Source: Bacteroidales bacterium | Lineage (GTDB): Bacteria; Bacteroidota; Bacteroidia; Bacteroidales; UBA932 | Assembly: GCA_022647615.1 (NCBI GenBank) | Contig: JALCKZ010000001.1 | Coordinates: forward strand, 110,178 to 174,177 | Length of the DNA stretch: 64,000 nucleotides | Direction of reading: 5' to 3' | Part shown: piece after piece, positions 1 to 64,000 of the stretch | How the letters are laid out: each line of letters begins with the position of its first letter | Position numbering within the stretch: position 1 is the stretch's first letter | Program-made: the position numbers and the translations under genes | The notes under the pieces: generated by a model | Told to the model about the DNA's origin: nothing | Database searches by the model: none | Seen by the model: the letters and a program-made list of their open reading frames with translations, nothing else

Positions 1-109
1 ATGTGGAGCACATCATGAAAAAAGCCACAGAGGGAATGAAAGAACTCTGGGAAGTTCTAAAGGGATAATTGCGGTTTAAATATGCCAGATTTCTTTGCAA
101 ATTTAAAAT

Positions 110-1291
110 ATGATTTTAAATTTGCATAAAAATCAGGCTATGATAAAGAGAATACTGGAGAAAAAAATAAAGGAGATGGCGGGAAAATATCCCGTTGTTA
201 CGCTCACAGGGCCAAGACAATCTGGCAAATCTACCTTGGTAAAGGATGCCTTCAAAAAGTACAAATATGTCTCTTTAGAGGATATAGACATGCGGGATTT
301 TGCAAGAAGAGATCCACGCGGTTTTCTTTCGGAATTCAGTGACAAAACTATATTAGATGAAGTACAGCGTGTCCCGGATATTATCTCTTACATTCAGACC
401 CACACTGATACAAAGAATAAGGAGGGAATGTATATCCTGACAGGTTCTCAAAATTTTATTTTATCTGAAAAAATTTCTCAGTCTCTCGCGGGAAGAACAT
501 CAATCTTAAAATTGCTCCCATTCTCTTCCAAAGAGATGAGTGATGGTGGCATTGTTTTTAAAAACATTGATGATGAAATATTTACCGGCTCATATCCAAG
601 AATATTTGATAAGAAAATCGCGCCAAGGGATTACTATCGTGATTATATTGAATCTTATGTAGAAAAAGATGTTAGAACACTGATAAACGTTGGAGACATA
701 GATAAGTTCAGGCGCTTTATAGGATTGTGCGCCGGGAGGATAGGACAACTTTTGAATATGTCTTCTTTAGCAAATGAAACAGGCGTTACCGTTCCAACCG
801 TTCAATCATGGATATCAATATTAGAAGCGAGCTACATTATTTATCTTTTAAGACCTGATTTTGGCAATCATTCTAAACGACTTGTTAAAACTCCAAAGTT
901 ATATTTCTTTGATACTGGCATAGCGTGCTCATTGCTTGAGATTAATTCCCCTACACAAATAAAAAATCACTATCTGAGAGGTTCATTATTTGAGAATATG
1001 GTAATCAACAACTTTATAAAAAGCGATTATAATAAGGGTTTGAGGCCTGCGCTTTCCTTTTGGAGAGATAGCACAGGCAATGAAGTTGATTTGATTGTTA
1101 ACCGTTCAGGAAAAAAATTAGCAGTTGAAATAAAATCCGGAGCCACCATTTCAGCAGAATTTTTTAAAGGACTGGATTATTGGGGAAAGCTATACAAAGC
1201 TCCTGTCTCCCAAAGAATGCTTGTGTACGGAGGAGACACATCCTTAAATACTTCAAATGGTAAAATTGTTGCCTGGAAAGATTTATTCTAA
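110..1291 (+). CDS. COG1373-type AAA+ ATPase (AAA_14-like N-terminus, DUF4143-like nuclease-fold C-terminus)
   Basis: 393-aa ORF. Walker A GPRQSGKST near the N-terminus and Walker B-like ILDEVQ. The C-terminal EVDLIV...AVEIKSG resembles a PD-(D/E)xK motif. Confidence 0.8.
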   Translation: MILNLHKNQAMIKRILEKKIKEMAGKYPVVTLTGPRQSGKSTLVKDAFKKYKYVSLEDIDMRDFARRDPRGFLSEFSDKTILDEVQRVPDIISYIQTHTDTKNKEGMYILTGSQNFILSEKISQSLAGRTSILKLLPFSSKEMSDGGIVFKNIDDEIFTGSYPRIFDKKIAPRDYYRDYIESYVEKDVRTLINVGDIDKFRRFIGLCAGRIGQLLNMSSLANETGVTVPTVQSWISILEASYIIYLLRPDFGNHSKRLVKTPKLYFFDTGIACSLLEINSPTQIKNHYLRGSLFENMVINNFIKSDYNKGLRPALSFWRDSTGNEVDLIVNRSGKKLAVEIKSGATISAEFFKGLDYWGKLYKAPVSQRMLVYGGDTSLNTSNGKIVAWKDLF

Positions 1292-1299
1292 TAATTTTA

Positions 1300-1635
1300 C
1301 TATTTCCGCACGTAGTGCGGAATCACATCCGGCAGTACCATAGAGATTTCTACAAGGCCGCCAACAACTCCGTCCTTCTTCCAGGCGGTTTGGTAAATCA
1401 TTTTTTTAACACCCTCTTTTTCAATAGTGTACGTATTGCTGCCGCCGGTAGCCAGCATCTCTTTAATTTTCTCTATAGATTTTGGGTTATGGCAACCCAT
1501 CAGGTTTTTGCCAACCATATCTCCGTGCTTTGCAAAAGTCTCTTTTGACTTTTTATTCATAAAAAGAATTACGCCCTCCGTGTCACAAACAGTAACGGCA
1601 CAATTCATTTCTTCTGCCCATTCATACATATCCAA
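1300..1635 (-). CDS. Small stand-alone PAS-domain protein
   Basis: 111-aa ORF convergent with the ATPase. Length and pattern (VTVCDTEGVILFMNKKS...GKNLMGCH...) are typical of a single PAS fold. Confidence 0.55.
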   Translation of the reverse strand: MDMYEWAEEMNCAVTVCDTEGVILFMNKKSKETFAKHGDMVGKNLMGCHNPKSIEKIKEMLATGGSNTYTIEKEGVKKMIYQTAWKKDGVVGGLVEISMVLPDVIPHYVRK

Positions 1636-1698
1636 TTAGATTTAAATTGTCTCTACTACAAATTTACTAACTTTGGACATTAACACATTATAATTGCT

Positions 1699-3036
1699 AT
1701 GAAAAAACTTTGGATATTAGGCATCGCCCTTCTCTTTGCTGCGTTTGTTGTTGCGTGTTCAGATAAAGATAACTTATCACCTCAAATATACGTTCCGGAG
1801 AATTCCCTTAAGGTAGATTCATCCAAAGTGGAGGATGCTTATGATGTAATCGCCAATCAGAGCGTACAATATTTTTTGAATCAGTCAAAATCTTCAGTCT
1901 CAGCAGAATATCCGATGAGAATGTCTGATGTTTTCAATCCTCAATTTATCACTATGAGCGATTCAACAAGAAATAAGCTTTTCTATTTGATTATTAGATC
2001 TCTTAAAACCGCCTTGTATGCATCTAGGGAAAATGGCTGCAATACTTTTTCTTCATACTTTGTAAAGTTCAACAGCATTGGTGTTGACGGAAAGAAGATT
2101 GTGCTGTCGGGAAAATTAATGGTGCCTCCAAAAAATGTTACTCTCAAAGGAATTATTCTTGTGAGCCATTATACTGTTACAGATGATGCAGAATGTCCGT
2201 CAAAAGGGTATCAGCTGGAGAATTTACTTGCCGGCCTGGGCTATGCGTTATCTTTTAGCGATTATATTGGTTTTGGCTATGCCCGTCTCCTGCCGCAAAC
2301 ATTTTTGGCAGAGAGCATTTCGGCGCAGTCCAATGTAGATATGGGGCTTGCTTCTTATAATTTTTTAAAAGAGCAGGGATATACTTTCAAAAATTCTACA
2401 AATGACGTGTGGCTGACGGGGTATTCCCAAGGAGGGGCGATAGCGCTTGCTACACAGAAACTTATAGAGGAAAAATATGCCGATAAATTTAATATAAAGA
2501 AAACTTTGTGCGGAGGCGGACCGTATGATATGGAGGAGACATACAAGGCTGTTTGTTCCGGAGAAACTTCCTCTCTGCCGCCGTCGCTTGCACCGCTTGT
2601 GCTGCTTGGAATGGATTATGGATATTCATTGCATCTAGATTTTTCTAAATTCTTCAAGGGAGATATGTTAAAAAAATATAAGGAGCTGTACTTCTCCAAA
2701 TTATATACTACAACTGATATTTCAGCCGCTTTGAAAGGTGCCAAAATAACGGACGTTTTTACTGCAGACGCGCTAAATTATGACAGCAAAATAATGAAAG
2801 GTCTATCTAAATATATTAAGATGAGTTCTTTATGCGACTGGTCTCCTAAGGCTCCAATATGGATGTATCACAGCACAAAGGATGACTATATTCCTTTTAC
2901 AAATGCCGAGAATGCAATTGCCGGCTTTAAGAGAAACAATTCAACGGCTACTATAGAGACCGACTTTGGAGATCACGGCAGCCATGTTGCAAGCGGCGTA
3001 CGGTACTACATGAAGTTGATTGATTTGCTAAAGTAA
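1699..3036 (+). CDS. Lipoprotein, alpha/beta-hydrolase (secretory-lipase-like)
   Basis: Signal peptide with lipobox (FVVAC). Nucleophile elbow GYSQGG. Late D and H residues (KDDYIPF, GDHGSH) are consistent with a catalytic triad. Confidence 0.65.
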   Translation: MKKLWILGIALLFAAFVVACSDKDNLSPQIYVPENSLKVDSSKVEDAYDVIANQSVQYFLNQSKSSVSAEYPMRMSDVFNPQFITMSDSTRNKLFYLIIRSLKTALYASRENGCNTFSSYFVKFNSIGVDGKKIVLSGKLMVPPKNVTLKGIILVSHYTVTDDAECPSKGYQLENLLAGLGYALSFSDYIGFGYARLLPQTFLAESISAQSNVDMGLASYNFLKEQGYTFKNSTNDVWLTGYSQGGAIALATQKLIEEKYADKFNIKKTLCGGGPYDMEETYKAVCSGETSSLPPSLAPLVLLGMDYGYSLHLDFSKFFKGDMLKKYKELYFSKLYTTTDISAALKGAKITDVFTADALNYDSKIMKGLSKYIKMSSLCDWSPKAPIWMYHSTKDDYIPFTNAENAIAGFKRNNSTATIETDFGDHGSHVASGVRYYMKLIDLLK

Positions 3037-3048
3037 CATCTTTGGAAA

Positions 3049-5142
3049 TCAATATTCCAGCAAAGTAACAACTCCATCCATTGTGCTGACCAGCAGCTGA
3101 TTCCGTCCAATTGGCAGAATGTAATTAATTAGCGCTCCCGCAACGTGGCGCTCCCATGCAATTGAACCGTCCTCAATGTTAAGAGCATAGATATTCCCTT
3201 TATCCGTGGGGATAAAAGCAATGCCCTCATTATTTTTTCCGTTCCCGACAGAACATGTTACAGGGGTAGGGGCTATCTCATATCCGTAATCGGTTATTGT
3301 CTGCCACTTTACGGGGATGCCTGTTTTTTCTTGCTGCATTTGCGGGTTGCTGGTAGACATCTCCCCGGTCTTGTATGCGCGGACAGTATCTTTCATGTTT
3401 TTAATGAAATAATATTTTCCGTCAGGTGAAAGTCCTATTGACTCGCGGCCGCCGTAGCTTTTTGCAAAGAGCTCACCTGTCTTTGCATCTATCTGGTAAT
3501 TAATTCTTTCTGGAGTAACAAAAATAATCTTGCCCTCTGATTTCACAGGCCATACTTCTGCTGGAGATAGCATCATGCTGGATTTTTTTGTTGACCAAAT
3601 CCATTGAGTTTTGCCGTTCTTTGGATTGAAAGAGTAAAGGTTTGTTGCCCAGTCTCCAATCACAACCTGCTCATTGTCAACGTAAGGGCGAGCCTCCATA
3701 AATCCTTTCACTTCATTGTTTTCCCAAATTAACTTGCCGCTCTTCAAATTAAGCGCGCGCATAGAGCCGTCTGATGCTCCTATGTAAACTCTTCCGTTGT
3801 AGATATTTGCAGTGCCAAGGACTGACTTCCTGCATTTGAATTTCCAAATCAGCTTGCCAGTCTTTGCTTTTAGCGCATATATGTAATTGTCTGTACTTCC
3901 GATAACTACAATGCCTTCCTCTTTGCCGCCGCTAAGATTTGCAACAGCCGGGGAAGAGAATATTTTTCCTTCCGTTCTGTAGCTCCATAGTTTTGAGCCT
4001 GTTACGGCATTCAATCCGTAAATATATCCCGCCTCATCTGCATAGATTACAATATCTCCGCTCTTAACTTTATTGCTCACGGCAGGCAATGTGTTTGCCC
4101 CCTCATTTGGCTGAACCGGTGCTTCCCCCGGTCTCCATATTGCTGCGGCGCAGCCAATGTCCGCGGAATTTTCCACTCTCCATAACTCTTTGATTTGCGG
4201 GTATCTGGAGTTCATCGTATTTTGAGGATGCTCATATTTTATCTCCTTATTGTAGGGAACGCCGTTGCTCATTCTAATTGTAAACCATGGATTGCGCACA
4301 CTTTTGCCGACAATTTTGTCGCTAAATGTAACCGTTGCACCATCCACATTTACAATTACATATCCAATGTCTCCTTTTTTGGTTGCAAGGGTTGAACGGA
4401 CTATTGCACCCGGGATTCCCTCATAATCCATTGCATTATCTGTATGCCAGTGACCGTTAATTGAGAACTGAATATTTTTCTTTTTTAGCAGATTTAAAAC
4501 TTCATCATATTTAAGCAATGAGCTATCCAGCGGATAATGATTAACAAATACAAATGGCTGATTACCAGGTAATGCATTGATGCATGAGTCCAGCCACAAC
4601 ATGCTCTCTCTTGGAATCAGAGCCGGAGCCATTCTCACATTTGGTCCGCACTGAGTTCCCAAAAATTTAATTCCGCCCGCATCAAATGAAAATCTTTCAT
4701 ATCCAAAAGCCTTTGCAAATGAGTTAGTTCCGCTCTCGGACCAGGTGGCGTCATGATTGCCCGCAACAATAAACCATGGCTTGTTCAGTTTGTCAAAAAT
4801 ATTTTTTGCGCATGCAAGTTCATCGTCCGCGCCAAAGTTTGCAATATCGCCTGATATTATAACAAATTGAATATCATTGTTTTTGTTAATATCTTCCACG
4901 CACGCTGCAGTTCCCTCAACACTTGGGGTGCCAATTGATATGTGAACGTCCGACATTACCGCAAACTTTAGAGTACCGTCTTTTTTTGCAGGAATCACAG
5001 CTCCCATGCATGCGCCGTTTTTAACGCGCGCGCCAACCTCCTCATTAACTTTCTGTGCAAAAGATAATTGCGCGCTCGCGACCATTAGCATGCTTATGCA
5101 CATCAGCAATGTCGCAGCGATGATTAAAATCCTTCTCATCAC
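3049..5142 (-). CDS. Secreted calcineurin-like metallophosphoesterase fused to a PQQ-like beta-propeller
   Basis: N-terminal signal peptide. Metallophosphoesterase motifs DVHIS, GDIANFG, GNHD, GHWH. The C-terminal half has repeated G..LW/G..IW propeller blades. Confidence 0.75.
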   Translation of the reverse strand: MMRRILIIAATLLMCISMLMVASAQLSFAQKVNEEVGARVKNGACMGAVIPAKKDGTLKFAVMSDVHISIGTPSVEGTAACVEDINKNNDIQFVIISGDIANFGADDELACAKNIFDKLNKPWFIVAGNHDATWSESGTNSFAKAFGYERFSFDAGGIKFLGTQCGPNVRMAPALIPRESMLWLDSCINALPGNQPFVFVNHYPLDSSLLKYDEVLNLLKKKNIQFSINGHWHTDNAMDYEGIPGAIVRSTLATKKGDIGYVIVNVDGATVTFSDKIVGKSVRNPWFTIRMSNGVPYNKEIKYEHPQNTMNSRYPQIKELWRVENSADIGCAAAIWRPGEAPVQPNEGANTLPAVSNKVKSGDIVIYADEAGYIYGLNAVTGSKLWSYRTEGKIFSSPAVANLSGGKEEGIVVIGSTDNYIYALKAKTGKLIWKFKCRKSVLGTANIYNGRVYIGASDGSMRALNLKSGKLIWENNEVKGFMEARPYVDNEQVVIGDWATNLYSFNPKNGKTQWIWSTKKSSMMLSPAEVWPVKSEGKIIFVTPERINYQIDAKTGELFAKSYGGRESIGLSPDGKYYFIKNMKDTVRAYKTGEMSTSNPQMQQEKTGIPVKWQTITDYGYEIAPTPVTCSVGNGKNNEGIAFIPTDKGNIYALNIEDGSIAWERHVAGALINYILPIGRNQLLVSTMDGVVTLLEY

Positions 5143-5155
5143 TTCAAAATTAGAA

Positions 5156-5935
5156 TTAGATTACCTCAATATCGCTGGTCTCAATCCAGCCCTGGCGGCC
5201 GTCTTTGATTTGAATGCGGTCCCAGCCCTCTGCTTTCTCCAAGATTTTTAGTTTGGTCCCCTGATGAAGGACAAAGATGCTATTTCCTGTTGTATTTGGG
5301 GCGCTCTTTACATTGCCAATGTTGTTCATTACAATGGCTGAGTCTGAGCTGTTTGCACGGACCGCCAAATTAACGGCAAACAAAAATGATATAACTGTAA
5401 AGAAAAACACGCAGCAGGAGATTATAAAATAAATTTTCTTTGCACGTCTTCTACCAACAAATTTGAATGCAAGCAAAAACAGCAAAGTTACTCCAATCAG
5501 AACCAATGCCAATGTTGCCCATCCGTTGGAAGACAATGAATTGCGGACATTCTTTATCCAAGTCACAAATATAAAATCAGGAACCTCCTCTATCTTATCC
5601 AAAGTCTGGGCACCTGCAAACTGCAAATTAATTCTTGCATCTGAATTTGCAGGATCCACTTTCAACGTCCTTTCATAATAAAGAATTGCCTTGCCGTTCT
5701 CCTTCAATCTGTAGTATGCATTGCCCATGTTGTAGTACAACGCAGCGGAGACAAGTCCTTGCTTTTCTATCTTGGAATAACACTCAATGGCATTGTTAAA
5801 CTCGCCCATGGAGTATGCCTCATTTCCCTTGGCCCACAATGAATTAACATCTTCATTAGCTTTTGCGGCAAAAGAAGCTGTCGCGATAAAAATAAAACTT
5901 AGTATGAAGCAAAATGTTGTAAATAATTTTTTCAT
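5156..5935 (-). CDS. batE: BatE-like protein (TPR repeats, TM segments, C-terminal SH3b domain)
   Basis: Last position in the Bat operon. Signal peptide, TPR-like YYNMGNAYYRL, two TM helices, and an SH3b-like tail (GWDRIQIKDGRQGWI). Confidence 0.75.
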   Translation of the reverse strand: MKKLFTTFCFILSFIFIATASFAAKANEDVNSLWAKGNEAYSMGEFNNAIECYSKIEKQGLVSAALYYNMGNAYYRLKENGKAILYYERTLKVDPANSDARINLQFAGAQTLDKIEEVPDFIFVTWIKNVRNSLSSNGWATLALVLIGVTLLFLLAFKFVGRRRAKKIYFIISCCVFFFTVISFLFAVNLAVRANSSDSAIVMNNIGNVKSAPNTTGNSIFVLHQGTKLKILEKAEGWDRIQIKDGRQGWIETSDIEVI

Positions 5936-5952
5936 TTTTTTCCTCCCGACAG

Positions 5953-7836
5953 TTACTTTAATTTGTTCTCCAAATCTGAAATTATCTTTACGCCGTTCTC
6001 ATACTGAGCGTCCATTGCGCCGGCCGCACCTTCCGGAGAATAGCGCACCATCTCGCAATCATCCAGCAACTTCATGAAGCCGGTAATTTCATCCTCTCCA
6101 ACCTGCTTCTCCTTTAATGTAGATTCAATCGTATCTCTCTGCATATCAGCAAATTGTATAGAAAGTTTATCACTGATATACCCAAGCAGCGCCTTATGAA
6201 GCTCCTCATAAAATTCCTGAACTTTATTCTGTCCAAGATAAGTTTGCGCAAGTTTTAATCTGCTCTTTGCAACCTTGTTAGCTCTCTTATTCTTGCTTCT
6301 CAAAATATCTCCGTTGATTGCAACCAGATTCTTCAAATACCTGTACAATCCGTAGAATGCCCCAAGAATTAAAACCAGAATTAAGTAAAACAGCCAGCTT
6401 CCGATAAGAGAACTTCCCTTCTTTGCAAGCCGAGGAGAACCGTTTGCAATATAACGGATATCTTCTCCTATATTGCTTACTTGCTGCTGATTAGAAGCGG
6501 CGATATATGTACTGTTGCCGGCCGTGCCCTTGGTTACATTAACCTCTATCGGACCGGCATGAAGAGTTACATATCTGCGCTGGCTTATATCATAATATGA
6601 GTACTCAATTTGCGGAATTGTAAACTTCCCCTCGCTCCTTGGGATGAAAGGAAATTCAAATGTCTTTTTTCCGCTGGCACCTTCTGCTCCGTTTGTAAAA
6701 CTATTTGTTGTCTTAACGTCATACTTCTCAAAATCTGACGGAAGCGTTACGTTTGGCGCAGATATTAAATTAAGGTTTCCGCTGCCGGTAACATCAATTA
6801 TCAAAGAGGCTGCTTCATTGGATTTAATATCCTGGCGGGTAAGGCGGGCGCTCATTGCAAATTTTCCGACGCCGCCTCCGTAACTTGCGGGAGCATTGCC
6901 CGGAAGAGGTGACACAAAGATAGTTGCGCGTCCGGTGGTAACTTTCTTTTTAACAAGAGAATAAGCGTCATTATCAAAGAAATCGTCAAACATGCTCCTG
7001 CTTCTGCGTGGGCTGGATACAACCTGAACCTGACAAACAAGTTCAGCAGGATTGATGGTAAGTTTCCCTGTTTGCTGCGGAAGCAACATATATTTCCTTA
7101 AAACTGCGGAGGAATAAATCTGGTTACCTATCCTCTCTCTTGTAAAATTAATATTTTGAGGCGTCTCAATTTCCTGGCTCCAGAAGCCATTGAATACAGG
7201 GAATTTTATATCCTCAAAACCTGTAATATTAGAACGTGTATAAATTTTAAGAGTTGCTATAATTGGCTCACCCTTAACTACTTTTGTCTTGTTAAGATTA
7301 AGGCGCATGAACACGTCGGCTTTGCCGGAAGGGATTGGGGTTGAATAACCCTCATCATCATCAGCCTGCTGTCTTCCGCCGCCGCTGTATCCGCTTGATT
7401 GCCTTGCACTGCTCTGAGATGAGGCGCCGGCAACTATGCTGATATTTACCGGACGGGTAGAAAATGTCCTGCCGCCCACGTTTGCAGATGCAGAAGAAAT
7501 TCTTACGGTTCCGGAACTCCCCGCCTGCAAAACATAAGTGTATGTAACCTCATGAGAATCAGAACGTCTGCCATTGATAATCTGCATGGAACTATAGCTG
7601 GACTTGGAAGGTCCGGCCAAGACAGACGCACCGGAAATTGAAGGTGCCTGAAAACTATCTATATCTCCGTTTGCTGAAAAAGAAATTGTAAATTCTTCAT
7701 TCTGCCCAACTACTCTTGGAGCATTTACAACAAAACCCTGAGCAGCAGCCTTAACACTAGAAAAAGCTGTAACATAGAGTGTTGCGGCAAACACGGCAAC
7801 TATCGTGAAAAATATTTTTAAACTTCTCTTAAGCAT
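5953..7836 (-). CDS. batD: BatD (oxygen-tolerance protein)
   Basis: 627 aa with a signal peptide, a large extracytoplasmic region and a single late TM helix followed by a helical tail. Sits between the BatB/C and BatE homologues. Confidence 0.8.
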   Translation of the reverse strand: MLKRSLKIFFTIVAVFAATLYVTAFSSVKAAAQGFVVNAPRVVGQNEEFTISFSANGDIDSFQAPSISGASVLAGPSKSSYSSMQIINGRRSDSHEVTYTYVLQAGSSGTVRISSASANVGGRTFSTRPVNISIVAGASSQSSARQSSGYSGGGRQQADDDEGYSTPIPSGKADVFMRLNLNKTKVVKGEPIIATLKIYTRSNITGFEDIKFPVFNGFWSQEIETPQNINFTRERIGNQIYSSAVLRKYMLLPQQTGKLTINPAELVCQVQVVSSPRRSRSMFDDFFDNDAYSLVKKKVTTGRATIFVSPLPGNAPASYGGGVGKFAMSARLTRQDIKSNEAASLIIDVTGSGNLNLISAPNVTLPSDFEKYDVKTTNSFTNGAEGASGKKTFEFPFIPRSEGKFTIPQIEYSYYDISQRRYVTLHAGPIEVNVTKGTAGNSTYIAASNQQQVSNIGEDIRYIANGSPRLAKKGSSLIGSWLFYLILVLILGAFYGLYRYLKNLVAINGDILRSKNKRANKVAKSRLKLAQTYLGQNKVQEFYEELHKALLGYISDKLSIQFADMQRDTIESTLKEKQVGEDEITGFMKLLDDCEMVRYSPEGAAGAMDAQYENGVKIISDLENKLK

Positions 7837-7846
7837 ATTCAGCTTG

Positions 7847-7854
7847 CAAATTTA
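7847..7854 (-). promoter_or_regulatory. Candidate Bacteroidota -7 box (TAaaTTTG) upstream of batD
   Basis: Exact TAnnTTTG match on the minus strand, 10 nt upstream of the batD ATG, in the 61-nt batB/C-batD spacer. Confidence 0.35.
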
Positions 7855-7897
7855 TTAAATCTTACCCTTAATTACCTATTAAACAGATATCAAAATT

Positions 7898-9793
7898 CTA
7901 CCAGTTCTTCTCCTTCTGCCTGGACTTTGCTGCAGCCGCACGCGCCTTCTGCACTTTCTGCTGCGTCTGATTCTCCTTATCCTGAATGGCTTGCAGCATT
8001 TGCTGAGCATTCTGCTGGCTCATCTTTGGCTGCTGGCCGCCACCCTGAGGCTGCTGCTGCGGATTCTGCTTGTTCTGATTATTCTGGTTGTTTTGATTAT
8101 TCTGATTTTGGTTCTGGTTATTCTTGTTTTGATTGTTATTGTTCTGATTTTGATTTTGGTTATTGTTTCCCTGATTATTCTTGTTCTGATTATTTTGGTT
8201 CTGATTCTGATTCTGATTTTGGTTCTGATTGTTATTATTCTTGTCTTTATTGTCCTTATTGTTCTTGTTATTATCCTTGTTCTGATTCTGCTGATTCTGA
8301 GCCATCTTCTTGGCATAAGCATAGTTTGCCTTGGCCATCATATCGGAAGGATTCCTGACAAGAGATTGCTTGAACATTTCAGCCGCCTTGTCATACTGCT
8401 TCTGAGCCATATAGTTATTGCCGGCATTAAAGAAAAACTTTGACAAGTTATTTGGCTTGCCCATGTCTTTCTTAGTGTATTTTTTCTTCACGATAGTTTT
8501 GCCGCTGCCGTTCCAATTCATTTTGAACGGAATCTTGCTCACGGTATCTGCCGTAGCCTCAAACATCTTAGTGGCGTTATCAGCATCTTTCAATCTGTAC
8601 AGGGTATTTGCAAGATTAGCACGCCCCACAACAGACATGGAATCTCTTAGCAAACCTTTGCGGTATTCAACCTCCGCCTGTTTGAATTTGCTCTTTCCAA
8701 AATATCTGTTTCCGTTGCCGACCTGTTTTTTATCTCTCTGCGCAAAACCCTGAGTGCCAATCATTAAAAATAGCACCGCAAACATAAAAATTCTCTTTCC
8801 CAACTTTCTGTTTCCTATTAAAAATTCCAGCAGCAAAAACGCAAGAGCTATTGCAAGGAAGTACATAAACTGCTCATCATACTCCTCAAATGCAAGGGCT
8901 TTGTAACTCTGCTTGCTTAACTCTCTAATTTTATCAAGTATCACATCCAGACCAAACTCGGCATCTCCCGCCTTAACATACGCTCCATCACCCGCCTTTG
9001 CAATCTCCTGCAAACCAGTCTCGTCCAGCTTTGTGACAACAATATTTCCCTGCTTGTCCTTCATAAGTCCGCCGCCGGCCATCGGAATCGGCTGACCCTG
9101 AGGTGTTCCAACACCTATGCAATAAACTCTGATTCCCGCCTCGCGAGCAGACTGTGCGGCAGCAACTGCATCATCCTCATGGTTTTCACCGTCGGTGATC
9201 ACAATAATTGCCTTATTATCTTTGCCTGCCATTCCCTCTTCTGAAAAACTCTTTGCGCAAGTCTCAATGGCATCTCCAATTGCAGTTCCCTGAATTGGGA
9301 CAGATGACGTATTTATGCTGTTCAAAAAAGCGGTTGCGGAGACATAATCTGCTGTAATTGGGAGTTGTACAAAAGATTGTCCTGCAAATACAACCAGACC
9401 TATGCGGTCATTGTGAAGCCTATTTACAAGATGGGCAATATCCATCTTTGCCCTCTCCAAACGGTTTGGAGAATAATCACGAGCAAGCATGGAATTTGAG
9501 ACATCCAGCGCTATCATAATCTCTGAACCTTTATCATCGCTCTCCTTAAGCTTTGCTCCAATCTGAGGCCTTGCAAGACCCAGCATTAAAAACAGCCACG
9601 CCAAAGAGAAGCAGGTAAGTTTAACCCACCCTATAGACTTTGACCTCTCCGGCATCAATTTGTCTACCAGCTCCGGAGTTCCGAACTTTGCAATTCTCTT
9701 GTTTCTTCCTCTTCTGTAAAGTGCATAAAATAAGTAGAATAGAGGAATAACAAATATTAAAAACAAATATAACGGTTGTGCAAAATGTAACAT
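7898..9793 (-). CDS. batB: BatB-BatC fusion: VWA-domain membrane protein joined to a TPR protein with an N/Q-rich tail
   Basis: The N-terminal half is a TM + VWA domain (MIDAS-like DVSNSM, ITDGENH). After a TM helix, an internal signal-peptide-like MFAVLFLMIGTQGFAQ (codon near 8785) is followed by TPR-like repeats and a tail of about 90 aa of N/Q/K. No stop codon separates the two halves. Confidence 0.8.
   Translation of the reverse strand: MLHFAQPLYLFLIFVIPLFYLFYALYRRGRNKRIAKFGTPELVDKLMPERSKSIGWVKLTCFSLAWLFLMLGLARPQIGAKLKESDDKGSEIMIALDVSNSMLARDYSPNRLERAKMDIAHLVNRLHNDRIGLVVFAGQSFVQLPITADYVSATAFLNSINTSSVPIQGTAIGDAIETCAKSFSEEGMAGKDNKAIIVITDGENHEDDAVAAAQSAREAGIRVYCIGVGTPQGQPIPMAGGGLMKDKQGNIVVTKLDETGLQEIAKAGDGAYVKAGDAEFGLDVILDKIRELSKQSYKALAFEEYDEQFMYFLAIALAFLLLEFLIGNRKLGKRIFMFAVLFLMIGTQGFAQRDKKQVGNGNRYFGKSKFKQAEVEYRKGLLRDSMSVVGRANLANTLYRLKDADNATKMFEATADTVSKIPFKMNWNGSGKTIVKKKYTKKDMGKPNNLSKFFFNAGNNYMAQKQYDKAAEMFKQSLVRNPSDMMAKANYAYAKKMAQNQQNQNKDNNKNNKDNKDKNNNNQNQNQNQNQNQNNQNKNNQGNNNQNQNQNNNNQNKNNQNQNQNNQNNQNNQNKQNPQQQPQGGGQQPKMSQQNAQQMLQAIQDKENQTQQKVQKARAAAAKSRQKEKNW
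8002..8300 (-). repeat. Low-complexity AAC/CAG (N/Q) codon repeat tract inside batB/C
   Basis: The protein reads NQNQNQNQNQNNQNKNNQGNNNQNQNQNNNNQNKNNQNQNQNNQNNQNNQNKQ. The nucleotide sequence shows gattctgatt/ggttctgatt type microrepeats. Confidence 0.9.
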
Positions 9794-9804
9794 ATCTCCT
9801 CCTC

Positions 9805-10794
9805 CTAATCAGGTAAATGTTTAGTAACAAACAACCTCATAATTATCTCAAGCGCAACGGCCAGGAAAGCTATAAGCGCAAAGGCCATATAAAGCTCTCT
9901 GTATTTAGGGAATGAGTTCACGATGGTTTTGCTCTTCTCCATCTTGTTAATCTCATGATAAATTTCCATCAGCTTTGTATTGTCTGTCGCCCTGAAATAT
10001 TTTCCGCCAGTCTCCTTTGCAATACCTTGCAAAAGAGGTTCATCAATCTCAACTTTCATATCCTGAACTTGTACTCCGTAAGGAGTCATAAACGGATACG
10101 GCGCAACTCCCATTGCACCAACGCCTATAGTATAAACTCTTATGCCATAAGTTCTTGCAATTTCCGCCGCCATCTGCGGAGAAATCTCTCCGGTGTTATT
10201 CACACCATCTGTCAGCAAAATAATCACGCGGCTCTTTGCGGGAGAATCTTTCAATCTTGCAACCGCAGTTGCAAGTCCGTTTCCTATTGCCGTACCATCC
10301 TCTATCTCATCACAATTAATCTCCTTCATCAAATTAATAAGAGATGCACGGTCCGTAGTAAGAGGAGATTGAGTATAACTCTCTCCGGCAAAAACCACAA
10401 TTCCCATTCTGTCCGCAGGACGCTGAGAAATAAATTGTATCGCAATCTGCTTTGCGGCAGAAATCCTATCAGGTTTAAAATCCATCGCGAGCATACTGGT
10501 TGACACATCCATATCCAGCACAATATCAATGCCTTCCGTGCTTACCTTCTCCAGCTTTGAAGAGGAGCGCGGACGCGCAATTGCAAGGATTAAAAATGAA
10601 ATTGCAACGCACCTTAAGACAAACGGAACATGCTTTAAAATCTTCTGAAAAACTCCGGCGTTATATTTCCACGGAGTAATTGTAGGAACCAGCAAATAAG
10701 GCTCCTTCCCCTTAATCTCTCTCCAAATATACAGGAATATTACAGGGATTAAAATCAGCAGAAGCCACAATAATTTTGGATACTCAAAAAACAT
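9805..10794 (-). CDS. batA: BatA (VWA-domain membrane protein)
   Basis: 329 aa with two N-terminal TM helices, a VWA domain (LDMDVSTSM, LLTDGVNN) and a C-terminal TM. Its start overlaps the upstream stop (TAATG). Confidence 0.85.
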   Translation of the reverse strand: MFFEYPKLLWLLLILIPVIFLYIWREIKGKEPYLLVPTITPWKYNAGVFQKILKHVPFVLRCVAISFLILAIARPRSSSKLEKVSTEGIDIVLDMDVSTSMLAMDFKPDRISAAKQIAIQFISQRPADRMGIVVFAGESYTQSPLTTDRASLINLMKEINCDEIEDGTAIGNGLATAVARLKDSPAKSRVIILLTDGVNNTGEISPQMAAEIARTYGIRVYTIGVGAMGVAPYPFMTPYGVQVQDMKVEIDEPLLQGIAKETGGKYFRATDNTKLMEIYHEINKMEKSKTIVNSFPKYRELYMAFALIAFLAVALEIIMRLFVTKHLPD

Positions 10795-12101
10795 TATTTC
10801 TCCTCCTCCTTTTTATTCCCGACAGGTCCATCTGTCTTTTTTGTATTCTGTTTATTATCAGCACTCTTGGCCGCCTGGTCAGCAGCAGTCCTAGCAGCTT
10901 TATCAGCTTGCTTCTTTGCAGCAGCTTCAGCCCTTTCTTCTTGTTCCTTCAGCTCTTGCATGTATGCAAAGTTCACAAAGTTTTCTGCGGCAGGAATTGC
11001 ATTCTCATTCTCATCCGGAAGCGGAGAATATTTTGCAAACTTTACAAGATCCGCAACCTTAAACATCTCCCCAAGATTATTATAAGTTTTCTCTTCTATC
11101 TTCTTGTCCTGCAGACTCTCCATGATTTCAGTAGAGGTCTTCTCCATTGCTCCGAAACCATAACGCTTCTGAATATACTCTCTTAAAGTATCTGTAATTC
11201 CGGTGAAGTATTGCTTCTCTTTCCCGCTCTGCCATAGCTTCTCATCTCTTAATTTTTCCAGTTTCTTAAGAGCTATAACGTGAGGCGGAATTTTAATTTT
11301 GCTTCTTCCGAAGAAGTCTTTGTTCTGCGCCTTAAGTTTAAAGTATCTTGTTATGCAATAAGCAATTGCAGCAAGCAGCAAAAGCAAAAGAATCCAAGGG
11401 ATAAAATCTCTGAAAGTAATTGGATACTTCATTTGTGAATCCTTTACTCCAAGCTGATAAGGTTTGAAGGAGGCTGTATCCACAGGAATCGTACTAACGG
11501 CAAGCTCATTCTCGCTCAGCTTTACCGTATCTATCTGACCCTTCTTGTTACCCATAAGAATCACGGGAGCAGGAAGTTTGTAATATCCGCTGTCAAAGGA
11601 AGTTATAATAGCTTTTGCACGCAATTTGCGCACTCCGTCTTTGAAGGAGAGCGTATCAATAACAAAATCCTGAACAACTTCTACGGTACCAGCCTGAGCG
11701 GGCTGAACCATTTGTGAAGGTCCCGGTTGCGCGACCATAGATGCAGAAGTTGAATCCGGAAGGCCGGTACTCTGCGGCATTTGCGCAGCTTGCGCTGGCA
11801 TTGCAACTTGCTGCGGCTGAGCTATCTGCGTTGCAGCGGCAGAATCCTGAGGCATTTCCTCTCCTCCCTGCGCTCCGGCAGAAACAGCTGCAAGTGTCTG
11901 AGCATAAGGTATCACCTGAATTGGAGCTTTGTCGGGAACTGAAAAATCAGCGCTCATAACTACCTGGTCTCCAATTAAAATAGAGTCGCGGGAAAGCGTC
12001 GGATTCTTCACGTCTTTCTTCTCAGATTTATTTGCATGTCCGCACGCAGCAAGAGCAGCAACACAGCCGACAATTAAAAGTATATGCTTAAAACCTCTCA
12101 T
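10794..12101 (-). CDS. Bat-operon membrane lipoprotein (DUF4381-position protein, enlarged)
   Basis: Lipobox LAACG, a Q/A/P-rich low-complexity stretch, one TM helix (WILLLLLLAAIAYCI), a helical cytoplasmic part and a K/E/A-rich tail. It has 4-nt and 1-nt overlaps with the neighbouring genes. Confidence 0.55.
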   Translation of the reverse strand: MRGFKHILLIVGCVAALAACGHANKSEKKDVKNPTLSRDSILIGDQVVMSADFSVPDKAPIQVIPYAQTLAAVSAGAQGGEEMPQDSAAATQIAQPQQVAMPAQAAQMPQSTGLPDSTSASMVAQPGPSQMVQPAQAGTVEVVQDFVIDTLSFKDGVRKLRAKAIITSFDSGYYKLPAPVILMGNKKGQIDTVKLSENELAVSTIPVDTASFKPYQLGVKDSQMKYPITFRDFIPWILLLLLLAAIAYCITRYFKLKAQNKDFFGRSKIKIPPHVIALKKLEKLRDEKLWQSGKEKQYFTGITDTLREYIQKRYGFGAMEKTSTEIMESLQDKKIEEKTYNNLGEMFKVADLVKFAKYSPLPDENENAIPAAENFVNFAYMQELKEQEERAEAAAKKQADKAARTAADQAAKSADNKQNTKKTDGPVGNKKEEEK

Positions 12102-12976
12102 CTCTGCTTAAAAAACTTTATCAAACTCTTCACATAATCCTCATTGGTACAAATGCTTACAGAATCTACGCGGTACTTGTTGAAAAGCTGCTGCGCCTGT
12201 TTTAAAACTTCCTGTCCCCATTGAGAATAGTAATCTCTCACATAAATGCTTGCCGTATCAACCCAGCTTTCTCTCCCGCTCTCAGCATCTCTCACTCTCA
12301 CAAAACCCACATTAGGAATCTCTCTTTCCCTTGGGTCATAGACATTTATGAAAGAGATATCATGGCGGTTAACCGCAATCTTAAGAGCCTCCTCATAGTT
12401 AGGTCTGCAATCTTTGTCAACATCATACAAATCCGTCAGGACAAAGGCAGTACACTTTTTCTTTATTGCATTTGTCAAAAACCTCAGCGCCTCTGAAATA
12501 TTTGTCCCCTGCGCAGTTGGCTTAAATTCAAGCAATTCGCTTATAATTCTTAAAAGATGACTTCTCCCCTTCTTTGGAGGAATGAACTTCTCAACCTTGG
12601 AGGAGAAAAACAGCGCCCCAACTTTATCATTGTTGATAGAGGCTGAAAATGAGAGAACTGCAGCAATTTCCGCTGCCAAATCTCTTTTGCTTTTTTCCGT
12701 TGTTCCAAAAATTCCGGAAGAACTGACATCAATCAGCAGCACAACCGTGAGCTCCCTCTCCTCCTCATACACTTTGATGTAAGGCGAACGCAACCTGGCA
12801 GTTACATTCCAGTCCATACTGCGCACATCATCTCCAAACTGATACTCGCGCACCTCGCTGAATGCCATACCTCTCCCTTTAAATGCAGAGTGATACTCAC
12901 CCGCAAATATCTGATGAGAAAGAGATCTGGTTCTTATCTCTATCTTCCTTACTTTACTTAGTAAATCTGTATCCAT
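12098..12976 (-). CDS. DUF58-family protein (MoxR-associated, VWA-like)
   Basis: 292 aa with the typical REYQFGDD..R.IDW-like motif (REYQFGDDVRSMDW). Lies immediately downstream of MoxR. Confidence 0.85.
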   Translation of the reverse strand: MDTDLLSKVRKIEIRTRSLSHQIFAGEYHSAFKGRGMAFSEVREYQFGDDVRSMDWNVTARLRSPYIKVYEEERELTVVLLIDVSSSGIFGTTEKSKRDLAAEIAAVLSFSASINNDKVGALFFSSKVEKFIPPKKGRSHLLRIISELLEFKPTAQGTNISEALRFLTNAIKKKCTAFVLTDLYDVDKDCRPNYEEALKIAVNRHDISFINVYDPREREIPNVGFVRVRDAESGRESWVDTASIYVRDYYSQWGQEVLKQAQQLFNKYRVDSVSICTNEDYVKSLIKFFKQR

Positions 12977-13004
12977 TTACTTGCTCTCCAACACAAAAAT
13001 TCTA

Positions 13005-13997
13005 TTAAGGAACTTCAACAACATTAACAACATCAGTAATTATATTCTCCGGTGTAATATTCTCTGCCTCAGCCTCATAAGTAAGACCAATTCTGTGTCT
13101 CATAACCTCATAGCAAACGGCGCGGACATCCTCCGGAATAACATAACCTCTTCTCTTGATAAATGCATAAGCCTTGGCAGCCTTTGCAAGTGAGATACTT
13201 GCACGCGGAGAAGCTCCGTACTGAATCAAATTCTTAAGTTTGCCAAGTCCGTATTCCTGCGGAGTTCTTGTTGCATAAACTATATCTACAATGTATTTTT
13301 CAATCTTCTCATCCATGTAAACATCTTTAACAACGCTTCTTGCACGGATGATATCTTCCGGCTTCAAAACTGTACTTGCCTTAGGGAACTGCTGGGCATT
13401 GTGCATTCTGATAATCATCTTCTCCTCATCTTTCTTAGGATAATTAACAATTACCTTCAGCATGAAACGGTCCATCTGAGCCTCAGGAAGAGGATATGTA
13501 CCCTCCTGCTCTATAGGGTTTTGCGTAGCCATAACCAAGAACGGATCTGGCAATTTGTAAGTCTGGTCGCCAATTGTAACCTCCCTCTCCTGCATGGCCT
13601 CCAGCAATGCGGACTGAACCTTTGCAGGTGAACGGTTAATTTCATCCGCAAGAACAAAGTTTGCAAATACGGGACCCTGCTTAACCTGGAACTGCTCGCT
13701 CTTCTGACTGTAAATCATTGTGCCCACAATATCTGCCGGCAACAAATCCGGAGTAAATTGAATCCTATTAAACTTTGCATCAATGATATCAGCCAATGTG
13801 CTGATAGCCAAAGTTTTTGCCAATCCGGGCATTCCTTCCAGCAGCAAATGTCCGTCTGCAAGAAGACCAATCATCAAATCCTCAACCAAGTGCTTCTGCC
13901 CCACAATCACCTTGTTCATCTCCATTGTGATAATGTCCACAAAGGCACTCTCTTTCTGAATTCTGTCATTCAGTTCCTTAATGTTTACACTCTCCAT
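13005..13997 (-). CDS. moxR: MoxR-family AAA+ ATPase
   Basis: 330 aa with Walker A GMPGLAKT, Walker B LADEINR and the MoxR-typical ATQNPIEQEGTYPLPEAQ.DRF. Confidence 0.9.
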   Translation of the reverse strand: MESVNIKELNDRIQKESAFVDIITMEMNKVIVGQKHLVEDLMIGLLADGHLLLEGMPGLAKTLAISTLADIIDAKFNRIQFTPDLLPADIVGTMIYSQKSEQFQVKQGPVFANFVLADEINRSPAKVQSALLEAMQEREVTIGDQTYKLPDPFLVMATQNPIEQEGTYPLPEAQMDRFMLKVIVNYPKKDEEKMIIRMHNAQQFPKASTVLKPEDIIRARSVVKDVYMDEKIEKYIVDIVYATRTPQEYGLGKLKNLIQYGASPRASISLAKAAKAYAFIKRRGYVIPEDVRAVCYEVMRHRIGLTYEAEAENITPENIITDVVNVVEVP

Positions 13998-14028
13998 ATA
14001 AAATTATTTTTTGTCTATTTTTTCTCTC

Positions 14029-14036
14029 TATCTTTG
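14029..14036 (+). promoter_or_regulatory. Candidate -7 box (TAtcTTTG) for truA
   Basis: Exact TAnnTTTG, 40 nt upstream of the truA ATG, with TTTG at 14010-14013 upstream. Confidence 0.35.
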
Positions 14037-14038
14037 CC

Positions 14039-14071
14039 CTGTCGGGATAAAAATATTTTTCCTCCCGACAG
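14039..14071. repeat. CTGTCGGGA...TCCCGACAG palindromic hairpin in the moxR/truA divergent spacer
   Basis: 9-bp perfect arms (14039-14047 and 14063-14071) around an AT palindrome (aaaaatattttt). The hairpin ends 5 nt before the truA ATG. Confidence 0.8.
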
Positions 14072-14075
14072 CTTT

Positions 14076-14918
14076 ATGAAATATTTTATCCGTCTTTCAT
14101 ATAACGGCGCCCCCTTCAGCGGCTGGCAAATTCAAAAAAACGCAAACAGCGTTCAGGAGGAACTTCAAAAGGCTTTCTCCACTCTCCTAAAAGAGAAGAT
14201 TGAAATTACCGGTGCGGGAAGAACAGACAGCGGAGTCAACGCCGTCAACTATATAGCCCATACGGAAATTTCATCTATTGGTAAAAACCCGGCTGAGTTT
14301 CTTTACAAAATAAATGCCATTCTGCCCAAAGAAATAGTAGTAAAGAACATTTTTAAAATGCCCGCCTCCGCTCATGCAAGATTTGATGCGGTGAGCAGGA
14401 CCTACAAATACTTCTTAACGCTTGAAAAAGAACCGTTTAACTCAGCTTTTACATACTTTTACAGACCCGGGCAGCTGGATTTTGAAGCTATGAATAAGGC
14501 GGCAAAGTACTTCCTTGGAGAGCAAGATTTTACCAGCCTGGAAAAACTGCACAGCGGAGCGCAAAATGCCATCTGCAACGTAACCGCCGCCTGCTGGGAA
14601 CGTCAAGCCGGCAGCACAGCGGCAGGAACCCGCGGCGCAGCGGCAGGAACCGGTGGCGCAGCAGCAGAAACCGGCGGCGCAGCTTTTATAATACCCTGTG
14701 CAACAGATATATATGTATTCACTGTTACATCAAACAGATTCCTGCGCAATATGGTCAGAGCAATGGTAGGTTCACTTTTGGAAGTTGGCAGCGGCAAACG
14801 CAAACCGGAGTGGATTGCAGAGATGCTTGCCCGCAAAGACAGATGCGCCGCCGGTTACTCCGTCCCCGGCAATGCCCTATTCCTTACAGAGATACGCTAT
14901 CCATATCCGATAGAATAA
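14076..14918 (+). CDS. truA: tRNA pseudouridine(38-40) synthase TruA
   Basis: From the internal Met: MKYFIRLSYNGAPFSGWQIQ...GAGRTDSGVNA (catalytic Asp)...FLRNMVR. The ORF-track start at 13758 overlaps moxR and is rejected. Confidence 0.85.
   Translation: MKYFIRLSYNGAPFSGWQIQKNANSVQEELQKAFSTLLKEKIEITGAGRTDSGVNAVNYIAHTEISSIGKNPAEFLYKINAILPKEIVVKNIFKMPASAHARFDAVSRTYKYFLTLEKEPFNSAFTYFYRPGQLDFEAMNKAAKYFLGEQDFTSLEKLHSGAQNAICNVTAACWERQAGSTAAGTRGAAAGTGGAAAETGGAAFIIPCATDIYVFTVTSNRFLRNMVRAMVGSLLEVGSGKRKPEWIAEMLARKDRCAAGYSVPGNALFLTEIRYPYPIE
14613..14683 (+). repeat. In-frame GC-rich 21-nt tandem repeat (about 3.4 units) inside truA
   Basis: Units are agcacagcggcaggaacccgc / ggcgcagcggcaggaaccggt / ggcgcagcagcagaaaccggc / ggcgcagc. 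They encode STAAGTRGAAAGTGGAAAETGGAA. Confidence 0.85.
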
Positions 14919-14946
14919 TCCTACGATTCTCAATCCCGGGTAATGA

Positions 14947-15077
14947 TAACAAGGCATAAAAAATAACGGGCTCTTTTCGCCCGTTATTTTTTTGCCCGCG
15001 CGCCACGTGGCGCGCTGCCTCCTCGTGGCGGCAGCCACGTAAACCACTAATTGCCAGCATGCTTTGTATGCTGGCAA
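14947..15077 (-). repeat. GC-rich multi-hairpin repeat, copy C (reverse orientation)
   Basis: Collinear with the reverse complement of 31841-31962. Order is terminator hairpin, gcgcgcca/tggcgcgc, cgtggc-ggca-gccacg, taaaccactaa, then ttgccagcat-GCTTTGT-atgctggcaa. Confidence 0.85.
14963..14993 (+). terminator. Rho-independent terminator of truA (part of repeat copy C)
   Basis: Stem ataacgggc/gcccgttat with a 7-nt loop, followed by a T7 run. Confidence 0.7.
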
Positions 15078-15120
15078 CTCGCAGACTGCACAGCAGGCTG
15101 CGTGAAGATGCTACCGCTTA

Positions 15121-15253
15121 AGAACGCACAGAAAGGCAAAAAGTTAATCTATTGATAATGTGTTAATTGCAAGGTCTACGATTTTTGAGGGGATAAAAAC
15201 GCCGTAACTTACTGATAGTCAGATAGGGTAATTTTTGCCTTTTTGTGCGTTCT
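15121..15253. repeat. 22-bp inverted repeat pair (21/22 match) flanking an 89-nt spacer
   Basis: agaacgcacagaaaggcaaaaa (15121-15142) versus tttttgcctttttgtgcgttct (15232-15253). The second arm runs into TTCTGGAGGGGGTGGC. Confidence 0.8.
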
Positions 15254-15358
15254 GGAGGGGGTGGCAAAGTGCTTCTCCACGCATCCTATAGAGGTGGTAT
15301 GCACAGTACATTTCTACGCGTCCAGGTGTGAAACGAAAAACCGCTTCGCAGAGCTTAT

Positions 15359-15476
15359 ATTTGGGTTTTTATTAAAATACAGATATACAACAAGATACAT
15401 GGATTGAAAAAATCAAAACCTGATTTTCACAAACGTGCAATGCGCTTATTATCTGCAACTTGGTAAAAACCCAAAT
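15359..15476. repeat. 13-bp perfect inverted repeat pair flanking a 92-nt spacer
   Basis: atttgggttttta (15359-15371) versus taaaaacccaaat (15464-15476). TTCTGGAGGGGGGGGGGTGGC follows 8 nt later, paralleling the module at 15121-15268. Confidence 0.8.
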
Positions 15477-15491
15477 CCACGTACTTCTGGA

Positions 15492-15501
15492 GGGGGGGGG
15501 G
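15492..15501 (+). repeat. Homopolymeric G10 tract
   Basis: Ten consecutive G in a low-GC intergenic context. The paralogous motif at 15257-15261 has G5. Confidence 0.9.
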
Positions 15502-15546
15502 TGGCGGGAATGAAACAGCAGCTCGGAAAAAAGGAATTGTGTTAAG

Positions 15547-15672
15547 CACGCTCCGCATGCAGTTACCAGCGCACAAAGCGCGCTGGTAATGTGTGGTTTA
15601 CGCGGCTCCCGCCGCGAGGAGGCACGCGCTCCGCGCGGGCAAAAATCTGCTGAGCAGAAAATTTTGCCTTGC
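15547..15672 (+). repeat. GC-rich multi-hairpin repeat, copy B (forward orientation)
   Basis: cacgctccgcatgcag, ttaccagcgc-ACAAAGC-gcgctggtaa, tgtgtggttta, cgcggc-tccc-gccgcg, aggaggca, cgcgc-tcc-gcgcg, ggcaaaaa, tctgc-tga-gcaga, aaattttgccttg. Confidence 0.85.
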
Positions 15673-15790
15673 GGAATTTTTCCCATTGAAAAAAGCCATG
15701 GGAAATTTTTGCGTTGAGGATTTTCAATTGAAAGAAAAGCCGTGGGAAATTTTTGCCTTGTGAATTTTCCATTGTGAATTTGTACCTTTG
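15659..15790 (+). repeat. Imperfect tandem repeat of about 44 nt (about 3 units) upstream of exbB
   Basis: Units start at 15659, 15703 and 15747, each beginning (g)aaattttt-gc(c/g)ttg. This is the tail motif of the multi-hairpin repeat, triplicated. Confidence 0.75.
15783..15790 (+). promoter_or_regulatory. Candidate -7 box (TAccTTTG) for exbB
   Basis: Exact TAnnTTTG, 67 nt upstream of the exbB ATG. Confidence 0.35.
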
Positions 15791-15857
15791 ATTTTTGCAT
15801 AATATTTGCAAGGGTTGCGTGGGTGTGGAAAACAGAAATTTATAAACGTAAAACAAT

Positions 15858-16580
15858 ATGACATTATTAACATTCCTATTACAGGCAGACACAGCTGCGG
15901 CAATTGATCAGGCCGCTCAAACTGTCGCAGTTAAACAGCAAGCTTCTATGTCCCTGATTGACATGACAATAAAGGGAGGATGGCTGATGATTCCTCTGTT
16001 TATTCTCTCCATTTTGACCATCTATATCTTTGGTGTAAAATGGTATACAATCAGAAAGGCATCAAAGGTTAATCCTAATTTCATGAATGATATTAAGGAT
16101 TTGATTCACGACGGGAAAATTAAGTCTGCGCTTGCACTGTGCAAGAGAGAAGATACGCCTGTTTCACGTCTAATTGAGAAAGGCATAGAGAGGATGGGAC
16201 GTCCGCTTACAGATATACAGGCAGCCGTGGAAAACCTTGGCAATATAGAAGTTGCAAGGTTGGAGAAAGGTCTTCCGGGACTCGCTTCAATTGCGGGAGG
16301 CGCACCTATGATAGGATTTTTGGGTACCGTACTTGGTATGGTTCAGGCATTCTTTAATATGTCACAAGCCGGCAACAATATAGATATCACGCTGTTATCA
16401 GGAGGTATTTACACAGCCATGGTTACAACCGTTGCAGGTTTGATAGTTGGTATTCTTGCTTTCTTTGGGTATAACTACCTGACAGCAAAGGTTTCTGATT
16501 TGGTATTCATGCTGCAGAGCAACACAATTGAGTTCATGGATTTGCTTCATGAGCCTGGTGATAGCACCGTTGCAAAATAG
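15858..16580 (+). CDS. exbB: MotA/TolQ/ExbB proton-channel protein
   Basis: 240 aa with three TM helices and the typical ...LASIAGGAPMIGFLGTVLGM... motif, followed by ExbD and TonB-like genes. Confidence 0.85.
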   Translation: MTLLTFLLQADTAAAIDQAAQTVAVKQQASMSLIDMTIKGGWLMIPLFILSILTIYIFGVKWYTIRKASKVNPNFMNDIKDLIHDGKIKSALALCKREDTPVSRLIEKGIERMGRPLTDIQAAVENLGNIEVARLEKGLPGLASIAGGAPMIGFLGTVLGMVQAFFNMSQAGNNIDITLLSGGIYTAMVTTVAGLIVGILAFFGYNYLTAKVSDLVFMLQSNTIEFMDLLHEPGDSTVAK

Positions 16581-16661
16581 CAACAGGACAAAAAACGACA
16601 GCAAAAAAACTGTCGGGATAAAAATAGAACTAGTACATAATTAGTTAATTAACAAATTAAT

Positions 16662-17078
16662 ATGGCAATTAAACAAAGATGTAAAGTAGAAGCCGGATTC
16701 AGCATGTCATCAATGACAGACATTGTCTTTTTGCTGCTGATTTTCTTTCTTGTTACATCTACACTTATAAATCCAAACGCGCTAAAGCTCCTGCTTCCAA
16801 AGAGCACAAATCAGATTTCCTCTAAGCAGCAGGTGAGCGTATCAATTAAGGATCACCAAGATACGCACACTTATACTTATCACATAAACGGAAATTTGCA
16901 GCCGCTTCCTTTTGACCAGGTAGAAGTTGAGCTTCAGGCGCTGCTTCAAAACACGGACGATCCAACATTCACAATTCTTGCGGACCAAAGTGTCCCAATT
17001 GAGAAAGTTGTTGAACTAATGAATATTGCAAAGCGCAATAAGTATAAGGTAATTCTTGCTACAGCACCTGAGGATTAG
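16662..17078 (+). CDS. exbD: Biopolymer transport protein ExbD/TolR
   Basis: 138 aa with N-terminal MTDIVFLLLIFFLVTS (canonical ExbD TM with the conserved D) and a periplasmic alpha/beta domain. Confidence 0.85.
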   Translation: MAIKQRCKVEAGFSMSSMTDIVFLLLIFFLVTSTLINPNALKLLLPKSTNQISSKQQVSVSIKDHQDTHTYTYHINGNLQPLPFDQVEVELQALLQNTDDPTFTILADQSVPIEKVVELMNIAKRNKYKVILATAPED

Positions 17079-17084
17079 CATTTT

Positions 17085-17858
17085 ATGAGAGAATCACTGA
17101 AACAGCAAAAATATGACAAGCAGGGTAAACAAATTGGTGTTTGCCTCACTATTGTTGTGCATGCGCTGCTGTTTTTAGTGCTTGGGGTAAATGGATTTAA
17201 AATGGTTTATCCGCCACCTGCGGAGAAGGGAATCCTGTTGGAAATCCCGACGGAAGAGATTACAGTTGAGCAATTTAAGAATGGAGGAACTGAGCCGCGC
17301 GCTCCAAAAGCAGACCCTAATAAAGAGATAAAGCTGGTGCAAAAATCTGAGGCTCAAGTTGTTGGCAAGAAGCAAAATTCAGGAGTAGCAACTACTTACG
17401 GAGATAAGGGAGATGTTGCAAAATATGAACCTGCACGTAAAACAAAAATTGACAGGCGCGCTCTTTTCACATCTGAAGACAATCACTCAAAGGAGGAAGC
17501 AGCTCAAACTGCGCGAGTTGTATCAAATGCTCTTAAGGCAGGACATCCGGAGGGGAATACTAACAAGGGAGCCGTGCGGGGAGAACCATCTGTAAGACTG
17601 GAGGGACGCAGCACCGTAGGTTCCTTGCCTAAGCCTGCATATACAGTTAATAAAGAGGGAGTTGTAGTAGTTAAAATAATGGTGGACCAATATGGAAAAG
17701 TCACCAATGCAATTCCGGGACAAAGCGGAACTACCGTCTCCGATCCAACTCTTTGGGCCGCCGCAAAAAGTGCTGCGCTAAAGGCGCGCTTTAATGTAAG
17801 CTCCTCAGCCGCTGCAGTTCAGACCGGCACAATCACATACATCTTTAAATTGAAATAA
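17085..17858 (+). CDS. tonB: TonB-like energy transducer
   Basis: 257 aa with an N-terminal TM containing His (IVVHALLFLV), a charged linker and a TonB_C-like end (GVVVVKIMVDQYGKVTNA...). Confidence 0.65.
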   Translation: MRESLKQQKYDKQGKQIGVCLTIVVHALLFLVLGVNGFKMVYPPPAEKGILLEIPTEEITVEQFKNGGTEPRAPKADPNKEIKLVQKSEAQVVGKKQNSGVATTYGDKGDVAKYEPARKTKIDRRALFTSEDNHSKEEAAQTARVVSNALKAGHPEGNTNKGAVRGEPSVRLEGRSTVGSLPKPAYTVNKEGVVVVKIMVDQYGKVTNAIPGQSGTTVSDPTLWAAAKSAALKARFNVSSSAAAVQTGTITYIFKLK

Positions 17859-17917
17859 ACGCACAATAGCGCTGTTTGTTAATCTTTGCTAACTTGCGGT
17901 GATTTAATTCATCCAAT

Positions 17918-18454
17918 GTGATGCCGGAAGAGCAAAAAAATATTGAACAGCAGACTGAAAAACAGCATGATAAAGTAGAGCAACACCCTCAAAAGAAGAG
18001 CAATAATTTTTTCTCATACTTCACAAAGGAGAATGCTAAAAAGTTTATTCACGATAATGTAACCCATTCTACTCAATCAAATGCAGTAATCGCAATATCA
18101 ATTGGTTATGGAGTGTTCTGCGGCTGCATTCCTTTGTGGGGGCTGCAGCTGATTTTTGCAGGAATTACCGCACACTTCATGAAACTGAATCCGGTAATTG
18201 TAATGGCCTTCACACTAATTACGCTTCCCCCTATCCTTCCATTTGTCATCCTTGCAAGCATTGTTGTTGGAGGATGGGTAAGCGGCAAACCAACGTTTAT
18301 TGATTTAGCTCAGATTGACGGCAAGGTAATGTACTCATACCTAATGCAATACCTTATCGGGAGCATAGTACTTGCTATTAGCGCCGGACTAGTTTTTACA
18401 GCCGGTTCATGGCTGCTTTTGAAAATTTTCAGAACAAATACCCAAACTTCTTAA
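17918..18454 (+). CDS. DUF2062-family membrane protein
   Basis: 178 aa with a polar N-terminus followed by GVFCGCIPLWGLQLIFAGITAHFMKLNP, typical of DUF2062. Confidence 0.55.
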   Translation: MMPEEQKNIEQQTEKQHDKVEQHPQKKSNNFFSYFTKENAKKFIHDNVTHSTQSNAVIAISIGYGVFCGCIPLWGLQLIFAGITAHFMKLNPVIVMAFTLITLPPILPFVILASIVVGGWVSGKPTFIDLAQIDGKVMYSYLMQYLIGSIVLAISAGLVFTAGSWLLLKIFRTNTQTS

Positions 18455-19358
18455 GCTCCTGCTTATTCTCTCTCCACGCAGGGTCCACCTTAACAAAAAT
18501 CTTTAAGAAAACTTTTTTGTCAAAGAATTTTTCCATCTCTTTACGGGCCTGAGTACCAACTTTTTTCAAAGCCGCTCCCCCTTTGCCTATTATAATTCCT
18601 TTCTGAGATTCCCGCACAACATTTATAATTGCCTCAATGGAATAAATCTTCTCCTCTTCCTTAAAAGAATCAATCACAACCTCTGCGCAATAAGGAATTT
18701 CCTTAGTGTAATTTTCCAAAATTTTTTCTCTTAAAATTTCAGAGGCAAAGAAACGTAAATTTCTGTCGGTGAACACATCACGGTCATACCATGCATGCTG
18801 CTGCGGCAAGATGGAAACAATTTTTTTAAGCAGAATATCCGTATTGAATTTATTAAGCGCAGAGATAGGAAGTATCTCCGCCTTTGGTACAAGACGATGC
18901 CATTTTTCTACCAGCGCATCTACAACGGCAGGTTCTGTTTTATCAATCTTGTTAACAACAATCAGAACAGGAACGGAGAGCAGGTTAAGTTTTTTAACAT
19001 ACTCTTCATTCTTTTCCGATTTTTCATAAACATCTGTAACGTAGATAATTATATCAGCATCTCCGATAGCCGAATCCACAAACTGCATCATTGCTTCCTG
19101 CAGTTCATAAGAGGGTTTAAGTATTCCCGGCGTATCAGAAAAAACAATTTGATAATCCTTGCCGTTAACAATCCCCATTATCCTGTGGCGCGTTGTCTGC
19201 GCTTTTGCAGTAACAATAGAGAGCTTCTCACCCACAAGAACATTCATCAGCGTAGATTTGCCAACATTGGGATTTCCAATGATGTTCACAAACCCCGATT
19301 TGTTTATCTGATCTTTTTCTTTTGATACAGCCATCTGATATTCATTTAGTTGCAGCAA
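18429..19358 (-). CDS. era: GTPase Era
   Basis: G1 GNPNVGKST, G3 DTPG, G4 NKID and a C-terminal KH domain (GIIIGKGGAALK). The start may instead be the Met at 19334. Confidence 0.9.
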   Translation of the reverse strand: MLQLNEYQMAVSKEKDQINKSGFVNIIGNPNVGKSTLMNVLVGEKLSIVTAKAQTTRHRIMGIVNGKDYQIVFSDTPGILKPSYELQEAMMQFVDSAIGDADIIIYVTDVYEKSEKNEEYVKKLNLLSVPVLIVVNKIDKTEPAVVDALVEKWHRLVPKAEILPISALNKFNTDILLKKIVSILPQQHAWYDRDVFTDRNLRFFASEILREKILENYTKEIPYCAEVVIDSFKEEEKIYSIEAIINVVRESQKGIIIGKGGAALKKVGTQARKEMEKFFDKKVFLKIFVKVDPAWRENKQELKKFGYLF

Positions 19359-19367
19359 TATTACCTG

Positions 19368-20960
19368 TTACTTGTAAGAGCCCATCTTGAGCATCCCTAT
19401 CTCCTGCTGAGTAAGGAATCTCCACTGTCCGCGTCTTAGTCCCTTCTTTGTAAGTCCCGCAAAATAAACACGGTCCAGCTTCTTAACTTTATATCCAAGA
19501 CTCTCAAAAATTCTCCTGACAATTCTGTTTCTGCCGGTATGGATTTCTATTCCAAGCTGGCTCTCATCTTCATCTATATATGAAAGCGCATCAGCATTAA
19601 TAGGTCCGTCTTCCAGTTCAATACCGTTTACAATCTTCTCAAAATCATCCTTTTTCAGATTCTTATCCAAAAAGACCTGATAGATTTTTTTCTTCTCATA
19701 AGAAGGATGTGTCAGCTGTTCTGTGAGTTCTCCGTCATTTGTCAGCAGCAGCACGCCCGTTGTCTCTCTATCTAGTCTCCCGACAGGATATACTCTCTCA
19801 GCACATTTGCCCTCCACCAAATCCATTACGGTCTTTTCCGCATGAGGGTCAGAAGTTGTTGTAACATAATCTTTTGGCTTATTCATTAAGATGTAAACTT
19901 TCTGTTCGCCCTTAATAACCTCACCATTGAACTTAACAACATCATTCTGAAAAACTTTTGTTCCAAGCTCAGTAATTACCTGATCATTAATAGAAACCAC
20001 TCCGGCTGTGATAAAATCATCAGCCTCTCTTCTGGAACAAATTCCTGAATTTGCAATAAACTTATTTAAACGAGTTCCCTCTTCTCCAGCAGCCTTTGGC
20101 TGTCTTGGTTTAGGGGTATATTCCTGAACGTAAGAGCGCTGCTTATCCAAAGTCTCATCCCCGTTCTCTTGGAATCTGTCTATTCTGCTCTCATTCATCT
20201 CCTCCCTGCGGGCAGCTCTCTCTGCATCAAAATCCCTGCGCGGCTTCCTGTCTCTATCTCCAAAACTTCTTCTTGGTCTGTCGCCTCCGTCTCGTGAACC
20301 GCCAAAGCTTCTGCGAGGTCTGTCGCCTCCATCACGTGAACCGCCAAAGCTTCTTCTTGGACGGTCTCCAAATGTTCTTGGTTTATCTCCGTAACTCCTT
20401 CTCTCTCTGTGCTCTCCTCCCTCCTTGTCATCATCAAATTTTCTTCTGAAAGGTCTGTCTCCAAAACTCCTCGGCTTATCCCCAAAACTTCTTCTTGGAC
20501 GGTCGCCTCCATCACGTGAGCCGCCAAAACTTCTTCTTGGACGGTCGCCAAATGTTCTTGGTTTATCTCCGTAACTCTTTCTTTCTCTGTGCTCTCCCCC
20601 CTCCTTGTCATCATCAAATTTCCTTCTGAAAGGTCTGTCTCCAAAACTCCTCGGCTTATCTCCAAAGCTCCTTCTTGGTCTATCTCCTCCGTCACGTGAA
20701 CTCCCGTAACTCCTTCTTGGTCTGTCACCTCCGTCACGCGAACCGCCAAAACTTCTTCTTGGACGGTCACCTCCATCGCGCGTTCCTCTGAAACTTCTGC
20801 GCGGTTTCTCATCTGAGCCTTCACCTTTATCATCTCTGTCGTGATGAAAACTCCTTCTCTGCGGACGTCCTGAGCCTTCCCCGGCTGAGAACTTTCTGTG
20901 TCCGTAGCTGCGTCCTGTACTCTTTGAGTCAGAGCGCCTTGGTCTAAATTCCTTTTCCAT
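19368..20960 (-). CDS. rluB: RluB/RsuA-family pseudouridine synthase with a long RG/RD-rich repetitive N-terminal extension
   Basis: The C-terminal 270 aa hold an S4 domain (RLNKFIANSGICSRREAD) and a catalytic PVGRLD motif. The N-terminal 255 aa or so are repeats of GGSRDGGDRPRRSFG. Confidence 0.85.
   Translation of the reverse strand: MEKEFRPRRSDSKSTGRSYGHRKFSAGEGSGRPQRRSFHHDRDDKGEGSDEKPRRSFRGTRDGGDRPRRSFGGSRDGGDRPRRSYGSSRDGGDRPRRSFGDKPRSFGDRPFRRKFDDDKEGGEHRERKSYGDKPRTFGDRPRRSFGGSRDGGDRPRRSFGDKPRSFGDRPFRRKFDDDKEGGEHRERRSYGDKPRTFGDRPRRSFGGSRDGGDRPRRSFGGSRDGGDRPRRSFGDRDRKPRRDFDAERAARREEMNESRIDRFQENGDETLDKQRSYVQEYTPKPRQPKAAGEEGTRLNKFIANSGICSRREADDFITAGVVSINDQVITELGTKVFQNDVVKFNGEVIKGEQKVYILMNKPKDYVTTTSDPHAEKTVMDLVEGKCAERVYPVGRLDRETTGVLLLTNDGELTEQLTHPSYEKKKIYQVFLDKNLKKDDFEKIVNGIELEDGPINADALSYIDEDESQLGIEIHTGRNRIVRRIFESLGYKVKKLDRVYFAGLTKKGLRRGQWRFLTQQEIGMLKMGSYK
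20320..20690 (-). repeat. Near-identical 180-nt tandem duplication inside the rluB N-terminal region
   Basis: Lines 20341-20460 and 20521-20640 are almost identical at a 180-nt offset. Each unit encodes about 60 aa (FGDKPRSFGDRPFRRKFDDDKEGGEHRER.SYGDKPRTFGDRPRRSFGGSRDGGDRPRRS). Confidence 0.9.
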
Positions 20961-20980
20961 TTTATAAATATAATCGGCGG

Positions 20981-20988
20981 CAAATGTA
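20981..20988 (-). promoter_or_regulatory. Candidate -7 box (TAcaTTTG) for rluB-era
   Basis: Exact TAnnTTTG on the minus strand, 20 nt upstream of the rluB ATG. Confidence 0.4.
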
Positions 20989-21038
20989 TGCCAATAAAAG
21001 ATTATTTCCTATTTTTACAGACGTTAAAATTTTAAGAC

Positions 21039-22316
21039 ATGGCAAGAAGGATTTTTGTGAAAAAGTTTTGGAGGATATCGCCATTAGTGCGGGAGAATCT
21101 GAGGGTTGCGCTGCGTTCTATTAAAAACAACAGGCTGCGGTCTGCTCTTACAATTCTTATAGTCGCGATAGGAATTACCTCTCTAGTGGGTATTCTGACG
21201 GCTACGGACTCATTAAAAAGCGAAGTCAGCTCCAGTTTTGAAAAGCTCGGAGCAAGCTCATTTACAATTTCTCAGCAATATTTTGGGGGCTCTTCTATCA
21301 AAAGCGGAAGAATAAGAAACAATTCAAACATCACCTATTTTCAGGCGGAAGAATTTAAAAGACAATATGATATACCGGCGTTTGTAAGCGTTTACAATTA
21401 CGCCGAAGCAAAAACCGTTAAGAGAGGCTCATTAAGCACCTCCCCAAGAGTTGAATTGTATGGCGCCGATGAAGATTACGTTCCATATTCAAATGCGCAA
21501 ATAGCGGAGGGAAGAAATTTTTCACAGCAAGATATTAAAGGCGCCGCTTTTGTCTGTTTGCTTGGGTCCGGCGTTGTTTCCACGGTATTTAAACCGGGAG
21601 AGCATGCGGTAGGACAATCAGTTGATTTGGAGGGAGTTAAATATAGAGTAATTGGATTGCTTGCAAGCAAAGGACAAGGATTTGGCGGAGGCGGTGCAGA
21701 CCAAAGCATAATTGTTCCGGTCACTAATGCGCGCTCCTATTTTTTTGGGGATAACGCCTCTTATGAGATTGGAGTTCAGCCAAGAATTGCGCTTGAGGAT
21801 ATGTCTCCCGTGTATGATAAAGCGGAACAAATTTTCCGAGGAGTGCGCCGCTTAAGTCCTATGGATGAGGATGATTTCACAATTGACCGCAATGAGTCAA
21901 TGCTAAAACAGTCCGGCAAAACCCTGGGAACAATTACAATAATTGCAGCTGTCATAGGCCTTATTACTCTGCTTGGAGCAGCAGTAGGATTGATGAACAT
22001 AATGCTTGTATCGGTTAAAGAGAGAACATCGGAAATAGGTGTACGCAAGGCAATTGGAGCTTCATCAAAAATGATAAGACAACAGTTTTTATTTGAATCA
22101 ATAGTAATTGCGCAGATAGGCTGCCTTCTTGGAATTGTACTTGGAGTGGCTGCCGGAAACGCAGTGGCCGCGCTGATGAAAGCTAATTTTGTTATGCCTT
22201 GGATGTGGATGCTGCTTGCAATTGTGATTTGCCTAATTGTTGGCATATCAAGCGGTTATCTTCCTGCAAAACGTGCCGCCGCGCTTGACCCTATAGAAGC
22301 GCTGCGCTATGAATAG
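21039..22316 (+). CDS. ABC transporter permease (MacB/FtsX type)
   Basis: 425 aa with an N-terminal TM, a large periplasmic domain and a C-terminal FtsX 3-TM module (VKERTSEIGVRKAIGAS). Confidence 0.85.
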   Translation: MARRIFVKKFWRISPLVRENLRVALRSIKNNRLRSALTILIVAIGITSLVGILTATDSLKSEVSSSFEKLGASSFTISQQYFGGSSIKSGRIRNNSNITYFQAEEFKRQYDIPAFVSVYNYAEAKTVKRGSLSTSPRVELYGADEDYVPYSNAQIAEGRNFSQQDIKGAAFVCLLGSGVVSTVFKPGEHAVGQSVDLEGVKYRVIGLLASKGQGFGGGGADQSIIVPVTNARSYFFGDNASYEIGVQPRIALEDMSPVYDKAEQIFRGVRRLSPMDEDDFTIDRNESMLKQSGKTLGTITIIAAVIGLITLLGAAVGLMNIMLVSVKERTSEIGVRKAIGASSKMIRQQFLFESIVIAQIGCLLGIVLGVAAGNAVAALMKANFVMPWMWMLLAIVICLIVGISSGYLPAKRAAALDPIEALRYE

Positions 22317-23628
22317 AATCATGAGAAAAGATAGTAATATTCAATTTAAATCCCCCGCTGAAATCAAAGCCTTTCAGGAAGCGGGAATGAGAGAAGAACT
22401 AAAAAACCTGCAGGCTAATTCTAAATACTACAAGAATCTATTCAAAAAGAGTAAGATAGACATTTCCAAAATCAGAAAGATTGAGGACTTGCAGCAAATC
22501 CCTGTTACCACAAAAAAAGAGTTGCAAATGTATGGCAATGATTTTCTGTGCGTTCCAAAGGGAGAGGTTATAGACTACGTTACAACGTCCGGCACTCTTG
22601 GAGACCCTGTCACTTTTGCCTTGACGGAGAATGACTTGCAGCGCCTGGCCTATAATGAATTCCTCTCATTCACTACTGTCGGGATTACAAAAAAAGATAT
22701 TATGCAGCTTATGACCACAATGGACAGAAGGTTCATGGCAGGGTTTGCATACTACATGGGGGCGAGGCAGCTTGGATGCGGAATTATAAGAGTGGGCAAC
22801 GGAATCCCTGAACTTCAATGGGATACGATTAACCGCGTGCACCCTACTTTCTGCATGGTAGTTCCATCATTTATTCTCAAGCTAATTGACTACGCAGATA
22901 AAAACGGCATAGATGTTACAAAGTGCTCTATAAAAAAGGCGGTTTGCATTGGAGAATCCTTGCGCAATAGTGATTTCACTCTCAATAAGTTAGGACAGCG
23001 TATTCACGACAGGTGGCCAAATCTGGAGATGCACTCCACCTATGCATCAACTGAGATGCAATCTTCATTCACAGAGTGCAAGTATCAGTGCGGAGGACAT
23101 CTGCAGCCGGAGCTAATCATTGTTGAATTCCTGGATGAAAATAATAATCCGGTTCCGGAAGGGACTCCCGGGGATGTTACAATTACAACGCTGGGTGTTA
23201 CCGGAATGCCGCTGCTGAGATTTAAGACCGGAGATATATGTGATAGAGTATCAGGTAAATGCAAGTGCGGCAGAAATACCATAAGACTGACTCCTGTTGT
23301 AGGACGTCTTGGACAAATGATAAAGTACAAAGGGACAACCCTTTATCCTCCCGCGCTTAATGACGTGCTGGATAACATACCAGGAATTAAGAACTACATC
23401 ATAGAAGTCTACACTAACTCAATTGGAACAGACAGCATTCGCGTAAGAATTGGCGGATCAGATGCTTCCGACTCTTTTATCAAGAGAGTGAAGGATAGTT
23501 TCCGCTCAAAGGTGCGCGTTGCCCCGGACATTTCAATAGAGCCGGAAGACCTAATCTCAAAGGAGATGTTTCCGCCAATGAGCCGCAAGCCAATCAAATT
23601 TGTTGATTTGCGTGAAAAGTCCAAATAA
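22309..23628 (+). CDS. Adenylate-forming enzyme, phenylacetate-CoA ligase / F390-synthetase family
   Basis: 439 aa with an AMP-binding P-loop-like TSGTLGDPV, YASTE and a later GD..D motif. It overlaps the permease stop by 8 nt. Confidence 0.7.
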   Translation: MNRIMRKDSNIQFKSPAEIKAFQEAGMREELKNLQANSKYYKNLFKKSKIDISKIRKIEDLQQIPVTTKKELQMYGNDFLCVPKGEVIDYVTTSGTLGDPVTFALTENDLQRLAYNEFLSFTTVGITKKDIMQLMTTMDRRFMAGFAYYMGARQLGCGIIRVGNGIPELQWDTINRVHPTFCMVVPSFILKLIDYADKNGIDVTKCSIKKAVCIGESLRNSDFTLNKLGQRIHDRWPNLEMHSTYASTEMQSSFTECKYQCGGHLQPELIIVEFLDENNNPVPEGTPGDVTITTLGVTGMPLLRFKTGDICDRVSGKCKCGRNTIRLTPVVGRLGQMIKYKGTTLYPPALNDVLDNIPGIKNYIIEVYTNSIGTDSIRVRIGGSDASDSFIKRVKDSFRSKVRVAPDISIEPEDLISKEMFPPMSRKPIKFVDLREKSK

Positions 23629-23638
23629 GAGATTTTTT

Positions 23639-23646
23639 ATAACTTT
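23639..23646 (+). promoter_or_regulatory. Candidate -7 box (TAacTTTG) for parC-aroK
   Basis: Exact TAnnTTTG, 28 nt upstream of the parC ATG. Confidence 0.4.
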
Positions 23647-23674
23647 GCCGACCATTTAATTTAACGGAGACGAC

Positions 23675-26476
23675 ATGGCAGAAGATGATGAAATAAGGTC
23701 CGGAGAGACTGATGATGAGCAAGATAAGCATACAGAAGATGAAGGATATTCCGCAGAGGACGCAGCTCAAGATGCTGTTGTAGATGGGGAGGCTTCCGGA
23801 AAGTTCACAAAACTTATTGCAGAGGGAGAGAATAAGTACAAAATCACAGGAATGTACAAGAACTGGTTCCTGGATTACGCTTCATACGTAATTCTGGACC
23901 GCGCGGTTCCGCATATCCTGGACGGGCTGAAACCTGTTCAACGCCGTATCTTGCATACAATGAAGCTGATGGATGATGGGCGCTTTAACAAAGTTGCCAA
24001 CATCGCAGGTCAGACAATGCAATTTCACCCGCACGGAGATGCCTCCATTATGGACGCCCTTGTGCAGATGGGACAAAAAAATCTCCTTATAGATTGTCAG
24101 GGAAACTGGGGAAATACAGTTACGGGAGATGATGCCGCCGCCGGACGTTACATTGAGGCGCGGCTTAGCAATTTTGCTAATGACGTAGTCTTCAACCCAA
24201 AGACAACAGAGTGGATGAAGTCTTACGACGGACGCAATAGAGAACCCGTTACATTGCCCGTTAAATTTCCATTATTGCTTCAGCAAGGAGCAGACGGAAT
24301 TGCCGTAGGATTAAATTGCAAAGTTCTTCCGCATAACTTTAATGAATTGATAGATGCTGCCGTTGCATATCTGCAAGGCAAAGATTTTCAGCTATATCCG
24401 GACTTCCCTTCCGGAGGGATGATAGATGTCAGCCGCTACAATGACGGCAAGCGCGGAGGGGTTGTAAAGGTCAGAGCCAAAATTGCCAGAGTTGATAAAA
24501 AAACTATCGAGATTACAGAAATTCCTTACGGCAAAAACTCAAAGGATATTATTAAGAGCATAAAGGCGGCTTATGATAAAGGGAAGATAAAGATTAAAAG
24601 AGCTGATGATGATTCTGCAAAAAATGCAGATATCGTAATCACTTTAAATAGCGATGTCTCCCCTGATAAGACAATTGACGCACTTTACGCATTTACGGAC
24701 TGCGAGGTTTCAATTTCTCCAAACACTTGTGTCATAAAGGATAACAAGCCTCAATTCTTAACCGTAACGGAAGTTCTTAAGGTCAACGCAGATAGAACAA
24801 AAGAGCTTCTAAAGCAAGAACTTGAGATTAAACTCCAGGAGCTGCAGGATACATGGCACTATCTTTCGCTTGAGAAAATTTTCTTTGAAGAGAAGAAATA
24901 TAAGTTATTGGAGAAAGACTCAAAGAGCTGGGAATCACAGCTTTCTGAAATTCACAAGGCAATGCTTGCATATCAGGAACGGCTGCAACAGCCTATCACG
25001 ATGGAAGATATCCAAAAGCTTGTTGAGAAGCCCGTACGTAAAATTTCCAAATTTGACGTTAAAGAGTGCAATGCAAAAATTGCTAAGGCAGAGAGCGAGA
25101 TGAAGGGTATAAAGAAGCACCTTAACTCTTTGACGCAGTTCACGATAGACTATTACCTGGCCCTTAAGAAAAAATACGGGGAGAACTTTCCGCGCAGGAC
25201 TGAAATTGCAAATTTTGAAACAATTCAGGCCACAAAAGTTGCCGTATCAAATGCAAAACTTTACGCAAATTATGCAGAAGGTTTTGTAGGAATGCAGCTT
25301 AAAAAGGATGAGAACGCACAATTCATCTGCGACTGTTCAGACATTGATGATATAATAGTTTTCCTTAAGAGCGGTAAATATATTGTCACAAAAATATCTG
25401 ACAAAACATTTGTTGGCAAGGATATAATTCATGCCGGAGTATTTGTAAAGAATGATGTAAGAACCATATACAATGCAATTTACAGGGACGGCAAAAACGG
25501 TTCATGCTTTGTAAAAAGATTTGCGGTTCCTGCAGTTACAAGAGACAAAGAGTATGATTTAACTCAGGGCAAGGCAGATTCAACAGTTCTTTGGTTTACT
25601 GCCAATCCTAACGGAGAAGCTGAGACAGTGAAAGTTATGCTGCGTCCAAGACCAAAACTTAAGAAGCTTATCTTTGATTACGACTTTGCACAGCTTGCCG
25701 TCAAGGGGCGCGGGTCACGCGGCAACATATTGACAAAGAACGCAGTAACCAAAGTTCTATTAAGGTCCGCGGGCGCATCTACGCTTGGAGATAAACCTCT
25801 TTGGTTTGATAAAGACATCAACCGTCTGAATGAAGATAATCACGGATTATATCTTGGAAAATTCCATGAAGGTGATATGATTCTTGCTGTCTACAAAGAT
25901 GGCACCTATTGTACAACCAATTTTGATTTGACAAACCACTATCAGGGAGAAATCCTGAGGATAGAGAAAATGAATCCTGAAAAGGTCTTTGCAGCAGTCT
26001 ATTATGACGGCGAGACAAAGAAGTTCTACATTAAGAGATTCTGTTTTGAGGTTAATAATAACCCTACAAATATTTTCATATCAGAGGCAGAAGGGTCTTA
26101 CCTAGAGAGACTTACAGACAAGCCTGGTACAAAGGCAATTGTCCAGTTCCTGGTTAAGCAGAAAACAGGACGCGGCAAAAAAGCTGTCGAGACCACAAAA
26201 GAGGAGAATGAAATTGTTGATATTGACCAGTTTGTAGAGAAGAAAGGCTGGAAGGCGAAGGGAAGAAAACTTACCGGCGTAGAGGTAGAAAAAGTTGGTT
26301 TGATAGAGCCGGTTGAGCTGGATGAAGACATGCCGGAGCCGGAAGAAACGGATGTCCCGGAAGAAACTGCATCTGAGGAAGAACCTGATACTCCGGAAGA
26401 TATCCCGGATGACACACCTGAGCAACCAGGTGATAACCAGCCATCTGATGATAACGGAGACCCTACTCTATTTTAA
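23675..26476 (+). CDS. parC: DNA topoisomerase IV subunit A (GyrA/ParC family)
   Basis: DGLKPVQRRILH, HPHGD and an active-site AAGRYIEARL (Tyr). Bacteroidota ParC-like architecture with acidic N- and C-terminal tails. Confidence 0.75.
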   Translation: MAEDDEIRSGETDDEQDKHTEDEGYSAEDAAQDAVVDGEASGKFTKLIAEGENKYKITGMYKNWFLDYASYVILDRAVPHILDGLKPVQRRILHTMKLMDDGRFNKVANIAGQTMQFHPHGDASIMDALVQMGQKNLLIDCQGNWGNTVTGDDAAAGRYIEARLSNFANDVVFNPKTTEWMKSYDGRNREPVTLPVKFPLLLQQGADGIAVGLNCKVLPHNFNELIDAAVAYLQGKDFQLYPDFPSGGMIDVSRYNDGKRGGVVKVRAKIARVDKKTIEITEIPYGKNSKDIIKSIKAAYDKGKIKIKRADDDSAKNADIVITLNSDVSPDKTIDALYAFTDCEVSISPNTCVIKDNKPQFLTVTEVLKVNADRTKELLKQELEIKLQELQDTWHYLSLEKIFFEEKKYKLLEKDSKSWESQLSEIHKAMLAYQERLQQPITMEDIQKLVEKPVRKISKFDVKECNAKIAKAESEMKGIKKHLNSLTQFTIDYYLALKKKYGENFPRRTEIANFETIQATKVAVSNAKLYANYAEGFVGMQLKKDENAQFICDCSDIDDIIVFLKSGKYIVTKISDKTFVGKDIIHAGVFVKNDVRTIYNAIYRDGKNGSCFVKRFAVPAVTRDKEYDLTQGKADSTVLWFTANPNGEAETVKVMLRPRPKLKKLIFDYDFAQLAVKGRGSRGNILTKNAVTKVLLRSAGASTLGDKPLWFDKDINRLNEDNHGLYLGKFHEGDMILAVYKDGTYCTTNFDLTNHYQGEILRIEKMNPEKVFAAVYYDGETKKFYIKRFCFEVNNNPTNIFISEAEGSYLERLTDKPGTKAIVQFLVKQKTGRGKKAVETTKEENEIVDIDQFVEKKGWKAKGRKLTGVEVEKVGLIEPVELDEDMPEPEETDVPEETASEEEPDTPEDIPDDTPEQPGDNQPSDDNGDPTLF

Positions 26477-26489
26477 TTCACGATAGTTT

Positions 26490-27017
26490 ATGATACTTTC
26501 TTTATGCGGTTTTATGTCATGCGGCAAAAGCGGCATGGGGCGTTACCTAGCCAATGAGTTAAAAACGCAAGTCATTGACTTGGACAGTTATATAGAGACG
26601 CAGGAAGGATGTACCGTTTCTGAATATTTTGCAAAAAATGGAGAAGAAAAATTCCGGGCAACGGAATTAAATGCGCTAAAAAAGATTATCGCAGATTACC
26701 GGGATAAAAATCTAATTCTATCTCTCGGCGGCGGAACGCCAATGAATCCTGAGTGCAAAAAGCTCATCAAAGAGAAAACTTTTTGCATCTATCTCACCTG
26801 TACAATTAAAGAGCTGGCTTTCAGATTAAAAGACACGGCAAGTCAGCGCCCCGTCTTTGCCGCCAAAGGAGAAGCAGATACAGAATCGTGGGTAAAAACC
26901 ATGCTTGCCAAAAGAGAACCATCTTATCTACAATGCTCTAAACTCCAGGTAGATACCACCATCTGGGATAAAAAATCCATAGCAGAAGAAATCCTAAAAA
27001 GATTACCTAACAGGTAA
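26490..27017 (+). CDS. aroK: Shikimate kinase
   Basis: 175 aa with P-loop GFMSCGKS, D.D...IE, and FR..E...L and LGGG motifs. Confidence 0.8.
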   Translation: MILSLCGFMSCGKSGMGRYLANELKTQVIDLDSYIETQEGCTVSEYFAKNGEEKFRATELNALKKIIADYRDKNLILSLGGGTPMNPECKKLIKEKTFCIYLTCTIKELAFRLKDTASQRPVFAAKGEADTESWVKTMLAKREPSYLQCSKLQVDTTIWDKKSIAEEILKRLPNR

Positions 27018-27039
27018 TATCAATGTCCCCAAGCGGAGC

Positions 27040-27206
27040 GGCAAAGTCGCGAACGCCGCGCCAAAGGCGCGTGCCTCCTTCACCGCGGCAGCGGTGTTAA
27101 CCACAAGGCAATGCGCTGCTTTGTAGCGCATTGCTGCAGCCCGCGCAGCGGGCTGTACTTGCTGCTTTGTAGCGCATTGCTTCAGCAACCTGTAAAACAG
27201 GTTGCA
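27040..27206 (-). repeat. GC-rich multi-hairpin repeat, copy D (reverse orientation, diverged and partly duplicated)
   Basis: cgcgcc-aaa-ggcgcg, tgcctcc, caccgc-ggca-gcggtg, ttaaccacaa, gcaatgcgct-GCTTTGT-agcgcattgc. It then has cagcccgc-gca-gcgggctg, a second GCTTTGT-agcgcattgc half, and gcaacctg-taaaa-caggttgc. Confidence 0.8.
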
Positions 27207-27269
27207 GTAAAAAATCCCTTATTGAGGGAGATTTTTTGCAAAAAAAGCACTCATTGAGGGATTTTTATT

Positions 27270-27277
27270 TATATTTG
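27270..27277 (+). promoter_or_regulatory. Candidate -7 box (TAtaTTTG) for the COG1373 ATPase
   Basis: Exact TAnnTTTG, 17 nt upstream of the ATG at 27295. Confidence 0.4.
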
Positions 27278-27294
27278 CAACAAATCTTAAAGCC

Positions 27295-28470
27295 ATGATA
27301 GAGGATTCATTATATGCATACATGTCGGAAAAGATTAAAGCAACACCGACAAAATTCAACCGCTACAAGTACAGTCAAATCAATTGGGGTGACAGATTGA
27401 TTGGCATTATTGGTCCAAGAGGAATTGGAAAGACCACAATGATGCTACAATATCTCATAGCACATCAATACACTGGGAATCACTTATATGTAGCTGCTGA
27501 CAATATTTATTTTGCAAATCATACTATTCTAGAATTGGCCGATGATTTTGTTAAGGAAGGCGGAACTAATTTATACATAGATGAAATTCATAAATATTCT
27601 GGATGGTCAAGAGAATTAAAACAAGTTTATGATGTTCACCCTGATTTGCATATAGTTTTTACAGGTTCCTCTATATTAGACATATACAAAGGCAAAGCAG
27701 ATTTAAGCAGACGTGTGGTAATGTATGAAATGCAGGGAATGTCCTTCAGAGAGTATCTGGCATTATATCAAAATGTTGATGTCAGAGTTTACACTCTAGA
27801 GGAGATTCTAGCACATAAAGTTAAAATTAAAGGCATCCAACACCCGCTGCCTCTTTTCAGAAAATATCTTAAACAGGGCTACTATCCTTTTGCAATGGAG
27901 GGAAGTTTTGCAATACGAATGGAACAGGTCATTACTCAAACTATTGAAAATGACATACCTATGTACACAGACATGAAAGCAGTTACTGCAAAAAAATTGA
28001 AAAGGATGCTTTCTATTATTTCCACTCTTGCTCCTTTTAAACCAAACGCAGACAACATGGCAAAAGAAATCGGGGTTAGTAAAAATAATATCTCTGACTA
28101 TTTGATTATGCTGGAAAAAACAGGCATGATTGGACAACTTAGAGACAACACCGGAGGAATGCGTGGTTTGGGCAAAGTTGAAAAAGTTTATGTAGATAAT
28201 CCTAGTCTAATGTATGTTTTATCAGGAGATAAGCCTGAAATTGGCAATATCAGAGAGACCTTTTTTTATAATCAAATGCGAGTAATGAATGATGTAACCT
28301 CATCAAAGGCGTCTGATTTTAAAGTAGATAAATATACCTTTGAAATTGGAGGTCACAAAAAAGGACATAAGCAGATAGAAAATATCAGCAATGGTTTTGT
28401 GGTCAAGGATGACATTGAGGTCGGACACGGAGACGTTATCCCGCTGTGGCAATTTGGGTTTAATTACTAA
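27295..28470 (+). CDS. COG1373-type AAA+ ATPase with a degenerate C-terminal nuclease-like motif
   Basis: 391 aa with Walker A GPRGIGKTT, Walker B LYIDEIH and a wHTH-like middle region. The C-terminal SDFKVD-KYTFEIGGHKKG aligns with EVDLIV..VEIKSG of the paralogue at 110-1291. Confidence 0.75.
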   Translation: MIEDSLYAYMSEKIKATPTKFNRYKYSQINWGDRLIGIIGPRGIGKTTMMLQYLIAHQYTGNHLYVAADNIYFANHTILELADDFVKEGGTNLYIDEIHKYSGWSRELKQVYDVHPDLHIVFTGSSILDIYKGKADLSRRVVMYEMQGMSFREYLALYQNVDVRVYTLEEILAHKVKIKGIQHPLPLFRKYLKQGYYPFAMEGSFAIRMEQVITQTIENDIPMYTDMKAVTAKKLKRMLSIISTLAPFKPNADNMAKEIGVSKNNISDYLIMLEKTGMIGQLRDNTGGMRGLGKVEKVYVDNPSLMYVLSGDKPEIGNIRETFFYNQMRVMNDVTSSKASDFKVDKYTFEIGGHKKGHKQIENISNGFVVKDDIEVGHGDVIPLWQFGFNY

Positions 28471-28480
28471 CGTTATTTGT

Positions 28481-28488
28481 TAACTTTG
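28481..28488 (+). promoter_or_regulatory. Candidate -7 box (TAacTTTG) for mcrBC
   Basis: Exact TAnnTTTG in the 82-nt spacer, 64 nt upstream of the mcrB ATG. Confidence 0.35.
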
Positions 28489-28552
28489 TTATTGAATGAA
28501 ATAAAGTACGCTCTCTAAAATTAAAGGAATCAGGTAAAAAAGACAGCTAGCA

Positions 28553-30550
28553 ATGGATATTAAAAATAAAATCGAAGACGAATTAAGGAATAATAAACCA
28601 TTGTATGAAAACATCTCCTCCTCTAAAGAATTCTATTTCGCAAAAGCTAGAGATGCATGGAATCAATGGAAAAGCTTACAGATTGATGGTAAGTTGATTA
28701 CAGAACTTATTTCTTTAGATTACAAGGATTTTAGTAAAAGAGAAGATATTTCAAATATTAGGGATACCTTATTTAAGTTTGTTGCCCATTGTGACACTAA
28801 AGCAAAGGATAAAAATGATATAAACGAATATCAAGACCACCGAGCTATCGCGCAAGTTGGCGTTTATCAAAATAACTGGATTAGCCAATTATTAAAGTAC
28901 AAACTGGACCCTAAAAGCGTAACGGACACGATGACTAACCTATTCAACTACATTGAAGATCCAAGGAACCATCTGCCTATTTTAAGCGAGCAGCATAAAT
29001 CACTTATCGCAAAATTCTTCTTTGAAAAAGGATATGACAGAACGACTTTTGCAACTGAGGCTAAAGCATATTTTGAAAAGTTTTGCCAGTGCGAAAATGA
29101 CGAAAACAACACATACTTTTATTCAAGGCTAATCTATGGATTAAAAACGCTATGGGATAGCAGAGATATTCAAGGACTGATTTGCCGTGATTCTAATGAC
29201 TCCTGGAAAGACTCCTATATAAACGATATGAAGGCTAATAAGCACGCTTGTCTATGGTGGAATACAAGCCCCGTTGATAGAGCAGATGTCATTAAAAAAT
29301 TATCCTCAATTGTAGAAGCTGGAGGCACCTTTGTTGTATACTTTGTAAGTCAAAATTATGCGACATATAAGGCCACAGTAATAGATTTCGCTGTTGAAAA
29401 AAATTATACTAAAAAGGCCAACAACTGGAGGCAATATGAACCTGAACCTGTAGAATTTAAAGATAATTTTAAAGACTATAGTGATGGTGATAAACATGCG
29501 GCAATTGTTTTTCTTGCAAGCAAATTTGAGAAACTAACTTCACCAATTGACATCGAAAATTTTAAGACTTATAATGGTGCTAAATACCCGCAAGTTATAC
29601 ATATAGTAGCCTTTACAAAAATACTTTCAAACCAAGACAAAGAAATGGAAACAAATATAGATTCATGCAAGTACCTTTTGGAGACTAATCGCAATTTAAT
29701 ATTGCAAGGTGCTCCCGGTACAGGAAAAACATACAATTCTGCATCAATAGCAGTAGCTCTCATTGACGACAATTTTGTGAATTTTAATGACCATAGCGAA
29801 GTAATGAAAAAATATGAAGACCTGAGAAAAAACGAACAAATTGCTTTCATAACATTCCACCAATCAATGGATTATGAAGATTTTGTAGAAGGTCTAAGGC
29901 CTATTGTAAAAGATAAAAACATAGCCTATCAATTGGAAGATGGAATCTTTAAAAAAATATGTGCTGTAGCAAAAGGGAATCCGGATAAAAAGTATGTCCT
30001 TATTATCGATGAAATAAATCGTGGTAATGTTTCGAAAATCTTTGGCGAATTAATAACATTGATTGAAAAAGATAAGAGGCTCCTCAGCACACATCCACTA
30101 ACTATTCCACTAACATACTCAAAAGTTGATTTCGGAGTGCCTAACAATGTGTACATTATAGGGACGATGAATACTACAGACAGAAGCACTGGCACATTGG
30201 ATTATGCGCTACGTAGACGTTTTGTATTCAAAACATTGCCTTCTCAGAAAAATATTGTGGAGAATCAAGGTTCAAATATTGCTCAAGAAGCTGCAACACT
30301 ATTTGATGACGTATTTAATTTCATTAAGAGCTACAAGGCGGATGATATGAATATAGAGGATTTAATGGTAGGACATAGTTATTTTCTTGCTGAAAGTGAA
30401 AAAGAACTTAAGATGAAAATAAGCTATGGAGTGATCCCTTTAATCAAAGAATACATTAAGGATGGTATACTTCGTCAGCCCAAGACAACAGATAAAGACA
30501 CGAAAGACTATTTCGATAATTGGACAAATCTACTCCCATTAAGTCAATAG
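28553..30550 (+). CDS. mcrB: McrB-family AAA+ GTPase (Type IV restriction) with an unassigned N-terminal region of about 370 aa
   Basis: Walker A GAPGTGKTY (aa 386), FHQSMDYEDFVEG, Walker B LIIDEINRGNVSKIFGEL, the McrB signature GTMNTTDRS and ALRRRF. No AAA motif occurs in the first 370 aa or so. Confidence 0.85.
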   Translation: MDIKNKIEDELRNNKPLYENISSSKEFYFAKARDAWNQWKSLQIDGKLITELISLDYKDFSKREDISNIRDTLFKFVAHCDTKAKDKNDINEYQDHRAIAQVGVYQNNWISQLLKYKLDPKSVTDTMTNLFNYIEDPRNHLPILSEQHKSLIAKFFFEKGYDRTTFATEAKAYFEKFCQCENDENNTYFYSRLIYGLKTLWDSRDIQGLICRDSNDSWKDSYINDMKANKHACLWWNTSPVDRADVIKKLSSIVEAGGTFVVYFVSQNYATYKATVIDFAVEKNYTKKANNWRQYEPEPVEFKDNFKDYSDGDKHAAIVFLASKFEKLTSPIDIENFKTYNGAKYPQVIHIVAFTKILSNQDKEMETNIDSCKYLLETNRNLILQGAPGTGKTYNSASIAVALIDDNFVNFNDHSEVMKKYEDLRKNEQIAFITFHQSMDYEDFVEGLRPIVKDKNIAYQLEDGIFKKICAVAKGNPDKKYVLIIDEINRGNVSKIFGELITLIEKDKRLLSTHPLTIPLTYSKVDFGVPNNVYIIGTMNTTDRSTGTLDYALRRRFVFKTLPSQKNIVENQGSNIAQEAATLFDDVFNFIKSYKADDMNIEDLMVGHSYFLAESEKELKMKISYGVIPLIKEYIKDGILRQPKTTDKDTKDYFDNWTNLLPLSQ

Positions 30551-30554
30551 TCTG

Positions 30555-31829
30555 ATGAGAACAACTAAGGTCATTCATGAACATGATTGTTTTCCAGATA
30601 AAGTATCATATCTTAAATATGATTCGAGGCTAGGGAATGGTTTTCCCCTATTTCCTCCTGGTACCTCGGATTTCAATCAGCGTTATTTTATTCAATGGGA
30701 AGGGCTTGATAATAAGCCCGGTTATAGAGCATCTTATATGATAGGTGCTCAGTGGATAAATACTGAGCATGATCAAATTCCCGTAGCAGTTGTACCAAAA
30801 ATTGAACACATAGATTTTTTAAAAATGTTTATGTCCTGTTTCTACAGTAATTTAGCTGAAGACTCATTTTCTAAGATTTACCATATTGATACCTCAAAGA
30901 AGGAAATTGAATGTCAAGAACTTGACAGTATTTTAAGCCCTTTAATTGTCCTTCATTTTCTTGCCGTAACTAAATCTCTTATAGCAAAAGGCTTAAAAAA
31001 AGATTATGTGAATAGGGATGGGAACATGCATAAAGTTAAAGGCAGGCTGGATATTCGTAAGAACGAAAAAACTAATGTGTTGACAAGAAGACTTGACCGA
31101 TTTTACTGTAATTATCAAGAATATTCAGAGGATATCCCGGAAAATAGAATCATTAAAAAAGCTCTTATAATATCGCAAGTGATTCTACAAAAAATACAAC
31201 CACAACAATCAGAAGGGGCTATCAATATCTTGCGCAAATGCCTAGCTGTAATGAGTGGAGTTGGTAACACGATAGAGCAACATGAGGTCTCAATGATTAA
31301 ACATCATAAACTTTTCAAAGAGTATGAAGAGAGTATAAAGTTGGCAAAACTCATTTTAAAAAGATATGATTTCAGCATTACCAAAGAAGGTAAAAACCAT
31401 GATTTTGTGCCAGTATTTTGGATTGATATGCCATTGCTATATGAGCACTATGTTTATGGATTATTGTCTGCATCGTATCCTGACGATATAATCTATCAAG
31501 CTGAAGGACAGACCGGATATCCTGATTTCTTGTGTAAGTCACATAAGTTGATTTTGGATACCAAGTACATTCCTGATAGTGATATACATTTGGATACTTA
31601 TGTAATTCGGCAGTTGTCAGGATATGCTCGCGACAATGCAATACTCAATCAACTAAACGCAGACTATAAAGAAGTGGTGCCATGCGTTATCATATATCCC
31701 AAGGAGTCAGTTGATAATGAGGTAGTAAATGATTTTAACAAACCGTTAAATAAATTATGGACACAATACGAAGGTTTAGTGGAGTTTTACACAATTTGTG
31801 TTAATCTGCCTAATATAGTAAAAAGATAG
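30555..31829 (+). CDS. mcrC: McrC-like nuclease subunit
   Basis: 424 aa starting 4 nt after the mcrB stop. C-terminal PD-(D/E)xK-like GYPDFLC...LILDTKY, with size and order typical of McrC. Confidence 0.8.
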   Translation: MRTTKVIHEHDCFPDKVSYLKYDSRLGNGFPLFPPGTSDFNQRYFIQWEGLDNKPGYRASYMIGAQWINTEHDQIPVAVVPKIEHIDFLKMFMSCFYSNLAEDSFSKIYHIDTSKKEIECQELDSILSPLIVLHFLAVTKSLIAKGLKKDYVNRDGNMHKVKGRLDIRKNEKTNVLTRRLDRFYCNYQEYSEDIPENRIIKKALIISQVILQKIQPQQSEGAINILRKCLAVMSGVGNTIEQHEVSMIKHHKLFKEYEESIKLAKLILKRYDFSITKEGKNHDFVPVFWIDMPLLYEHYVYGLLSASYPDDIIYQAEGQTGYPDFLCKSHKLILDTKYIPDSDIHLDTYVIRQLSGYARDNAILNQLNADYKEVVPCVIIYPKESVDNEVVNDFNKPLNKLWTQYEGLVEFYTICVNLPNIVKR

Positions 31830-31840
31830 TACTATACGAG

Positions 31841-31962
31841 TTGCCAGCGCACAAAGCGCACTGGCAATTAGTGGTTTACGCGGCTCCGCCGCGAAGCTGC
31901 ACGCGCTCCGCGCGGGCAAAAAAAAACAGGCAAAAATGCCTGTTATTTTTTATGCCTTGTTA
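31841..31962 (+). repeat. GC-rich multi-hairpin repeat, copy A (forward orientation, most compact copy)
   Basis: ttgccagcgc-ACAAAGC-gcactggcaa, ttagtggttta, cgcggc-tcc-gccgcg, aagctgca, cgcgc-tcc-gcgcg, ggcaaaaaaaaa, caggc-aaaaat-gcctg, ttattttttatgccttgtta. Confidence 0.9.
31925..31951. terminator. Bidirectional rho-independent terminator between mcrC and recJ (part of repeat copy A)
   Basis: Stem aacaggc/gcctgtt, preceded by A9 and followed by aTTTTTT. The flanking genes are convergent. Confidence 0.7.
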
Positions 31963-31992
31963 ATCTCCTTATATTACTTCTTGAAGATTTTC

Positions 31993-33750
31993 CTAGAAAC
32001 TCAAATCGTTGCGTTCACGTATATCCTTGATTCTCAGCTGAACATTGGCAATGCTGCTGCGGTAGAAATTCTCTGCAATTGAGTAGCAAATATCCACCGG
32101 ATTGCCCGCCTCCAGATGGTCAAAGTAATCCGACATGTTAAATGCTATTGCTGATAAATGACGATAAGGTTCATCCTCTTGAATCAGCTCCAGTTTCAAA
32201 TGTCCATTTTGACTCCCCACCTTTCTTCCATTACCGTCATCATAAACATTCTCCGTAATAAAAACAGGAGAAAGATTACCCGGACCAAACGGCTGAAATT
32301 GATTCAAAATTCTAAAAAACTTTGGAGTAATTTGATGGAACTCCAAATAAGAATCGGCTTTTATGATAGGAGTAAGTATCTCCTTTGTAATCTTCTTAGT
32401 AACAATCTCTTCAAAGCGTCTCTTAAACTCAGGAAGATTCTCCTCCTTAAGAGTAAGTCCGGCAGCATAAACATGGCCTCCAAAATTTTCCAGCAAATCT
32501 GAACAAGATTCAATTGCCTCATACAAATCAAATCCCGGAATACTTCTGGCAGAACCTGTAATAAAGCCATTTGAAGATTTTGTAAGAACAATAGTAGGTC
32601 TGTAAAATGCTTCTACCAAGCGGCTTGCGACAATACCTACAACTCCCTTGTGCCATCCCTCATTGTAAACCACAGTAGAATTGAGTTTCTCAAAATCGGG
32701 CTCCTTCTTCACAATCTCAATCGCCTCTTTAGTAATCTCCCTGTCTATGTTCTTGCGCTCATTATTATGGTCATTAATTTCCTTTCCAAATTTTGTTGCA
32801 TCAGCCTCATTCTGAGATGTAAGCAAATCAACTGCAGTCCTTCCGCTCTCCATTCTCCCCGCCGCATTAATTCTTGGACCAATCTTAAACACAATATCAT
32901 CTATCGTGATTTTATGCTTTTCCAAACCGGAAAGTTTTATCATTGCAAGAAGTCCCTTGCGCGGAGCCTCATTCAATCTCTTCAATCCAAAATAAGCGAG
33001 CACTCTGTTCTCTCCCGTAACTGACACTAAATCAGCTGCTATGCTTACAGCCACCAAATCCAGCAAAGTCTCAATTTTCTCAAAAGGAATCTGATATTTT
33101 TGCGCGTAACCCTGGACTAATTTAAAGCCCACTCCGCATCCCGACAGGTCATCAAAAGGATAATCACAGTCTGACCGCTTAGGGTCAAGGACAGCAACGG
33201 CGGGAGGAAGAATATCTCCCTGCAAGTGATGGTCGCAAATAATAAAATCTATCCCCTTCTCTTTTGCATACTTCACAGAATCAGCCTCTTTGATACCGCA
33301 GTCAAGCGCTATCACCAAGTTAAACTTACGCTCCGCAGCCCAGTCAACTCCATGAAAAGAGATACCATATCCCTCATCATATCTGTCGGGAATATAATAA
33401 TCTATCTCATCTTTTTCAGTGAGTGTTTTCAGAAAAGAATAAACCAAAGAAACTGCAGAAGTTCCGTCAACATCATAATCTCCATAGATGAGGATGCGTT
33501 CTTTTTTCTCAATTGCAGTATGAATACGCTCAACAGCAACATCCATGTCCTTCATTAAGAAAGGATTATGAAGCATTTTCAAATCGGGGCGGAAGAAGTC
33601 CCTGGCCTCCGCATAATCTTTTATTCCCCTCTGCACCAAAAGGTTTGCAAGCACCTCATCAATTCCAAGATCTTGCATAAGTTGCCTTGTGTAAAGAGGG
33701 TTGCCGGGCTCTCTTAGCACCCACTTCTTCTCTATATTTCTTACATCCAT
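31993..33750 (-). CDS. recJ: Single-stranded-DNA-specific exonuclease RecJ
   Basis: 585 aa with DHH motifs (YGDYDVDGTS, DCG, CDHH) and a DHHA1 GGH motif (FGGHVYAAG). Confidence 0.9.
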   Translation of the reverse strand: MDVRNIEKKWVLREPGNPLYTRQLMQDLGIDEVLANLLVQRGIKDYAEARDFFRPDLKMLHNPFLMKDMDVAVERIHTAIEKKERILIYGDYDVDGTSAVSLVYSFLKTLTEKDEIDYYIPDRYDEGYGISFHGVDWAAERKFNLVIALDCGIKEADSVKYAKEKGIDFIICDHHLQGDILPPAVAVLDPKRSDCDYPFDDLSGCGVGFKLVQGYAQKYQIPFEKIETLLDLVAVSIAADLVSVTGENRVLAYFGLKRLNEAPRKGLLAMIKLSGLEKHKITIDDIVFKIGPRINAAGRMESGRTAVDLLTSQNEADATKFGKEINDHNNERKNIDREITKEAIEIVKKEPDFEKLNSTVVYNEGWHKGVVGIVASRLVEAFYRPTIVLTKSSNGFITGSARSIPGFDLYEAIESCSDLLENFGGHVYAAGLTLKEENLPEFKRRFEEIVTKKITKEILTPIIKADSYLEFHQITPKFFRILNQFQPFGPGNLSPVFITENVYDDGNGRKVGSQNGHLKLELIQEDEPYRHLSAIAFNMSDYFDHLEAGNPVDICYSIAENFYRSSIANVQLRIKDIRERNDLSF

Positions 33751-33760
33751 CGCTAGTTCG

Positions 33761-33768
33761 CAAATGTA
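33761..33768 (-). promoter_or_regulatory. Candidate -7 box (TAcaTTTG) for recJ
   Basis: Exact TAnnTTTG on the minus strand, 10 nt upstream of the recJ ATG. This implies a very short leader. Confidence 0.35.
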
Positions 33769-33800
33769 AAGAATATATTTCTTTTATCATAGAAAAATAT

Positions 33801-33808
33801 TAAATTTG
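33801..33808 (+). promoter_or_regulatory. Candidate -7 box (TAaaTTTG) for lysS
   Basis: Exact TAnnTTTG, 47 nt upstream of the lysS ATG. Confidence 0.4.
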
Positions 33809-33855
33809 CCTCTTTGGAAAAATGGTCTAAATAATTTATTATTAACAGAATAAAG

Positions 33856-35391
33856 ATGGAACAAAACCTTAATGAACAGGAGCAGATAAGAAGACAATCT
33901 CTGGATGAACTTAGAAAATTGGGAATTAACCCGTATCCCGCAGAGGAATACCCGGTTAACAGTTCTTCTAAAGAAATTGTAGAGGTGTTTAACCCCAATG
34001 CAGGAGAGGATGACAAGGATTACGAGCACTTTAAGAATGTTTGTCTTGCAGGAAGGCTAATGAGCCGCAGGATTATGGGAGCTGCATCATTCATAGAGAT
34101 TCAGGATTCTTTTGGAAGAGTGCAGGCGTATGTCAAGAGAGATGAAGTTTGCCCGGGAGAAGATAAGACAATGTACAATACTGTCTTTAAGAAACTTATG
34201 GACATTGGAGATTTCATCGGAGTTAAGGGATACGCATTTGTAACTCAGACGGGGCAGAAGACAATTCATGTAAAAGAGATAAAGCTTCTTTGCAAATCAT
34301 TAAGGGTGCTCCCGATAGTTAAAGAGAAGGATGGTACTGTGTATGACGCATTTGCAGACCCTGAGCTACGCTATCGCCAGAGATATGTAGACCTGATTGT
34401 TAATCCTCAGACAAGAGATGTCTTTGTTAAGAGAACAAAGATTTACAATACAATGCGCAGCTTCTTTAACGAGAATGGCTGCCTGGAAGTGGAAACCCCT
34501 ATCCTTCAGCCAATTCCCGGCGGAGCCAACGCACGTCCGTTTGTAACTCACCACAACACTTTGGATATGGATTTGTACCTGAGAATTGCGGATGAGCTTT
34601 ATTTAAAGAGACTTATAGTTGGCGGTTATCCCGGCGTTTATGAATTCAGCAAGGACTTCAGAAATGAAGGCATGGACCGTACTCATAATCCGGAGTTTAC
34701 GGCAATGGAAATTTACGTTGCCTATAAAGATTACAACTGGATGATGAGATTTGTAGAGCAGATGTTGGAGAAAGTTGCAGTAGCTGTTAACGGTACCACC
34801 AAGCTAAAAATTGGAGAGCAAGAGGTAGAATTTAAGGGTCCATACCGCAGACTGCCTATGATTGAGGCAATTAAAGAGTATGCAGGCATAGATATAACGG
34901 GAATGAATGAGGAGCAGCTAAGAGATGCATGCAAGAAATTAAAAGTTCAGGTTGACCCAAGCTTTGGCGCGGGCAAGCTGATAGATGCTTTGTTTGGAGA
35001 GTTCTGTGAAAAGAACTTGATTCAACCTACGTTTGTAACTGATTATCCTGTAGCCACTTCTCCGCTTACAAAGAGGAAGAGAGATGATGATTCTCTTGTA
35101 GAAAGATTTGAATTATTTGTTTGCGGCAAAGAGCTGGCAAATGCATACAGTGAGCTTAATGACCCTATAGACCAGCTGGAAAGATTTAGAGATCAGCTGC
35201 GTCTGAAGGACAAGGGTGATGATGAGGCAATGTACATAGACATGGATTTCATCCGCGCCCTTGAATACGGAATGCCTCCAACAAGCGGAATGGGAATTGG
35301 AATGGACCGCCTTACAATGTTCATGACCAACCAGACCTCTATACAGGATGTTTTGTTCTTCCCTCAGATGAAGGCGGAGCAGTATAAATAA
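33856..35391 (+). CDS. lysS: Lysine--tRNA ligase (class II)
   Basis: 511 aa with an OB anticodon-binding N-domain and class II motifs ([26 protein letters not shown]). Confidence 0.95.
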
Positions 35392-35419
35392 TTTTTTATT
35401 CCCGACAGGAAATTTACAA

Positions 35420-36274
35420 ATGACCCCGGATGCCGATAGGAATCTTATCACTTCTTTAAAGAATCCAAAAATTAAAGAGGCGCTTGAGCTTTATGAGAAA
35501 TCTAAAGAGCGCAGGGCCAGGCATTTATTTGTTGTGGAGGGAGTTAGAGAAGTCCTGGATTGCATTAATGCCGGATACGAACTGCGCACTGTTTTTTATT
35601 GTCCAAAAATAATTTCAGAGAAAAATTTTAATGAGATAAAAAAGCACGCAATAGATGAAATCTGTTTTGAAGTAACAGAAGATGTCTATGGCAAGCTTGC
35701 CTATCGCGCAGGAACAGAGGGTATTGTAGCAGTTGTTAAAGAGAAGAAAAAAAAGCTGGAGGATATAAACCTCAAAGTAAAGTGTGATGAGAAAGGTAAC
35801 TATCAGCCTCTTATTCTAGTAGTTGAGAGTGTGGAGAAACCCGGCAATCTTGGAGCTTTGCTAAGAACGGCAGATGCCTGCGGAGCGGATGCTGTTCTGA
35901 TTTGCGATGAGCTTACAGACCTGTACAATCCAAATTTAATCCGCGCAAGTCTTGGAGGAATCTTTACGCAAAACGTTGTCTGCTGCACAAATGAAGAGGC
36001 CTATAAATGGCTAAAAGACAATAATATAACAATATACACAGCACAGCTGCAAGATTCAAAACTGTACTATAAAACAGACATGAAGAGAGGCTGCGCAATT
36101 GTAATGGGAAGCGAGGCAAACGGGCTTACTGAGTTTTGGAGAAAAGCGGCCAGCGAGAAAATAATGATTCCGATGATGGGGAAACTGGATTCTCTAAACG
36201 TCTCTGTATCAGCAGCTATTTTATGTTATGAGGCGCTTAGACAGAGGTCGTCAAGCATAAACGAGAATAAATGA
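35420..36274 (+). CDS. SpoU/TrmH-family RNA 2'-O-methyltransferase
   Basis: 284 aa with an L30e-like substrate-binding N-domain and SpoU motifs (KPGNLGALLRTADACG, GSEANGL, IPMMGKLDSLNVSVSA). Confidence 0.8.
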   Translation: MTPDADRNLITSLKNPKIKEALELYEKSKERRARHLFVVEGVREVLDCINAGYELRTVFYCPKIISEKNFNEIKKHAIDEICFEVTEDVYGKLAYRAGTEGIVAVVKEKKKKLEDINLKVKCDEKGNYQPLILVVESVEKPGNLGALLRTADACGADAVLICDELTDLYNPNLIRASLGGIFTQNVVCCTNEEAYKWLKDNNITIYTAQLQDSKLYYKTDMKRGCAIVMGSEANGLTEFWRKAASEKIMIPMMGKLDSLNVSVSAAILCYEALRQRSSSINENK

Positions 36275-36897
36275 AAACAAAGGTTAATATTCAAAACTGG
36301 GAACGCAAAGAAGTATACGAGTACTTCTCAAAATTTAAATATCCTATGGGGGGACTGCTTGCAGACGTAGATGTTACCCAGGTGTACGATTATGCACAAA
36401 GCACGGGACGTTCCTTATACATGACAACATTGTACAACACGTTAAAGATTGCTGACAGCATAGAAAATTTCAGATACAGAATAGAAAACGGGGAAGTTTA
36501 TCTATATGACAATGCAAGTATAGGTTCAACGTATCTTAGAAAAAGAAACAATACACTGGCTTTTACCTGGTTTAACAACTACAGCGATATAGACTCTTTT
36601 ATTAAGGAGGCTAGAAAAGCTGAAAATCAGGCTGAAATGGCTGACGGTCTAGACCTCAAGGCGGATACTATGCATGGGAATTTAATCTGCTTTTCCTGTG
36701 TCCCATGGGTAAATTTTACGGCGATTGCAGAGCCTTTTTCACCTTTTGACTCCTCATTCCCACACGTGGTCACAGGAAGGTTTTATAAAAAGGGCAAAAA
36801 AATCCTAATGCCGGTCTCTGTAAAAATCCACCATGGATTAGGGGACGGCTATCATCTGTCGCTGTTTCTACAAAAATTTTCTAATATCAATTGGTAA
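36271..36897 (+). CDS. cat: Chloramphenicol-acetyltransferase-family (type A CAT-like) protein
   Basis: 208 aa with WERKEVYEYF, FSCVPWVNFT and the catalytic-His region KIHHGLGDGYH (compare HHAVCDGFH). ATGA overlap with the preceding gene. Confidence 0.75.
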   Translation: MKTKVNIQNWERKEVYEYFSKFKYPMGGLLADVDVTQVYDYAQSTGRSLYMTTLYNTLKIADSIENFRYRIENGEVYLYDNASIGSTYLRKRNNTLAFTWFNNYSDIDSFIKEARKAENQAEMADGLDLKADTMHGNLICFSCVPWVNFTAIAEPFSPFDSSFPHVVTGRFYKKGKKILMPVSVKIHHGLGDGYHLSLFLQKFSNINW

Positions 36898-36928
36898 CCA
36901 ATATATTATAAAATTTCCCAAATAAAAT

Positions 36929-37786
36929 ATGTCAAAGTTCGCCCTAATAGGAAATCCAATAAAACACTCTCTAAGCCCAGCCCTATTCAAAATAGCCTAC
37001 AGCGGAAATACAGATGAATATGAACTAATTGAATCCCAGAGTGTTGAGGAGGCAATGCAAAAAGTTCACGATGGCGAATACAGTGGCATCAATGTCACTG
37101 CTCCTTTCAAAGAATCCGTAATGCAGTATGTCACCCGTCCGGACTCCGTCACCACTCGCCTGCACGCCGCCAATACCCTGCTATTCAAGGGGGCAGAAGT
37201 TTTTTCCTACAATACCGATTATTTGGCCGTGAGGGAAATCTTGAGCATACGCTGCGCGCAGAGCAGTGCGGCACAAAGCGCCGCACTGCCAAGTGATTTA
37301 CGCGGCTTCCGCCGCGAGGATGCACGCGTGCTCCGCACGCGGCCTTTGGCAAATAGATTATATCCCTCTGCTGAAAGAAAAGCAATGGTAATTGGCGTAG
37401 GCGGTGCTGGGAAAGCAGCCGCACTGGCACTAAAAGACGCTGGCTACAAAACCATTATAGCAAACAGAACCATAGATAAAGCAAAAGAATTTGCTGCAGA
37501 AATAGGAGCAGAATCCGCCGGATTAAACGAGGTGGCAGATATTGTTAAACGCGTTGCAGTTATAGTATATGCGCTGCCGCTGAAAATAGAAGAGTTAAAA
37601 GAGAGTGACCTGTCGGGAGTACTATTGATTGAAGCAAATTATAAAAACCCCTCTTTCTCCGCAGCCCCAAACTACGTGGGCGGATTGGAATGGCTGGTGA
37701 ACCAGGCAATCCCGGGATTCAAGCTTTTTACAGGCCGGGAACCGTCAGCAGAGAGGATGAGGCTTTTTGCAGAATCAATAATTTAA
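36929..37786 (+). CDS. aroE: Shikimate dehydrogenase carrying an in-frame repeat-derived insertion of about 30 aa
   Basis: GNPIKHSLSP, NVT.PFK, NTDY and GVGGAGKAAA motifs. The NTDY-to-GxGG spacer is 54 aa, versus about 20-25 aa expected for the family. Confidence 0.8.
   Translation: MSKFALIGNPIKHSLSPALFKIAYSGNTDEYELIESQSVEEAMQKVHDGEYSGINVTAPFKESVMQYVTRPDSVTTRLHAANTLLFKGAEVFSYNTDYLAVREILSIRCAQSSAAQSAALPSDLRGFRREDARVLRTRPLANRLYPSAERKAMVIGVGGAGKAAALALKDAGYKTIIANRTIDKAKEFAAEIGAESAGLNEVADIVKRVAVIVYALPLKIEELKESDLSGVLLIEANYKNPSFSAAPNYVGGLEWLVNQAIPGFKLFTGREPSAERMRLFAESII
37248..37343 (+). repeat. GC-rich multi-hairpin repeat, copy E, inside the aroE ORF (in frame)
   Basis: tacgctgcgcgcagag, cagtgcggc-ACAAAGC-gccgcactg, ccaagtgattta, cgcggc-ttcc-gccgcg, aggatgca, cgcgtgc-tcc-gcacgcg, gcctttggcaaa. 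It lacks the terminator module. Confidence 0.85.
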
Positions 37787-37820
37787 GAGTACTTTTACGC
37801 AATCAAAAAAATCTAAAAAT

Positions 37821-38354
37821 ATGTCTGTAAACAAAGTAATTTTATTGGGAAATGTTGGAAAGGATCCGGAGGTTAGACATCTGGAGGGAGGAGCGTCCGT
37901 TGCAAATTTTACTCTTGCAACGTCAGAAAGATTTAAGGACAGAAGCGGTGCGCCGCAGGAAAGGACAGAATGGCATAACATTGTGTGCTGGAGAGCATTA
38001 GCTGATATAGTAGAGAAATATGTCAAGAAGGGTACTCAAGTTTATGTTGAGGGAAAAATTAGGAGCAGAAGCTATACAGATCAAAACAATCAGACAAGGT
38101 ATATAACTGAGATTTATGCAGATGCATTGCAGCTTGTAGGGAGGAAGTCAGATAACCCTGCATCACAGGGAGGGTATCAGAATGGCGGCGCTCAGCCTCA
38201 GCAAAACAATTGGCAGCGCCCTGCGCAGCCGCAGAATAACGGCGGATACGCACCTCAGCATGCAGCTCCGGCGCCTCAGCCGCAGCAGCCACAAGCTCCT
38301 GCAACTCAGGATTTTCCTGGAGAAGAAGATACAACCGATGATCTTCCGTTCTAA
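37821..38354 (+). CDS. ssb: Single-stranded DNA-binding protein
   Basis: OB-fold N-terminus (NKVILLGNVGKDPE...TEWHNIV.W), a Q/P/G-rich linker and an acidic tip DDLPF. Confidence 0.9.
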   Translation: MSVNKVILLGNVGKDPEVRHLEGGASVANFTLATSERFKDRSGAPQERTEWHNIVCWRALADIVEKYVKKGTQVYVEGKIRSRSYTDQNNQTRYITEIYADALQLVGRKSDNPASQGGYQNGGAQPQQNNWQRPAQPQNNGGYAPQHAAPAPQPQQPQAPATQDFPGEEDTTDDLPF

Positions 38355-38392
38355 TCTGTCGGGATTAAAAAATTTAACTTTAAAATATTTTT

Positions 38393-39682
38393 GTGCTTAT
38401 GAAAGTTGATGTTGTTTTAGGATTACAGTGGGGTGATGAAGGCAAGGGCAAAATTGTTGATGTTCTGGCAAAAAATTATCCTGTAATTTGCAGATTCCAA
38501 GGAGGTCCAAACGCCGGTCACTCTTTGAATTTTGAAGGAAAAAAGTTTGTTCTTCATTCAGTTCCCGCAGGCGTATTCAGAAAAAATACTATCAACATAG
38601 TTGGCAACGGAGTTGTACTTGACCCTATAATTTTCAGAGAGGAATGCAAAGGAATTGAGGCGCTTGGAGTACCTGTTACAAAGAGAGTTGTAATTTCAAA
38701 AAAGGCTCATCTTATCCTCCCTACCCACAAAATAATTGACGCAGCATCAGAGGCTTCCAAAGGGAAGACAAAGATTGGTTCAACGTTGAAAGGCATTGGC
38801 CCTACTTACATGGATAAGACGGGGCGCAACGGACTTAGAGTTGGAGACATTCTTGCAAAAGATTTTAAAAATAGATTCAACACTCTTAAGGAGAAGCATA
38901 AAACTTTCCTTAAACAATTTGATTTCCAATATAATGCAGAAGAGCATGAGAAAGAGTGGATGGATGCTATAAATTATCTTAAGAAGTTCCAGATTGTAGA
39001 CAGCGAGTATGAATTGAACAAATATCTTAAGACAAAGAATGCACTTGCAGAGGGAGCACAGGGAACTTTGCTGGATGTAGATTTTGGCGCGTATCCTTTT
39101 GTAACTTCATCCTCAACCATTTGCGCAGGCGCATGCACAGGTCTTGGACTTTCTCCTCTTAAGATTGGCAAGATTTACGGAATATTCAAGGCATATTGCA
39201 CAAGAGTTGGCGCAGGTCCTTTCCCTACTGAATTGTTTGACAAAACAGGCGAGGAACTAAGGCAAAGAGGCTGCGAATTCGGCGCAACAACCGGACGTCC
39301 GAGAAGAACCGGATGGCTTGATATTCCGGCACTTAAGTATGCAATCATGCTTAACGGCGTAACCAATCTTATCATGATGAAGGCGGATGTGATGGACACT
39401 TTTGACAAGATTAAAGTTGCAGTTGCATACAAAGTAGATGGTCAGAAAACGGACAGAGTTCCTTATGACACCTACGCTAAAATAGAACCTGTTTACAAAG
39501 AGTTCAAAGGCTGGAAAAAAGATTTGAGCAAATGTAAAAAGGACAGTGACTTCCCTGCCGCATACAAACAATATATCAGCTTCATAGAGAAGGAATTGCA
39601 GGTACCTATCAGTGTTATTTCAGTAGGTCCCGACAGAAGTCAAACTATTGTTAGAAAGAAACAAAAAGCGGCAAAGAGATAA
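38393..39682 (+). CDS. purA: Adenylosuccinate synthetase
   Basis: QWGDEGKGK P-loop, GPNAGH, TKGIGP-like GIGPTY and GTTGRPRR motifs. The start may be the Met at 38399. Confidence 0.95.
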   Translation: MLMKVDVVLGLQWGDEGKGKIVDVLAKNYPVICRFQGGPNAGHSLNFEGKKFVLHSVPAGVFRKNTINIVGNGVVLDPIIFREECKGIEALGVPVTKRVVISKKAHLILPTHKIIDAASEASKGKTKIGSTLKGIGPTYMDKTGRNGLRVGDILAKDFKNRFNTLKEKHKTFLKQFDFQYNAEEHEKEWMDAINYLKKFQIVDSEYELNKYLKTKNALAEGAQGTLLDVDFGAYPFVTSSSTICAGACTGLGLSPLKIGKIYGIFKAYCTRVGAGPFPTELFDKTGEELRQRGCEFGATTGRPRRTGWLDIPALKYAIMLNGVTNLIMMKADVMDTFDKIKVAVAYKVDGQKTDRVPYDTYAKIEPVYKEFKGWKKDLSKCKKDSDFPAAYKQYISFIEKELQVPISVISVGPDRSQTIVRKKQKAAKR

Positions 39683-39708
39683 CTTCCCCGGGTGAGCTTG
39701 CCCAAAAA

Positions 39709-41148
39709 ATGGATACTATAAAAAAGACTTTAAGAGACTCAGCTGCAGCAAGGTGGATAGCTTTGCTCATAATCTCGCTGGTGATGTTTGCAGCATACGT
39801 CACCTCGGACATCTTTGCTCCTCTGCAAACAATGCTGGAGGAAAACAACCTTTGGAACAGCGTTGAATTTGGCTGGTTTGCAGGTTCGTACTCAATCTTC
39901 AACGTATTCCTTGGAATGCTAATTTTTGGAGGTTTTATCCTGGATAAAAAAGGGATAAGATTTACCGGAATGTTATCATGCATTCTAATGGTAATAGGTA
40001 TTGCAATCAAGTACTACGCAGTAGCTTACATACCTGTAATTGACCCTGCTACAGGCGCTCAGAACCTTGGTTATTTTGTAGGAGCCCACATGAAAAAACA
40101 GGTGATATGGGTTGTAGTTGGATTTGGAATTTTTGGAGTTGGTTCTGAGGTTGCGGGAATTACTGTAAGCAAAATTATTGTCAAGTGGTTCAAAGGGAAA
40201 GAGCTGGCTATGGCAATGGGGCTTCAGCTTGCGCTTGCAAGACTTGGCTCAGCCTTGGCACTTGTAGTATCTCCGTTGATTGCAGCACATTACGGCAGCG
40301 TGAGCTCATCAGTTATGTTTGCTCTAATCTTGCTGGGCATAGCTTTGGTTTGCTTCTTCTTCTACTGCATCCAAGACAAGCGATTAGATAAACAACTCGC
40401 AGAAAATAAATTGGCAGAGGGTAAAAAGGAAGATGAAGCCTTCTCTCTTAAGGATGTCAAAGCAATTATTACTAATCCCGGTTTTTGGCTGATTGCATTT
40501 TTGTGCCTGATTTTTTATGCGGCAGTTTTACCTTTCTACCAGTTTGCATCCTCACTTATGGTCAACAAATTTGGAGTGGCAGAGAAATGGGCCGGTACAA
40601 TTCCGGCAATTTTGCCGTTTGGATGCCTTATTCTAACTCCTTTATTTGGAAGGATTTATGACAAATACGGACATGGCGCGGACTTGATGATTTTTGGTGC
40701 CGTGCTCATAACTGGCGTGCATTTATTCTTTGCGCTTCCGTTCACTCATGCAGCATGGTTTGCCATAATTTTGATGATTCTTTTGGGAATTGGTTTTGCA
40801 ATGCTTCCATCCGCAATGTGGCCATCCTTGGCTAAAATTATTCCGGAGAAACAATTCGGAACTGCAATGGCGCTAACCTATTATATTCAGAATATAGGAC
40901 TTTGGGGAGTTCCTATGTTAATAGGCTGGATATTAAATAAATACTGCATCTTATCAACATATAATGCGGCATTGCCTATGAGATATCCGGATAATCCAAA
41001 ATATAATTACGTACTGCCGATGCTGGTCTTTGCAATTACATGTTCAGTCGCAATTATTTTGGCTTTCTGCTTAAAGTCTTTGAACAAGAGAAAGCATTAT
41101 GGTTTGCAAGATCCTAATATTAAAGCGGAAGCAGATAAAGCAAAATAA
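39709..41148 (+). CDS. MFS transporter (paralogue 1 of 3)
   Basis: 479 aa, about 12 TM helices, shared motif ITVSKIIVKWFKGKELAMAMGLQLALARLG. Confidence 0.8.
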   Translation: MDTIKKTLRDSAAARWIALLIISLVMFAAYVTSDIFAPLQTMLEENNLWNSVEFGWFAGSYSIFNVFLGMLIFGGFILDKKGIRFTGMLSCILMVIGIAIKYYAVAYIPVIDPATGAQNLGYFVGAHMKKQVIWVVVGFGIFGVGSEVAGITVSKIIVKWFKGKELAMAMGLQLALARLGSALALVVSPLIAAHYGSVSSSVMFALILLGIALVCFFFYCIQDKRLDKQLAENKLAEGKKEDEAFSLKDVKAIITNPGFWLIAFLCLIFYAAVLPFYQFASSLMVNKFGVAEKWAGTIPAILPFGCLILTPLFGRIYDKYGHGADLMIFGAVLITGVHLFFALPFTHAAWFAIILMILLGIGFAMLPSAMWPSLAKIIPEKQFGTAMALTYYIQNIGLWGVPMLIGWILNKYCILSTYNAALPMRYPDNPKYNYVLPMLVFAITCSVAIILAFCLKSLNKRKHYGLQDPNIKAEADKAK

Positions 41149-41205
41149 ACGGTCAGATGTAGTATAAATAATACAAATTCCTTATACATAAGATTTTAGC
41201 AAAAT

Positions 41206-41240
41206 AAAAGGCGATCAAAATTTGACCGCCTTTTATTTTT
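41206..41240. terminator. Bidirectional rho-independent terminator between convergent MFS genes
   Basis: Stem ggcgatcaa/ttgaccgcc (one mismatch), flanked by A-rich 5' and T-rich 3' runs. Confidence 0.6.
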
Positions 41241-41245
41241 ATCAA

Positions 41246-41260
41246 ACCGCACAAAGCGGT
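41246..41260. repeat. Solo mini-hairpin with the ACAAA(G) loop of the multi-hairpin repeat family
   Basis: accgc-ACAAA-gcggt followed by cttctttttt. The core CGCACAAAGCGG matches hairpin 1 of the repeat family. Confidence 0.5.
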
Positions 41261-41268
41261 CTTCTTTT

Positions 41269-42702
41269 TTATGCTGCCTTCTTCACTTTGTTAGGATCAT
41301 CAAGATGCAGCTGAGGGTTTTTCTTAGAAGATTTTGCAAGCAAAATAGAAACGGTTACAGCCACAATACCCAGACCTATAAACAAATACTCTGCATGAAC
41401 CGCAGCGCTTACTTGCTGTGAAATATTGTTAGCATCAATTATATATCTCTTTAAGATACCGCCTACAAATATTGGAACTAGCAACATTCCCATGTTCTGA
41501 ATCCAGTAAATCAAAGAGTAAGCAGAACCAAGATTTTTCTCCGGAATAATCTTAGGAATAGATGGCCACATTGCTGCGGGAACCAATGAATATCCAACTC
41601 CCAGAAGAGCAATTGCTGCGTAACCGCAGAAATGAGAACCGCCTGGTGCAAAGCATATTAAAAGGTGAGCAAGAAGTACTACGCAAGAGCCAAGTATCAT
41701 CCATGTAGTTCCTTTTCCTTTGTGATCTACAAGAGAACCAAACAGAGGAGTAAAAATAACCGTGAAGAAAGGAATCATTGCAATCATCCACTTTGCAATC
41801 TCCAAATCTATTCCAAATCTTGGAATAAGTATTGACGTACCAAATTTCTTGAATGAAATAATACAGCAATAAAAGAAAACGCAAAGCAAAGAGACAAGGA
41901 TGTAATGCTTGTTAGTCAAGATTTTAAAGATATCGGAAAATTTAAATTTATCCTCTTCTTTAACCTCCTTTGTATCAGTCTCTCCTGTCTGCTTATCCAA
42001 ATGGAAATCCATCGTGATAAAAACACTCCACAAAACTATTCCAATAGCCATAATTCCAAGTCCTACAAGAGCAGGTCTTCCGGTATCAGCAAAAGTGTAT
42101 TGGAAACCCATTGGAGGATTATCAACAAGGCCAACCAAAGTAGGAGCAAAAACAAACGCAAGAGCTGTTCCCAAACGCGCTATTGAAAGCTGAAGCCCCA
42201 TCGCGAGCGCCATCTCCTTGCCTTTGAACCATTTGGCAATTGAGCGCGTTACCGCCACACCCGCAATTTCACTGCCGAGCCCGAATAACGTACAACCTAT
42301 GTAAGCCAGTACTAATGAAGGTTTTGCAGTAAATCCGGCCATCCAGTCATGAAGTCCGCTGCCGTTGAAACTGCCGCTAATTGCATAAGCAACAATTCCG
42401 GCACCTCCGACCATCATTGCTACAAAAAGAGAACCTGTAAAACGGACACCCCATTTGTCCAGGAGCATTCCGCAAACAATCAGTCCGCCCCATACACAAA
42501 GAAATGAATATCCGCCCGCATAGAATCCATAATCTTGTGAATTCCAAGCCAATTGAGCTAACCCTGGAGTCTTGAAAATATGAGACACCGTAGAGAACAT
42601 ATCGTCAAAGAAATATGACGCAAACATGGGAACTACAAGGCATGCAAGTACAATCCAGCGTGCGCTCTTGGAATCCCTCAGAAATTTAATGGCTTTCTCC
42701 AT
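41269..42702 (-). CDS. MFS transporter (paralogue 2 of 3)
   Basis: 477 aa, about 12 TM helices, motif VAVTRSIAKWFKGKEMALAMGLQLSIARLG. Confidence 0.8.
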   Translation of the reverse strand: MEKAIKFLRDSKSARWIVLACLVVPMFASYFFDDMFSTVSHIFKTPGLAQLAWNSQDYGFYAGGYSFLCVWGGLIVCGMLLDKWGVRFTGSLFVAMMVGGAGIVAYAISGSFNGSGLHDWMAGFTAKPSLVLAYIGCTLFGLGSEIAGVAVTRSIAKWFKGKEMALAMGLQLSIARLGTALAFVFAPTLVGLVDNPPMGFQYTFADTGRPALVGLGIMAIGIVLWSVFITMDFHLDKQTGETDTKEVKEEDKFKFSDIFKILTNKHYILVSLLCVFFYCCIISFKKFGTSILIPRFGIDLEIAKWMIAMIPFFTVIFTPLFGSLVDHKGKGTTWMILGSCVVLLAHLLICFAPGGSHFCGYAAIALLGVGYSLVPAAMWPSIPKIIPEKNLGSAYSLIYWIQNMGMLLVPIFVGGILKRYIIDANNISQQVSAAVHAEYLFIGLGIVAVTVSILLAKSSKKNPQLHLDDPNKVKKAA

Positions 42703-42756
42703 TTTATATATTTAAGTTTTTAGGGTATTATTGTCAGTAAAATTTACGCTAATAGT

Positions 42757-44202
42757 CTACGCCTCAGCAGCTTTCTTTTGAATATTAGGCAATTCCAAAC
42801 CGTAATTCTTGCGCTTATCTTCAGCCTTTAGCCAGAAACTTAATAACAAAGCCATAACTCCAAGTGAAACAAAGACAAGCATTGGAACTGTGTAGTTAAA
42901 CTTCAAAGGATCCGTAACACCAGGATTACTTGCTGTAAGAACAGAACCAATAATCATTGGGAATGCATACAATCCAATATTTTGAATCCAGAATATTACT
43001 GCGTAAGCAGAACCAAGCAAACGGCTGTCTACCAATTTTGGAACTGAAGGCCACAAAGCTGCAGGAACCAATGAGAAAGAAATTCCTAATAATATGATAC
43101 TCAATAAAGTAATAAAAACATTCTGCGTTGCCGGAACAAGGAATGCAAATGAAAGGTGACACACAATCATTAACATAGCTCCAAGCATTAACATAGAGGC
43201 GCCCTTACCTTTTCTATCCAAGAAATTACCAAGGAACGGCGTGACAGCTGCAGCTCCCAAAGGAAAGACTGAGAATATAAGACCCGCAGTCTCAGCTGAA
43301 TAGTGAAGATTGCACTGCAACATATTCACCGCATATTTCTGGAACGGGAAAATTGCAGAATAGTATAACACGCAAAGCAAGGCCACAAGCCAGAATACTT
43401 TGGAAGTGAAAATCAACTTCAAGTCCTTGATTTTGAAAGGATCATCCTTCTCCTCTCCATTTTCTCCCATCTGAACTTCAAGCTTTTTGTCCATGAAAGC
43501 ATAAACAATAAAGCACATCAAACCAATGAGCATAAGCAATACCGCAAAAGCAACAGGACGGGAAACGCTAATGTTTCCGCCTAGATGAGCAAGAAACGGA
43601 GCACCTACCATAACTACTGCTACGCCAACGCGCGCAATAGCCATCTCAATTCCCATTGCAAGAGCCATCTCCTTGCCTTTGAACCACTTAACAATACCAC
43701 GTGATACTGTAATACCGGCCATTTCCGCACCGCATCCAAATATCATGAAGCCTATTGCCGCAAGTTTTGCAGATGCTGGCATGCCTGCATACCAAGGTGT
43801 AACATTCCACCAAGAAGCGGGAAGATTTAGAATTCCATCCATAAATGATGCAATGGAACTTCCTGCAAAAGCGTCAGTTACAGCAAAGTAGTTAAGAGAG
43901 CCGCCAAGTACCATAACAGCGCCGGAAAGTATCGCAGTAAAGCGAACCCCCATTTTGTCCAGGATAATGCCCGCAAAAATCAGGAAGAAAACAAACACAT
44001 TAAGGAATGGTTCTGATCCTGCATAATGTCCAAAAGCAGTAGAATCCCATCCGCGCTGTGTCTGCAAAATATCTTTCAGCGGAGATAGAATATCAACAAA
44101 GATGTAGCCAAAAAACATGGCTGATGCCAACAACACAAGGGCCGTCCAACGGACGGAAGCCTTATCACGCATTGTCTGGTGTATTTTATCAGATATTGTC
44201 AT
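42757..44202 (-). CDS. MFS transporter (paralogue 3 of 3)
   Basis: 481 aa, about 12 TM helices, motif ITVSRGIVKWFKGKEMALAMGIEMAIARVG. Confidence 0.8.
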   Translation of the reverse strand: MTISDKIHQTMRDKASVRWTALVLLASAMFFGYIFVDILSPLKDILQTQRGWDSTAFGHYAGSEPFLNVFVFFLIFAGIILDKMGVRFTAILSGAVMVLGGSLNYFAVTDAFAGSSIASFMDGILNLPASWWNVTPWYAGMPASAKLAAIGFMIFGCGAEMAGITVSRGIVKWFKGKEMALAMGIEMAIARVGVAVVMVGAPFLAHLGGNISVSRPVAFAVLLMLIGLMCFIVYAFMDKKLEVQMGENGEEKDDPFKIKDLKLIFTSKVFWLVALLCVLYYSAIFPFQKYAVNMLQCNLHYSAETAGLIFSVFPLGAAAVTPFLGNFLDRKGKGASMLMLGAMLMIVCHLSFAFLVPATQNVFITLLSIILLGISFSLVPAALWPSVPKLVDSRLLGSAYAVIFWIQNIGLYAFPMIIGSVLTASNPGVTDPLKFNYTVPMLVFVSLGVMALLLSFWLKAEDKRKNYGLELPNIQKKAAEA

Positions 44203-44381
44203 TTGTATTTAATTATTATTTAGTTTCTTTAATTTAGGTTTTCAAAAAACGCGACAATTTATTGCTTTTATTCCAAATCGCAAAATCTTTGATTTTAAGA
44301 TTTGGCAAATAAATTGTAAATTGCGCAATCTTTAAGGGGTAATACCAGGAGTTATTTCAAAAGCGAGAAAAGAGAAATCAC

Positions 44382-46259
44382 ATGTTAGAGAAGATTAATT
44401 CACCAAAAGATATAAAAGGTTTAAGTACTGGACAACTTATCAGATTATGTAAAGAACTGAGAGAGTATATTACAGAGTGTTGTGCGAAAAATCCGGGACA
44501 TCTTGGCGCTTCTTTAGGAGCAGTTGAACTTGCCGTAGCTCTTCATTATGTGTTTGATACGCCAAATGATAAAATTGTTTGGGACGTTGGCCATCAGGCT
44601 TACGCACACAAAATCCTTACAGGCAGAAGAGAAGAGTTCAAAAACAACAGAACAAAGGATGGTCCGAGCGGTTTCCCAAAAATGAGCGAAAGTCCTTATG
44701 ACGCCTTTGGAGTTGGTCATGCATCTACCTCTGTATCAGCAGCTCTAGGACTTGCAACAGCAGCAAGGCTTAAAGGGGAAAATATTAAAGTCATAGCTGT
44801 ACTCGGCGACGGTGCCGCAACAGGCGGGCTCTCTTTTGAGGGTTTAAACAATGCCGGAGTTTCCAAAACGGATATCCTTGTTATTCTAAATGATAATCAA
44901 ATTGCCATAGACAAGAACGTTGGCGCCATGCACAACTATCTTGTGAAAATCACCACATCACCTACTTATAACAGAATCAAAAATAAGATTTGGAACAAAG
45001 TGGGCAACGGCAAACTTAGGGGCATACTGCAAAAATTTGCAATGACCACAAAGATTGCGCTGGTTAAGCACGGCTCTGTGTTTGAAGGACTTGGGTTCAG
45101 ATATTTTGGTACAATCGATGGCAATGACATTGGTGAGCTTGTCACAACCCTTACCAATCTGAAAAATCTAAAAGGCCCTAAACTTCTGCATATTAGAACG
45201 TTAAAGGGCAAAGGATATGAGCCTGCGGAGAAAGCGCAGAGCATCTGGCATGCGCCGGGGAAATTTGACGTGGAGACCGGGGAGAGAATTTCCAAAAAGG
45301 GTCAACCTCTTAAATATCAGAACATTTTCGGGCAGACAATAGTAGAACTTGCAAAACACAATAAGAATATAGTAGGCATCACGCCGGCAATGCTCAGCGG
45401 AGGTCAGCTATGTGATATGATGAAGGTTTTTCCCGACAGGACATTTGATGTCGGAATTGCAGAGGAGCACGCTGTAACTTTTTCAGCAGGTCTTGCGGCC
45501 GGAGGCATGCTTCCTTTCTGCAACATATATTCATCATTCTTGCAACGTGCTTATGACCAGGTAATTCACGATGTAGCCCTGCAAAACTTGAAAGTTGTAT
45601 TTTGCATAGACAGAGGCGGACTTGTAGGAGAAGACGGCGCCACGCATCAAGGTGCGTTCGACCTTTCATACCTGCGCATAGTGCCGAATATCACGGAGAT
45701 GGCTCCGCTTAATGAAATTGAATTGCAAGATATGCTTTACTCCGCAACACTGCCTGAATACGGCGGCCCTATCTCAATACGCTATCCAAGAGGATGTTGC
45801 CAAGGTCTGGAACTTCCAAAAGAATTTAAAAAAATAGAAATTGGCAAAGCCGTAAAATTAAAAGAGGGGCATGATGTTGCGGTTTTATCCATCGGAACTA
45901 TTGGGAACAATACGGCAGAGGCCGTTGGACTAGCTGAAAAAGAAGGCATTAGCGTTATGCACTATAACATGAGATTTCTTAAACCTTTGGATGTTGCCGC
46001 CGTTGATGACGCCGTAAAGAACTGCAAAAAAATTATTACGGTTGAGGACGGAACTATTATAGGAGGACTGTATAGCGCTGTGTGTGAATATATTGCAAAA
46101 ACTTATGGTAGTAGCGTAAAAGTATTTTGCATGGGAATCCCGGATAAATTTATTGAGCATGCAACTGTAAATGAGCAGCTTGCCGAATGCCATCTGGATG
46201 CCTCCTCTATTTTTGAGAGGATAAAAGAGTGCGCCGGACCTTGCAAAGAGGAGCAATAA
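44382..46259 (+). CDS. dxs: 1-deoxy-D-xylulose-5-phosphate synthase
   Basis: 625 aa with GHLGASLG, DVGHQAY.HK, the TPP motif GDGA...G...E..N and a transketolase-like C-terminus. Confidence 0.95.
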   Translation: MLEKINSPKDIKGLSTGQLIRLCKELREYITECCAKNPGHLGASLGAVELAVALHYVFDTPNDKIVWDVGHQAYAHKILTGRREEFKNNRTKDGPSGFPKMSESPYDAFGVGHASTSVSAALGLATAARLKGENIKVIAVLGDGAATGGLSFEGLNNAGVSKTDILVILNDNQIAIDKNVGAMHNYLVKITTSPTYNRIKNKIWNKVGNGKLRGILQKFAMTTKIALVKHGSVFEGLGFRYFGTIDGNDIGELVTTLTNLKNLKGPKLLHIRTLKGKGYEPAEKAQSIWHAPGKFDVETGERISKKGQPLKYQNIFGQTIVELAKHNKNIVGITPAMLSGGQLCDMMKVFPDRTFDVGIAEEHAVTFSAGLAAGGMLPFCNIYSSFLQRAYDQVIHDVALQNLKVVFCIDRGGLVGEDGATHQGAFDLSYLRIVPNITEMAPLNEIELQDMLYSATLPEYGGPISIRYPRGCCQGLELPKEFKKIEIGKAVKLKEGHDVAVLSIGTIGNNTAEAVGLAEKEGISVMHYNMRFLKPLDVAAVDDAVKNCKKIITVEDGTIIGGLYSAVCEYIAKTYGSSVKVFCMGIPDKFIEHATVNEQLAECHLDASSIFERIKECAGPCKEEQ

Positions 46260-46302
46260 TCTGTCGCGAAAAGAAAATTTTATTAATTTTTTTTACAAAA
46301 GT

Positions 46303-46333
46303 TTTGCTAATTAATTCAAAAATTCTACCTTTG
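46303..46333 (+). promoter_or_regulatory. Candidate Bacteroidota promoter (-33 TTTG, -7 TAccTTTG) for the tRNA-tuf operon
   Basis: TTTG at 46303-46306 and exact TAnnTTTG at 46326-46333 (19-nt spacer), 30 nt upstream of the first tRNA. Confidence 0.55.
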
Positions 46334-46362
46334 CAGTCCCTTAAAAAAGGGGCAATTTTATT

Positions 46363-46436
46363 GCCGATGTAGCTCAGTTGGCCAGAGCAGCTGATTTGTA
46401 ATCAGCTGGTCGGGGGTTCGAATCCCTCCATCGGCT
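46363..46436 (+). tRNA. tRNA-Thr (anticodon TGT)
   Basis: Cloverleaf folded by hand. Acceptor GCCGATG/CATCGGC, anticodon stem GCTGA/TCAGC with loop TTTGTAA, T-loop TTCGAAT. No encoded CCA. Confidence 0.9.
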
Positions 46437-46454
46437 CTAATTTTTTGTGTTAAC

Positions 46455-46537
46455 GGAGAGGTACCAAAGTGGCCAACTGGGGCAGACTGTAAATCTGCTG
46501 GCTTATGCCTTCGGAGGTCCGAATCCTTCCCTCTCCA
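46455..46537 (+). tRNA. tRNA-Tyr (anticodon GTA), long variable arm
   Basis: Acceptor GGAGAGG/CCTCTCC, anticodon loop CTGTAAA, long variable arm, T-loop TCCGAAT region. Confidence 0.9.
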
Positions 46538-46547
46538 CTTTTTTACC

Positions 46548-46620
46548 GCGGAAGTAGCTCAGTTGGTAGAGCATCAGCCTTCCAAGCTGAGGGTCGCGAG
46601 TTCGAACCCCGTCTTCCGCT
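46548..46620 (+). tRNA. tRNA-Gly (anticodon TCC)
   Basis: Acceptor GCGGAAG/CTTCCGC, anticodon loop CTTCCAA, T-loop TTCGAAC. Confidence 0.9.
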
Positions 46621-46628
46621 CTAAGAAG

Positions 46629-46700
<72 letters not shown>

Positions 46701-46781
46701 CTACTTTAGGTGGTTGAGAATGAGGATGTTGGAGTTGCTTCAAGTTCGGAATCAATATTAATTAATTAATAATATATTATT

Positions 46782-47978
46782 ATGGCAAAAGAAGTATTTA
46801 AGAGGGATAAACCTCATGTTAACATTGGTACAATTGGCCATGTTGACCACGGCAAAACCACTTTAACTGCAGCTATCACCAAGGTACTTGCAGAAAGAGG
46901 TTTCTCCAGAGATGATGAGATCAAGACTTTTGATCAGATTGATAACGCACCTGAGGAGAAGGAGCGCGGTATTACAATTAACACCGCACACGTTGAGTAT
47001 CAGACAGCTAATCGTCACTACGCTCACGTTGACTGCCCGGGGCATGCTGATTATGTAAAGAACATGGTAACTGGTGCTGCACAGATGGATGGCGCAATCC
47101 TTGTTGTTGCTGCAACAGATGGTCCTATGCCTCAAACAAGAGAGCACATTCTATTGGCTCGTCAGGTAAACGTTCCAAAGATTGTTGTATTCCTTAACAA
47201 AGTTGACTTGGTTGATGACCCTGAAATGCTAGATCTAGTAGAGATGGAAGTTAGAGAGCTTCTTTCTTTCTATCAGTATGATGGAGACAACGCTCCTGTT
47301 ATCAGAGGTTCCGCTCTAGGAGCTCTTAACGGAGACAAGAAATGGGAAGAGAAAGTTATGGAGCTTATGGCTGCCGTAGACGAGTACATTCCGCTTCCAG
47401 TACGTGATAACCAGAAACCTTTCTTGATGCCAATTGAGGATATCTTCTCAATCACAGGCCGTGGCACAGTTGCTACAGGTAGAATTGAGACCGGTATTGT
47501 TAAGGTTGGTGATGAGGTTGAACTTATCGGACTTGGCGACGAGCCTAAGAAGACTGTCGTTACAGGTGTTGAGATGTTCCGCAAGATTCTTGATGAAGGT
47601 GAAGCTGGCGATAACGTTGGTTTGCTTCTAAGAGGTATTGATAAGAAAGACCTTAAGAGAGGAATGGTTGTTGCAAAACCTGGTTCCGTAACTCCTCATA
47701 AGAAGTTCGAGGCTCAGATTTACGTCCTTAAGAAAGAAGAGGGCGGCCGTCACACTCCATTTAAGAATAAGTATCGTCCTCAGTTCTTCATCCGTACAAT
47801 GGATGTAACAGGAGAGATTGATCTTCCTCAGGGAGTTGAGATGGTAATGCCTGGTGATAACGTAACAATCCAAGTAGAGTTAATCTACCCAGTTGCATTG
47901 TCAGAAGGACTTAAGTTCGCTATCCGTGAGGGCGGCAGAACTGTAGGTGCAGGACAGGTAACCAAAATTCTAGAATAA
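46782..47978 (+). CDS. tuf: Elongation factor Tu
   Basis: [14 protein letters not shown] and NKVD motifs, 398 aa. It follows the Thr-Tyr-Gly-Thr tRNA cluster, as in the E. coli thrU-tyrU-glyT-thrT-tufB operon. Confidence 0.98.
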
Positions 47979-47982
47979 AGTT

Positions 47983-48012
47983 CTATCGGGAGCTATATTA
48001 AGTTCCCGATAG
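47983..48012 (+). terminator. Hairpin downstream of tuf (possible attenuator or processing site)
   Basis: 9-bp arms ctatcggga/tcccgatag with a 12-nt loop. There is no strong T-run, so termination efficiency is uncertain. Confidence 0.35.
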
Positions 48013-48082
48013 TTAATTCTAATAAATCCCTGAGTCTTAGGCTTTTGCATAGTACAAAAGAGTGAGGCGCAGGGGTTCATTT

Positions 48083-48153
48083 AGGGACATAGTTCAAGGG
48101 TAGAATCGCGGTCTCCAAAACCGCTGATGGGCGTTCGAATCGCTCTGTCCCTG
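48083..48153 (+). tRNA. tRNA-Trp (anticodon CCA)
   Basis: Acceptor AGGGACA/TGTCCCT, anticodon stem GCGGT/ACCGC with loop CTCCAAA, T-loop TTCGAAT. In the typical position before secE. Confidence 0.9.
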
Positions 48154-48238
48154 CACTGAACCGGATGTTACGATCTGATTCATTTTTAATAAGGCAAAGC
48201 AAAGCTTCCAATTGCGGAGTCTATAATTAAAAATTTAA

Positions 48239-48433
48239 ATGAGCAAAGTAAGTTTATATCTAAAAGAGGCTTATACAGAATTGACCAAAAAGGTCAGCTG
48301 GCCTACCTGGGCGCAGTTACAGAATTCAGCCATTGTTGTAATGATTACAACGTTAATTTTTGCAGTGCTGATATTCTTAATGGACTTAGCGTTCAAGAAC
48401 ATAATGACAGCCATTTATAATATGCTTTACTAA
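48239..48433 (+). CDS. secE: Preprotein translocase subunit SecE
   Basis: 64 aa with a single C-terminal TM, motif KVSWPTW, located between tRNA-Trp and nusG. Confidence 0.85.
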   Translation: MSKVSLYLKEAYTELTKKVSWPTWAQLQNSAIVVMITTLIFAVLIFLMDLAFKNIMTAIYNMLY

Positions 48434-48463
48434 TTTGTTTAACAGATTAATAGAAATTGCATA

Positions 48464-49027
48464 ATGAGTGAGCTGGCAAAAAAATGGTACGTTGTAAGAG
48501 CGCAGGGCGGAAAAGAGAAGAAAGCGCAAGAGTACATAATCAATGAGATTAAAAGACTCAACAAAGAGGATTATGTTACTCAAGTTCTAGTTCCAACTGA
48601 GAAGGTTTACCAAGTTAGGAACGAGAAAAAAGTTAGCACGGATAAGATTTGTTTTCCGGGCTATATCTTCATTGAGTCTTGCCTTACAGGTGAAATTCAA
48701 CACATTATCCGTGATATTCCTTTTGTATCTGGTTTCCTTACGGAAATCATTAAAAAGGGCGGTAAGGAGAAGGAACCTGTTCCTTTGCGTGAATCTGAAG
48801 TCAATCAGCTTTTAGGGAAGGTTGACGAGATGATGGACAAGGAGGAAGAGAATGCGGCACCATTTGTTAAAGGCGAGCCTGTAAAAGTCATTGATGGTCC
48901 TTTCAACGGTTTTGACGGAACTGTAGACGATATCTTGGAAGACAAGAAGAAGCTAAAAGTTATGGTTAAAATCTTTGGAAGAAAGACGATTTTGGAACTT
49001 AGTTTTGTTCAAGTAGTTAAAGAATAA
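48464..49027 (+). CDS. nusG: Transcription termination/antitermination factor NusG
   Basis: [17 protein letters not shown] domain and a C-terminal KOW ([18 protein letters not shown]). Confidence 0.95.
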
Positions 49028-49038
49028 ATAAATTTATT

Positions 49039-49485
49039 ATGGCTAAAGAAATTGCCGCATTAATTAAATTACAAATTAAAGGCGGTGCAGCAAATCCCTC
49101 ACCTCCAGTAGGACCGGCATTAGGTTCTAAGGGAGTGAATATTATGGATTTCTGCAAACAATTTAACGCGCTTACCCAAAAGAAGGCCGGCAAGACGCTT
49201 CCCGTAATTATTACTGTCTTCACGGATAAGTCCTTTACCTTTGTTGTAAAGGAACCTCCTGTTGCTGTTATGATTAAGGAAGTTGCAAAGATTCAGTCGG
49301 GTTCTGCCGAACCTAACAGAAAGAAAGTTGCAAAGCTGACTTGGGAGCAGGTAAAGAAGATTGCAGAAGATAAAATGCCTGACCTTAATTGCTTTACCCT
49401 TAAATCAGCTATGAAGATGGTTGCGGGAACAGCAAGAAGCATGGGTATTACTGTAGAGGGAACATTCCCTGCCGATGTTAAATAA
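49039..49485 (+). CDS. rplK: 50S ribosomal protein L11
   Basis: [21 protein letters not shown] signature. Confidence 0.97.
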
Positions 49486-49496
49486 AATCAAACGCA

Positions 49497-50204
49497 ATGA
49501 GTAAGCTAACTAAAAATCAAAAAATATCCAGGGCTAAAGTTGAGCCGGGAAAACAGTACAAGTTGGCTGAGGCTTGCAGTTTAGTAAAGGAAACAACCTC
49601 TACTAAATTTGATGCTTCGGTAGATGTTGCTGTGCGTCTGGGAGTTGATCCGCGCAAGGCCAATCAAATGGTCAGAGGCGTAGTTACACTTCCTAACGGA
49701 ACAGGCAAGACGGTAAGAGTACTTGTATTGTGCACGCCGGACAAAGAGGCAGAGGCTAAAGAGGCCGGTGCCGATTATGTAGGCTTGGACGATTATGTAG
49801 AAAAAATAAAGGGAGGCTGGACAGACGTTGACGTTATTGTCTGCACCCCTACTGTTATGGCTAAAGTTGGTGCCCTTGGAAGAGTCCTAGGACCAAGAGG
49901 TTTGATGCCTAACCCTAAGACCGGTACTGTAACCATGGATTTGAAGGCTGCAGTTAAGGAAATTAAGGCAGGTAAGATAGACTTCAAGGTTGACAAACAG
50001 GGTATTATCAGCACAAGCATTGGTAAAGTATCATTCACTGCAGAGCAGTTGACTCAGAATGCCGGTGAGTTTTTGAACACAGTTGTTAAATTGAAACCTC
50101 AGTCTCTTAAGGGAAGTTACATTAAGAGCATTTTCATTTCATCAACTATGGGTCCCGGAATTGCTATTGATGCCAAGGCGTTTGGCTCAGTTGATACTGA
50201 ATAA
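49497..50204 (+). CDS. rplA: 50S ribosomal protein L1
   Basis: [24 protein letters not shown] signature, 235 aa. Confidence 0.97.
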
Positions 50205-50220
50205 TTTGGAGGAGAAAATC

Positions 50221-50751
50221 ATGAAGAAAGAGAAAAAATCACAGATTATTGAGGATTTAACAGCTCGCCTTAAAGAGAACCCCAATTTCTATATTACAGA
50301 CATTGAGGGACTTAACGCTGTTCAGACATCAAAATTGAGACGCGCATGCTTTAAGCAGCAAATAAAATTGCTTGTTGTCAAAAATACTTTATTCTCTAAA
50401 GCTTTGGAAAAGAGCGGAATAGAGGATGCAAAGCAATTTGAGCCAATTATGACCGGTTCATCAGCGGTAATGTTCACGACAGTTCCAAATGCTCCTGCAA
50501 AAGTCATCAAGACTTTCAGCGCTGCAGACGGAAAAGGCAAACCTGCCCTTAAAGGTGCGTTTGTTCAGGATTGTCCTTACATCGGCGCAGAGAATCTGGA
50601 TGTACTTTATAACATTAAGTCCAAGAACGAACTTATTGGAGATATCATTACGTTGTTGCAGTCTCCTGCTAAGAATGTCATTTCTGCCCTTCAATCACAG
50701 GGCGGCGGCAAGATTGCAGGCATTGTAAAGACGCTAGAGGAAAAGAAATAA
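50221..50751 (+). CDS. rplJ: 50S ribosomal protein L10
   Basis: Start chosen at MKKEKKSQIIEDL (50221). The ORF-track start at 50161 overlaps rplA and is rejected. Confidence 0.9.
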   Translation: MKKEKKSQIIEDLTARLKENPNFYITDIEGLNAVQTSKLRRACFKQQIKLLVVKNTLFSKALEKSGIEDAKQFEPIMTGSSAVMFTTVPNAPAKVIKTFSAADGKGKPALKGAFVQDCPYIGAENLDVLYNIKSKNELIGDIITLLQSPAKNVISALQSQGGGKIAGIVKTLEEKK

Positions 50752-50778
50752 TTATTAACACATAAAAAATTATAAATC

Positions 50779-51153
50779 ATGGCAGATATTAAAAAATTTG
50801 CAGAAGACTTAGTTAATCTTTCAGTAAAAGATGTACAAGAGTTAGCTAAAGTTCTTAAAGAGGAGTATGGCATTGAGCCTGCTGCCGCTGCTGTTGCTGT
50901 TGCCGGTCCTGCTGCTGCAGGAGCGCCTGCTGCTGCAGAAAAGACTGAATTCGACGTTATCCTTAAGTCAGCCGGACAAGCTAAATTACAGGTTGTTAAG
51001 GCCGTTAAGGAGCTTTCAGGTCTTGGACTAAAAGAAGCTAAGGATCTAGTTGATGCTGCCCCTAAGGCTGTTAAGGAGAAAATCTCCAAGGCAGACGCTG
51101 AGGCGCTAAAGGCAAAACTGGAAGAGGCTGGTGCAGAGGTTGAGATTAAATAA
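50779..51153 (+). CDS. rplL: 50S ribosomal protein L7/L12
   Basis: 124 aa with an Ala-rich hinge and a C-terminal [12 protein letters not shown]... Confidence 0.97.
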
Positions 51154-51215
51154 CTTGGAGAGATAATTTGAACAAGTTAATTATTTCATACCTCCCTGCC
51201 TAACAGGACGTAGTC

Positions 51216-51256
51216 AGGTTTAGGGCTTTTTGCCCTAAACCTTTTTGTCGTTTTTT
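51216..51256 (+). terminator. rplL-rpoB intergenic attenuator/terminator hairpin
   Basis: 11-bp stem aggtttagggc/gccctaaacct with loop ttttt, followed by TTTTgtcgTTTTTT. Confidence 0.7.
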
Positions 51257-51284
51257 AAGTTTATTATCAACTAACCTTAACACA

Positions 51285-54200
51285 ATGTTGCAAAACACTA
51301 ATAATAAGCGAATTTCATTCGCAACCTCTAAAACCCTTCTTGACTACCCGGACTTTCTTGAGGTTCAGTTAAAATCTTTCAAGGATTTCTTCCAGCTGGA
51401 TACAACAGCTGAGAACAGAAAGAACGAGGGCTTGTATAAGGTTTTTCAGGAGGTTTTCTCACAAAATTCAGATCCTAAAGGAATTAGAGATACGCGCAAT
51501 AACTTTGTACTGGAGTTCATTGATTATTTCATTGACCCTCCGCGCTACTCCATGGATGAGTGTCTGGACAGAGGACTTACTTACAGCGTTCCGCTGAACG
51601 CTAAGTTGAAGCTGTCATGCACGGACCCGGAACATGAAGATTTTGAGCAGGTTATACAAGACGTCTATCTGGGAAACATTCCTTACATGACCCCGCAGGG
51701 CACATTTATTATCAACGGATCAGAGAGAATTGTAGTTTCTCAGCTGCATCGTTCTCCGGGAGTATTCTTCGGGCAGAGCATGCACACAAACGGAACTAAA
51801 CTTTACTCAGCAAGAATTATCCCGTTCAAGGGTTCTTGGATTGAGTTCACGACAGACATTAACAATGTCATGTACGCATACATTGACCGCAAGAAAAAAT
51901 TGCCGGTCACTACGCTTCTTAGAGCAATTGGCTTTGAGAGCGATAAAGACATATTAAACATTTTCGGACTTGCACAGGAAGTTAAGGCCACTAAGCCCGA
52001 ACTGGAAAAATGCATTGGTAAAACCCTTGCAGCCAGAGTTTTAAAGACTTGGAACGAGGACTTCGCAGATGAGGATACCGGCGAGGTCATGTACATAGAG
52101 AGGACAGAGATTGTTGTTGAGAGAGAGACCGTTCTAACAGAGGATTTAATTGATAAAATTATAGATTCCGGTGTTTCTTACATCCTGATTCACAATGAGG
52201 ATGCGAGCGCTGCGGAATATGCAATAATTTATAACACTTTGCAGAAAGATGTCTGCAACACTCAGAAAGACGCTATCTTCTATACTTACAGACAGTTGCG
52301 CAATTCTGAACCGCCAGATGAGGCTACGGCAAAGGATGTTATTGAGAAGCTTTTCTTCTCCGACAAGAGATATGATTTGGGAACTGTCGGGAGATACAGA
52401 CTTAACAAGAAGTTGAATTTGACAACATCCCCGGATGTGAGGGTGCTGACAAAACAAGATATTATTGAAATCATCCGCTATTTGATTCAGCTGATTAATT
52501 CAAAGGCGACGGTAGATGATATTGACCACTTGAGCAACAGAAGAATACGTACTGTTGGAGAGCAGCTTGCAAACCAGTTTAGCGTTGGTCTGGCACGAAT
52601 GGCAAGAACAATTAGGGAGAGAATGAATGTGAGAGATAATGAGGTGTTTAAGCCTGTTGACCTAATCAACTCTAAAACTCTTTCTTCTGTAATTAACTCA
52701 TTCTTTGGCACTAGCCAGCTGTCCCAGTTTATGGACCAGACAAACCCTATCGCTGAGATGACTCACAAGAGAAGGTTGTCAGCATTAGGTCCCGGCGGAC
52801 TTAGCAGAGATAGAGCAGGATTTGAAGTACGAGACGTTCACTACACTCACTACGGAAGACTTTGCCCTATTGAGACACCAGAAGGTCCTAACATTGGATT
52901 GATTTCTTCTCTATGCGTTTACGCAAGAATTAATGACCTTGGCTTTATTGAGACTCCATATAGAAAAGTTGATAACGGAGTTGTTGACCTGGCCCAGAAG
53001 GGAGTTGTTTATCTGAGTGCGGAAGAGGAAGAGAATCAGATGGTTGCACAGGCAAATGTTAACCTTGACGATGACGGAAAGATTTTGGATGATAGAATCA
53101 AATGCAGATGGCAGGCTGACTATCCTGTTGTCGGAAAGCAGGATGTCCACTTGATTGACGTTGCGCCAAACCAGATTGCATCTCTTGCAGCATCAATTAT
53201 TCCTTTCTTGGAACATGATGATGCAAACCGTGCGTTGATGGGTTCTAACATGATGCGCCAGGCAGTTCCTATTATTTGCCCGGAGGCTCCTATTGTTGGA
53301 ACAGGTTTGGAGGAACCAATTATCAGAGATTCCAGAACTCAGATTGCAGCAGAAGGAAAAGGAGAGGTTGTTTTTGTTGATGCAAATGAGATTCATGTGA
53401 AATACGACAGAACTGAGGATGAGAAGTTTGTAAGCTTCACTTCCGACGTTACAGTATACAAGCTTCCAATGTACAGGAAGACAAACCAAAGTACCTCTAT
53501 CCGTTTGAAACCTATCGTGATGAAAGGACAAAAGGTAGAGAAAGGCGAGATTATGACAGAGGGCTATGCTTCCCAAAACGGAGAGCTTGCTCTTGGAAGA
53601 AATCTTAAGGTTGCCTTCATGCCTTGGAAGGGTTATAACTATGAGGATGCCGTTGTACTAAGCGAGAGGATGGTCCGCGAGGATATCTTCACTTCTGTGC
53701 ATGTAGATGAATACATCATGGAAGTGCGTGATACTAAGCGTGGTCCGGAGGAGCTTACAAGAGATATTCCTAACGTAAGCGAGGATGCTACAAAGAACCT
53801 TGACGAGAACGGAATTATCAGAGTTGGAGCTTCTGTTGAACCTGGAGATATTCTAATTGGAAAAATCACTCCTAAGGGAGAGACGGATCCTTCTCCGGAG
53901 GAGAAACTTTTGAGAGCTATCTTTGGTGATAAGGCGGGTGATGTTAAGGATGCTTCACTTAAGGCATCTGCTTCACTTACAGGTACTGTCATCGGAAAGA
54001 GATTGTTCAGGAGAGTTGGTTCCGGAAAGAATTCAGAGGGAGAGAAGAAGAAGCTTAAGGCTTCTATCAAGAGCAATGTTGCAAAGGCCGAGGAGGAATT
54101 CCAGAAGAAATCAGAGGAGCTTAAGGCTATCTTTATGGATAAGCTCATGACTCTTACTGCAAAGAAGACTTCATTAGGTGTCAGCGACATGTACGGAACT

Positions 54201-55139
54201 CTTCTTATCCCTAAGGGTGAGATGTTTAAGAAGGAAGACCTTAACAATATAGATTATAAGAATATTAATCCTACAAAATGGACTTCCGATAAACACACTA
54301 ACACGCTAATTAAGGCGTTGATTAGCAATTATCTTATCCAGTTTAATGAGCTTAAGTCTCAGAATAACAGGAGAAACTACGATATCACTATCGGCGACGA
54401 CCTTCCAAACGGAATTACTCAGCTTGCCAAAGTTTATCTGGCCAAGAAGAGAAAGATTAGAGTTGGTGATAAGGTTGCGGGACGCCACGGCAACAAGGGT
54501 ATTGTAGCCAAGATTGTAAGCGACGAGGATATGCCTTTCATGGAGGACGGAACTATTATGGATATTGTTCTTAACCCTCTAGGTGTGCCTTCCCGTATGA
54601 ACCTTGGACAGATTTATGAGACCGTTCTTGGATGGGCAGGACGCCAGCTTGGACTTAAGTTTGCCACCCCTATCTTTGATGGAGCTTCTCTGGAAAATAT
54701 TTGCAAATACACAGATAAGGCGGGACTTCCTAGATATGGAACTACCTGGCTAAGAGACGGAGGCACGGGCGAGATGTTTGACCAGCCTGCCACGGTCGGA
54801 GTTATCTACATGATAAAGCTAGACCACATGGTAGATGATAAGATGCACGCACGTTCAACCGGTCCTTATTCTCTTATTACTCAGCAGCCTCTTGGCGGAA
54901 AAGCTCAGCTGGGAGGCCAGAGATTTGGAGAGATGGAGGTTTGGGCTCTAGAAGCATTTGGAGCTGCAAACGTTCTGCAGGAGATTCTAACTATCAAGTC
55001 AGATGATATCACAGGCAGAAGCCGTGCTTATGAGGCAATTGTAAAGGGTGAGCCGATGCCGCAACCAGGTATTCCTGAGTCACTTAACGTATTGCTTCAT
55101 GAACTTAGAGGCTTGGGGCTAAGCATTCATTTGGATTAA
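51285..55139 (+). CDS. rpoB: DNA-directed RNA polymerase subunit beta
   Basis: 1284 aa with conserved blocks ([52 protein letters not shown]). Confidence 0.98.
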
Positions 55140-55152
55140 AAAATTAATAAAT

Positions 55153-58100
55153 ATGCCTTTAAAGAAAGATAATAAAGTTAAGACCAATTTCAGCAAGATT
55201 AGAATCAGCCTTGCTTCTCCGGAGGAAATCCTGGAGAGGTCTCACGGCGAGGTGCTGAAACCGGAAACTGTTAACTATCGTACATATAAGCCAGAAAGAG
55301 ACGGATTGTTCTGCGAGAGAATCTTTGGTCCTACAAAGGACTACGAGTGCTATTGCGGAAAATATAAAAGAATCCGCTACCGTGGAATTGTTTGCGACCG
55401 CTGCGGTGTTGAGGTTACGGAGAAGAAAGTCCGCAGAGAGAGAGAAGGTCATATTACGCTTACCGTTCCTGTTGCGCACATATGGTATTTCCGTTCCAAC
55501 CCTAACAAGATTGGAGCATTGCTTGGCATTAAGAGCAAGCAGCTGGATTCCATTATTTATTATGAGAGATACGTTGTCATTCAGCCGGGTGTTGCCGCTC
55601 AGAGGAGCGAGACAAAAGAGCCTGTTAAGGAGCTTGACCTTCTAACTGAGGATGAATATCTTGCATTGGTAGATACTCTTCCAAAGGAGAACCAGCAGCT
55701 GCCGGATGATGACCCTAACAAGTTTATTGCAGAGATGGGAGCAGATGCCATCTACAAACTGCTTAAGAAACTTGACCTGGACCAGCTTTCTTACACTTTA
55801 AGAAGCAGCCTGGAGAATGAGACATCACAGCAGAGAAAAGCAGAATCACTTAAGAGACTGAGTGTTATAGAAGCATTCAGAGATTCTAAAGATATCAATA
55901 AGCCGGAGTGGATGATTATGAAGGTCATCCCTGTTATACCTCCGGATTTAAGACCTCTTGTACCTCTTGACGGAGGAAGATTTGCAACTTCTGATTTGAA
56001 TGATCTTTACAGAAGGGTCATTATCAGAAACAACAGGTTGAAGAAACTTATTGAGATTAAGGCTCCTGAGGTCATTCTTAGAAATGAGAAGAGAATGTTG
56101 CAGGAGGCTGTGGATTCTTTGTTTGATAATTCAAAGAAATCAAACTCAATTAAGACTGAGTCAAACAGAGCGCTTAAGTCTTTGTCAGATTCTTTGAAAG
56201 GAAAGCAGGGAAGATTCCGTCAGAATTTGCTTGGAAAACGTGTGGACTATTCTGCACGTTCAGTTATTGTCGTTGGCCCGGAGCTTAAGATGCATGAATG
56301 CGGTCTTCCAAAATTCATTGCGGCTGAGCTGTTCAAACCGTTCATTATCCGCAAGTTGCTGGAGAGAGGAATTGTCAAGACAGTAAAGAGCGCAAAGAAG
56401 ATGGTAGACAGAAAAGACCCGGTTATTTGGGACATCCTGGAAAATGTAATGAAAGGACATCCTGTTTTGCTTAACCGTGCCCCTACTCTGCATAGACTTG
56501 GTATTCAGGCATTCCAGCCAAAATTGATAGAAGGAAAAGCAATACAGCTTCACCCTCTTGCATGTACTCCGTTCAACGCGGACTTTGATGGTGACCAAAT
56601 GGCCGTCCATCTGCCGCTGGGAAATGCTGCAGTACTTGAGGCTCAGCTGCTTATGCTTTGCACCCACAATATTCTTAATCCTGCCAACGGAGCCCCTATT
56701 ACGGTTCCATCACAGGATATGGTTCTTGGACTTTACTACATTACAAAACCAAGAAAGGGTGTCAAGGGAGAAGGAATGTATTTCTATGGTCCTGAGGAAG
56801 TTATCATTGCCCACAATGAGCAGCGCCTGGACTTGCATGCAGTTATTCATGTAAGACTTCCAAAAGATTTCATGGATATAACCAAAGGTTATGAAATTAA
56901 AGAGACTACCGCCGGAAGAGTTATTTTCAACCAGGTGGTTCCTAAAGAAGTTGGTTATATTAACCAGCTGATTAACAAGAAGTCTCTGAGAGATATCATT
57001 GGAAATGTCATAAAGGTATGCGGAGCAAAGAGAGCTACTGAATTCCTGGATGACGTTAAGGCAATGGGTTACATGATGGCGTTCAAAGGCGGTCTGTCAT
57101 TTAACATCAACAACGTTATTGTACCTGCAGAAAAGGAGAAACTTGTTAATGAAGGATACAAGAAGGTTGATGCTGTAAAGGCTAACTTTGATGCCGGTCT
57201 TATCACAAACAATGAGCGTTACAACCAGATTATTGATATTTGGACAAATGTCAATAATGAGCTTGCCAACATAGTTGTAAAAGAGATTTCAGCAGATAAT
57301 CAGGGATTTAACCCAGTTTGGATGATGCTGGACTCCGGAGCCCGTGGTTCTAAAGAGCAGATTCGTCAGCTTTGCGGAATGAGAGGTTTGATGGCAAAGC
57401 CACAGAAGTCAGGTGCAACGGGAGGTAATGAAATTATTGAGAACCCTATTCTTGCAAACTTCAAGGAGGGTTTGTCAGTTTTGGAATATTTCATCTCCAC
57501 TCACGGTGCACGTAAAGGTTTGGCTGATACCGCATTAAAGACAGCAGATGCAGGATATCTAACAAGACGTCTTGTAGATGTATCTCATGATGTGATAATT
57601 ACAGAGGAAGACTGCGGAACGCTTAGAGGACTTGTCGCGACAGAGATTAAAAATAAGGATGAAGTTGTAGAGACACTTTATGATAGAATCCTTGGAAGAA
57701 CCACTGTTCATGATATTTACAATCCTCTTAACGGAGAGAAGATTATTGGTGCCGGAGAAGAAATTACAGAGGAGATTGCATCAACAATTCAGTCTTTGCC
57801 TATTGAGGCTGTTGAAATTAGGTCAGTGCTTACTTGCGAAAGCAAGAAGGGAGTTTGTGCTAAATGCTACGGCCGCAACCTTGCAAGAAGCAGAATGGTA
57901 GAAAAGGGAGAAGTTGTTGGAGTTATTGCTGCTCAGTCAATTGGAGAGCCAGGTACACAGCTTACACTTAGAACATTCCACGTTGGAGGTACTGCATCTA
58001 ACTCTGTTGTTGAGAGCGAGATTACATCAAAATATGATGGAAAGCTTGAATTTGAGGAGCTTAGGACTTTGGACAAGAAGGGTGATGACGGGAGCAAACA

Positions 58101-59511
58101 GACAATTGTAACGGGCCGCGCAACGGAAGTTAGAATTGTGGATGTTAATACTGAAATCACAATGTCCGAATACAGAGTACCTTACGGCTCTATTCTATAC
58201 TTCAAGGAGGGGGATTCTGTAAAGAAAGGAGATAAGATTTGCGAATGGGATGCTTACAATGCACTTACTCTTGCAGAGGTAGACGGTACTGCAATGTATG
58301 ACTCTTTGATTGAGAATGAGACATTTAAGTCTGAGGCATTGGATGAAATTTCCGGCCACTCAGAGAGAGTTGTCATTGAGTCTAAGGATAAGAACAAGAA
58401 CCCGGCAATTAGAATTGTTGACGCTTCAGGAAATGAGCTGAAGAGCTACAACTTGCCTGTTAATGCTCACATTATGGTGAACAACAAACAGAAAATCAAA
58501 GCCGGAGATATTCTTGTAAAAATTCCAAGAACCGCCGGTTCAAAAGCCGGAGATATTACGGGAGGTCTTCCTAGAGTAACTGAATTGTTTGAAGCCCGCA
58601 ATCCATCTAATCCTGCGATAGTTGCAGAGATTAACGGAGATGTCACCATGGGTAAGATCAAGAGAGGAAACAGGGAGATTATCATCAAGGCAAAGAGCGG
58701 AGAGGAGAAGCATTATCTTGTTCCTTTGACAAAACAGATTCTTGTTCAGGAGAACGATTATGTAAGAGCAGGAGATCCGCTTTCAGACGGAGCTATTGCA
58801 CCTTCAGATATCCTTGCTATTCTGGGACCTACAAAGGTTCAGGAATATATCGTAAACGAGGTTCAGGCAGTTTACAGAATGCAGGGCGTTAAGATTAACG
58901 ATAAACACTTTGAAGTTATTGTCAGACAGATGATGCGCAAAGTGCAGGTTGTTGATCCGGGCGACACCCGCTTCTTGCCGGAGCAGCTTGTTGACAGACA
59001 GGAGTTTATGAAGAGCAATGATGAGCTTTGGGACAAGAAAGTTGTTCTTGACGCAGGCGATTCCAAGAATCTTCAGGCCGGACAGATTGTAACCGTTAGA
59101 AAGCTGAGAGATGAAAACTCAATGCTTAAACGCCAGGCTCTCAAGACCGTAGAGGCAAGAGACGCCGTAGCTGCAACTGCAAACCAGATACTTCAGGGAA
59201 TAACCAAGGCGGCATTAAAGACCAACAGCTTTATGAGCGCCGCTTCCTTCCAGGAGACTACCAAGGTTTTGAGCGAGGCTGCAATCTACGGAAAGACAGA
59301 CTATTTGGAGGGTCTAAAGGAGAACGTAATTTGCGGACATCCAATACCTGCAGGTACAGGTCTTAGAGACTATGAGAAGATTGTTGTAACTTCTGCAGAC
59401 GAGTATCGCAGAATGATGCAGGCAACTCAGGAGAACGGTCCTGCAAATTCTGTTGAGTCTCAGATGAAAGCAAACGCAGAGGGAGAAGAAGAAAACAGAG
59501 ACAATCAGTAA
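55153..59511 (+). CDS. rpoC: DNA-directed RNA polymerase subunit beta'
   Basis: 1452 aa with a Zn-finger CYCGKY...CDRCGVEV and catalytic [12 protein letters not shown]. Confidence 0.98.
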
Positions 59512-59521
59512 TTAATATTTT

Positions 59522-59575
59522 TAATCCCGACAGTGCAATTCAATTTGAATTATCTGTCGGGATTACTATTTTTAT
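59522..59575 (+). terminator. Strong terminator hairpin after rpoC (CTGTCGGGA family)
   Basis: 12-bp perfect arms taatcccgacag/ctgtcgggatta, an inner aattcaa/ttgaatt stem, followed by ctaTTTTTa. Confidence 0.75.
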
Positions 59576-59626
59576 ACGTACCAATCATCACGGCATAATT
59601 TGAAATAACATCTTACACCATAGAAA

Positions 59627-60769
59627 ATGAAAAAATTTTTATTGATTCTGGCGGCGGTAATCATGGTTGCTGCATGCGGGAAAAAAGAAGAGGCAGGCTA
59701 CAAAGTCACCGTAAAATTTGAAGGTGATGTACCTGATTTGAAGACAGATGCAAGAATAATCATGACCAATATGGATACTTCCGAGTATGCCATAAATGAT
59801 ACTGCAACGGTAGTGAACGGACAGGCAATGTTCACCGGTTCTGTCAAATCTCCTGACCTTGTGGTAATCAGATTTCTTGGCGTTGACCAAAGCGGCTCAT
59901 CCAGAAATATTTGCACGCTCTTTTTGGAAAACGACACATACACTATCTCAGTTCCGGCGGACACAAATGAGGAACCTGTAATAACGGGAGGCAGAACACA
60001 ACATGTTGTAGACTCGTTAAACACTGTGGCAAAGAGCATTATAAAGGCGGCGAAATTAGACACGCTGCAATCAATGTTTGAAACCGCAACAGATGTTATG
60101 AAAGATTCCATCACAACTGTTAGGAAAAAAGTTTATGAAGACATTAACAACGTTTTTACAAACTACATTAACAAACACCCCCACTCTATGTTTGCGCTTT
60201 ACCAAGACGCAATGCAAATAGAATATATGCCTGCAGACTCTGCAATGAAATTGGAAAAAGAATTTGCATCAATTCCAGAATATGCTAACAATAAATACTT
60301 TAAGAAGATTCAAAAATATGTTTCGGGAGAGAGCAACTTTGCGGTTGGAAAGCAGGCGCCTGATTTTACAGAGAATGACCCGGCAGGAAACCCTATTAAA
60401 TTTTCAGATATATATAAACAGAATAAAATCACGATGGTTGATTTTTGGGCCTCCTGGTGCAGCCCGTGCCGCCAGTTCAATCCAATACTTAGAAGACTGT
60501 ACTACAAATACAAAAACAAAGGATTTGGAATACTGGGCGTATCACTTGATAAAGAGCAAGATGCGTGGCTGGATGCAATTGCAAAAGACCGTCTTTCATG
60601 GCCGCAGGTATCTGACTTAAAGGGATGGGACAACGCCGTTTCAAAAGCATACCTCGTAACATCAATACCGCAAAATATTTTTGTAGACAGCACCGGCAGA
60701 ATTGTTTTAAGCAGAGCGGAAGAGGATGAGATTGACAGTTTCCTTAATGATAATTTGAATCAGCAATAA
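59627..60769 (+). CDS. TlpA-like thiol:disulfide oxidoreductase lipoprotein (thioredoxin fold with an N-terminal DUF4369-like domain)
   Basis: Lipobox VAACG and a thioredoxin motif FWASWCSPC in the C-terminal domain. Confidence 0.8.
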   Translation: MKKFLLILAAVIMVAACGKKEEAGYKVTVKFEGDVPDLKTDARIIMTNMDTSEYAINDTATVVNGQAMFTGSVKSPDLVVIRFLGVDQSGSSRNICTLFLENDTYTISVPADTNEEPVITGGRTQHVVDSLNTVAKSIIKAAKLDTLQSMFETATDVMKDSITTVRKKVYEDINNVFTNYINKHPHSMFALYQDAMQIEYMPADSAMKLEKEFASIPEYANNKYFKKIQKYVSGESNFAVGKQAPDFTENDPAGNPIKFSDIYKQNKITMVDFWASWCSPCRQFNPILRRLYYKYKNKGFGILGVSLDKEQDAWLDAIAKDRLSWPQVSDLKGWDNAVSKAYLVTSIPQNIFVDSTGRIVLSRAEEDEIDSFLNDNLNQQ

Positions 60770-60890
60770 GCAGCAAGTCACAGCAATAGGCAAATTGCAG
60801 CAATAAGCAAGTCACAGCAATAAGCAAATTGCAGCAATAAGCAAATCACAGCAATAAGCAAATCACTGCACACAGCAATAGGCAAATCAT
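60761..60890 (+). repeat. 17-nt tandem repeat (about 7 units, CAGCAATAAGCAAATYR)
   Basis: Units begin at 60761, 60781, 60798, 60815, 60832, 60849 and 60873. The first unit contains the last two codons and the TAA stop of the preceding gene. Confidence 0.9.
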
Positions 60891-60895
60891 AAAAA

Positions 60896-60928
60896 TAAAA
60901 AAGGCGGCACATAAGTGTCGCCTTTTTT
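60896..60928. terminator. Bidirectional rho-independent terminator
   Basis: Stem ggcggcac/gtgtcgcc with loop ataa, A-run before and T6 after. It lies between convergent genes. Confidence 0.7.
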
Positions 60929-60955
60929 AATATTATCTAACAATTCGTATACTCT

Positions 60956-61852
60956 TTACTTAACTGCAGTAACTGTTAGCCTTTCACCCAGCCAATAACT
61001 ACCGCCTGAAGAAATATATTTACCATCATCATTATAGGTGTGGAAACAATAGAACGTCATAGCACTTCCAACTACAAGCGCATTGCCTGTTGCTGAACCA
61101 TTTGCAACCTCGTTCATCTGGTCCTCAGGATATTGATCCAGCCATAACCACCAAGCCGTATTCTTATAAGTAGATCCAGTAACCATCTTAACCATGTTGG
61201 TGCTGAACCATCCGCAATAAGCAGGTGTATTCAAAGGATAAACAAACCCGGCAGCAACATCAACCTTCACATCAAGATTGGTTGTTCCGCCAAATGCATT
61301 AACAACCCTATAATATGCCGTTGTGTATTTTGCCTTCTGCAGCTTGTATGATGTAACAAGGCTAGCATTACCATTATAACTTCTTGCAATACCGGCAGTC
61401 CAAGAAATCGTTCCATAATCCTCCCATGTAAAAGGAAGCATTGCGGTACCATCAAACTTAGTAGCAATAGCACCTGGAGCGGCTACCTTAGAATCAATTG
61501 CCAAGCTAAACGCGTAAGTATCACCCGGAGTAAGTGCGCTGCTAGTATAAGAGAGCTGAACATCCGCAGTATAACTGCCGGCGGCAAAATCTGCCGTTTT
61601 ACTTACCATGGTAAATACATTATTAGTATCCGTTAAAGTAACGGGCACAGACTCTGCAGCAGAGGCTGTACCTCTCTGTAGCGTAACAGTAACAGGAGTT
61701 CCGGATAGAGAAAATGAACCCGAACTGGCCTGGAAAGTAACATCTCCGCTTGTAGGACTATAAGAAGGCCAGTCCGTAGAGCAAGATGTCATTATCATCC
61801 CGACAGAAAGCAAAACTGCCGCTAAACTCTTAGTTATATTTATTAATTTCAT
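60956..61852 (-). CDS. PUL-associated surface lipoprotein of unknown function (SusE/F position)
   Basis: Start chosen at MKLINITKSLAAVLLSVGMIMTSCS (lipobox). Beta-rich, immediately downstream of SusD. Confidence 0.55.
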   Translation of the reverse strand: MKLINITKSLAAVLLSVGMIMTSCSTDWPSYSPTSGDVTFQASSGSFSLSGTPVTVTLQRGTASAAESVPVTLTDTNNVFTMVSKTADFAAGSYTADVQLSYTSSALTPGDTYAFSLAIDSKVAAPGAIATKFDGTAMLPFTWEDYGTISWTAGIARSYNGNASLVTSYKLQKAKYTTAYYRVVNAFGGTTNLDVKVDVAAGFVYPLNTPAYCGWFSTNMVKMVTGSTYKNTAWWLWLDQYPEDQMNEVANGSATGNALVVGSAMTFYCFHTYNDDGKYISSGGSYWLGERLTVTAVK

Positions 61853-61891
61853 ATTTCTTAAATTTAAAATGTTTAAAAAACATACCATCTA

Positions 61892-63478
61892 TTAGTAACC
61901 AGGATTCTGCTGATTCTTAATCTGAGGATTAGCGTCGATCTCTGCCTGAGGTATAGGCCATAACCATCTGTGATCCGTAGGGTCCTTAGCCAAGTACTCC
62001 ATAGTAGGAGAACCGGCATTAGAAATAATGCTTGCATTCTGAGCACCTGTTCTCTCCATTGAATCTCCCCATCTCTTCAAATCAAAGAAGTGGAAACCTT
62101 CACCAACGAATTCCAAAGTTCTTTCTTTCTTAATTCTTGCAAGCAAGAAATTCCCGCTCAAACTAAGTGCGGAAGAACCTACTATTCTAGCCTGAGTAAA
62201 CTCTGACAAATATTTGTTTGCAAGGGTAGTATTGCCCATCATTGCATAAGCCTCAGCTGCAATAAGATACTGCTCGGCAATTCTAAACAATTTAATCTTG
62301 TTTACGTGGTTGGAATAAGCCCAAGTTGAACCGGGAGTTCTCAAATCCGGGTTGCCGGGGAACTTGTTTAGCAAATATGCATCCCCGCTAGCAGAGTTAT
62401 ACTTGCAAACTCCGCGGGTAACAAAATTGCCAGCCTCTTTATCATAATCAAGCCAAATCCAAAGAAGGCGCAAATCATTATTTGCATAACCACTAATGAA
62501 CCACTTCTCCGGAATATAATCTGGAGCATATCTTGGAGCCTTAGCAGCATTGGAACTTCCCACACTATATGAGACATACCCAGGGTCATTAGAAGCAGGA
62601 AGAGATGAAGGATTAAAGCTTGCATCCATCTGAACTATGCACTCATCGCCGCTATCATAAGTCCAAATATTATTCATATCATCGTAATCTGCTGCAAGAG
62701 GATAAGTTCCTGCATCAACTAATGAAGCAGCTTTTTGTGCAGCCAAGCTCCAGTTTTGCATTGCAAGAGCAACTCTTGCCTGCATTGCAACTACCGCATC
62801 AACAGTAAGAGTGGTAGAACCAACATCACCATCAACATCAGAAAGGCAACTATATGCCTTATCCAAATTGGAAACTACCCAATCATAAGATGCAGCCAAA
62901 GTACTTCTGCCAGGATAGCTCAAGTGAGCCGTAGCAGGGTCAACAGCTGAACTGTATTTGTCAATTAGCATAATACCTAAGTCGCTGGCAGCATTTGCAG
63001 AAGTATAAGGTTTGCAGAAATATTCCAGAAGCATATATCCGGCATAAGCCTTTACAAAATAGGCATAACCTTGATAGTGCTTAAGAGAAGCTATTTCTGT
63101 GTCTGAAAGGTCAGCTGTACTTAATGTGCTGATGCCTTGCAGAAGATAGCAAGCTTCATTGATATCATAGTATGATGTAGCCCAAAGAGATGTGCTTACA
63201 TCCTCTGATGCAGTCCATTCCCATCTGTGGAAAACGCCCTCTCTGTTACCATAATCCAACCCTGCATTAAAGTAATCAGTAGCAATATCAGGGTCATAAA
63301 TAAAAGAACCGGAAGAGAGACCTCTCAAGGCAGTATTCATGCCGTTGGCAAAATTGGCGGCATCGGCAACTGTCTTAAAGGCAACATCCTGGCTCTCTGT
63401 ATCAATCGGCTGGTCATTCAAGCTGCAAGATGTTGCAACAAATGCCAGAGCTATAAATAGATAAATAAATTTCTTCAT
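61892..63478 (-). CDS. RagB/SusD-family nutrient-binding outer-membrane lipoprotein
   Basis: 528 aa with lipobox ATSCS, a TPR-like helical core and the typical C-terminal ...W.WPIP..E...NP......NPGY. Confidence 0.9.
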   Translation of the reverse strand: MKKFIYLFIALAFVATSCSLNDQPIDTESQDVAFKTVADAANFANGMNTALRGLSSGSFIYDPDIATDYFNAGLDYGNREGVFHRWEWTASEDVSTSLWATSYYDINEACYLLQGISTLSTADLSDTEIASLKHYQGYAYFVKAYAGYMLLEYFCKPYTSANAASDLGIMLIDKYSSAVDPATAHLSYPGRSTLAASYDWVVSNLDKAYSCLSDVDGDVGSTTLTVDAVVAMQARVALAMQNWSLAAQKAASLVDAGTYPLAADYDDMNNIWTYDSGDECIVQMDASFNPSSLPASNDPGYVSYSVGSSNAAKAPRYAPDYIPEKWFISGYANNDLRLLWIWLDYDKEAGNFVTRGVCKYNSASGDAYLLNKFPGNPDLRTPGSTWAYSNHVNKIKLFRIAEQYLIAAEAYAMMGNTTLANKYLSEFTQARIVGSSALSLSGNFLLARIKKERTLEFVGEGFHFFDLKRWGDSMERTGAQNASIISNAGSPTMEYLAKDPTDHRWLWPIPQAEIDANPQIKNQQNPGY

Positions 63479-63490
63479 AATCTCTAAGTA

Positions 63491-64000
63491 TTAGAATGTA
63501 AATTCAACACCGGCTGAAATTTGTCTTGAGTTAGGATAACGTCCTAAAACCAAATTTGTATCCGGCTCCGGATCCCAACCTGTATACTTTGTGAAAGTAA
63601 GCAAGTTTCTGCCAGTAACATAAATTCTTATACCGCTAAGAACACGTGTCTTTTCAACTGCATCTTTGCTGAAAGTATAAGACAAAGTAATATTCTTCAA
63701 TCTTACAAATGAAGCATTCTCAACTACTCTGGAATCAAATACATTCTGGTTATACTCTGGTTTAGGATATTTTGCATTTTGTCCAGGAGTAGTCCATGTA
63801 CCATATAGCAACTCTGCAACCTTGTTCATATCTCCAATGTTGGAAACGTAAATTGAGTTGAAGAATTTATCGTTGTTAATCATGTATTTTCCAAATACTC
63901 CCGTGAAGTTAGCTTGCAATGCAAATTGTTTCCAAGAGAAATCAATCTGAACACCGCCTGCCCATGGAGCAAACTGGGAATATTTCTTACCAAGCAAAAC
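63491..64000 (-). CDS. SusC/RagA-family TonB-dependent transporter, C-terminal fragment (continues beyond the window)
   Basis: Open frame to the window edge. The terminal beta-barrel motif ends in ...SAGVEFTF. Immediately upstream of SusD. Confidence 0.85.
   Translation of the reverse strand, partial: VLLGKKYSQFAPWAGGVQIDFSWKQFALQANFTGVFGKYMINNDKFFNSIYVSNIGDMNKVAELLYGTWTTPGQNAKYPKPEYNQNVFDSRVVENASFVRLKNITLSYTFSKDAVEKTRVLSGIRIYVTGRNLLTFTKYTGWDPEPDTNLVLGRYPNSRQISAGVEFTF

Follow-up and report, generated by a model that had tools for sequence, protein, structure and literature searches.

Gene content and composition of the aroK–recJ interval

The window, a 64-kb (64,000-nucleotide) stretch of DNA from an uncultured gut Bacteroidales bacterium, harbors a three-gene island between aroK, encoding shikimate kinase (26490..27017, + strand; Pfam SKI, 4e-38), and recJ (31993..33750, − strand; DHH/DHHA1/RecJ_OB). 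aroK is the conserved convergent neighbor of recJ among related species, and these two genes form the left and right core borders of the hotspot discussed below. The island genes are all on the + strand, with ORF boundaries exactly as given in a preliminary description of this DNA, and encode an AAA_14 ATPase (27295..28470; module 1), McrB (28553..30550; module 2a), and McrC (30555..31829; module 2b). The AT richness relative to neighboring genes reported there was borne out by gene GC contents and by windowed tetranucleotide composition. GC contents of 0.357, 0.341, and 0.343, respectively, against a window mean of 0.423 (sd 0.024), give z = −2.7 to −3.4 and are the three lowest among 45 window genes, and positions 27501–32000 are the top tetranucleotide outlier in the 64 kb (0.306 versus a mean of 0.175, sd 0.034, in 4.5-kb windows). 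In line with the preliminary description, no transposase, integrase, or methylase domain was found in the three island genes, nor in six antisense ORFs of ≥60 residues; the cassette, the window, and the 10 kb on each side contain no transposase or integrase, and no target-site duplications are present at the island.

The module 1 ATPase matches Pfam AAA_14 at 6e-27, with Walker A (GPRGIGKT, residue 40) and Walker B (YIDEIH, residue 94) motifs, a wHTH-like middle region, and a weak DUF4143 tail of the PD-(D/E)xK class. It belongs to COG1373; to our knowledge, a defense activity of this COG1373/PDC-S01 family is still only a prediction. Six PADLOC models of the single-gene candidate PDC-S01 match the protein (best 3.5e-21), which shares the AAA_14 plus DUF4143 architecture of these candidates but differs in that its DUF4143 match, at 28.1 bits, is exactly at the gathering cut-off. 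PDC-S01 is reported to be the most frequent individual defense locus in rumen genomes (PMC13356809), and DUF4143/COG1373 is listed among PD-(D/E)XK families (PMC3424549). A second AAA_14/DUF4143 paralogue is found at 110–1291 beside SIR2 and lacks an McrBC partner. Upstream of the island ATPase, a bidirectional terminator-like hairpin (TCCCTTATTGAGGGA between A and T runs, 27215..27229) sits between repeat D (see below) and a putative promoter, and is retained in the sister lineages L216 and L245. The promoter assignment is based on TATATTTG (27271..27278, + strand), 17 nt 5′ of the ATPase start, which fits TAnnTTTG, taken here to be the Bacteroidetes −7 promoter motif. The 82-nt spacer separating the ATPase gene from mcrB (28471..28552, + strand) has no predicted terminator and holds a TAnnTTTG-like sequence, TAACTTTG.

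Module 2 encodes a bona fide McrB GTPase and McrC in the absence of a methyltransferase. The AAA+ GTPase of McrB (AAA_5; residues 360–665) harbors GAPGTGKT at residue 386, DEINR at 486, MNTTDRS at 539, and RRRF at 554, and thus the Walker A, DEINR, MNT(T/A)DRS, and RRRF motifs of E. coli McrB; residues 366–648 match NCBIfam McrB at 5e-44, and residues 366–649 match E. coli McrB (PDB 6hz4) at 1.5e-41. Structurally, this domain aligns with that of E. coli K-12 McrBC (PDB 6hz4 and 6ut6) with a Foldseek value of 1e-19 and a TM to target of 0.74–0.76. As in E. coli K-12, McrC (PF10117 McrBC, 1e-30; NCBIfam McrC, 1e-17) is encoded directly 3′ of mcrB, from which it begins 4 nt away, and there is no cognate methyltransferase. 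McrC contains a candidate PD...DxK nuclease motif (GYPDF at residue 321, LDTKY at residue 334), is too diverged to return a phmmer match to solved McrC chains, and is broken into two ORFs in one strain (L094). McrB is 81% identical to its counterpart in the sister lineage, outside which the closest match reaches 50%.

The 360-residue DNA-reading N-region, in contrast, is unrelated in sequence to that of E. coli McrB, and comprises an all-helical domain with no known relative (residues 1–201) followed by an α/β domain that is weakly PUA-like (ASCH/YTH; residues ~205–357). Structure models of the N-terminal region have a pLDDT of 92, and the best Foldseek matches are to ASCH (2dp9, 5gus) and YTH (4wqn, 4u8t) domains with probabilities of 0.87–0.97 but E-values of only 0.03–0.1 and a TM of about 0.4; Pfam EVE, YTH, and ASCH have no match in the McrB N terminus. 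PUA-superfamily readers are present on other McrB homologues, including the YTH-like N-domain of Thermococcus gammatolerans and EVE-McrB fusions (PMC7641849). The window McrB resembles these in placing a PUA-like fold directly 5′ of the GTPase, although the fold match is weak and an additional 200-residue helical domain precedes it. Divergence between the window and L216 proteins peaks in the PUA-like domain, with ~55% amino acid identity versus 92–98% on either side.

A lineage-restricted family of structured repeats

The island is flanked on the left by repeat D (27025–27210, − strand; nhmmer 2.4e-14) and on the right by repeat A (31839–31962, + strand; 5.9e-18). The family architecture consists of hairpin 1 (H1, loop ACAAAGC), GTGGTTTA, hairpin 2 (H2), AGGAGGCA, and hairpin 3 (H3). 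On the + strand, the core of D reads H3-H2-H1 (27050–27135) and that of A reads H1-H2-H3 (31839..31922), with H1 of D facing the ATPase gene and H1 of A starting 10 nt past the mcrC stop codon, such that the inverted, GC-rich repeats do point their ACAAAGC hairpins toward the cassette as first described. Repeat C (14947–15084, − strand; 29 nt 3′ of truA, H1 inward), which is fixed across all strains, and repeat B (15561–15690, + strand; upstream of exbB) bracket a 476-nt gene-less segment with the same geometry, and the proposed recurrence at 14.9–15.7 kb is therefore real; with two pairs only, this geometry has a post hoc chance of 1/16 and is statistically indistinguishable from chance. Copies A, B, and C carry an extra tail (A-run/hairpin/T-run/TGCCTTG), which in A spans 31923..31962, is common to the terminator-like tail of C, and contains a bidirectional intrinsic-terminator-like hairpin (31925–31944) followed by TGCCTTGTTA. 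Two further points of the preliminary description required correction. Repeat D is a composite in which the core is accompanied by a 46-nt internal insert that carries part of a second H1 and is absent from the L245 orthologue, and has an additional hairpin at 27176–27206; furthermore, a fifth copy, E (37262..37350, + strand), lies in frame inside aroE (ORF 36929–37786, about residues 112–141), and is missing in strains L083 and L089, where another insert occupies the site.

Both covariation and folding point to a genuine structure of the repeats. Of eight stem pairs alignable in register, 100% of cells pair and five pairs show double compensatory changes, a result reached in 0 of 500 shuffles, and folding z-scores range from −2.7 to −8.6. 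Rfam contains no family for the repeat. An nhmmer search of 2.6 Mb of DNA recovered the family only in the window species, and one copy each was subsequently identified in L216 and L245 at the position of D, giving seven copies in total, five of them in the window; the family is thus restricted to the window lineage and its sisters.

These features are shared with REP/BIME elements, REPIN doublets, and Rickettsia palindromic elements (RPEs), in that the window repeats are short, GC-rich, hairpin-forming, multicopy, and lineage-limited, with covarying stems, and mostly occupy gene ends, often as inverted pairs that are sometimes parted by inserted DNA. Established REP families likewise form inverted dimers, whether head-head or tail-tail, can have DNA inserted between the two partners, and include copies that lie in frame within genes (PMC3733652); among the window repeats, the aroE copy (E) parallels an in-frame intragenic RPE. 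The window repeats exceed REPs and RPEs in length and complexity, with three to four hairpins over 85–135 nt and conserved single-stranded linkers. Unlike classical REPs, they lack a GTAG or CGTC tag, and the members of a pair are separated by 0.5 and 4.7 kb versus the 20–100 bp typical of REP dimers.

The aroK/recJ junction in related Bacteroidales

The gene order lysS-recJ-aroK-parC is conserved in related Bacteroidales. Among 20 convergent recJ/aroK junctions in related species, the gap is <250 bp in 17, and none of the 20 contains the ATPase, McrB, McrC, or the repeat. L004 and L005 have empty junctions of 9 and 17 bp, whereas two close relatives with near-identical RecJ proteins nevertheless carry different cargo, a Fic/Bro-N gene (L002) and an HTH-nucleotidyltransferase plus HepT pair (MNT-HEPN; L003), which identifies the junction as a hotspot. 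Absence from syntenic junctions, deviant composition, and McrB plus McrC without a methyltransferase uphold the earlier proposal of a horizontally acquired Type IV restriction island, and the suggested survey of the aroK–recJ interval in relatives turned up empty sites but no target-site duplications. Core-gene-flanked defense hotspots without mobility genes have reportedly emerged from E. coli and Pseudomonas pangenome work. The window junction resembles these in its varied defense or toxin cargo among close relatives, lack of an integrase, and common empty sites, and differs in being a junction of convergent 3′ ends 9–50 bp apart in uncultured Bacteroidales. The observation itself is confirmed, and we judge the locus to be fairly ordinary.

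The sister lineages L216 and L245, each represented by a single short metagenomic contig (5.4 and 5.7 kb) for which misassembly is possible in principle, divide the island further. L245 presents parC, aroK, a D-type repeat, the terminator, the promoter, the ATPase (99% amino acid identity), a 31-nt spacer, and recJ, and has neither McrBC nor repeat A at this locus. Window positions 28471 to ~31975, containing mcrB, mcrC, and repeat A with its tail, correspond to about 22 unrelated nucleotides in L245, and the left edge of this absent 3.5-kb segment falls directly after the ATPase stop codon. The interval from D to A is therefore not an indivisible unit, and the island consists of two modules. 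L216 is 93–95% identical to L245 at the nucleotide level in parC and aroK, and nevertheless carries McrBC; its left repeat is an A-type copy in place of D, with both flanks still alignable, which reveals that repeats turn over independently of genes.

These comparisons bear on the earlier proposal that all three genes form one repeat-bounded cassette moved as a unit, with the repeats as terminal inverted repeats of a composite or MITE-like transposon mobilized in trans. The inward H1 ends of D and A, repeated by C and B around 476 nt, are as expected for such an element, as are a similarity drop between the window and sister lineages that coincides with the left repeat, and a left-edge repeat in the same orientation in L216. 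However, L245 carries only D and the ATPase, the two "ends" are only about 65–70% alike, and the left repeat is D-type or A-type depending on the lineage while the cargo remains 97% identical. Furthermore, the D-to-A unit is seen nowhere else, the nearest other McrB (50% identical) lacks such repeats, and the copy in aroE is cargo-free; together with the missing target-site duplication and transposase, and two pairs that lend the geometry no statistical support, this makes a single mobile cassette highly improbable.

A second proposal that finds no support makes the ATPase a third component alongside McrBC, in which the COG1373 ATPase-nuclease would act as sensor, loader, or second effector of a three-component restriction system. 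Co-orientation across the terminator-free 82-nt gap, retention of the arrangement in the window species and L216, and an McrBC locus with two AAA_14/DUF4143 paralogues within 3 kb (L217) favor this model. Against it, the 99%-identical ATPase of L245 occupies this locus on its own, and its closest homologues (69–72% identity) are single genes with unrelated neighbors in all three contexts sampled (L221, L222–224, and L225–227), whereas of two non-orthologous McrB-homologue contexts, one 50%-identical McrBC pair has no such ATPase neighbor (L219/L220). The families are also of unequal density, with hundreds of ATPase homologues at 65–72% identity, versus a top match of 50% for McrB outside the sister lineage. 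Considering also the paralogue at 110–1291, the TAnnTTTG-like motif 5′ of mcrB, and the PADLOC classification as a single-gene candidate, we regard a three-component system as very unlikely.

Origin of the modules and role of the repeats

We instead consider it probable that the aroK/recJ junction is a hotspot that has received two independent modules, and that the repeats are a lineage-restricted REP-like family of small, selfish-type elements rather than cassette ends. The convergent junction would serve as a recombination hotspot for accessory defense and toxin genes in uncultured gut and rumen Bacteroidales, with entry by homologous or illegitimate recombination more plausible than transposition. 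Module 1 would be a solitary AAA_14/DUF4143 (COG1373, PDC-S01-type) ATPase-nuclease candidate of low GC with its own putative terminator and promoter, and module 2 a canonical two-gene Type IV McrBC system, likewise of low GC. McrB is expected to read modified bases through its N-terminal helical and PUA-like domains, hexamerize on GTP through the AAA+ domain, and then recruit McrC, the PD-DxK nuclease of which would cut foreign modified DNA with no need for a methyltransferase. The flanking REP/BIME-like or RPE-like repeats would settle beside gene ends, and once in frame within aroE, and be gained, replaced, and remodeled independently of the genes they flank. The tail of copies A, B, and C resembles a bidirectional intrinsic terminator and may function as one. 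The H3/terminator end of each copy adjoins a core-gene stop codon (truA, aroK, or recJ); because aroK and recJ converge, with H3 ends at their stop codons, D and A are necessarily inverted. Terminator-associated REP-like elements, the alternative raised in the preliminary description, thus provide the better fit, with the caveat that repeat A and McrBC share one presence/absence pattern.

Besides the missing GTAG and CGTC tags, three observations count against this reading of the repeats. First, repeat A is lacking in precisely the lineage without McrBC (L245), consistent with one indel and a possible physical linkage. Second, the D orthologue in L245 is 92–95% identical, a low divergence shared with module 1, whereas parC and recJ of the window and L245 differ at 42–46% of their fourfold-degenerate sites, suggesting that D either behaves like a component of module 1 or is strongly constrained. 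Third, all five window copies are confined to 22.4 kb out of an 84-kb region, with no further copy detected by nhmmer in the 10-kb flanks of the window, a local clustering unpredicted by a genome-wide REP model. Each of the three is accommodated by a reading in which the repeats are junction elements and each module arrives or is captured with one core-side repeat (D for the ATPase and A for McrBC), in a one-ended, repeat-guided accretion. The repeat might then be a target for recombination or insertion, perhaps by a structure-specific single-strand recombinase. Copies C, D, and A and the L216 copy all place the H3/tail end against the stop codon of a core gene and turn H1 toward the cargo, and the unpaired motifs ACAAAGC, GTGGTTTA, and AGGAGGCA are conserved while the stems covary, as expected for a folded site recognized by a protein. 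On the other hand, such a recombinase is neither known nor seen, the Fic and MNT-HEPN cargoes occupy the same junction without a family repeat, E is cargo-free, and C and B bracket no recognizable gene. One deletion in L245 would account just as well for the simultaneous absence of A and McrBC, and synonymous divergence is lowered in the same proportion in the two lineage comparisons, which is as indicative of a rate or composition effect as of linkage. We therefore view repeat-guided accretion as unlikely, and favor independent modules and REP-like repeats. Finally, metagenome contigs break at copies of the repeat.

Genes of the island

The interval between aroK (26490-27017, + strand) and recJ (31993-33750, − strand) holds three ORFs, all on the + strand and exactly where the preliminary description had placed them. 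These encode an AAA_14 ATPase whose DUF4143 tail is borderline (27295-28470), McrB (28553-30550) and McrC (30555-31829), the first and last assigned from profile matches and McrB from both profile and structure matches. Their GC contents of 0.34 to 0.36 (versus 0.423 ± 0.024) are the three lowest among the 45 genes in the window, and the strongest tetranucleotide outlier of the 64 kb is a 4.5-kb stretch centered on them, which bears out the AT-richness first judged by eye. A domain search of the three genes and their antisense ORFs likewise returned no transposase, integrase or methyltransferase domain, in agreement with the first reading.

McrBC systems are Type IV restriction systems, which carry out GTP-dependent cleavage of modified DNA only and have no cognate methyltransferase; no methyltransferase domain was found inside or beside the island. 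The 28553-30550 product is an AAA+ GTPase with Walker A, Walker B and NTAD-like guanine-specificity motifs (GAPGTGKT at 386, DEINR at 486 and MNTTDRS at 539) that are invariant in 31 homologues, and its GTPase domain matches NCBIfam McrB (5e-44 over residues 366-648) and Escherichia coli McrB (PDB 6hz4, 1.5e-41; Foldseek, 1e-19). mcrC starts 4 nt past mcrB, the adjacency characteristic of Type IV McrBC pairs, and its product matches PF10117 (1.2e-30) and NCBIfam McrC (1.2e-17). A phmmer search of the PDB with McrC gave no match to a solved McrC, and the candidate PD-(D/E)xK motif, GYPDF...LDTKY, was picked out by visual inspection alone. In one strain (L094, 3547-4822; Logan SRR19542531), gene calling splits mcrC into overlapping ORFs of 192 and 237 residues, reflecting either a pseudogene with a frameshift or misassembly.

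We modeled McrB from an alignment of 31 full-length homologues (pLDDT of 87) and, since the full-length fold search was dominated by the AAA+ domain, modeled residues 1-360 separately (pLDDT of 92). The predicted structure comprises a helical domain (residues 1-201), an α/β domain (residues ≈205-357) and an AAA+ domain (residues 360-665), the last of which superposes on McrB from E. coli and T. gammatolerans. The N-terminal region belongs to no Pfam family, and the 200-residue helical domain has no match in fold or profile searches; the best fold matches of the N-terminal model are to PUA-like ASCH and YTH domains and are weak (E of 0.03-0.1). The PUA-like ASCH/YTH domains form a superfamily of modified-base readers, and their fusions to McrB are already known. 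The PUA-like segment is also the most diverged part of McrB between the window and a sister lineage represented by L216, a single short metagenomic contig (≈55% amino acid identity, compared with 92-98% on either side), as is expected of a specificity domain. We place this McrBC in a known class, with a predicted PUA-like reader. Its McrB subfamily has more than 100 homologues at 42-50% identity, and, if our main reading of the locus is right, the uncharacterized 360-residue reader region, in particular its PUA-like part, is a candidate source of new modified-base specificities.

The ATPase has the AAA_14-then-DUF4143 architecture of PDC-S01 and COG1373 (AAA_14, 6e-27; DUF4143, 2e-6, with 28.1 bits lying at the cut-off) and matches PDC-S01, a single-gene defense candidate in PADLOC, with an E value of 3.5e-21; phmmer against the PDB returned nothing informative. 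PDC-S01 was the most frequent individual defense locus in a survey of the rumen (PMC13356809). The preliminary description proposed this protein as a third partner of McrBC, and that proposal is not supported. In L245, a single 5.7-kb contig from a second sister lineage, the ATPase stands alone at the aroK/recJ locus. Hundreds of homologues outside the clade share 69-72% amino acid identity, and the closest are solitary genes in three unrelated contexts: between an esterase-like gene (PF22244) and an acyl-CoA dehydrogenase gene, immediately 3′ of rplU-rpmA (a 71% homologue in another species), and in a variable region next to AbiEii or HipA. As for co-occurrence with mcrBC, the closest nonorthologous McrB homologues are only 50% identical, and one such McrBC pair (L219) has no AAA_14 neighbor, whereas another (L217) has two AAA_14/DUF4143 paralogues within 3 kb. 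As L245 shows, the ATPase works, or at the least stays intact, in the absence of McrBC, and its adjacency to mcrBC is accounted for by residence of both in one defense hotspot.

Two further loci carry genes of this family. The L217 pair (49% identical McrBC, from another Bacteroidales MAG) lies in a larger defense/toxin island (1737-16603) that also encodes RhuM, the two AAA_14/DUF4143 proteins, a RES toxin, an ADP-ribosyltransferase toxin and a P4 cII-like protein. Within the window itself, a second AAA_14 plus DUF4143 gene (110-1291; GC of 0.361), unrelated in sequence to the island ATPase, follows a gene for an unknown 366-residue protein and a SIR2 gene just outside the window, by rplU-rpmA (L238, 8156-9959); this region is probably another small defense islet, and the paralogue is a further point against a partnership of the island ATPase with McrBC.

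The aroK/recJ junction in relatives, sister lineages and strains

To place the island in the context of related species, we carried out a RecJ-based scan with one genome per species, which yielded 80 loci, the closest of which (80% RecJ identity) are from rumen and gut Bacteroidales MAGs. Searches by tblastn with the window proteins show lysS-recJ-aroK-parC to be a widespread gene order; recJ and aroK converge in 20 loci, with a gap of less than 250 bp in 17 of these and a minimum of 9 bp. None of the 80 loci harbors the ATPase, McrB or McrC, and the repeat family described below is likewise absent from all of them. Two water-buffalo MAGs have other cargo at the junction, a Fic/Bro-N gene in one (L002, 5385-6257) and an HTH-nucleotidyltransferase plus HepT (MNT-HEPN) toxin–antitoxin pair in the other (L003, 11842-12733), despite near-identical RecJ sequences, and in two further loci (L004 and L005) the junction is empty. 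Differing cargo and empty sites identify the junction as a hotspot and the island as an acquisition, which supports the original proposal of a horizontally acquired Type IV island. The comparison of this interval across relatives yielded the anticipated empty sites. AroK of L003 contains a low-complexity insert of ≈55 residues.

The island and its two flanking repeats, D on the left and A on the right, are found on all contigs that encode an AroK or RecJ identical to that of the window species. The two sister lineages, each represented by one short contig, differ from this arrangement. L216 (5.4 kb) and L245 are 93-95% identical in nucleotide sequence to one another in parC and aroK, and each is 84-87% identical to the window. 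L216 reads parC′, aroK, repeat, ATPase (99% amino acid identity), McrB (81%) and McrC′; its repeat has the orientation of D and both flanks can be aligned, but it is of the A type, matching the reverse complement of A at 94% identity. A McrC homologue search for the right-hand boundary of this lineage returned no assembled orthologue. L245 reads parC′, aroK, D-type repeat, terminator, promoter and ATPase (99%), followed 31 nt on by the recJ stop codon. Its repeat is 92-95% identical to D without the 46-nt internal insert found in the window, and the contig harbors neither McrBC nor repeat A, with window positions 28471 to about 31975 replaced by ≈22 unrelated nucleotides.

The gene content of L245 divides the island into two modules, the ATPase (module 1) and McrBC (module 2), and shows that the interval from D to A is not a mobility unit. 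The preliminary description had suggested a single repeat-bounded mobile cassette; this idea is not supported, given the partial unit in L245 and the lack of a target-site duplication at D and A, where the longest strings common to the two flanks are AT-rich, measure 4-6 nt and do not occupy matching positions. A composite transposon or MITE-bounded cassette that moves whole was rejected on the same partial unit, and no second site of the D-to-A unit was found in the sequences searched. We also considered low synonymous divergence as a sign of recent transfer. Synonymous sites of the accessory genes show 3-4 times less divergence than those of parC and recJ, but the ratio is equal in both lineage comparisons, which leaves a rate or composition effect inseparable from gene flow; this measure does not discriminate between readings and was dropped.

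The locus combines elements of known kinds: McrBC, a PDC-S01-type ATPase, REP/RPE-like repeats and an integrase-free defense hotspot. If this reading is right, it is a tidy, ordinary case of defense genes piling up at integrase-free hotspots between core genes, and the aroK/recJ junction is a defined site at which to mine rumen and gut Bacteroidales MAGs for defense cargo.

Structure, distribution and affinities of the repeat family

The same five copies in the window are recovered by regex scanning, by a repeat finder and by a hand-curated nhmmer profile: C (14947-15084, −), B (15561-15690, +), D (27025-27210, −), A (31839-31962, +) and E (37262-37350, +). Each consists of hairpin 1, with an invariant ACAAAGC loop, followed by GTGGTTTA, hairpin 2, AGGAGGCA and hairpin 3; A, B and C add a fourth hairpin surrounded by A and T runs and end in TGCCTTG, and the fourth hairpin of A is scored as a bidirectional terminator in a consensus scan. 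All copies fold well below shuffled controls. The stems differ between copies with pairing kept: over the eight pairs left in register by MAFFT, 100% of cells pair and 5/8 show double changes, a level of covariation reached by 0/500 shuffles. No Rfam family matches the repeats at the gathering cut-off or at E≤5. An nhmmer search of 2.6 Mb of DNA confines the family to the window species and its sisters, with one copy each in L216 and L245. The 10 kb of sequence to either side of the window contained no further copies, so that the five are clustered within 22 of the 84 kb examined. A metagenome search with the pattern ACAAAGC-N9-16-GTGRTTWAC was too loose and returned chance matches, with the full architecture in none of the matches listed.

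The seven copies from the window, L216 and L245 are short, palindromic, mostly extragenic and covarying in their stems, as are REP/REPIN elements. Preferred inverted dimers, DNA between dimer partners and in-frame intragenic copies have been described for REPs (PMC3733652). By its properties, the family matches REP/BIME-type elements and Rickettsia RPEs, which it resembles in lineage restriction, in change independent of its flanks, seen in the D-type to A-type swap in L216 and the 46-nt insert in D of the window, and in the in-frame copy E. It differs from the classical REP superfamilies, membership in which is not established: A, B, C and E have no GTAG/CTAC or CGTC/GACG tag, and D has CTAC only within hairpin loops. 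The 84 kb read of this genome encodes no RAYT (REP-associated Y1 transposase). An integron cassette or attC array was rejected, as its sites would share one orientation beside an integrase, whereas D and A point in opposite directions and no integrase was found; IS200-type ends were dismissed because of the orientation and because neither an integrase nor a transposase is encoded there.

Copy E adds ≈31 codons in frame to aroE (ORF 36929-37786), at a position that separates the substrate-binding domain of shikimate dehydrogenase from its NAD-binding domain. Two strain loci (L083 and L089, about 6975-7130) lack E and have another GC-rich insert there, with two copies of an ≈38-nt unit, and aroE is called at 285, 296 or 254 residues depending on the strain. 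This unannotated family, at whose copies metagenome assemblies break, can enter the gene of a housekeeping enzyme and keep its reading frame. A chloramphenicol-acetyltransferase-family gene (PF00302; 36271-36897), flanked by the SpoU methylase gene and aroE, occurs in the window and in L081 and L085 and is absent from strains L082, L083 and L089.

Repeat orientation and an unlikely role in module capture

The inward-facing geometry noted in the preliminary description is confirmed: the hairpin 1 ends of D and A point to the island, and those of C and B point to a 476-nt gene-less segment at ≈15 kb. Two such pairs alone carry no statistical weight, and the C/B pair is uninformative on mobility because both copies are fixed in 10/10 strain loci examined. 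In C, D, A and the L216 copy, the hairpin 3 or tail end lies ≈30 nt or less from the stop codon of a core gene (truA, aroK or recJ); placement of these ends at stop codons, together with the convergence of aroK and recJ, suffices by itself to produce the geometry. We nonetheless considered that the repeat might be a new type of structure-specific recombination or insertion site that, in uncultured Bacteroidales, guides step-wise, one-ended accretion of defense modules, an idea we regard as improbable. In that scheme, which we would not expect to prove correct, capture at the 3′ ends of core genes would be repeat-guided and one-ended, as opposed to ordinary recombination. An equally doubtful corollary is one repeat per core-facing module edge, with D accompanying the ATPase, A accompanying McrBC, and C and B surrounding decayed cargo. 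Consistent with accretion, repeat A and McrBC are lacking together (in L245), D is, like module 1, little diverged, and the five copies are clustered. Any participation of the repeats in module capture is unlikely and would point to a new mechanism of building defense islands.

The segment between C and B (15085-15560), fixed in all strains, contains two similar modules, each an inverted repeat with ≈29-nt arms followed by CTGGAGGGGG(TGGC), with no Rfam match and no convincing ORF; an adjacent 44-nt tandem unit (15691-15774) varies in copy number. Three other repeat-containing regions of the window are of different kinds. The S4/pseudouridine-synthase gene (19368-20960) has 180-nt and 42-nt internal direct repeats (20255-20813) in its N-terminal region, with a strain-dependent length of 530 versus 544 residues and two ORFs called in L084 and L232. 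A 17-nt tandem repeat (AGCAATAAGCAARTYAC-like, ≈9 units; 60755-60914) spans the 3′ end of, and runs just past, the thioredoxin-family gene at 59627-60769. Finally, imperfect repeats with a 12-15-nt period (8047-8304) within a 631-residue ORF (7898-9793) of the BatA-D/VWA cluster mark a low-complexity coding region.

What the first reader, a model, noticed from the sequence alone, without database searches (positions are those of the whole stretch)
28553..29662. McrB homologue with a roughly 370-aa N-terminal region I cannot assign to a known reader domain
The AAA+/GTPase module starts only at about aa 375 (Walker A at aa 386). The N-terminus differs in size from the roughly 160-aa E. coli McrB DNA-binding domain. 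It appears to have two lobes:
- A helical lobe (aa 1-200).
- A beta-rich lobe (aa 205-365), including CLWWNTSP...GGTFVVYFVSQNYATYKATVIDFAV...HAAIVFLASKFEKLTSPIDIENFK...IHIVAFTKI.
The strand pattern of the second lobe is reminiscent of PUA-like (EVE/ASCH/SRA-type) modified-base readers, which are known to be fused to McrB in other lineages. The specificity domain determines which DNA modification is restricted, so a new domain would imply a new target specificity.
Basis: inference. Interest (0 to 1): 0.6.

Follow-up and report, generated by a model that had tools for sequence, protein, structure and literature searches.

The report
McrB with undescribed two-domain reader
This gene encodes the motor subunit of an intact McrBC anti-phage restriction system; its target-recognition end is an undescribed helical domain followed by a very divergent domain with the known PUA-like (EVE/YTH/ASCH) modified-base reader fold, so it is a new family within a known design, not a new kind of system.

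Summary
ORF 28553-30550 (665 aa) is a McrB-type GTPase with all motifs intact, followed 4 nt later by mcrC. Its first ~365 aa match nothing in Pfam, NCBIfam, PADLOC, PHROGs or PDB sequences. It is not a mis-fused ORF: more than 200 homologues have the same single-ORF layout.

AlphaFold2 gives two confident domains.
- **Lobe 1 (aa 1-205)** has 13 helices and no structural relative in the PDB (best Foldseek E 1.6).
- **Lobe 2 (aa 206-365)** has EVE-like β-α-β-α-β-β-(α)-β-β-β topology. All 50 best PDB hits are PUA-like readers (THYN1 EVE, YTH, ASCH), but the scores are weak (E 0.02-0.4) and no sequence-profile link to EVE exists.

Across the family, lobe 1 is constant. The slot between it and the GTPase holds lobe 2, a canonical EVE domain, other unrelated cassettes, or nothing.

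Lobe 2 is therefore most likely a swappable modified-base reader. Lobe 1 is an uncharacterised platform domain that marks a mostly Bacteroidota McrB subfamily.

The cassette is a low-GC insertion between aroK and recJ, and that site is empty in four related species.

Verdict: new variant of a known kind, moderate interest. Notes from this scan report similar helical-plus-PUA McrB N-termini on other DNA; I did not check these.

The parts
28553..29167 (+). McrB lobe 1 (aa 1-205): all-alpha domain of 13 helices. It is the constant, family-defining N-terminal domain, and its function is unknown.
   Evidence: AF2 of the domain alone: pLDDT 95.5, pTM 0.90. No family, PDB-sequence or Foldseek match. 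Invariant residues: F27 D81 N91 R97 A100 W109 P137 S145 H148 F166 N185 Y195 W201. It was detected in 274 of the 283 related proteins in hand, whatever follows it.
29168..29647 (+). McrB lobe 2 (aa 206-365): divergent alpha/beta domain with a PUA-like (EVE/YTH/ASCH-type) fold. It is the putative modified-base reader and occupies the variable slot.
   Evidence: Secondary structure: b208-212, a217-228, b232-236, a243-255, b260-266, b269-280, a282-292, b318-333, b337-339, b351-357. All Foldseek PDB top-50 hits are PUA-like. The best named BFVD hits are ASCH-like. Conserved aromatic and acidic residues: W218 W235 W292 Y309 D278. Homologues carry Pfam EVE in the same position.
29648..30550 (+). Linker plus McrB AAA+ GTPase and lid (aa 366-665, stop included).
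   Evidence: AAA_5 aa 381-557, 1e-17. NCBIfam McrB model aa 366-648, 5e-44. Precomputed PF28529 McrB_lid. Walker A at 386, Walker B at 483, NxxD signature MNTTDRS at 539, RRRF at 554.
30555..31829 (+). mcrC: the nuclease partner (424 aa). It starts 4 nt after the mcrB stop.
   Evidence: Pfam McrBC PF10117, 1.2e-30. NCBIfam McrC model, 1.2e-17. PD...D-x-K motif: YPDFL at 322, LILDTKY at 332, QLSGYA at 353. A McrC homologue follows the McrB homologue in 10 of 14 related loci examined.

Best explanation
The ORF is the McrB subunit of a functional two-gene McrBC Type IV (modification-dependent) restriction system carried on a small horizontally acquired islet. Its 365-aa N-terminal region consists of two independently folding domains.

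Lobe 2 (aa 206-365) is a highly divergent PUA-like barrel of the EVE/YTH/ASCH kind. It sits in a variable 'reader slot' and most likely flips out a modified base of incoming DNA and holds it in a pocket. I infer that this pocket is lined by the conserved W218, W235, W292, Y309 and D278.

Lobe 1 (aa 1-205) is an undescribed helical domain. It is the constant platform of this mostly Bacteroidota McrB subfamily and links whatever reader is present to the motor. It may also contribute binding of its own.

By analogy with E. coli and T. gammatolerans McrBC, the next steps would be as follows. After recognition, the GTP-bound McrB hexamer recruits McrC. GTP hydrolysis drives translocation. The PD-(D/E)xK site of McrC then cuts the DNA.

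Shown here: the domain boundaries, the predicted folds, the intact motifs, the constant-versus-variable pattern across homologues, and the insertion of the cassette. Inferred: base flipping, the pocket residues, the DNA substrate, and which modification is read.
For: GTPase and nuclease:
- GTPase motifs are intact and mcrC is adjacent.

Structure prediction:
- AF2 models are confident: pLDDT 92.5 for aa 1-370 and 95.5 for aa 1-205.
[quoted passage not shown] This matches the b-a-b-a-b-b-b-b pattern given for EVE in PMC7641849.
- All 50 best Foldseek PDB hits are PUA-like readers: THYN1 EVE with 5mC DNA (5j3e, prob 0.90), YTH of Mmi1/YTHDF/YTHDC1, and ASCH of TRIP4 and TTHA0113.
- The best BFVD hits include small phage proteins, some named ASCH; the best small one has prob 1.00 and TMt 0.51.

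Architecture across homologues:
- P0143 and P0141 have lobe 1 followed by Pfam EVE (1.7e-14) where lobe 2 would be.
- P0072 and P0071 have lobe 1, lobe 2 and then EVE.
- At least 8 further unrelated 140-300 aa cassettes, or none, fill the same slot.
- This is the pattern expected of swappable specificity modules.
- McrC follows in related genomes.

Genomic setting:
- The cassette has 34.5% GC against 41.5% for the window.
- aroK and recJ are 40-140 bp apart in four same-genus species.
- The module is in 1 of 24 congeners and 1 of 400 genomes drawn from the phylum.

Literature: McrB N-terminal domains set specificity, and PUA-like readers are common there (PMC7641849, PMC12707154, 10.64898/2026.08.31.748284).
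Against: - No structural hit reaches E<=1e-3. TM-scores are only 0.3-0.5 and rmsd is 5-8 A.
- There is no sequence-profile link to EVE. hhalign of lobe 2 against the EVE domains of its own homologues gives probability 1.5%.
- No Pfam family recurs among 22 lobe 2 members at E<=10.
- A lobe 2 profile finds nothing in PDB sequences.
- I could not inspect model coordinates, so the proposed aromatic pocket is untested.
- Both lobes are acidic to neutral (median net charge -5 and -4), which is not typical of DNA-binding domains.
- Minimal homologues have lobe 1 fused directly to the GTPase, so lobe 1 rather than lobe 2 could be the essential recognition element.
- No binding or restriction data exist for any member of the family.
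Confidence: 0.6

Rival explanations
1. Lobe 1 is the real specificity or DNA-binding determinant, with a new fold and a conserved polar pocket. Lobe 2 is an optional accessory that only modulates or widens recognition.
For: Lobe 1 was detected in 274 of the 283 related proteins in hand. It is fused directly to the GTPase, with a 12-40 aa gap, in complete proteins and genomic loci: P0112, P0121, P0133, L017, L019, L020. Those enzymes have no other N-terminal domain. Its invariant residues are largely polar (D81 N91 R97 S145 H148 N185, plus K87 K117 R/K149), as expected for a ligand pocket rather than a passive spacer. Foldseek gives a weak but recurrent resemblance to the base-flipping HhH-GPD glycosylases OGG1 and MutY.
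Against: The glycosylase resemblance is not significant (E 2-8, prob <=0.2, TMq <=0.31). Lobe 1 is acidic (median net charge -5). No profile or PDB-sequence hit supports any nucleic-acid-binding family. Minimal variants could rely on a reader encoded elsewhere.
Confidence: 0.2
2. The PUA-like resemblance is fortuitous. The N-terminal region is not a nucleic-acid base reader but a regulatory or sensor module, for example one that senses a phage protein or a small molecule or controls hexamer assembly.
For: All structural matches are sub-significant, and there is no sequence-level link. Both lobes are acidic.
Against: Fifty of fifty top PDB hits fall in one superfamily, and an independent library gives ASCH-type proteins. 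Canonical EVE occupies the identical position in homologues. In every characterised canonical McrB the N-terminal domain binds DNA (PMC12707154, 10.64898/2026.08.31.748284).
Confidence: 0.1
3. The system targets modified RNA rather than DNA, as proposed for CoCoNuT-type McrBC relatives. YTH, ASCH and PUA domains are mostly RNA binders.
For: The best-scoring structural neighbours include the m6A-RNA readers YTHDF2/3, YTHDC1 and Mmi1. PMC11090510 predicts RNA targeting for one McrBC branch.
Against: The GTPase signature is NxxD (MNTTDRS), not the NxD that defines the CoCoNuT clade (PMC11090510). I saw no cold-shock domain, tandem nucleases or coiled-coil partner. McrC carries an ordinary PD-(D/E)xK motif. 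The top hit, THYN1, is bound to 5mC DNA.
Confidence: 0.07
4. The 370-aa region is a separate upstream gene wrongly joined to mcrB (mis-fused ORF).
For: One metagenomic relative (L008) has the N-terminal module as its own 364-aa ORF overlapping the GTPase ORF by 4 nt.
Against: The window has one uninterrupted 665-aa frame. The identical protein is called on at least 22 contigs. 205 of 283 homologues show lobe1-lobe2-GTPase in one ORF, as do independent genomes.
Confidence: 0.01

Closest known systems
E. coli K-12 McrBC (EcoKMcrBC), the prototype Type IV restriction system
   Same: Two-gene operon with mcrB upstream of mcrC. McrB consists of an N-terminal recognition region, a linker and an AAA+ GTPase with Walker A/B, the NxxD signature loop and an arginine finger. 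McrC has DUF2357 plus a PD-(D/E)xK nuclease (PMC11090510).
   Different: The E. coli N-terminal domain is a single ~160-aa DUF3578/ADAM (SRA-like) domain that flips 5mC. Here the region is 365 aa in two domains. It has no DUF3578 profile hit, and no McrB N-terminal domain appears among the 50 Foldseek hits listed. The NCBIfam McrB equivalog score is 150.7 bits against a cut-off of 637, and only the GTPase part aligns.
EVE-McrB fusions (Bell, Wolf & Koonin 2020, PMC7641849)
   Same: A PUA-like modified-base reader sits N-terminal to a McrB GTPase. The paper reports this architecture as abundant in Bacteroidetes, often with additional domains. Some homologues of this protein carry a genuine Pfam EVE domain in the lobe 2 position.
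   Different: Lobe 2 is not recognised by the EVE model at E<=10 in any of 22 members. It shows no profile-profile similarity to the EVE domains of its own homologues. It also has a helix-plus-loop insertion (aa 282-317) between barrel strands. I did not find the preceding 205-aa helical domain described in the passages I read.
Thermococcus gammatolerans McrB (YTH-McrB, reads 6mA; PDB 6P0F) and Staphylothermus marinus McrB (PUA-like N-terminal domain), cited in PMC12707154
   Same: These are canonical McrB motors whose N-terminal reader is a PUA-superfamily barrel rather than DUF3578. YTH domains are among the best structural neighbours of lobe 2.
   Different: They are single-domain readers. 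There is no sequence similarity to any PDB chain. Neither archaeal McrB N-terminal domain appears among the 50 PDB hits listed. No helical lobe 1 equivalent is known for them.
LlaJI / LlaI / BsuMI non-canonical McrBC relatives
   Same: A McrB-like motor plus a McrC-like nuclease, with a modular DNA-binding component.
   Different: Those systems recognise specific unmodified sites, through a B3 domain in LlaJI or the R1 protein in LlaI. They come with methyltransferases and lack GTP specificity (PMC12707154; 10.64898/2026.08.31.748284). No methyltransferase is in this cassette, and the motor has the canonical signature loop.

Membership tests
McrB-type AAA+ GTPase (canonical NxxD clade) | Walker A, Walker B, the MNT[A/S/T]D[R/K]S signature loop (NxxD) and an arginine finger/sensor 2 | tested here: met
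   GAPGTGKT at 386, LIIDEINRGN at 483, MNTTDRS at 539, RRRF at 554. AAA_5 1e-17. McrB model aligned over aa 366-648, 5e-44. Precomputed McrB_lid PF28529.
McrB-type AAA+ GTPase (canonical NxxD clade) | Operon partner McrC (DUF2357 plus PD-(D/E)xK nuclease) | tested here: met
   The ORF at 30555-31829 hits PF10117 at 1.2e-30. D...D-x-K motif at aa 323-336. McrC follows in 10 of 14 related loci.
E. coli McrB equivalog (NCBIfam NF008457) | Full-length score above the curated cut-off (637 bits), including the DUF3578/ADAM N-terminal domain | tested here: not met
   150.7 bits. Only model positions 181-454 (the GTPase) align. No DUF3578 hit at E<=1.
EVE domain (Pfam PF01878) | Significant match to the family profile | tested here: not met
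   No hit for aa 1-370 at E<=1, nor for 22 lobe 2 homologues at E<=10. hhalign against EVE domains of homologous McrBs gives probability 1.5%.
PUA-like superfamily (EVE/YTH/ASCH fold) | Pseudo-barrel with b-a-b-a-b-b-b-b strand order and structural superposition on known members | tested here: met
   The secondary-structure order of the pLDDT-92 model fits, with one inserted helix. All 50 top Foldseek PDB hits are EVE, YTH or ASCH, with prob up to 0.93. BFVD gives ASCH-like hits with prob up to 1.0. Caveat: E-values are 5e-3 to 0.4 and TM 0.3-0.5, so this is fold-level evidence only.
PUA-like superfamily (EVE/YTH/ASCH fold) | Pocket (aromatic cage) that holds a flipped modified base | not testable with these tools
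   Conserved W218, W235, W292, Y309 and D278 are candidates. Model coordinates could not be inspected, and no binding data exist.
YTH domain (Pfam PF04146) | Significant match to the family profile or to a solved YTH sequence | tested here: not met
   No Pfam hit. No PDB-sequence hit with the single sequence or the profile. Only fold-level Foldseek similarity.
CoCoNuT subclass of McrBC (PMC11090510) | NxD variant of the GTPase signature, coiled-coils, tandem nucleases, CSD/RNA-linked domains | tested here: not met
   The signature is NxxD. No Pfam CSD or second-nuclease hit in McrB or McrC; coiled coils were not specifically tested. The clade definition was read.
HhH-GPD DNA glycosylase fold (considered for lobe 1) | Significant structural or profile match; HhH motif plus a catalytic Asp | tested here: not met
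   OGG1 and MutY hits only at E 2-8, prob <=0.2, TMq <=0.31. No Pfam or PDB profile hit. The model has a loop, not a helix-hairpin-helix, at aa 91-105.

The most novel reading that the evidence does not exclude
Lobe 1 is a new fold that is itself a recognition module, with a conserved polar pocket (D81, N91, R97, S145, H148, N185). On this reading it is the primary trigger of a whole, mostly Bacteroidota clade of McrBC enzymes. It would read a DNA feature or ligand that no known Type IV reader covers, and PUA-like cassettes such as lobe 2 would be plugged in behind it to widen specificity.
Probability: 0.25. Interest if true: 0.6.

Novelty: new variant of a known kind. Interest (0 to 1): 0.4.

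Why it matters
McrB N-terminal domains decide which modified DNA a Type IV system attacks. They have also supplied tools for mapping epigenetic marks.

This locus is an example of a widespread McrB subfamily that no domain database annotates: 408 clusters at 50% identity, mainly from gut and environmental Bacteroidota. Its members share a constant helical domain with no known structural relative, plus a slot in which different readers are exchanged (a divergent PUA-like barrel, canonical EVE, and others).

Characterising it would do three things:
- add a new reader family to the PUA-like superfamily;
- assign a function to a new helical domain;
- show how restriction specificity is diversified by cassette exchange in gut Bacteroidales.

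It does not change the picture of how McrBC works.

Tried and rejected
1. **Known profile in the N-terminus.** Pfam, NCBIfam, PADLOC and PHROGs gave nothing for aa 1-370 or for either lobe. Scanning 22 lobe 2 and 20 lobe 1 homologues at E<=10 gave no recurrent family.
2. **PF28529.** This family was precomputed on all homologues and is absent from the local Pfam. I suspected it might be the N-terminal domain. It is 'McrB_lid', the C-terminal AAA+ lid. A literature search for PF28529 and PF28530 found nothing, so PF28530 remains unidentified.
3. **PDB by sequence.** Neither single-sequence nor profile searches with either lobe found anything credible.
4. **Sequence-level homology of lobe 2 to EVE.** hhalign against the EVE domains of homologous McrBs gave probability 1.5%. 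That EVE profile had only four sequences.
5. **Lobe 1 fold search.** Nothing was significant. The OGG1/MutY resemblance was considered and rejected.
6. **Non-McrB contexts.** A profile search restricted to proteins of 200-650 aa returned only McrB proteins, fragments and one split gene. No nuclease fusions or stand-alone families appeared.
7. **The upstream AAA_14/DUF4143 ATPase as a third component.** It is not a conserved neighbour.
8. **The search for related loci.** The diverse alignment A7 failed for lack of a conserved stretch. It was repeated with the closer alignment A8.
9. **Host methylation as a clue to the target.** It is only weakly informative.
Full report
**1. What is at the coordinates**

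The window has one uninterrupted ORF at 28553-30550 (+), 665 aa, followed after 4 nt by a 424-aa ORF at 30555-31829.

The 665-aa protein:
- hits Pfam AAA_5 at aa 381-557 (1e-17);
- aligns to the NCBIfam E. coli McrB model only over aa 366-648 (5e-44, 150.7 bits against a cut-off of 637), which is the GTPase part of that model.

The second ORF hits Pfam McrBC (1.2e-30) and the NCBIfam McrC model.

The catalytic motifs are intact:
- Walker A GAPGTGKT at 386;
- Walker B LIIDEINRGN at 483;
- McrB signature loop MNTTDRS at 539, an NxxD motif;
- RRRF at 554;
- in McrC, YPDFL...LILDTKY...QLSGYA, a PD...D-x-K nuclease motif.

**2. The N-terminal region is unassigned but real**

Residues 1-370 gave no credible hit in:
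- Pfam, NCBIfam or PADLOC;
- PHROGs;
- PDB sequences.

All homologues carry a precomputed family, PF28529, that is missing from the local Pfam. It turned out to be 'McrB_lid', the C-terminal lid of the GTPase. Precomputed hits from a newer Pfam release therefore also list no family for the N-terminus.

The region is nevertheless strongly conserved:
- A search of 1.84 billion cluster representatives with aa 1-370 found 408 proteins at E<=1e-3 and 91 at E<=1e-30.
- Many matched only aa ~15-205 or only aa ~203-362, which shows two separable modules.

The mis-fusion idea is refuted:
- The identical protein is called on at least 22 contigs, and the four shown have the same neighbours.
- 205 of the 283 related proteins in hand have lobe1-lobe2-GTPase in one ORF.
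- Independent genomes show the same layout.
- Homologues align from residue 1, which supports the start codon.

**3. Structure prediction**

With a 71-sequence alignment, AlphaFold2 gave mean pLDDT 92.5 for aa 1-370. pTM was 0.63, as expected for two domains with an uncertain mutual orientation.

| Region | Prediction | Content |
|---|---|---|
| Lobe 1 alone (aa 1-205) | pLDDT 95.5, pTM 0.90 | 13 helices |
| Lobe 2 (aa 206-365) | part of the aa 1-370 model | mixed alpha/beta |

Lobe 2 has the order b208-212, a217-228, b232-236, a243-255, b260-266, b269-280, a282-292, b318-333, b337-339, b351-357, a360-369. This is the b-a-b-a-b-b-b-b order given for the EVE barrel in PMC7641849, with one extra helix and a long loop (aa 282-317) inserted after the fourth strand.

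**4. Fold comparison**

Foldseek of the aa 1-370 model against the PDB returned 50 listed hits, and all are PUA-like base readers:
- THYN1 EVE bound to 5mC DNA (5j3e; E 0.023, prob 0.90);
- YTH domains of Mmi1, YTHDF1/2/3, YTHDC1, MRB1 and CPSF30;
- ASCH domains of TRIP4/ASC1 and TTHA0113.

Scores are modest: E 0.02-0.4, target-normalised TM 0.3-0.48, and none below 1e-3.

Against BFVD, the best small hits include phage proteins named ASCH. The best small one has E 5e-3, prob 1.00 and TMt 0.51.

No SRA-type domain, E. coli McrB-N, T. gammatolerans YTH-McrB or B3 domain is among the 50 PDB hits listed.

At the sequence level there is no link:
- hhalign of a 60-sequence lobe 2 profile against the EVE domains found in its own homologues gives probability 1.5%;
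- a lobe 2 profile finds nothing in PDB sequences;
- no Pfam family recurs among 22 members at E<=10.

I conclude, at about 80% confidence, that lobe 2 has the PUA-like fold. It is a separate, very divergent family and not a member of Pfam EVE, YTH or ASCH.

Lobe 1 searched alone has no structural relative:
- The best E is 1.6 and all probabilities are <=0.2.
- A recurrent but insignificant resemblance to the HhH-GPD glycosylases OGG1 and MutY (TMq 0.25-0.31) was considered and rejected.
- Profile searches of PDB sequences and Pfam were also empty.

**5. Architecture across the family**

This is the most informative result. I built HMMs for lobe 1, lobe 2, EVE and the two halves of the GTPase, then scanned the 283 related proteins in hand.

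| Architecture | Count |
|---|---|
| lobe1-lobe2-GTPase | 205 |
| lobe1-GTPase with no lobe 2 detected | 24 |
| lobe1-lobe2-EVE-GTPase | 2 |
| lobe1-EVE(-GTPase) | 2 |

Further details:
- Pfam confirms EVE in P0143 (aa 224-356, 1.7e-14), exactly where lobe 2 would be, and in P0072 behind lobe 2.
- Among proteins without lobe 2, some have lobe 1 joined to the GTPase by only 12-40 residues: P0112, P0121 and P0133, and the genomic loci L017, L019 and L020.
- Others carry 140-300 aa inserts. These fall into about ten clusters with no detectable similarity to each other. Apart from the cluster that contains the P0143 EVE domain, none resembles lobe 2 or EVE, and Pfam does not recognise the ones scanned.
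- Many members also have 90-430 aa of unassigned sequence in front of lobe 1.

Lobe 1 is therefore the constant element of the subfamily. The position between it and the motor is a slot in which different cassettes are exchanged. That is the behaviour expected of specificity modules, and it gives independent support for reading lobe 2 as a reader.

The module was never seen outside a McrB context. A McrC gene follows in 10 of 14 related loci. One relative (L008) has the module as a separate ORF overlapping the GTPase ORF by 4 nt. This is either a split gene or a frameshift.

**6. Conserved residues**

In lobe 2, the conserved positions are mainly aromatic, plus one acidic residue:
- W218 (start of helix 1);
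- W235 (strand 2);
- W292 (end of the inserted helix);
- Y309 (the following loop);
- D278 (end of strand 4);
- F260, Y272, F279, L321 and F337, probably core residues.

From my recollection of YTH structures, the cage is built from one Trp on strand 2 and two aromatic residues in the b4-b5 loop. W235, W292 and Y309 would fit that pattern. This is an inference, because I could not inspect the coordinates.

In lobe 1, the invariant residues include many polar ones: D81, N91, R97, S145, H148, N185, with C80, K87, D95, K117, N129, R/K149 and T187. That suggests a pocket or active site rather than a passive spacer.

Both lobes are acidic to neutral (median net charge -5 and -4). This is a point against non-specific DNA binding.

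**7. Genomic setting**

- The cassette at 27295-31829 comprises an AAA_14/DUF4143 ATPase, mcrB and mcrC. It has 34.5% GC against 41.5% for the window.
- In four species of the same genus, parC, aroK and recJ are contiguous, with only 40-140 bp between aroK and recJ. Here, about 5 kb lies between them.
- The N-terminal module was found in only 1 of 24 other species of the genus (37% identity) and in 1 of 400 genomes drawn evenly from the phylum.
- Named relatives are almost all Bacteroidota: Muribaculaceae, Porphyromonadaceae, Odoribacter, Flavobacterium, Sphingobacterium, Cyclobacteriaceae and Capnocytophaga.
- The pattern is that of a horizontally moving defence islet.
- The upstream ATPase hits the PADLOC candidate system PDC-S01, but it is not a conserved neighbour of homologous McrBC loci.

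The host genome has no detectable C5-cytosine methyltransferase, Dam-type or beta-class N6/N4 methyltransferase. It has only gamma-class N6 methyltransferases of the HsdM type. A cytosine-modification target would therefore be harmless to the host, and a context-free 6mA target would be less so. This is only a weak hint.

**8. Mechanism proposed**

Shown here:
- an intact McrB GTPase of the canonical NxxD clade with its McrC nuclease;
- two confidently folded N-terminal domains;
- a PUA-like fold for lobe 2;
- cassette exchange at the lobe 2 position.

Inferred from established knowledge of E. coli and T. gammatolerans McrBC (PMC12707154; PMC11090510; 10.64898/2026.08.31.748284):
- the N-terminal region recognises modified DNA;
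- the GTPase forms a hexamer that binds McrC;
- GTP hydrolysis drives translocation;
- McrC cleaves.

My best reading (0.6) is that lobe 2 is the modified-base reader and lobe 1 is a subfamily-specific platform that may add binding of its own.

The main rival (0.2) is that lobe 1 is the essential recognition element, because minimal enzymes have nothing else. The remaining rivals are less likely:
- a fortuitous fold match with a regulatory role (0.1);
- an RNA target (0.07), disfavoured by the NxxD signature and the absence of CoCoNuT features;
- mis-fusion, which is refuted.

**9. Comparison with what is known, and novelty**

A PUA-like reader fused to McrB is the commonest EVE defence architecture. 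It is reported as abundant in Bacteroidetes, 'with additional domains often present' (PMC7641849). YTH-McrB and a PUA-like McrB N-terminus have solved structures (cited in PMC12707154). The design is therefore known.

What is not described, as far as the libraries and papers I could search show:
- the lobe 2 family itself, which no profile recognises;
- the constant 205-aa helical domain, which has no structural relative;
- the explicit constant-domain-plus-variable-slot organisation of this subfamily.

Notes from this scan report similar helical-plus-PUA N-termini in McrB genes of other genomes. I could not check whether those helical domains are homologous to lobe 1.

I classify the finding as a new variant of a known kind, with moderate interest (0.4).

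Noticed in passing
window 27295-28470: The upstream 391-aa AAA_14/DUF4143 ATPase matches the PADLOC candidate defence system PDC-S01 (3.5e-21). It shares the low GC of the cassette (35.7%). It is not a conserved neighbour of homologous McrBC loci, so it is probably an independent passenger of the same islet.
   Followed up: partly
window 27018-31992; L022-L025: The roughly 5-kb cassette lies between aroK and recJ. In four species of the same genus these two genes are only 40-140 bp apart, which is an empty site. Cassette GC is 34.5% against 41.5% for the window.
   Followed up: yes
window 29645-29647 (Met365 of McrB): A Met in the linker just before the GTPase is conserved in 45 of 71 homologues. 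It could be an internal start producing a reader-less McrB-S, as known for E. coli mcrB (PMC12707154). This is untested.
   Followed up: partly
homologues P0034, P0036, P0038, P0072 and others, at the position of ~aa 470 of the window protein: Many homologues of about 740-1100 aa carry an insertion of roughly 100-250 aa inside the GTPase domain, after the GIFKxIC motif. This is the kind of insert that Bell et al. 2024 suggest encodes further specificity domains. The window protein lacks it.
   Followed up: no
L008:227-2784 (Logan SRR21547730_1037): In this relative the lobe1+lobe2 module is a separate 364-aa ORF overlapping the 488-aa GTPase ORF by 4 nt, and McrC follows. It is either a natural three-gene version or a frameshift.
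   Followed up: no
G000 whole genome (for example C1:502725-503672 and C1:1534460-1534843): The host genome has no detectable C5-cytosine (PF00145), Dam-type (PF02086) or beta-class N6/N4 (PF01555) DNA methyltransferase. It has only gamma-class N6_Mtase genes, one of them HsdM-like.
   Followed up: partly
homologues P0076, P0116, P0120, P0153 and others: About 30 family members have a further 90-430 aa of sequence in front of lobe 1. Pfam recognised nothing there in the five I scanned (P0076, P0116, P0120, P0150, P0153). These may be yet more reader cassettes.
   Followed up: partly

Follow-up and report, generated by a model that had tools for sequence, protein, structure and literature searches.

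The genome of an uncultured gut Bacteroidales carries an apparently undescribed family of GC-rich multi-hairpin DNA repeats with units of approximately 100-180 bases. Five copies, here called A to E, are located in the window, i.e., the whole stretch of 64,000 nt of DNA that was analysed. We consider it probable, although by no means settled, that the family represents a lineage-restricted, non-coding palindromic mosaic repeat that acts at the DNA level and works like REP/BIME elements, RPEs and mitochondrial GC clusters. Its lineage includes contigs labelled Candidatus Egerieousia. What is new is the family itself, which is apparently undescribed; its kind is familiar, namely selfish palindromic DNA of bacteria, and one copy lies in-frame in aroE in the manner of an RPE.

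Identity of the repeat family

The repeat family is real, and chance or artefact is not its source. The covariance model R1, which comprises hairpin 1, the linker and hairpin 2 through the spacer, was run over the whole window with filters switched off. It yields five matches with 78-86 bits and E-values of 1e-18 to 1e-20, and the next-best match (17 bits, E = 0.018) is merely the reverse reading of copy C. A scan of this type had been proposed along with the original prediction, and it recovers exactly the five copies listed there. All five are present where they had been placed, and the quoted stems and loops read as given. The paralogs reside at unrelated housekeeping loci, have their module order in common and share 80-90% identity.

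In the training set of R1 (n = 7 sequences), 99.1% of the stem cells pair and 13 out of 16 pairs vary on both sides. Not one of 500 shuffles equals the observed pairing, which drops to 16-51% in slid-register controls. When all 14 distinct sequences from the window and its relatives are taken together, 98.6% of the stem positions pair, and the same 13 of 16 pairs are two-sided. The stems are Watson-Crick paired except for 5 wobble pairs among 213 stem cells. Hairpins 3 and 4, by direct reading, also vary among the copies through perfectly complementary changes. This is in good agreement with the conserved module order, the conserved unpaired motifs and the compensatory stem changes that had been claimed. 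The same holds for the strong GC-richness, with 52-68% G+C in the copies vs. 41.5% in the window.

Anatomy of the unit and its copies

The unit is a string of perfect, GC-rich hairpins linked by short conserved unpaired motifs. Hairpin 1 has a 10-bp stem and the loop ACAAAGC. It is followed after 3-4 nt by GTGGTTTA(C) and then by hairpin 2, which has 6 bp, a TCC or TNCC loop and, behind it, the spacer AGGAGGCA or a variant thereof; hairpin 3 comprises 5-8 bp. A conserved motif had been predicted to follow hairpin 2. Such a motif does exist, but GTGGTTTA is actually located between hairpins 1 and 2. The A-type 3' end, found in A, B, C and L127 (a copy detected in metagenome data, see below), consists of GGGCAAAAA, a hairpin, a T-run and ATGCCTTGTTA, that is, an A-tract/hairpin/T-tract terminator plus ATGCCTTGTTA. 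The E-type 3' end, found in E and in a copy next to an MFS gene in relatives, shows a fourth hairpin and CTCCGCTTGGG / GCCGCTCCGCTTGGG instead.

The focal copy A spans positions 31839..31962 on the forward strand (80.2 bits with R1). Its hairpin 1 (31841-31867, loop ACAAAGC at 31851-31857) is followed by the linker GTGGTTTA (31871-31878), hairpin 2 (31879-31893), the spacer AAGCTGCA and hairpin 3 (31902-31914). The copy closes with the terminator hairpin 4 (31915-31957, core 31925-31944) and the end motif ATGCCTTGTTA. Copy B (15545..15672, forward strand, 86.3 bits) has an extra 5' hairpin at 15547-15561, ahead of hairpin 1 (15563-15589), GTGGTTTA (15593-15600), hairpin 2 (15601-15616) with AGGAGGCA behind it, hairpin 3 (15625-15637) and a weak hairpin 4 (15638-15669). 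Copy C (14947..15079, 85.1 bits) is located on the reverse strand and comprises hairpin 1 (15051-15077), TAAACCAC (15040-15047), hairpin 2 (15024-15039), hairpin 3 (14998-15015) and the terminator hairpin 4 (14953-14997) toward the truA 3' end. Together, C and B form a 64-nt inverted repeat that flanks 481 nt.

Copy E represents the E-type subfamily (27024..27206, reverse strand, 78 bits). Hairpin 1 is found at 27108-27134, TTAACCAC at 27097-27104, hairpin 2 at 27081-27096 and hairpin 3 at approximately 27057-27071, and the 3' end reads ...GCCGCTCCGCTTGGGG. In the lineage of the window, this copy has gained 46 nt inside hairpin 1, consisting of a new hairpin (27137-27155) and a 21-nt duplication of half of hairpin 1 (approximately 27160-27181). 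The ends that had been assigned to copies D and E need to be shifted, as D reaches to approximately 37395 and E begins at approximately 27024; their location is otherwise correct.

A mini-hairpin, ACCGC-ACAAA-GCGGT (41246..41260, forward strand), which lies downstream of a bidirectional terminator, had been counted toward the family as well. This membership is not demonstrable. R1 assigns it 7.5 bits (E = 5.2), it has just the apex GCACAAAGCG in common with hairpin 1, and the loop of its ortholog in the relative L122 is ATGA. We also rejected the idea of a remnant of a full copy. L122 and L128 carry a full E-type copy upstream of the shared terminator, and there the mini-hairpin exists besides it as a structure of its own.

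Genomic position and terminator module

Copies A, C and E and, in relatives, the MFS copy occupy the stretch from a stop codon to a terminator, some in one orientation and some in the other, with D as the intragenic exception. Copy A starts 10 nt past the mcrC stop (31829) and ends 31 nt before the convergent recJ stop (31993). Copy C is found in reverse orientation 29 nt past the truA stop, and B approximately 190 nt upstream of exbB. Copy E lies between aroK and an AAA_14 ATPase gene in antisense to both; it begins 7 nt past the aroK stop and is followed by additional terminator-like hairpins. The MFS copy directly follows the MFS stop codon in forward orientation. With respect to the surrounding transcripts, A, D and the MFS copy are in sense, and E as well as an insert in the aroE gene of L124 are in antisense.

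The neighbouring genes belong to the core set, i.e., the bat operon, truA, exbBD, era, aroK, recJ, aroE, ssb, purA, dxs, tuf, rpoBC and the gene of type II topoisomerase subunit A (PF00521). Proteins encoded in the window recur on a 2.2-Mb contig, and contigs labelled Candidatus Egerieousia sp. show approximately 83-87% DNA identity to the window across syntenic blocks. No further copy is present in the 18 kb beyond the window (8-10 kb past each end), which brings the sequence read to approximately 82 kb of the 2.2-Mb genome.

On either strand, hairpin 4 of copy A is scored as an intrinsic terminator. In copy C, the stem of hairpin 4 is perfect over 14 bp and flanked by an A-run and a T-run. 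B has a weak version of the module and D a degenerate one, and E lacks it. Judged from these features, the A-type module probably supplies bidirectional transcription termination. Since close relatives do without the element at the same sites, termination looks like a side effect or a co-option rather than the element's reason to exist.

Copy D within aroE

The open reading frame 36929-37786 encodes a shikimate dehydrogenase of 285 aa (aroE) and holds copy D in-frame (37245..37395, forward strand, 83.7 bits with R1). The copy comprises a 5' palindrome (37250-37262), hairpin 1 (37263-37289), the linker GTGATTTA (37293-37300), hairpin 2 (37301-37316), then AGGATGCA, hairpin 3 (37325-37341) and finally a degenerate, B-like terminator module without T-tract. 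Its tail reads TCTGCTGA-AAGAAAA, compared to TCTGCTGAGCAGAAAA in B, with a score that 6 out of 1000 shuffles reach. The tail would thus correspond to the terminator module minus its stem and T-tract, as expected within an essential gene.

Copy D adds a loop of approximately 33 residues to AroE, and the protein sequence that includes it is identical on 15 contigs from several samples. In an AlphaFold2 model of AroE, residues 116-148 have a pLDDT below 50, and the rest is confident (above 80). The alignment with PDB structures places the insert between residues 111 and 117 of Aquifex 2hk7, which is the inter-domain linker. Copy D is probably translated as a flexible loop in this linker, in a part of the model predicted with low confidence.

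Four distinct states of the aroE loop are found among relatives. The window, L128 and L129 carry element D. L122 and L123 have another GC-rich insert, which contains a direct repeat of 47 nt, and L124 and L125 an element-like insert in reverse orientation that reaches 20 bits with the model. L121 lacks any insert and encodes a 252-aa protein. The insert of L122 was considered as another dispersed family and rejected, as no sequence examined contains a further copy of it. Between the window and L129, the 156-nt D block shows 96-97% identity and the flanking aroE sequence 79-82% (binomial p of approximately 9e-9). This points to a recent acquisition or exchange of the block, or else to a constraint at the DNA level. 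A six-frame peptide search, which is of low sensitivity, finds AroE alone and no second in-frame insertion among the candidates listed.

Turnover and decay among relatives

Copy content differs between close relatives. The truA-exbB spacer measures 939 bp in the window and holds two copies (C + 481 nt + B). In L136-138 it measures 715-745 bp and holds one decayed C, and in L139-143 it measures 156 bp and 47 bp, with no copy. Behind the MFS gene, L122, L124 and L128 have an E-type copy; at this site the window has 76 nt of unrelated AT-rich sequence instead, and L128 is 99% identical to it on both sides. Copy A is missing from L122, and L124 retains a remnant beside recJ. In L131, another gene takes the place of McrBC, and the homology to the window restarts exactly at GTGGTTTAC of copy A, so that the breakpoint falls between hairpin 1 and the GTGGTTTAC motif. 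Among these sites we found no clean pair of a filled and an empty site with exact borders; every polymorphic site also differs in its flanks.

In aligned orthologous copies, none of the stem substitutions found is compensated, and L137 and L124 show broken hairpins 2 and 3. A further type of change affects the loop. In the L136/L137 ortholog of C and in the recJ remnant of L124, the 7-nt loop is reverse-complemented, with the arms and the rest of the copy unchanged. This implies an inversion between the hairpin arms and thus an event at the DNA level. The flips are confined to the two most decayed copies, and the intact copies all keep one loop orientation. The loop had been described as always ACAAAGC, which is correct inside the window and fails for these two copies.

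The aroK-AAA_14 spacer with copy E is approximately 91% identical, compared to approximately 83% for the neighbouring genes. The conservation of this whole spacer and of the D block could reflect functional constraint instead of recent spread. The split dxs gene of L122 was inspected as a candidate insertion of the element and turned out to be a simple frameshift without GC-rich insert.

Database and class-membership searches

A scan of the window against Rfam release 15 at gathering thresholds finds five tRNAs and nothing else. The elements had not been recognised as a known RNA family when the sequence was first read, and the search suggested at that time agrees with it. Permissive Rfam scans of the regions 14800-15900 and 26950-32050 return chance matches of 14-25 bits, compared to thresholds of 43-242. 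The plasmid, phage and IMG/VR collections hold no match to the family. In a genome collection, the pattern ACAAAGC-N12-15-GTGGTTTAC gives at least 120 matches and is too loose; among the matches listed, none shows a hairpin 1 stem plus a GC-rich tail. A metagenome scan with a stem-free 24-base pattern detects two loci, the ortholog of E and the new A-type copy L127, a count that is not an estimate of rarity, since most samples of this species are evidently missing from the collection. In the literature searched, we found no multi-hairpin GC-rich repeat family from Bacteroidales.

No gene for a transposase, integrase or reverse transcriptase is found in the 18-kb flanks or among the annotated genes of the window (by Pfam from 110 to 22316, and by orthologous annotations at approximately 22.8-47.9 and 51.3-63.5 kb; six ORFs between 48.5 and 51.2 kb and a seventh at 63.5-63.9 kb lie outside the annotation). 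L127 has no transposase beside it. Nor did a gene for an HUH or Y1 enzyme or a recombinase turn up in the sequences examined from the window and its relatives. In A, C and L127, the 5' ends (..AGTTGCCAG) show no complementarity to the 3' ends (..ATGCCTTGTTA) and hence do not form terminal inverted repeats (TIRs) with them. Target-site duplications are not seen either: copies A, B, C and L127 lack a direct repeat at their borders as placed, which are not base-exact. By direct reading, the motifs GTAG, CTAC, CGTC and GACG do not occur at the hairpin feet of copies A-E; REPs with a CGTC tag have been reported in the phylum Bacteroidetes (PMC3733652). The seven loci read have no conserved tetra- or pentanucleotide upstream, and ATGCCTTGTTA or TTTGCCTTG as a frequent native target motif is not supported.

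Because TIRs, target duplications, GTAG/CGTC tags and a nearby transposase are all lacking, the family belongs neither to the classical REPs nor to the MITEs, of which the latter owe their definition to TIRs and target duplications (PMC10969869, PMC4596501). An identity as integron attC sites was rejected as well: the copies are dispersed among housekeeping genes, the annotated genes include no integrase, and paired core sites (RYYYAAC ... GTTRRRY) are not seen in the copies. Readings as CRISPR, retron, group II intron domain or tRNA-like structure lack their defining motifs or neighbour genes.

Origin of the covariation

We prefer a DNA-level repeat over a host RNA because the copies occur in mixed orientation, the stems are almost purely Watson-Crick paired, the orthologs decay, the loops flip and one copy is translated. 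The original prediction had suggested selection on structure, at the level of either RNA or single-stranded DNA. For the same five reasons, the RNA part of this suggestion is not sustained, and the alternative of single-stranded DNA is viable.

The comparison of relatives shows new copies at new loci, which mostly persist between stop codon and terminator. Later, the copies deteriorate through point mutations, flips of the loop, duplications within the unit and replacement. The covariation may come about in two ways. Copying may be restricted to intact hairpins with correctly oriented single-stranded motifs, presumably since a structure-specific protein recognises both hairpins and motifs. Alternatively, hairpin-templated replication or repair (template switching) may keep the arms symmetrical. 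Either way, we infer that the covariation of the paralogs is a property of the copying process and not of host RNA selection. The presence of a fixed loop and a fixed motif at constant distance from a variable stem suggests a protein partner.

HUH nick sites have this kind of geometry, in which the spacing between a fixed motif and the foot of a stem is constant. The hairpins could therefore be the recognition and cleavage sites of a structure-specific DNA enzyme, i.e., an HUH/Y1 transposase, a relaxase-like nuclease or a recombinase, which binds via the loop of hairpin 1 and cuts beside GTGGTTTAC. Such an enzyme would provide a specific mechanism for the preferred explanation and would add the exchange of neighbouring cassettes, namely defence islands and the aroE loop. 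We regard it as unlikely. The loop and GTGGTTTAC are indeed invariant, with a constant spacing of 3-4 nt to the foot of a variable stem, and the restart of homology at GTGGTTTAC in L131 is compatible with a nick site. However, this single breakpoint, which as one case is not evidence, forms the basis of the idea, and other junctions, such as the duplication in copy E and the replacement at the MFS site, fall elsewhere. The restriction of both flipped loops to decayed copies, with one loop orientation in all intact ones, fits an enzyme that reads the loop. The same applies to the four occupants of the aroE site, one of them reversed, and to the near-identity of the D block across diverged lineages. 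Elements of the IS200/IS605 type likewise have neither TIRs nor target duplications, in line with their absence here. Against this stand the absence of a gene for such an enzyme in the sequences examined, the absence of a conserved flanking target and the five copies without strand bias.

In its most far-reaching form, this idea would make the hairpin 1 loop and GTGGTTTAC the nick site of an HUH/Y1-like enzyme that disperses cassettes, has hit aroE repeatedly and bounds swaps of defence genes (McrBC vs. the gene in L131). We consider this form doubtful. If true, it would mean a hypervariable translated AroE loop and a new hairpin-guided mobile system for the Bacteroidota, a major gut phylum.

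A rival reading of the covarying stems is a functional structured RNA, namely a 3'-UTR stabiliser, a terminator cassette or a paralogous small RNA that is kept by selection on folding and whose loop binds a protein or another RNA. Copies A, B and C fold far more strongly than shuffled controls (z of -4.3 to -7.5), most copies lie between stop codon and terminator, the A-type brings its own terminator, and the conservation of the spacer around copy E relative to its neighbouring genes would fit as well. We nevertheless hold a structured RNA to be rather improbable. The copies occur in both orientations relative to the host transcript, one of them lies within a coding sequence, and direct reading reveals no promoter of the Bacteroidetes type upstream. 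There are hardly any wobble pairs, the loops flip, and the orthologs decay without compensation up to the broken hairpins 2 and 3 of L137 and L124. At the same loci, close relatives are without the element and have nothing in its place, and Rfam offers no match.

That the pattern results from chance or assembly artefact is exceedingly improbable, since nothing beyond the weak mini-hairpin at 41246 speaks for it, while the E-values of the model lie at 1e-18 to 1e-20, shuffles never reach the observed pairing, and identical copies recur in many independent assemblies.

Relation to known repeat systems

The DNA-level mosaic repeat that we favour resembles several known systems. Like the REP/BIME elements of Enterobacteria and Pseudomonas, including the REPINs that RAYT transposases mobilise (PMC3116915, PMC3337134, PMC3733652), the copies are GC-rich extragenic palindromes that lie mostly between stop codon and terminator or between convergent genes. 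This extragenic 3' location in either orientation, a feature by which REPs are recognised, is found here as well. Shared features are also the mosaic combination of hairpins with conserved linkers, the strain-variable copy content and the absence of TIRs and target duplications. However, a REP is a single imperfect palindrome of 20-40 nt or an inverted pair, whereas the Bacteroidales unit consists of 3-5 different hairpins over approximately 100-180 nt. Unlike REPs and REPINs, it has conserved loop and linker motifs and no GTAG/CGTC tag, it belongs to the phylum Bacteroidota, and no RAYT is seen in the approximately 82 kb of the 2.2-Mb genome that were read.

Copy D in aroE is comparable to the RPEs of Rickettsia (PMC10969869, PMC3733652), palindromic repeats of approximately 100-150 bp that occur in-frame in genes of housekeeping enzymes and add a peptide at a position compatible with the fold. 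RPEs are found in dozens of genes, whereas the Bacteroidales family provides one in-frame case so far. RPEs end in CGTC (PMC3733652) and the Bacteroidales elements do not, and their hosts are an obligate intracellular alpha-proteobacterium and a free-living gut Bacteroidales, respectively. The two are probably unrelated in sequence.

Similar to the GC clusters of yeast mitochondria (PMC4478555), the family consists of GC-rich hairpin modules in an AT-richer genome, with rapid turnover, modules that merge and are shuffled to give new elements, lineages that exchange them and no known transposase encoded by the element. The GC clusters differ in their organelle setting and in their unrelated sequences, and putative target-site duplications were noted for them in work cited there (PMC4478555), which are not seen in the Bacteroidales copies. 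SPRITE of Streptococcus pneumoniae and a MITE of P. gingivalis (PMC10969869, PMC4596501) are likewise dispersed small non-coding repeats, and the A-type 3' module resembles the SPRITE type as a canonical bidirectional intrinsic terminator. In contrast to the latter, the terminator is one module among several here and is lost or degenerate in B, D and E. A likeness to IS200/IS605-derived (PATE-like) elements is given by the subterminal hairpins, of which hairpin 1 lies on the 5' side and hairpins 3 and 4 on the 3' side, with neither a TIR nor a target duplication seen.

Implications

The family would serve as an example of covariation among paralogs without RNA selection at the host level, and thus calls for caution with motif-discovery pipelines. 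In aroE, a repeat has been incorporated into an essential enzyme, where it forms an RPE-like loop whose site occurs in four allelic states in close relatives. Moreover, the inversion of a hairpin loop and the accretion of modules are caught here between strains. The practical consequences are modest: the elements can serve as markers for strain typing, and they are likely to cause mis-assembly and mis-annotation of MAGs, e.g., an elongated AroE or spurious ORFs.

The intergenic region upstream of exbB

Copies C (14947..15079, minus strand) and B (15545..15672, plus strand) of the GC-rich multi-hairpin repeat family, whose hairpin 1 loop is ACAAAGC, enclose two hairpin-like units upstream of exbB. 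The first unit (15114-15260) has an 89-nt core flanked by 29-nt inverted repeats (..AGAACGCACAGAAAGGCAAAAA / TTTTTGCCTTTTTGTGCGTTCT..), and the second (15359-15476) consists of 64 nt flanked by 27-nt inverted repeats; each of them is followed by CTGGAGGGGG..TGGC. When compared with its ortholog in L137, a contig piece from a relative, the 89-nt core aligns better in reverse-complemented orientation (11.5) than directly (-1.5), at high divergence between the two sequences. This better reverse-complemented alignment tentatively suggests, given that divergence, that the core may be an invertible segment and so a candidate phase-variable promoter for exbBD.

Immediately upstream of exbB, two 40-nt direct repeats (AAAAGCC(A/G)TGGGAAATTTTTGC.TTG...) are located at 15691-15774. 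A sequence related to them, TTTTGCCTTG, occupies 15662-15671 within the tail of copy B, and the motif TTTTTGCCTTG is also present in the L139 spacer of a relative, a spacer that carries no element of the hairpin family. This motif may serve the exbBD operon as an operator or as part of its promoter.

The defence island beside copy A

Copy A (31839..31962, plus strand) lies at the border of a variable defence island, the slot 28553-31829. In the window, this slot is located between an AAA_14 ATPase gene and recJ, and it is occupied by a McrB (AAA_5) and McrC restriction pair with 34-35% G+C. The pair is missing in the relatives L122 and L124, and L131, which belongs to the same species as the window, encodes a 242-aa protein in its place (4134-4862) for which Pfam returned no match.

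Repeats within and next to coding sequences

TruA joins AroE, whose gene carries copy D in frame, as the second housekeeping enzyme whose coding sequence includes a GC-rich insert in frame. Within truA (about 14076-14918), GC-rich 21-nt tandem repeats occupy 14582-14685 in frame; their sequence is unrelated to the hairpin family. The loop in which they lie, roughly 30-40 residues long, is hypervariable when close relatives are compared, and the TruA ortholog of the more distant L142 lacks it. The aroE gene of L122, a relative, carries an alternative insert (10330-10464) in which a 47-nt sequence occurs twice, unchanged and in direct orientation, with 88 nt between the two occurrences; no other copy of this insert was found in any sequence retrieved.

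Within the S4/pseudouridine synthase gene (19368-20960), 180-nt tandem repeats with a sub-period of 42 nt (20255-20813) fall within the part encoding the N-terminal portion of an RluB-like protein, the orthologs of which differ between strains in length, from 369 to 575 aa. The 12-15 nt periodic repeats at 8047-8304 (repeat family D1), within a VWA/TPR BatB-like gene, suggest a low-complexity coding repeat. At 60755-60914, about 7-9 tandem copies of a 17-nt repeat (AGCAAGTCACAGCAATA and variants) extend from the final bases of a thioredoxin-family gene into the intergenic spacer that separates it from its convergent neighbour.

The tRNA gene arrangement near tuf, with four clustered genes (46363-46700) and one additional gene (48083-48153), is ordinary.
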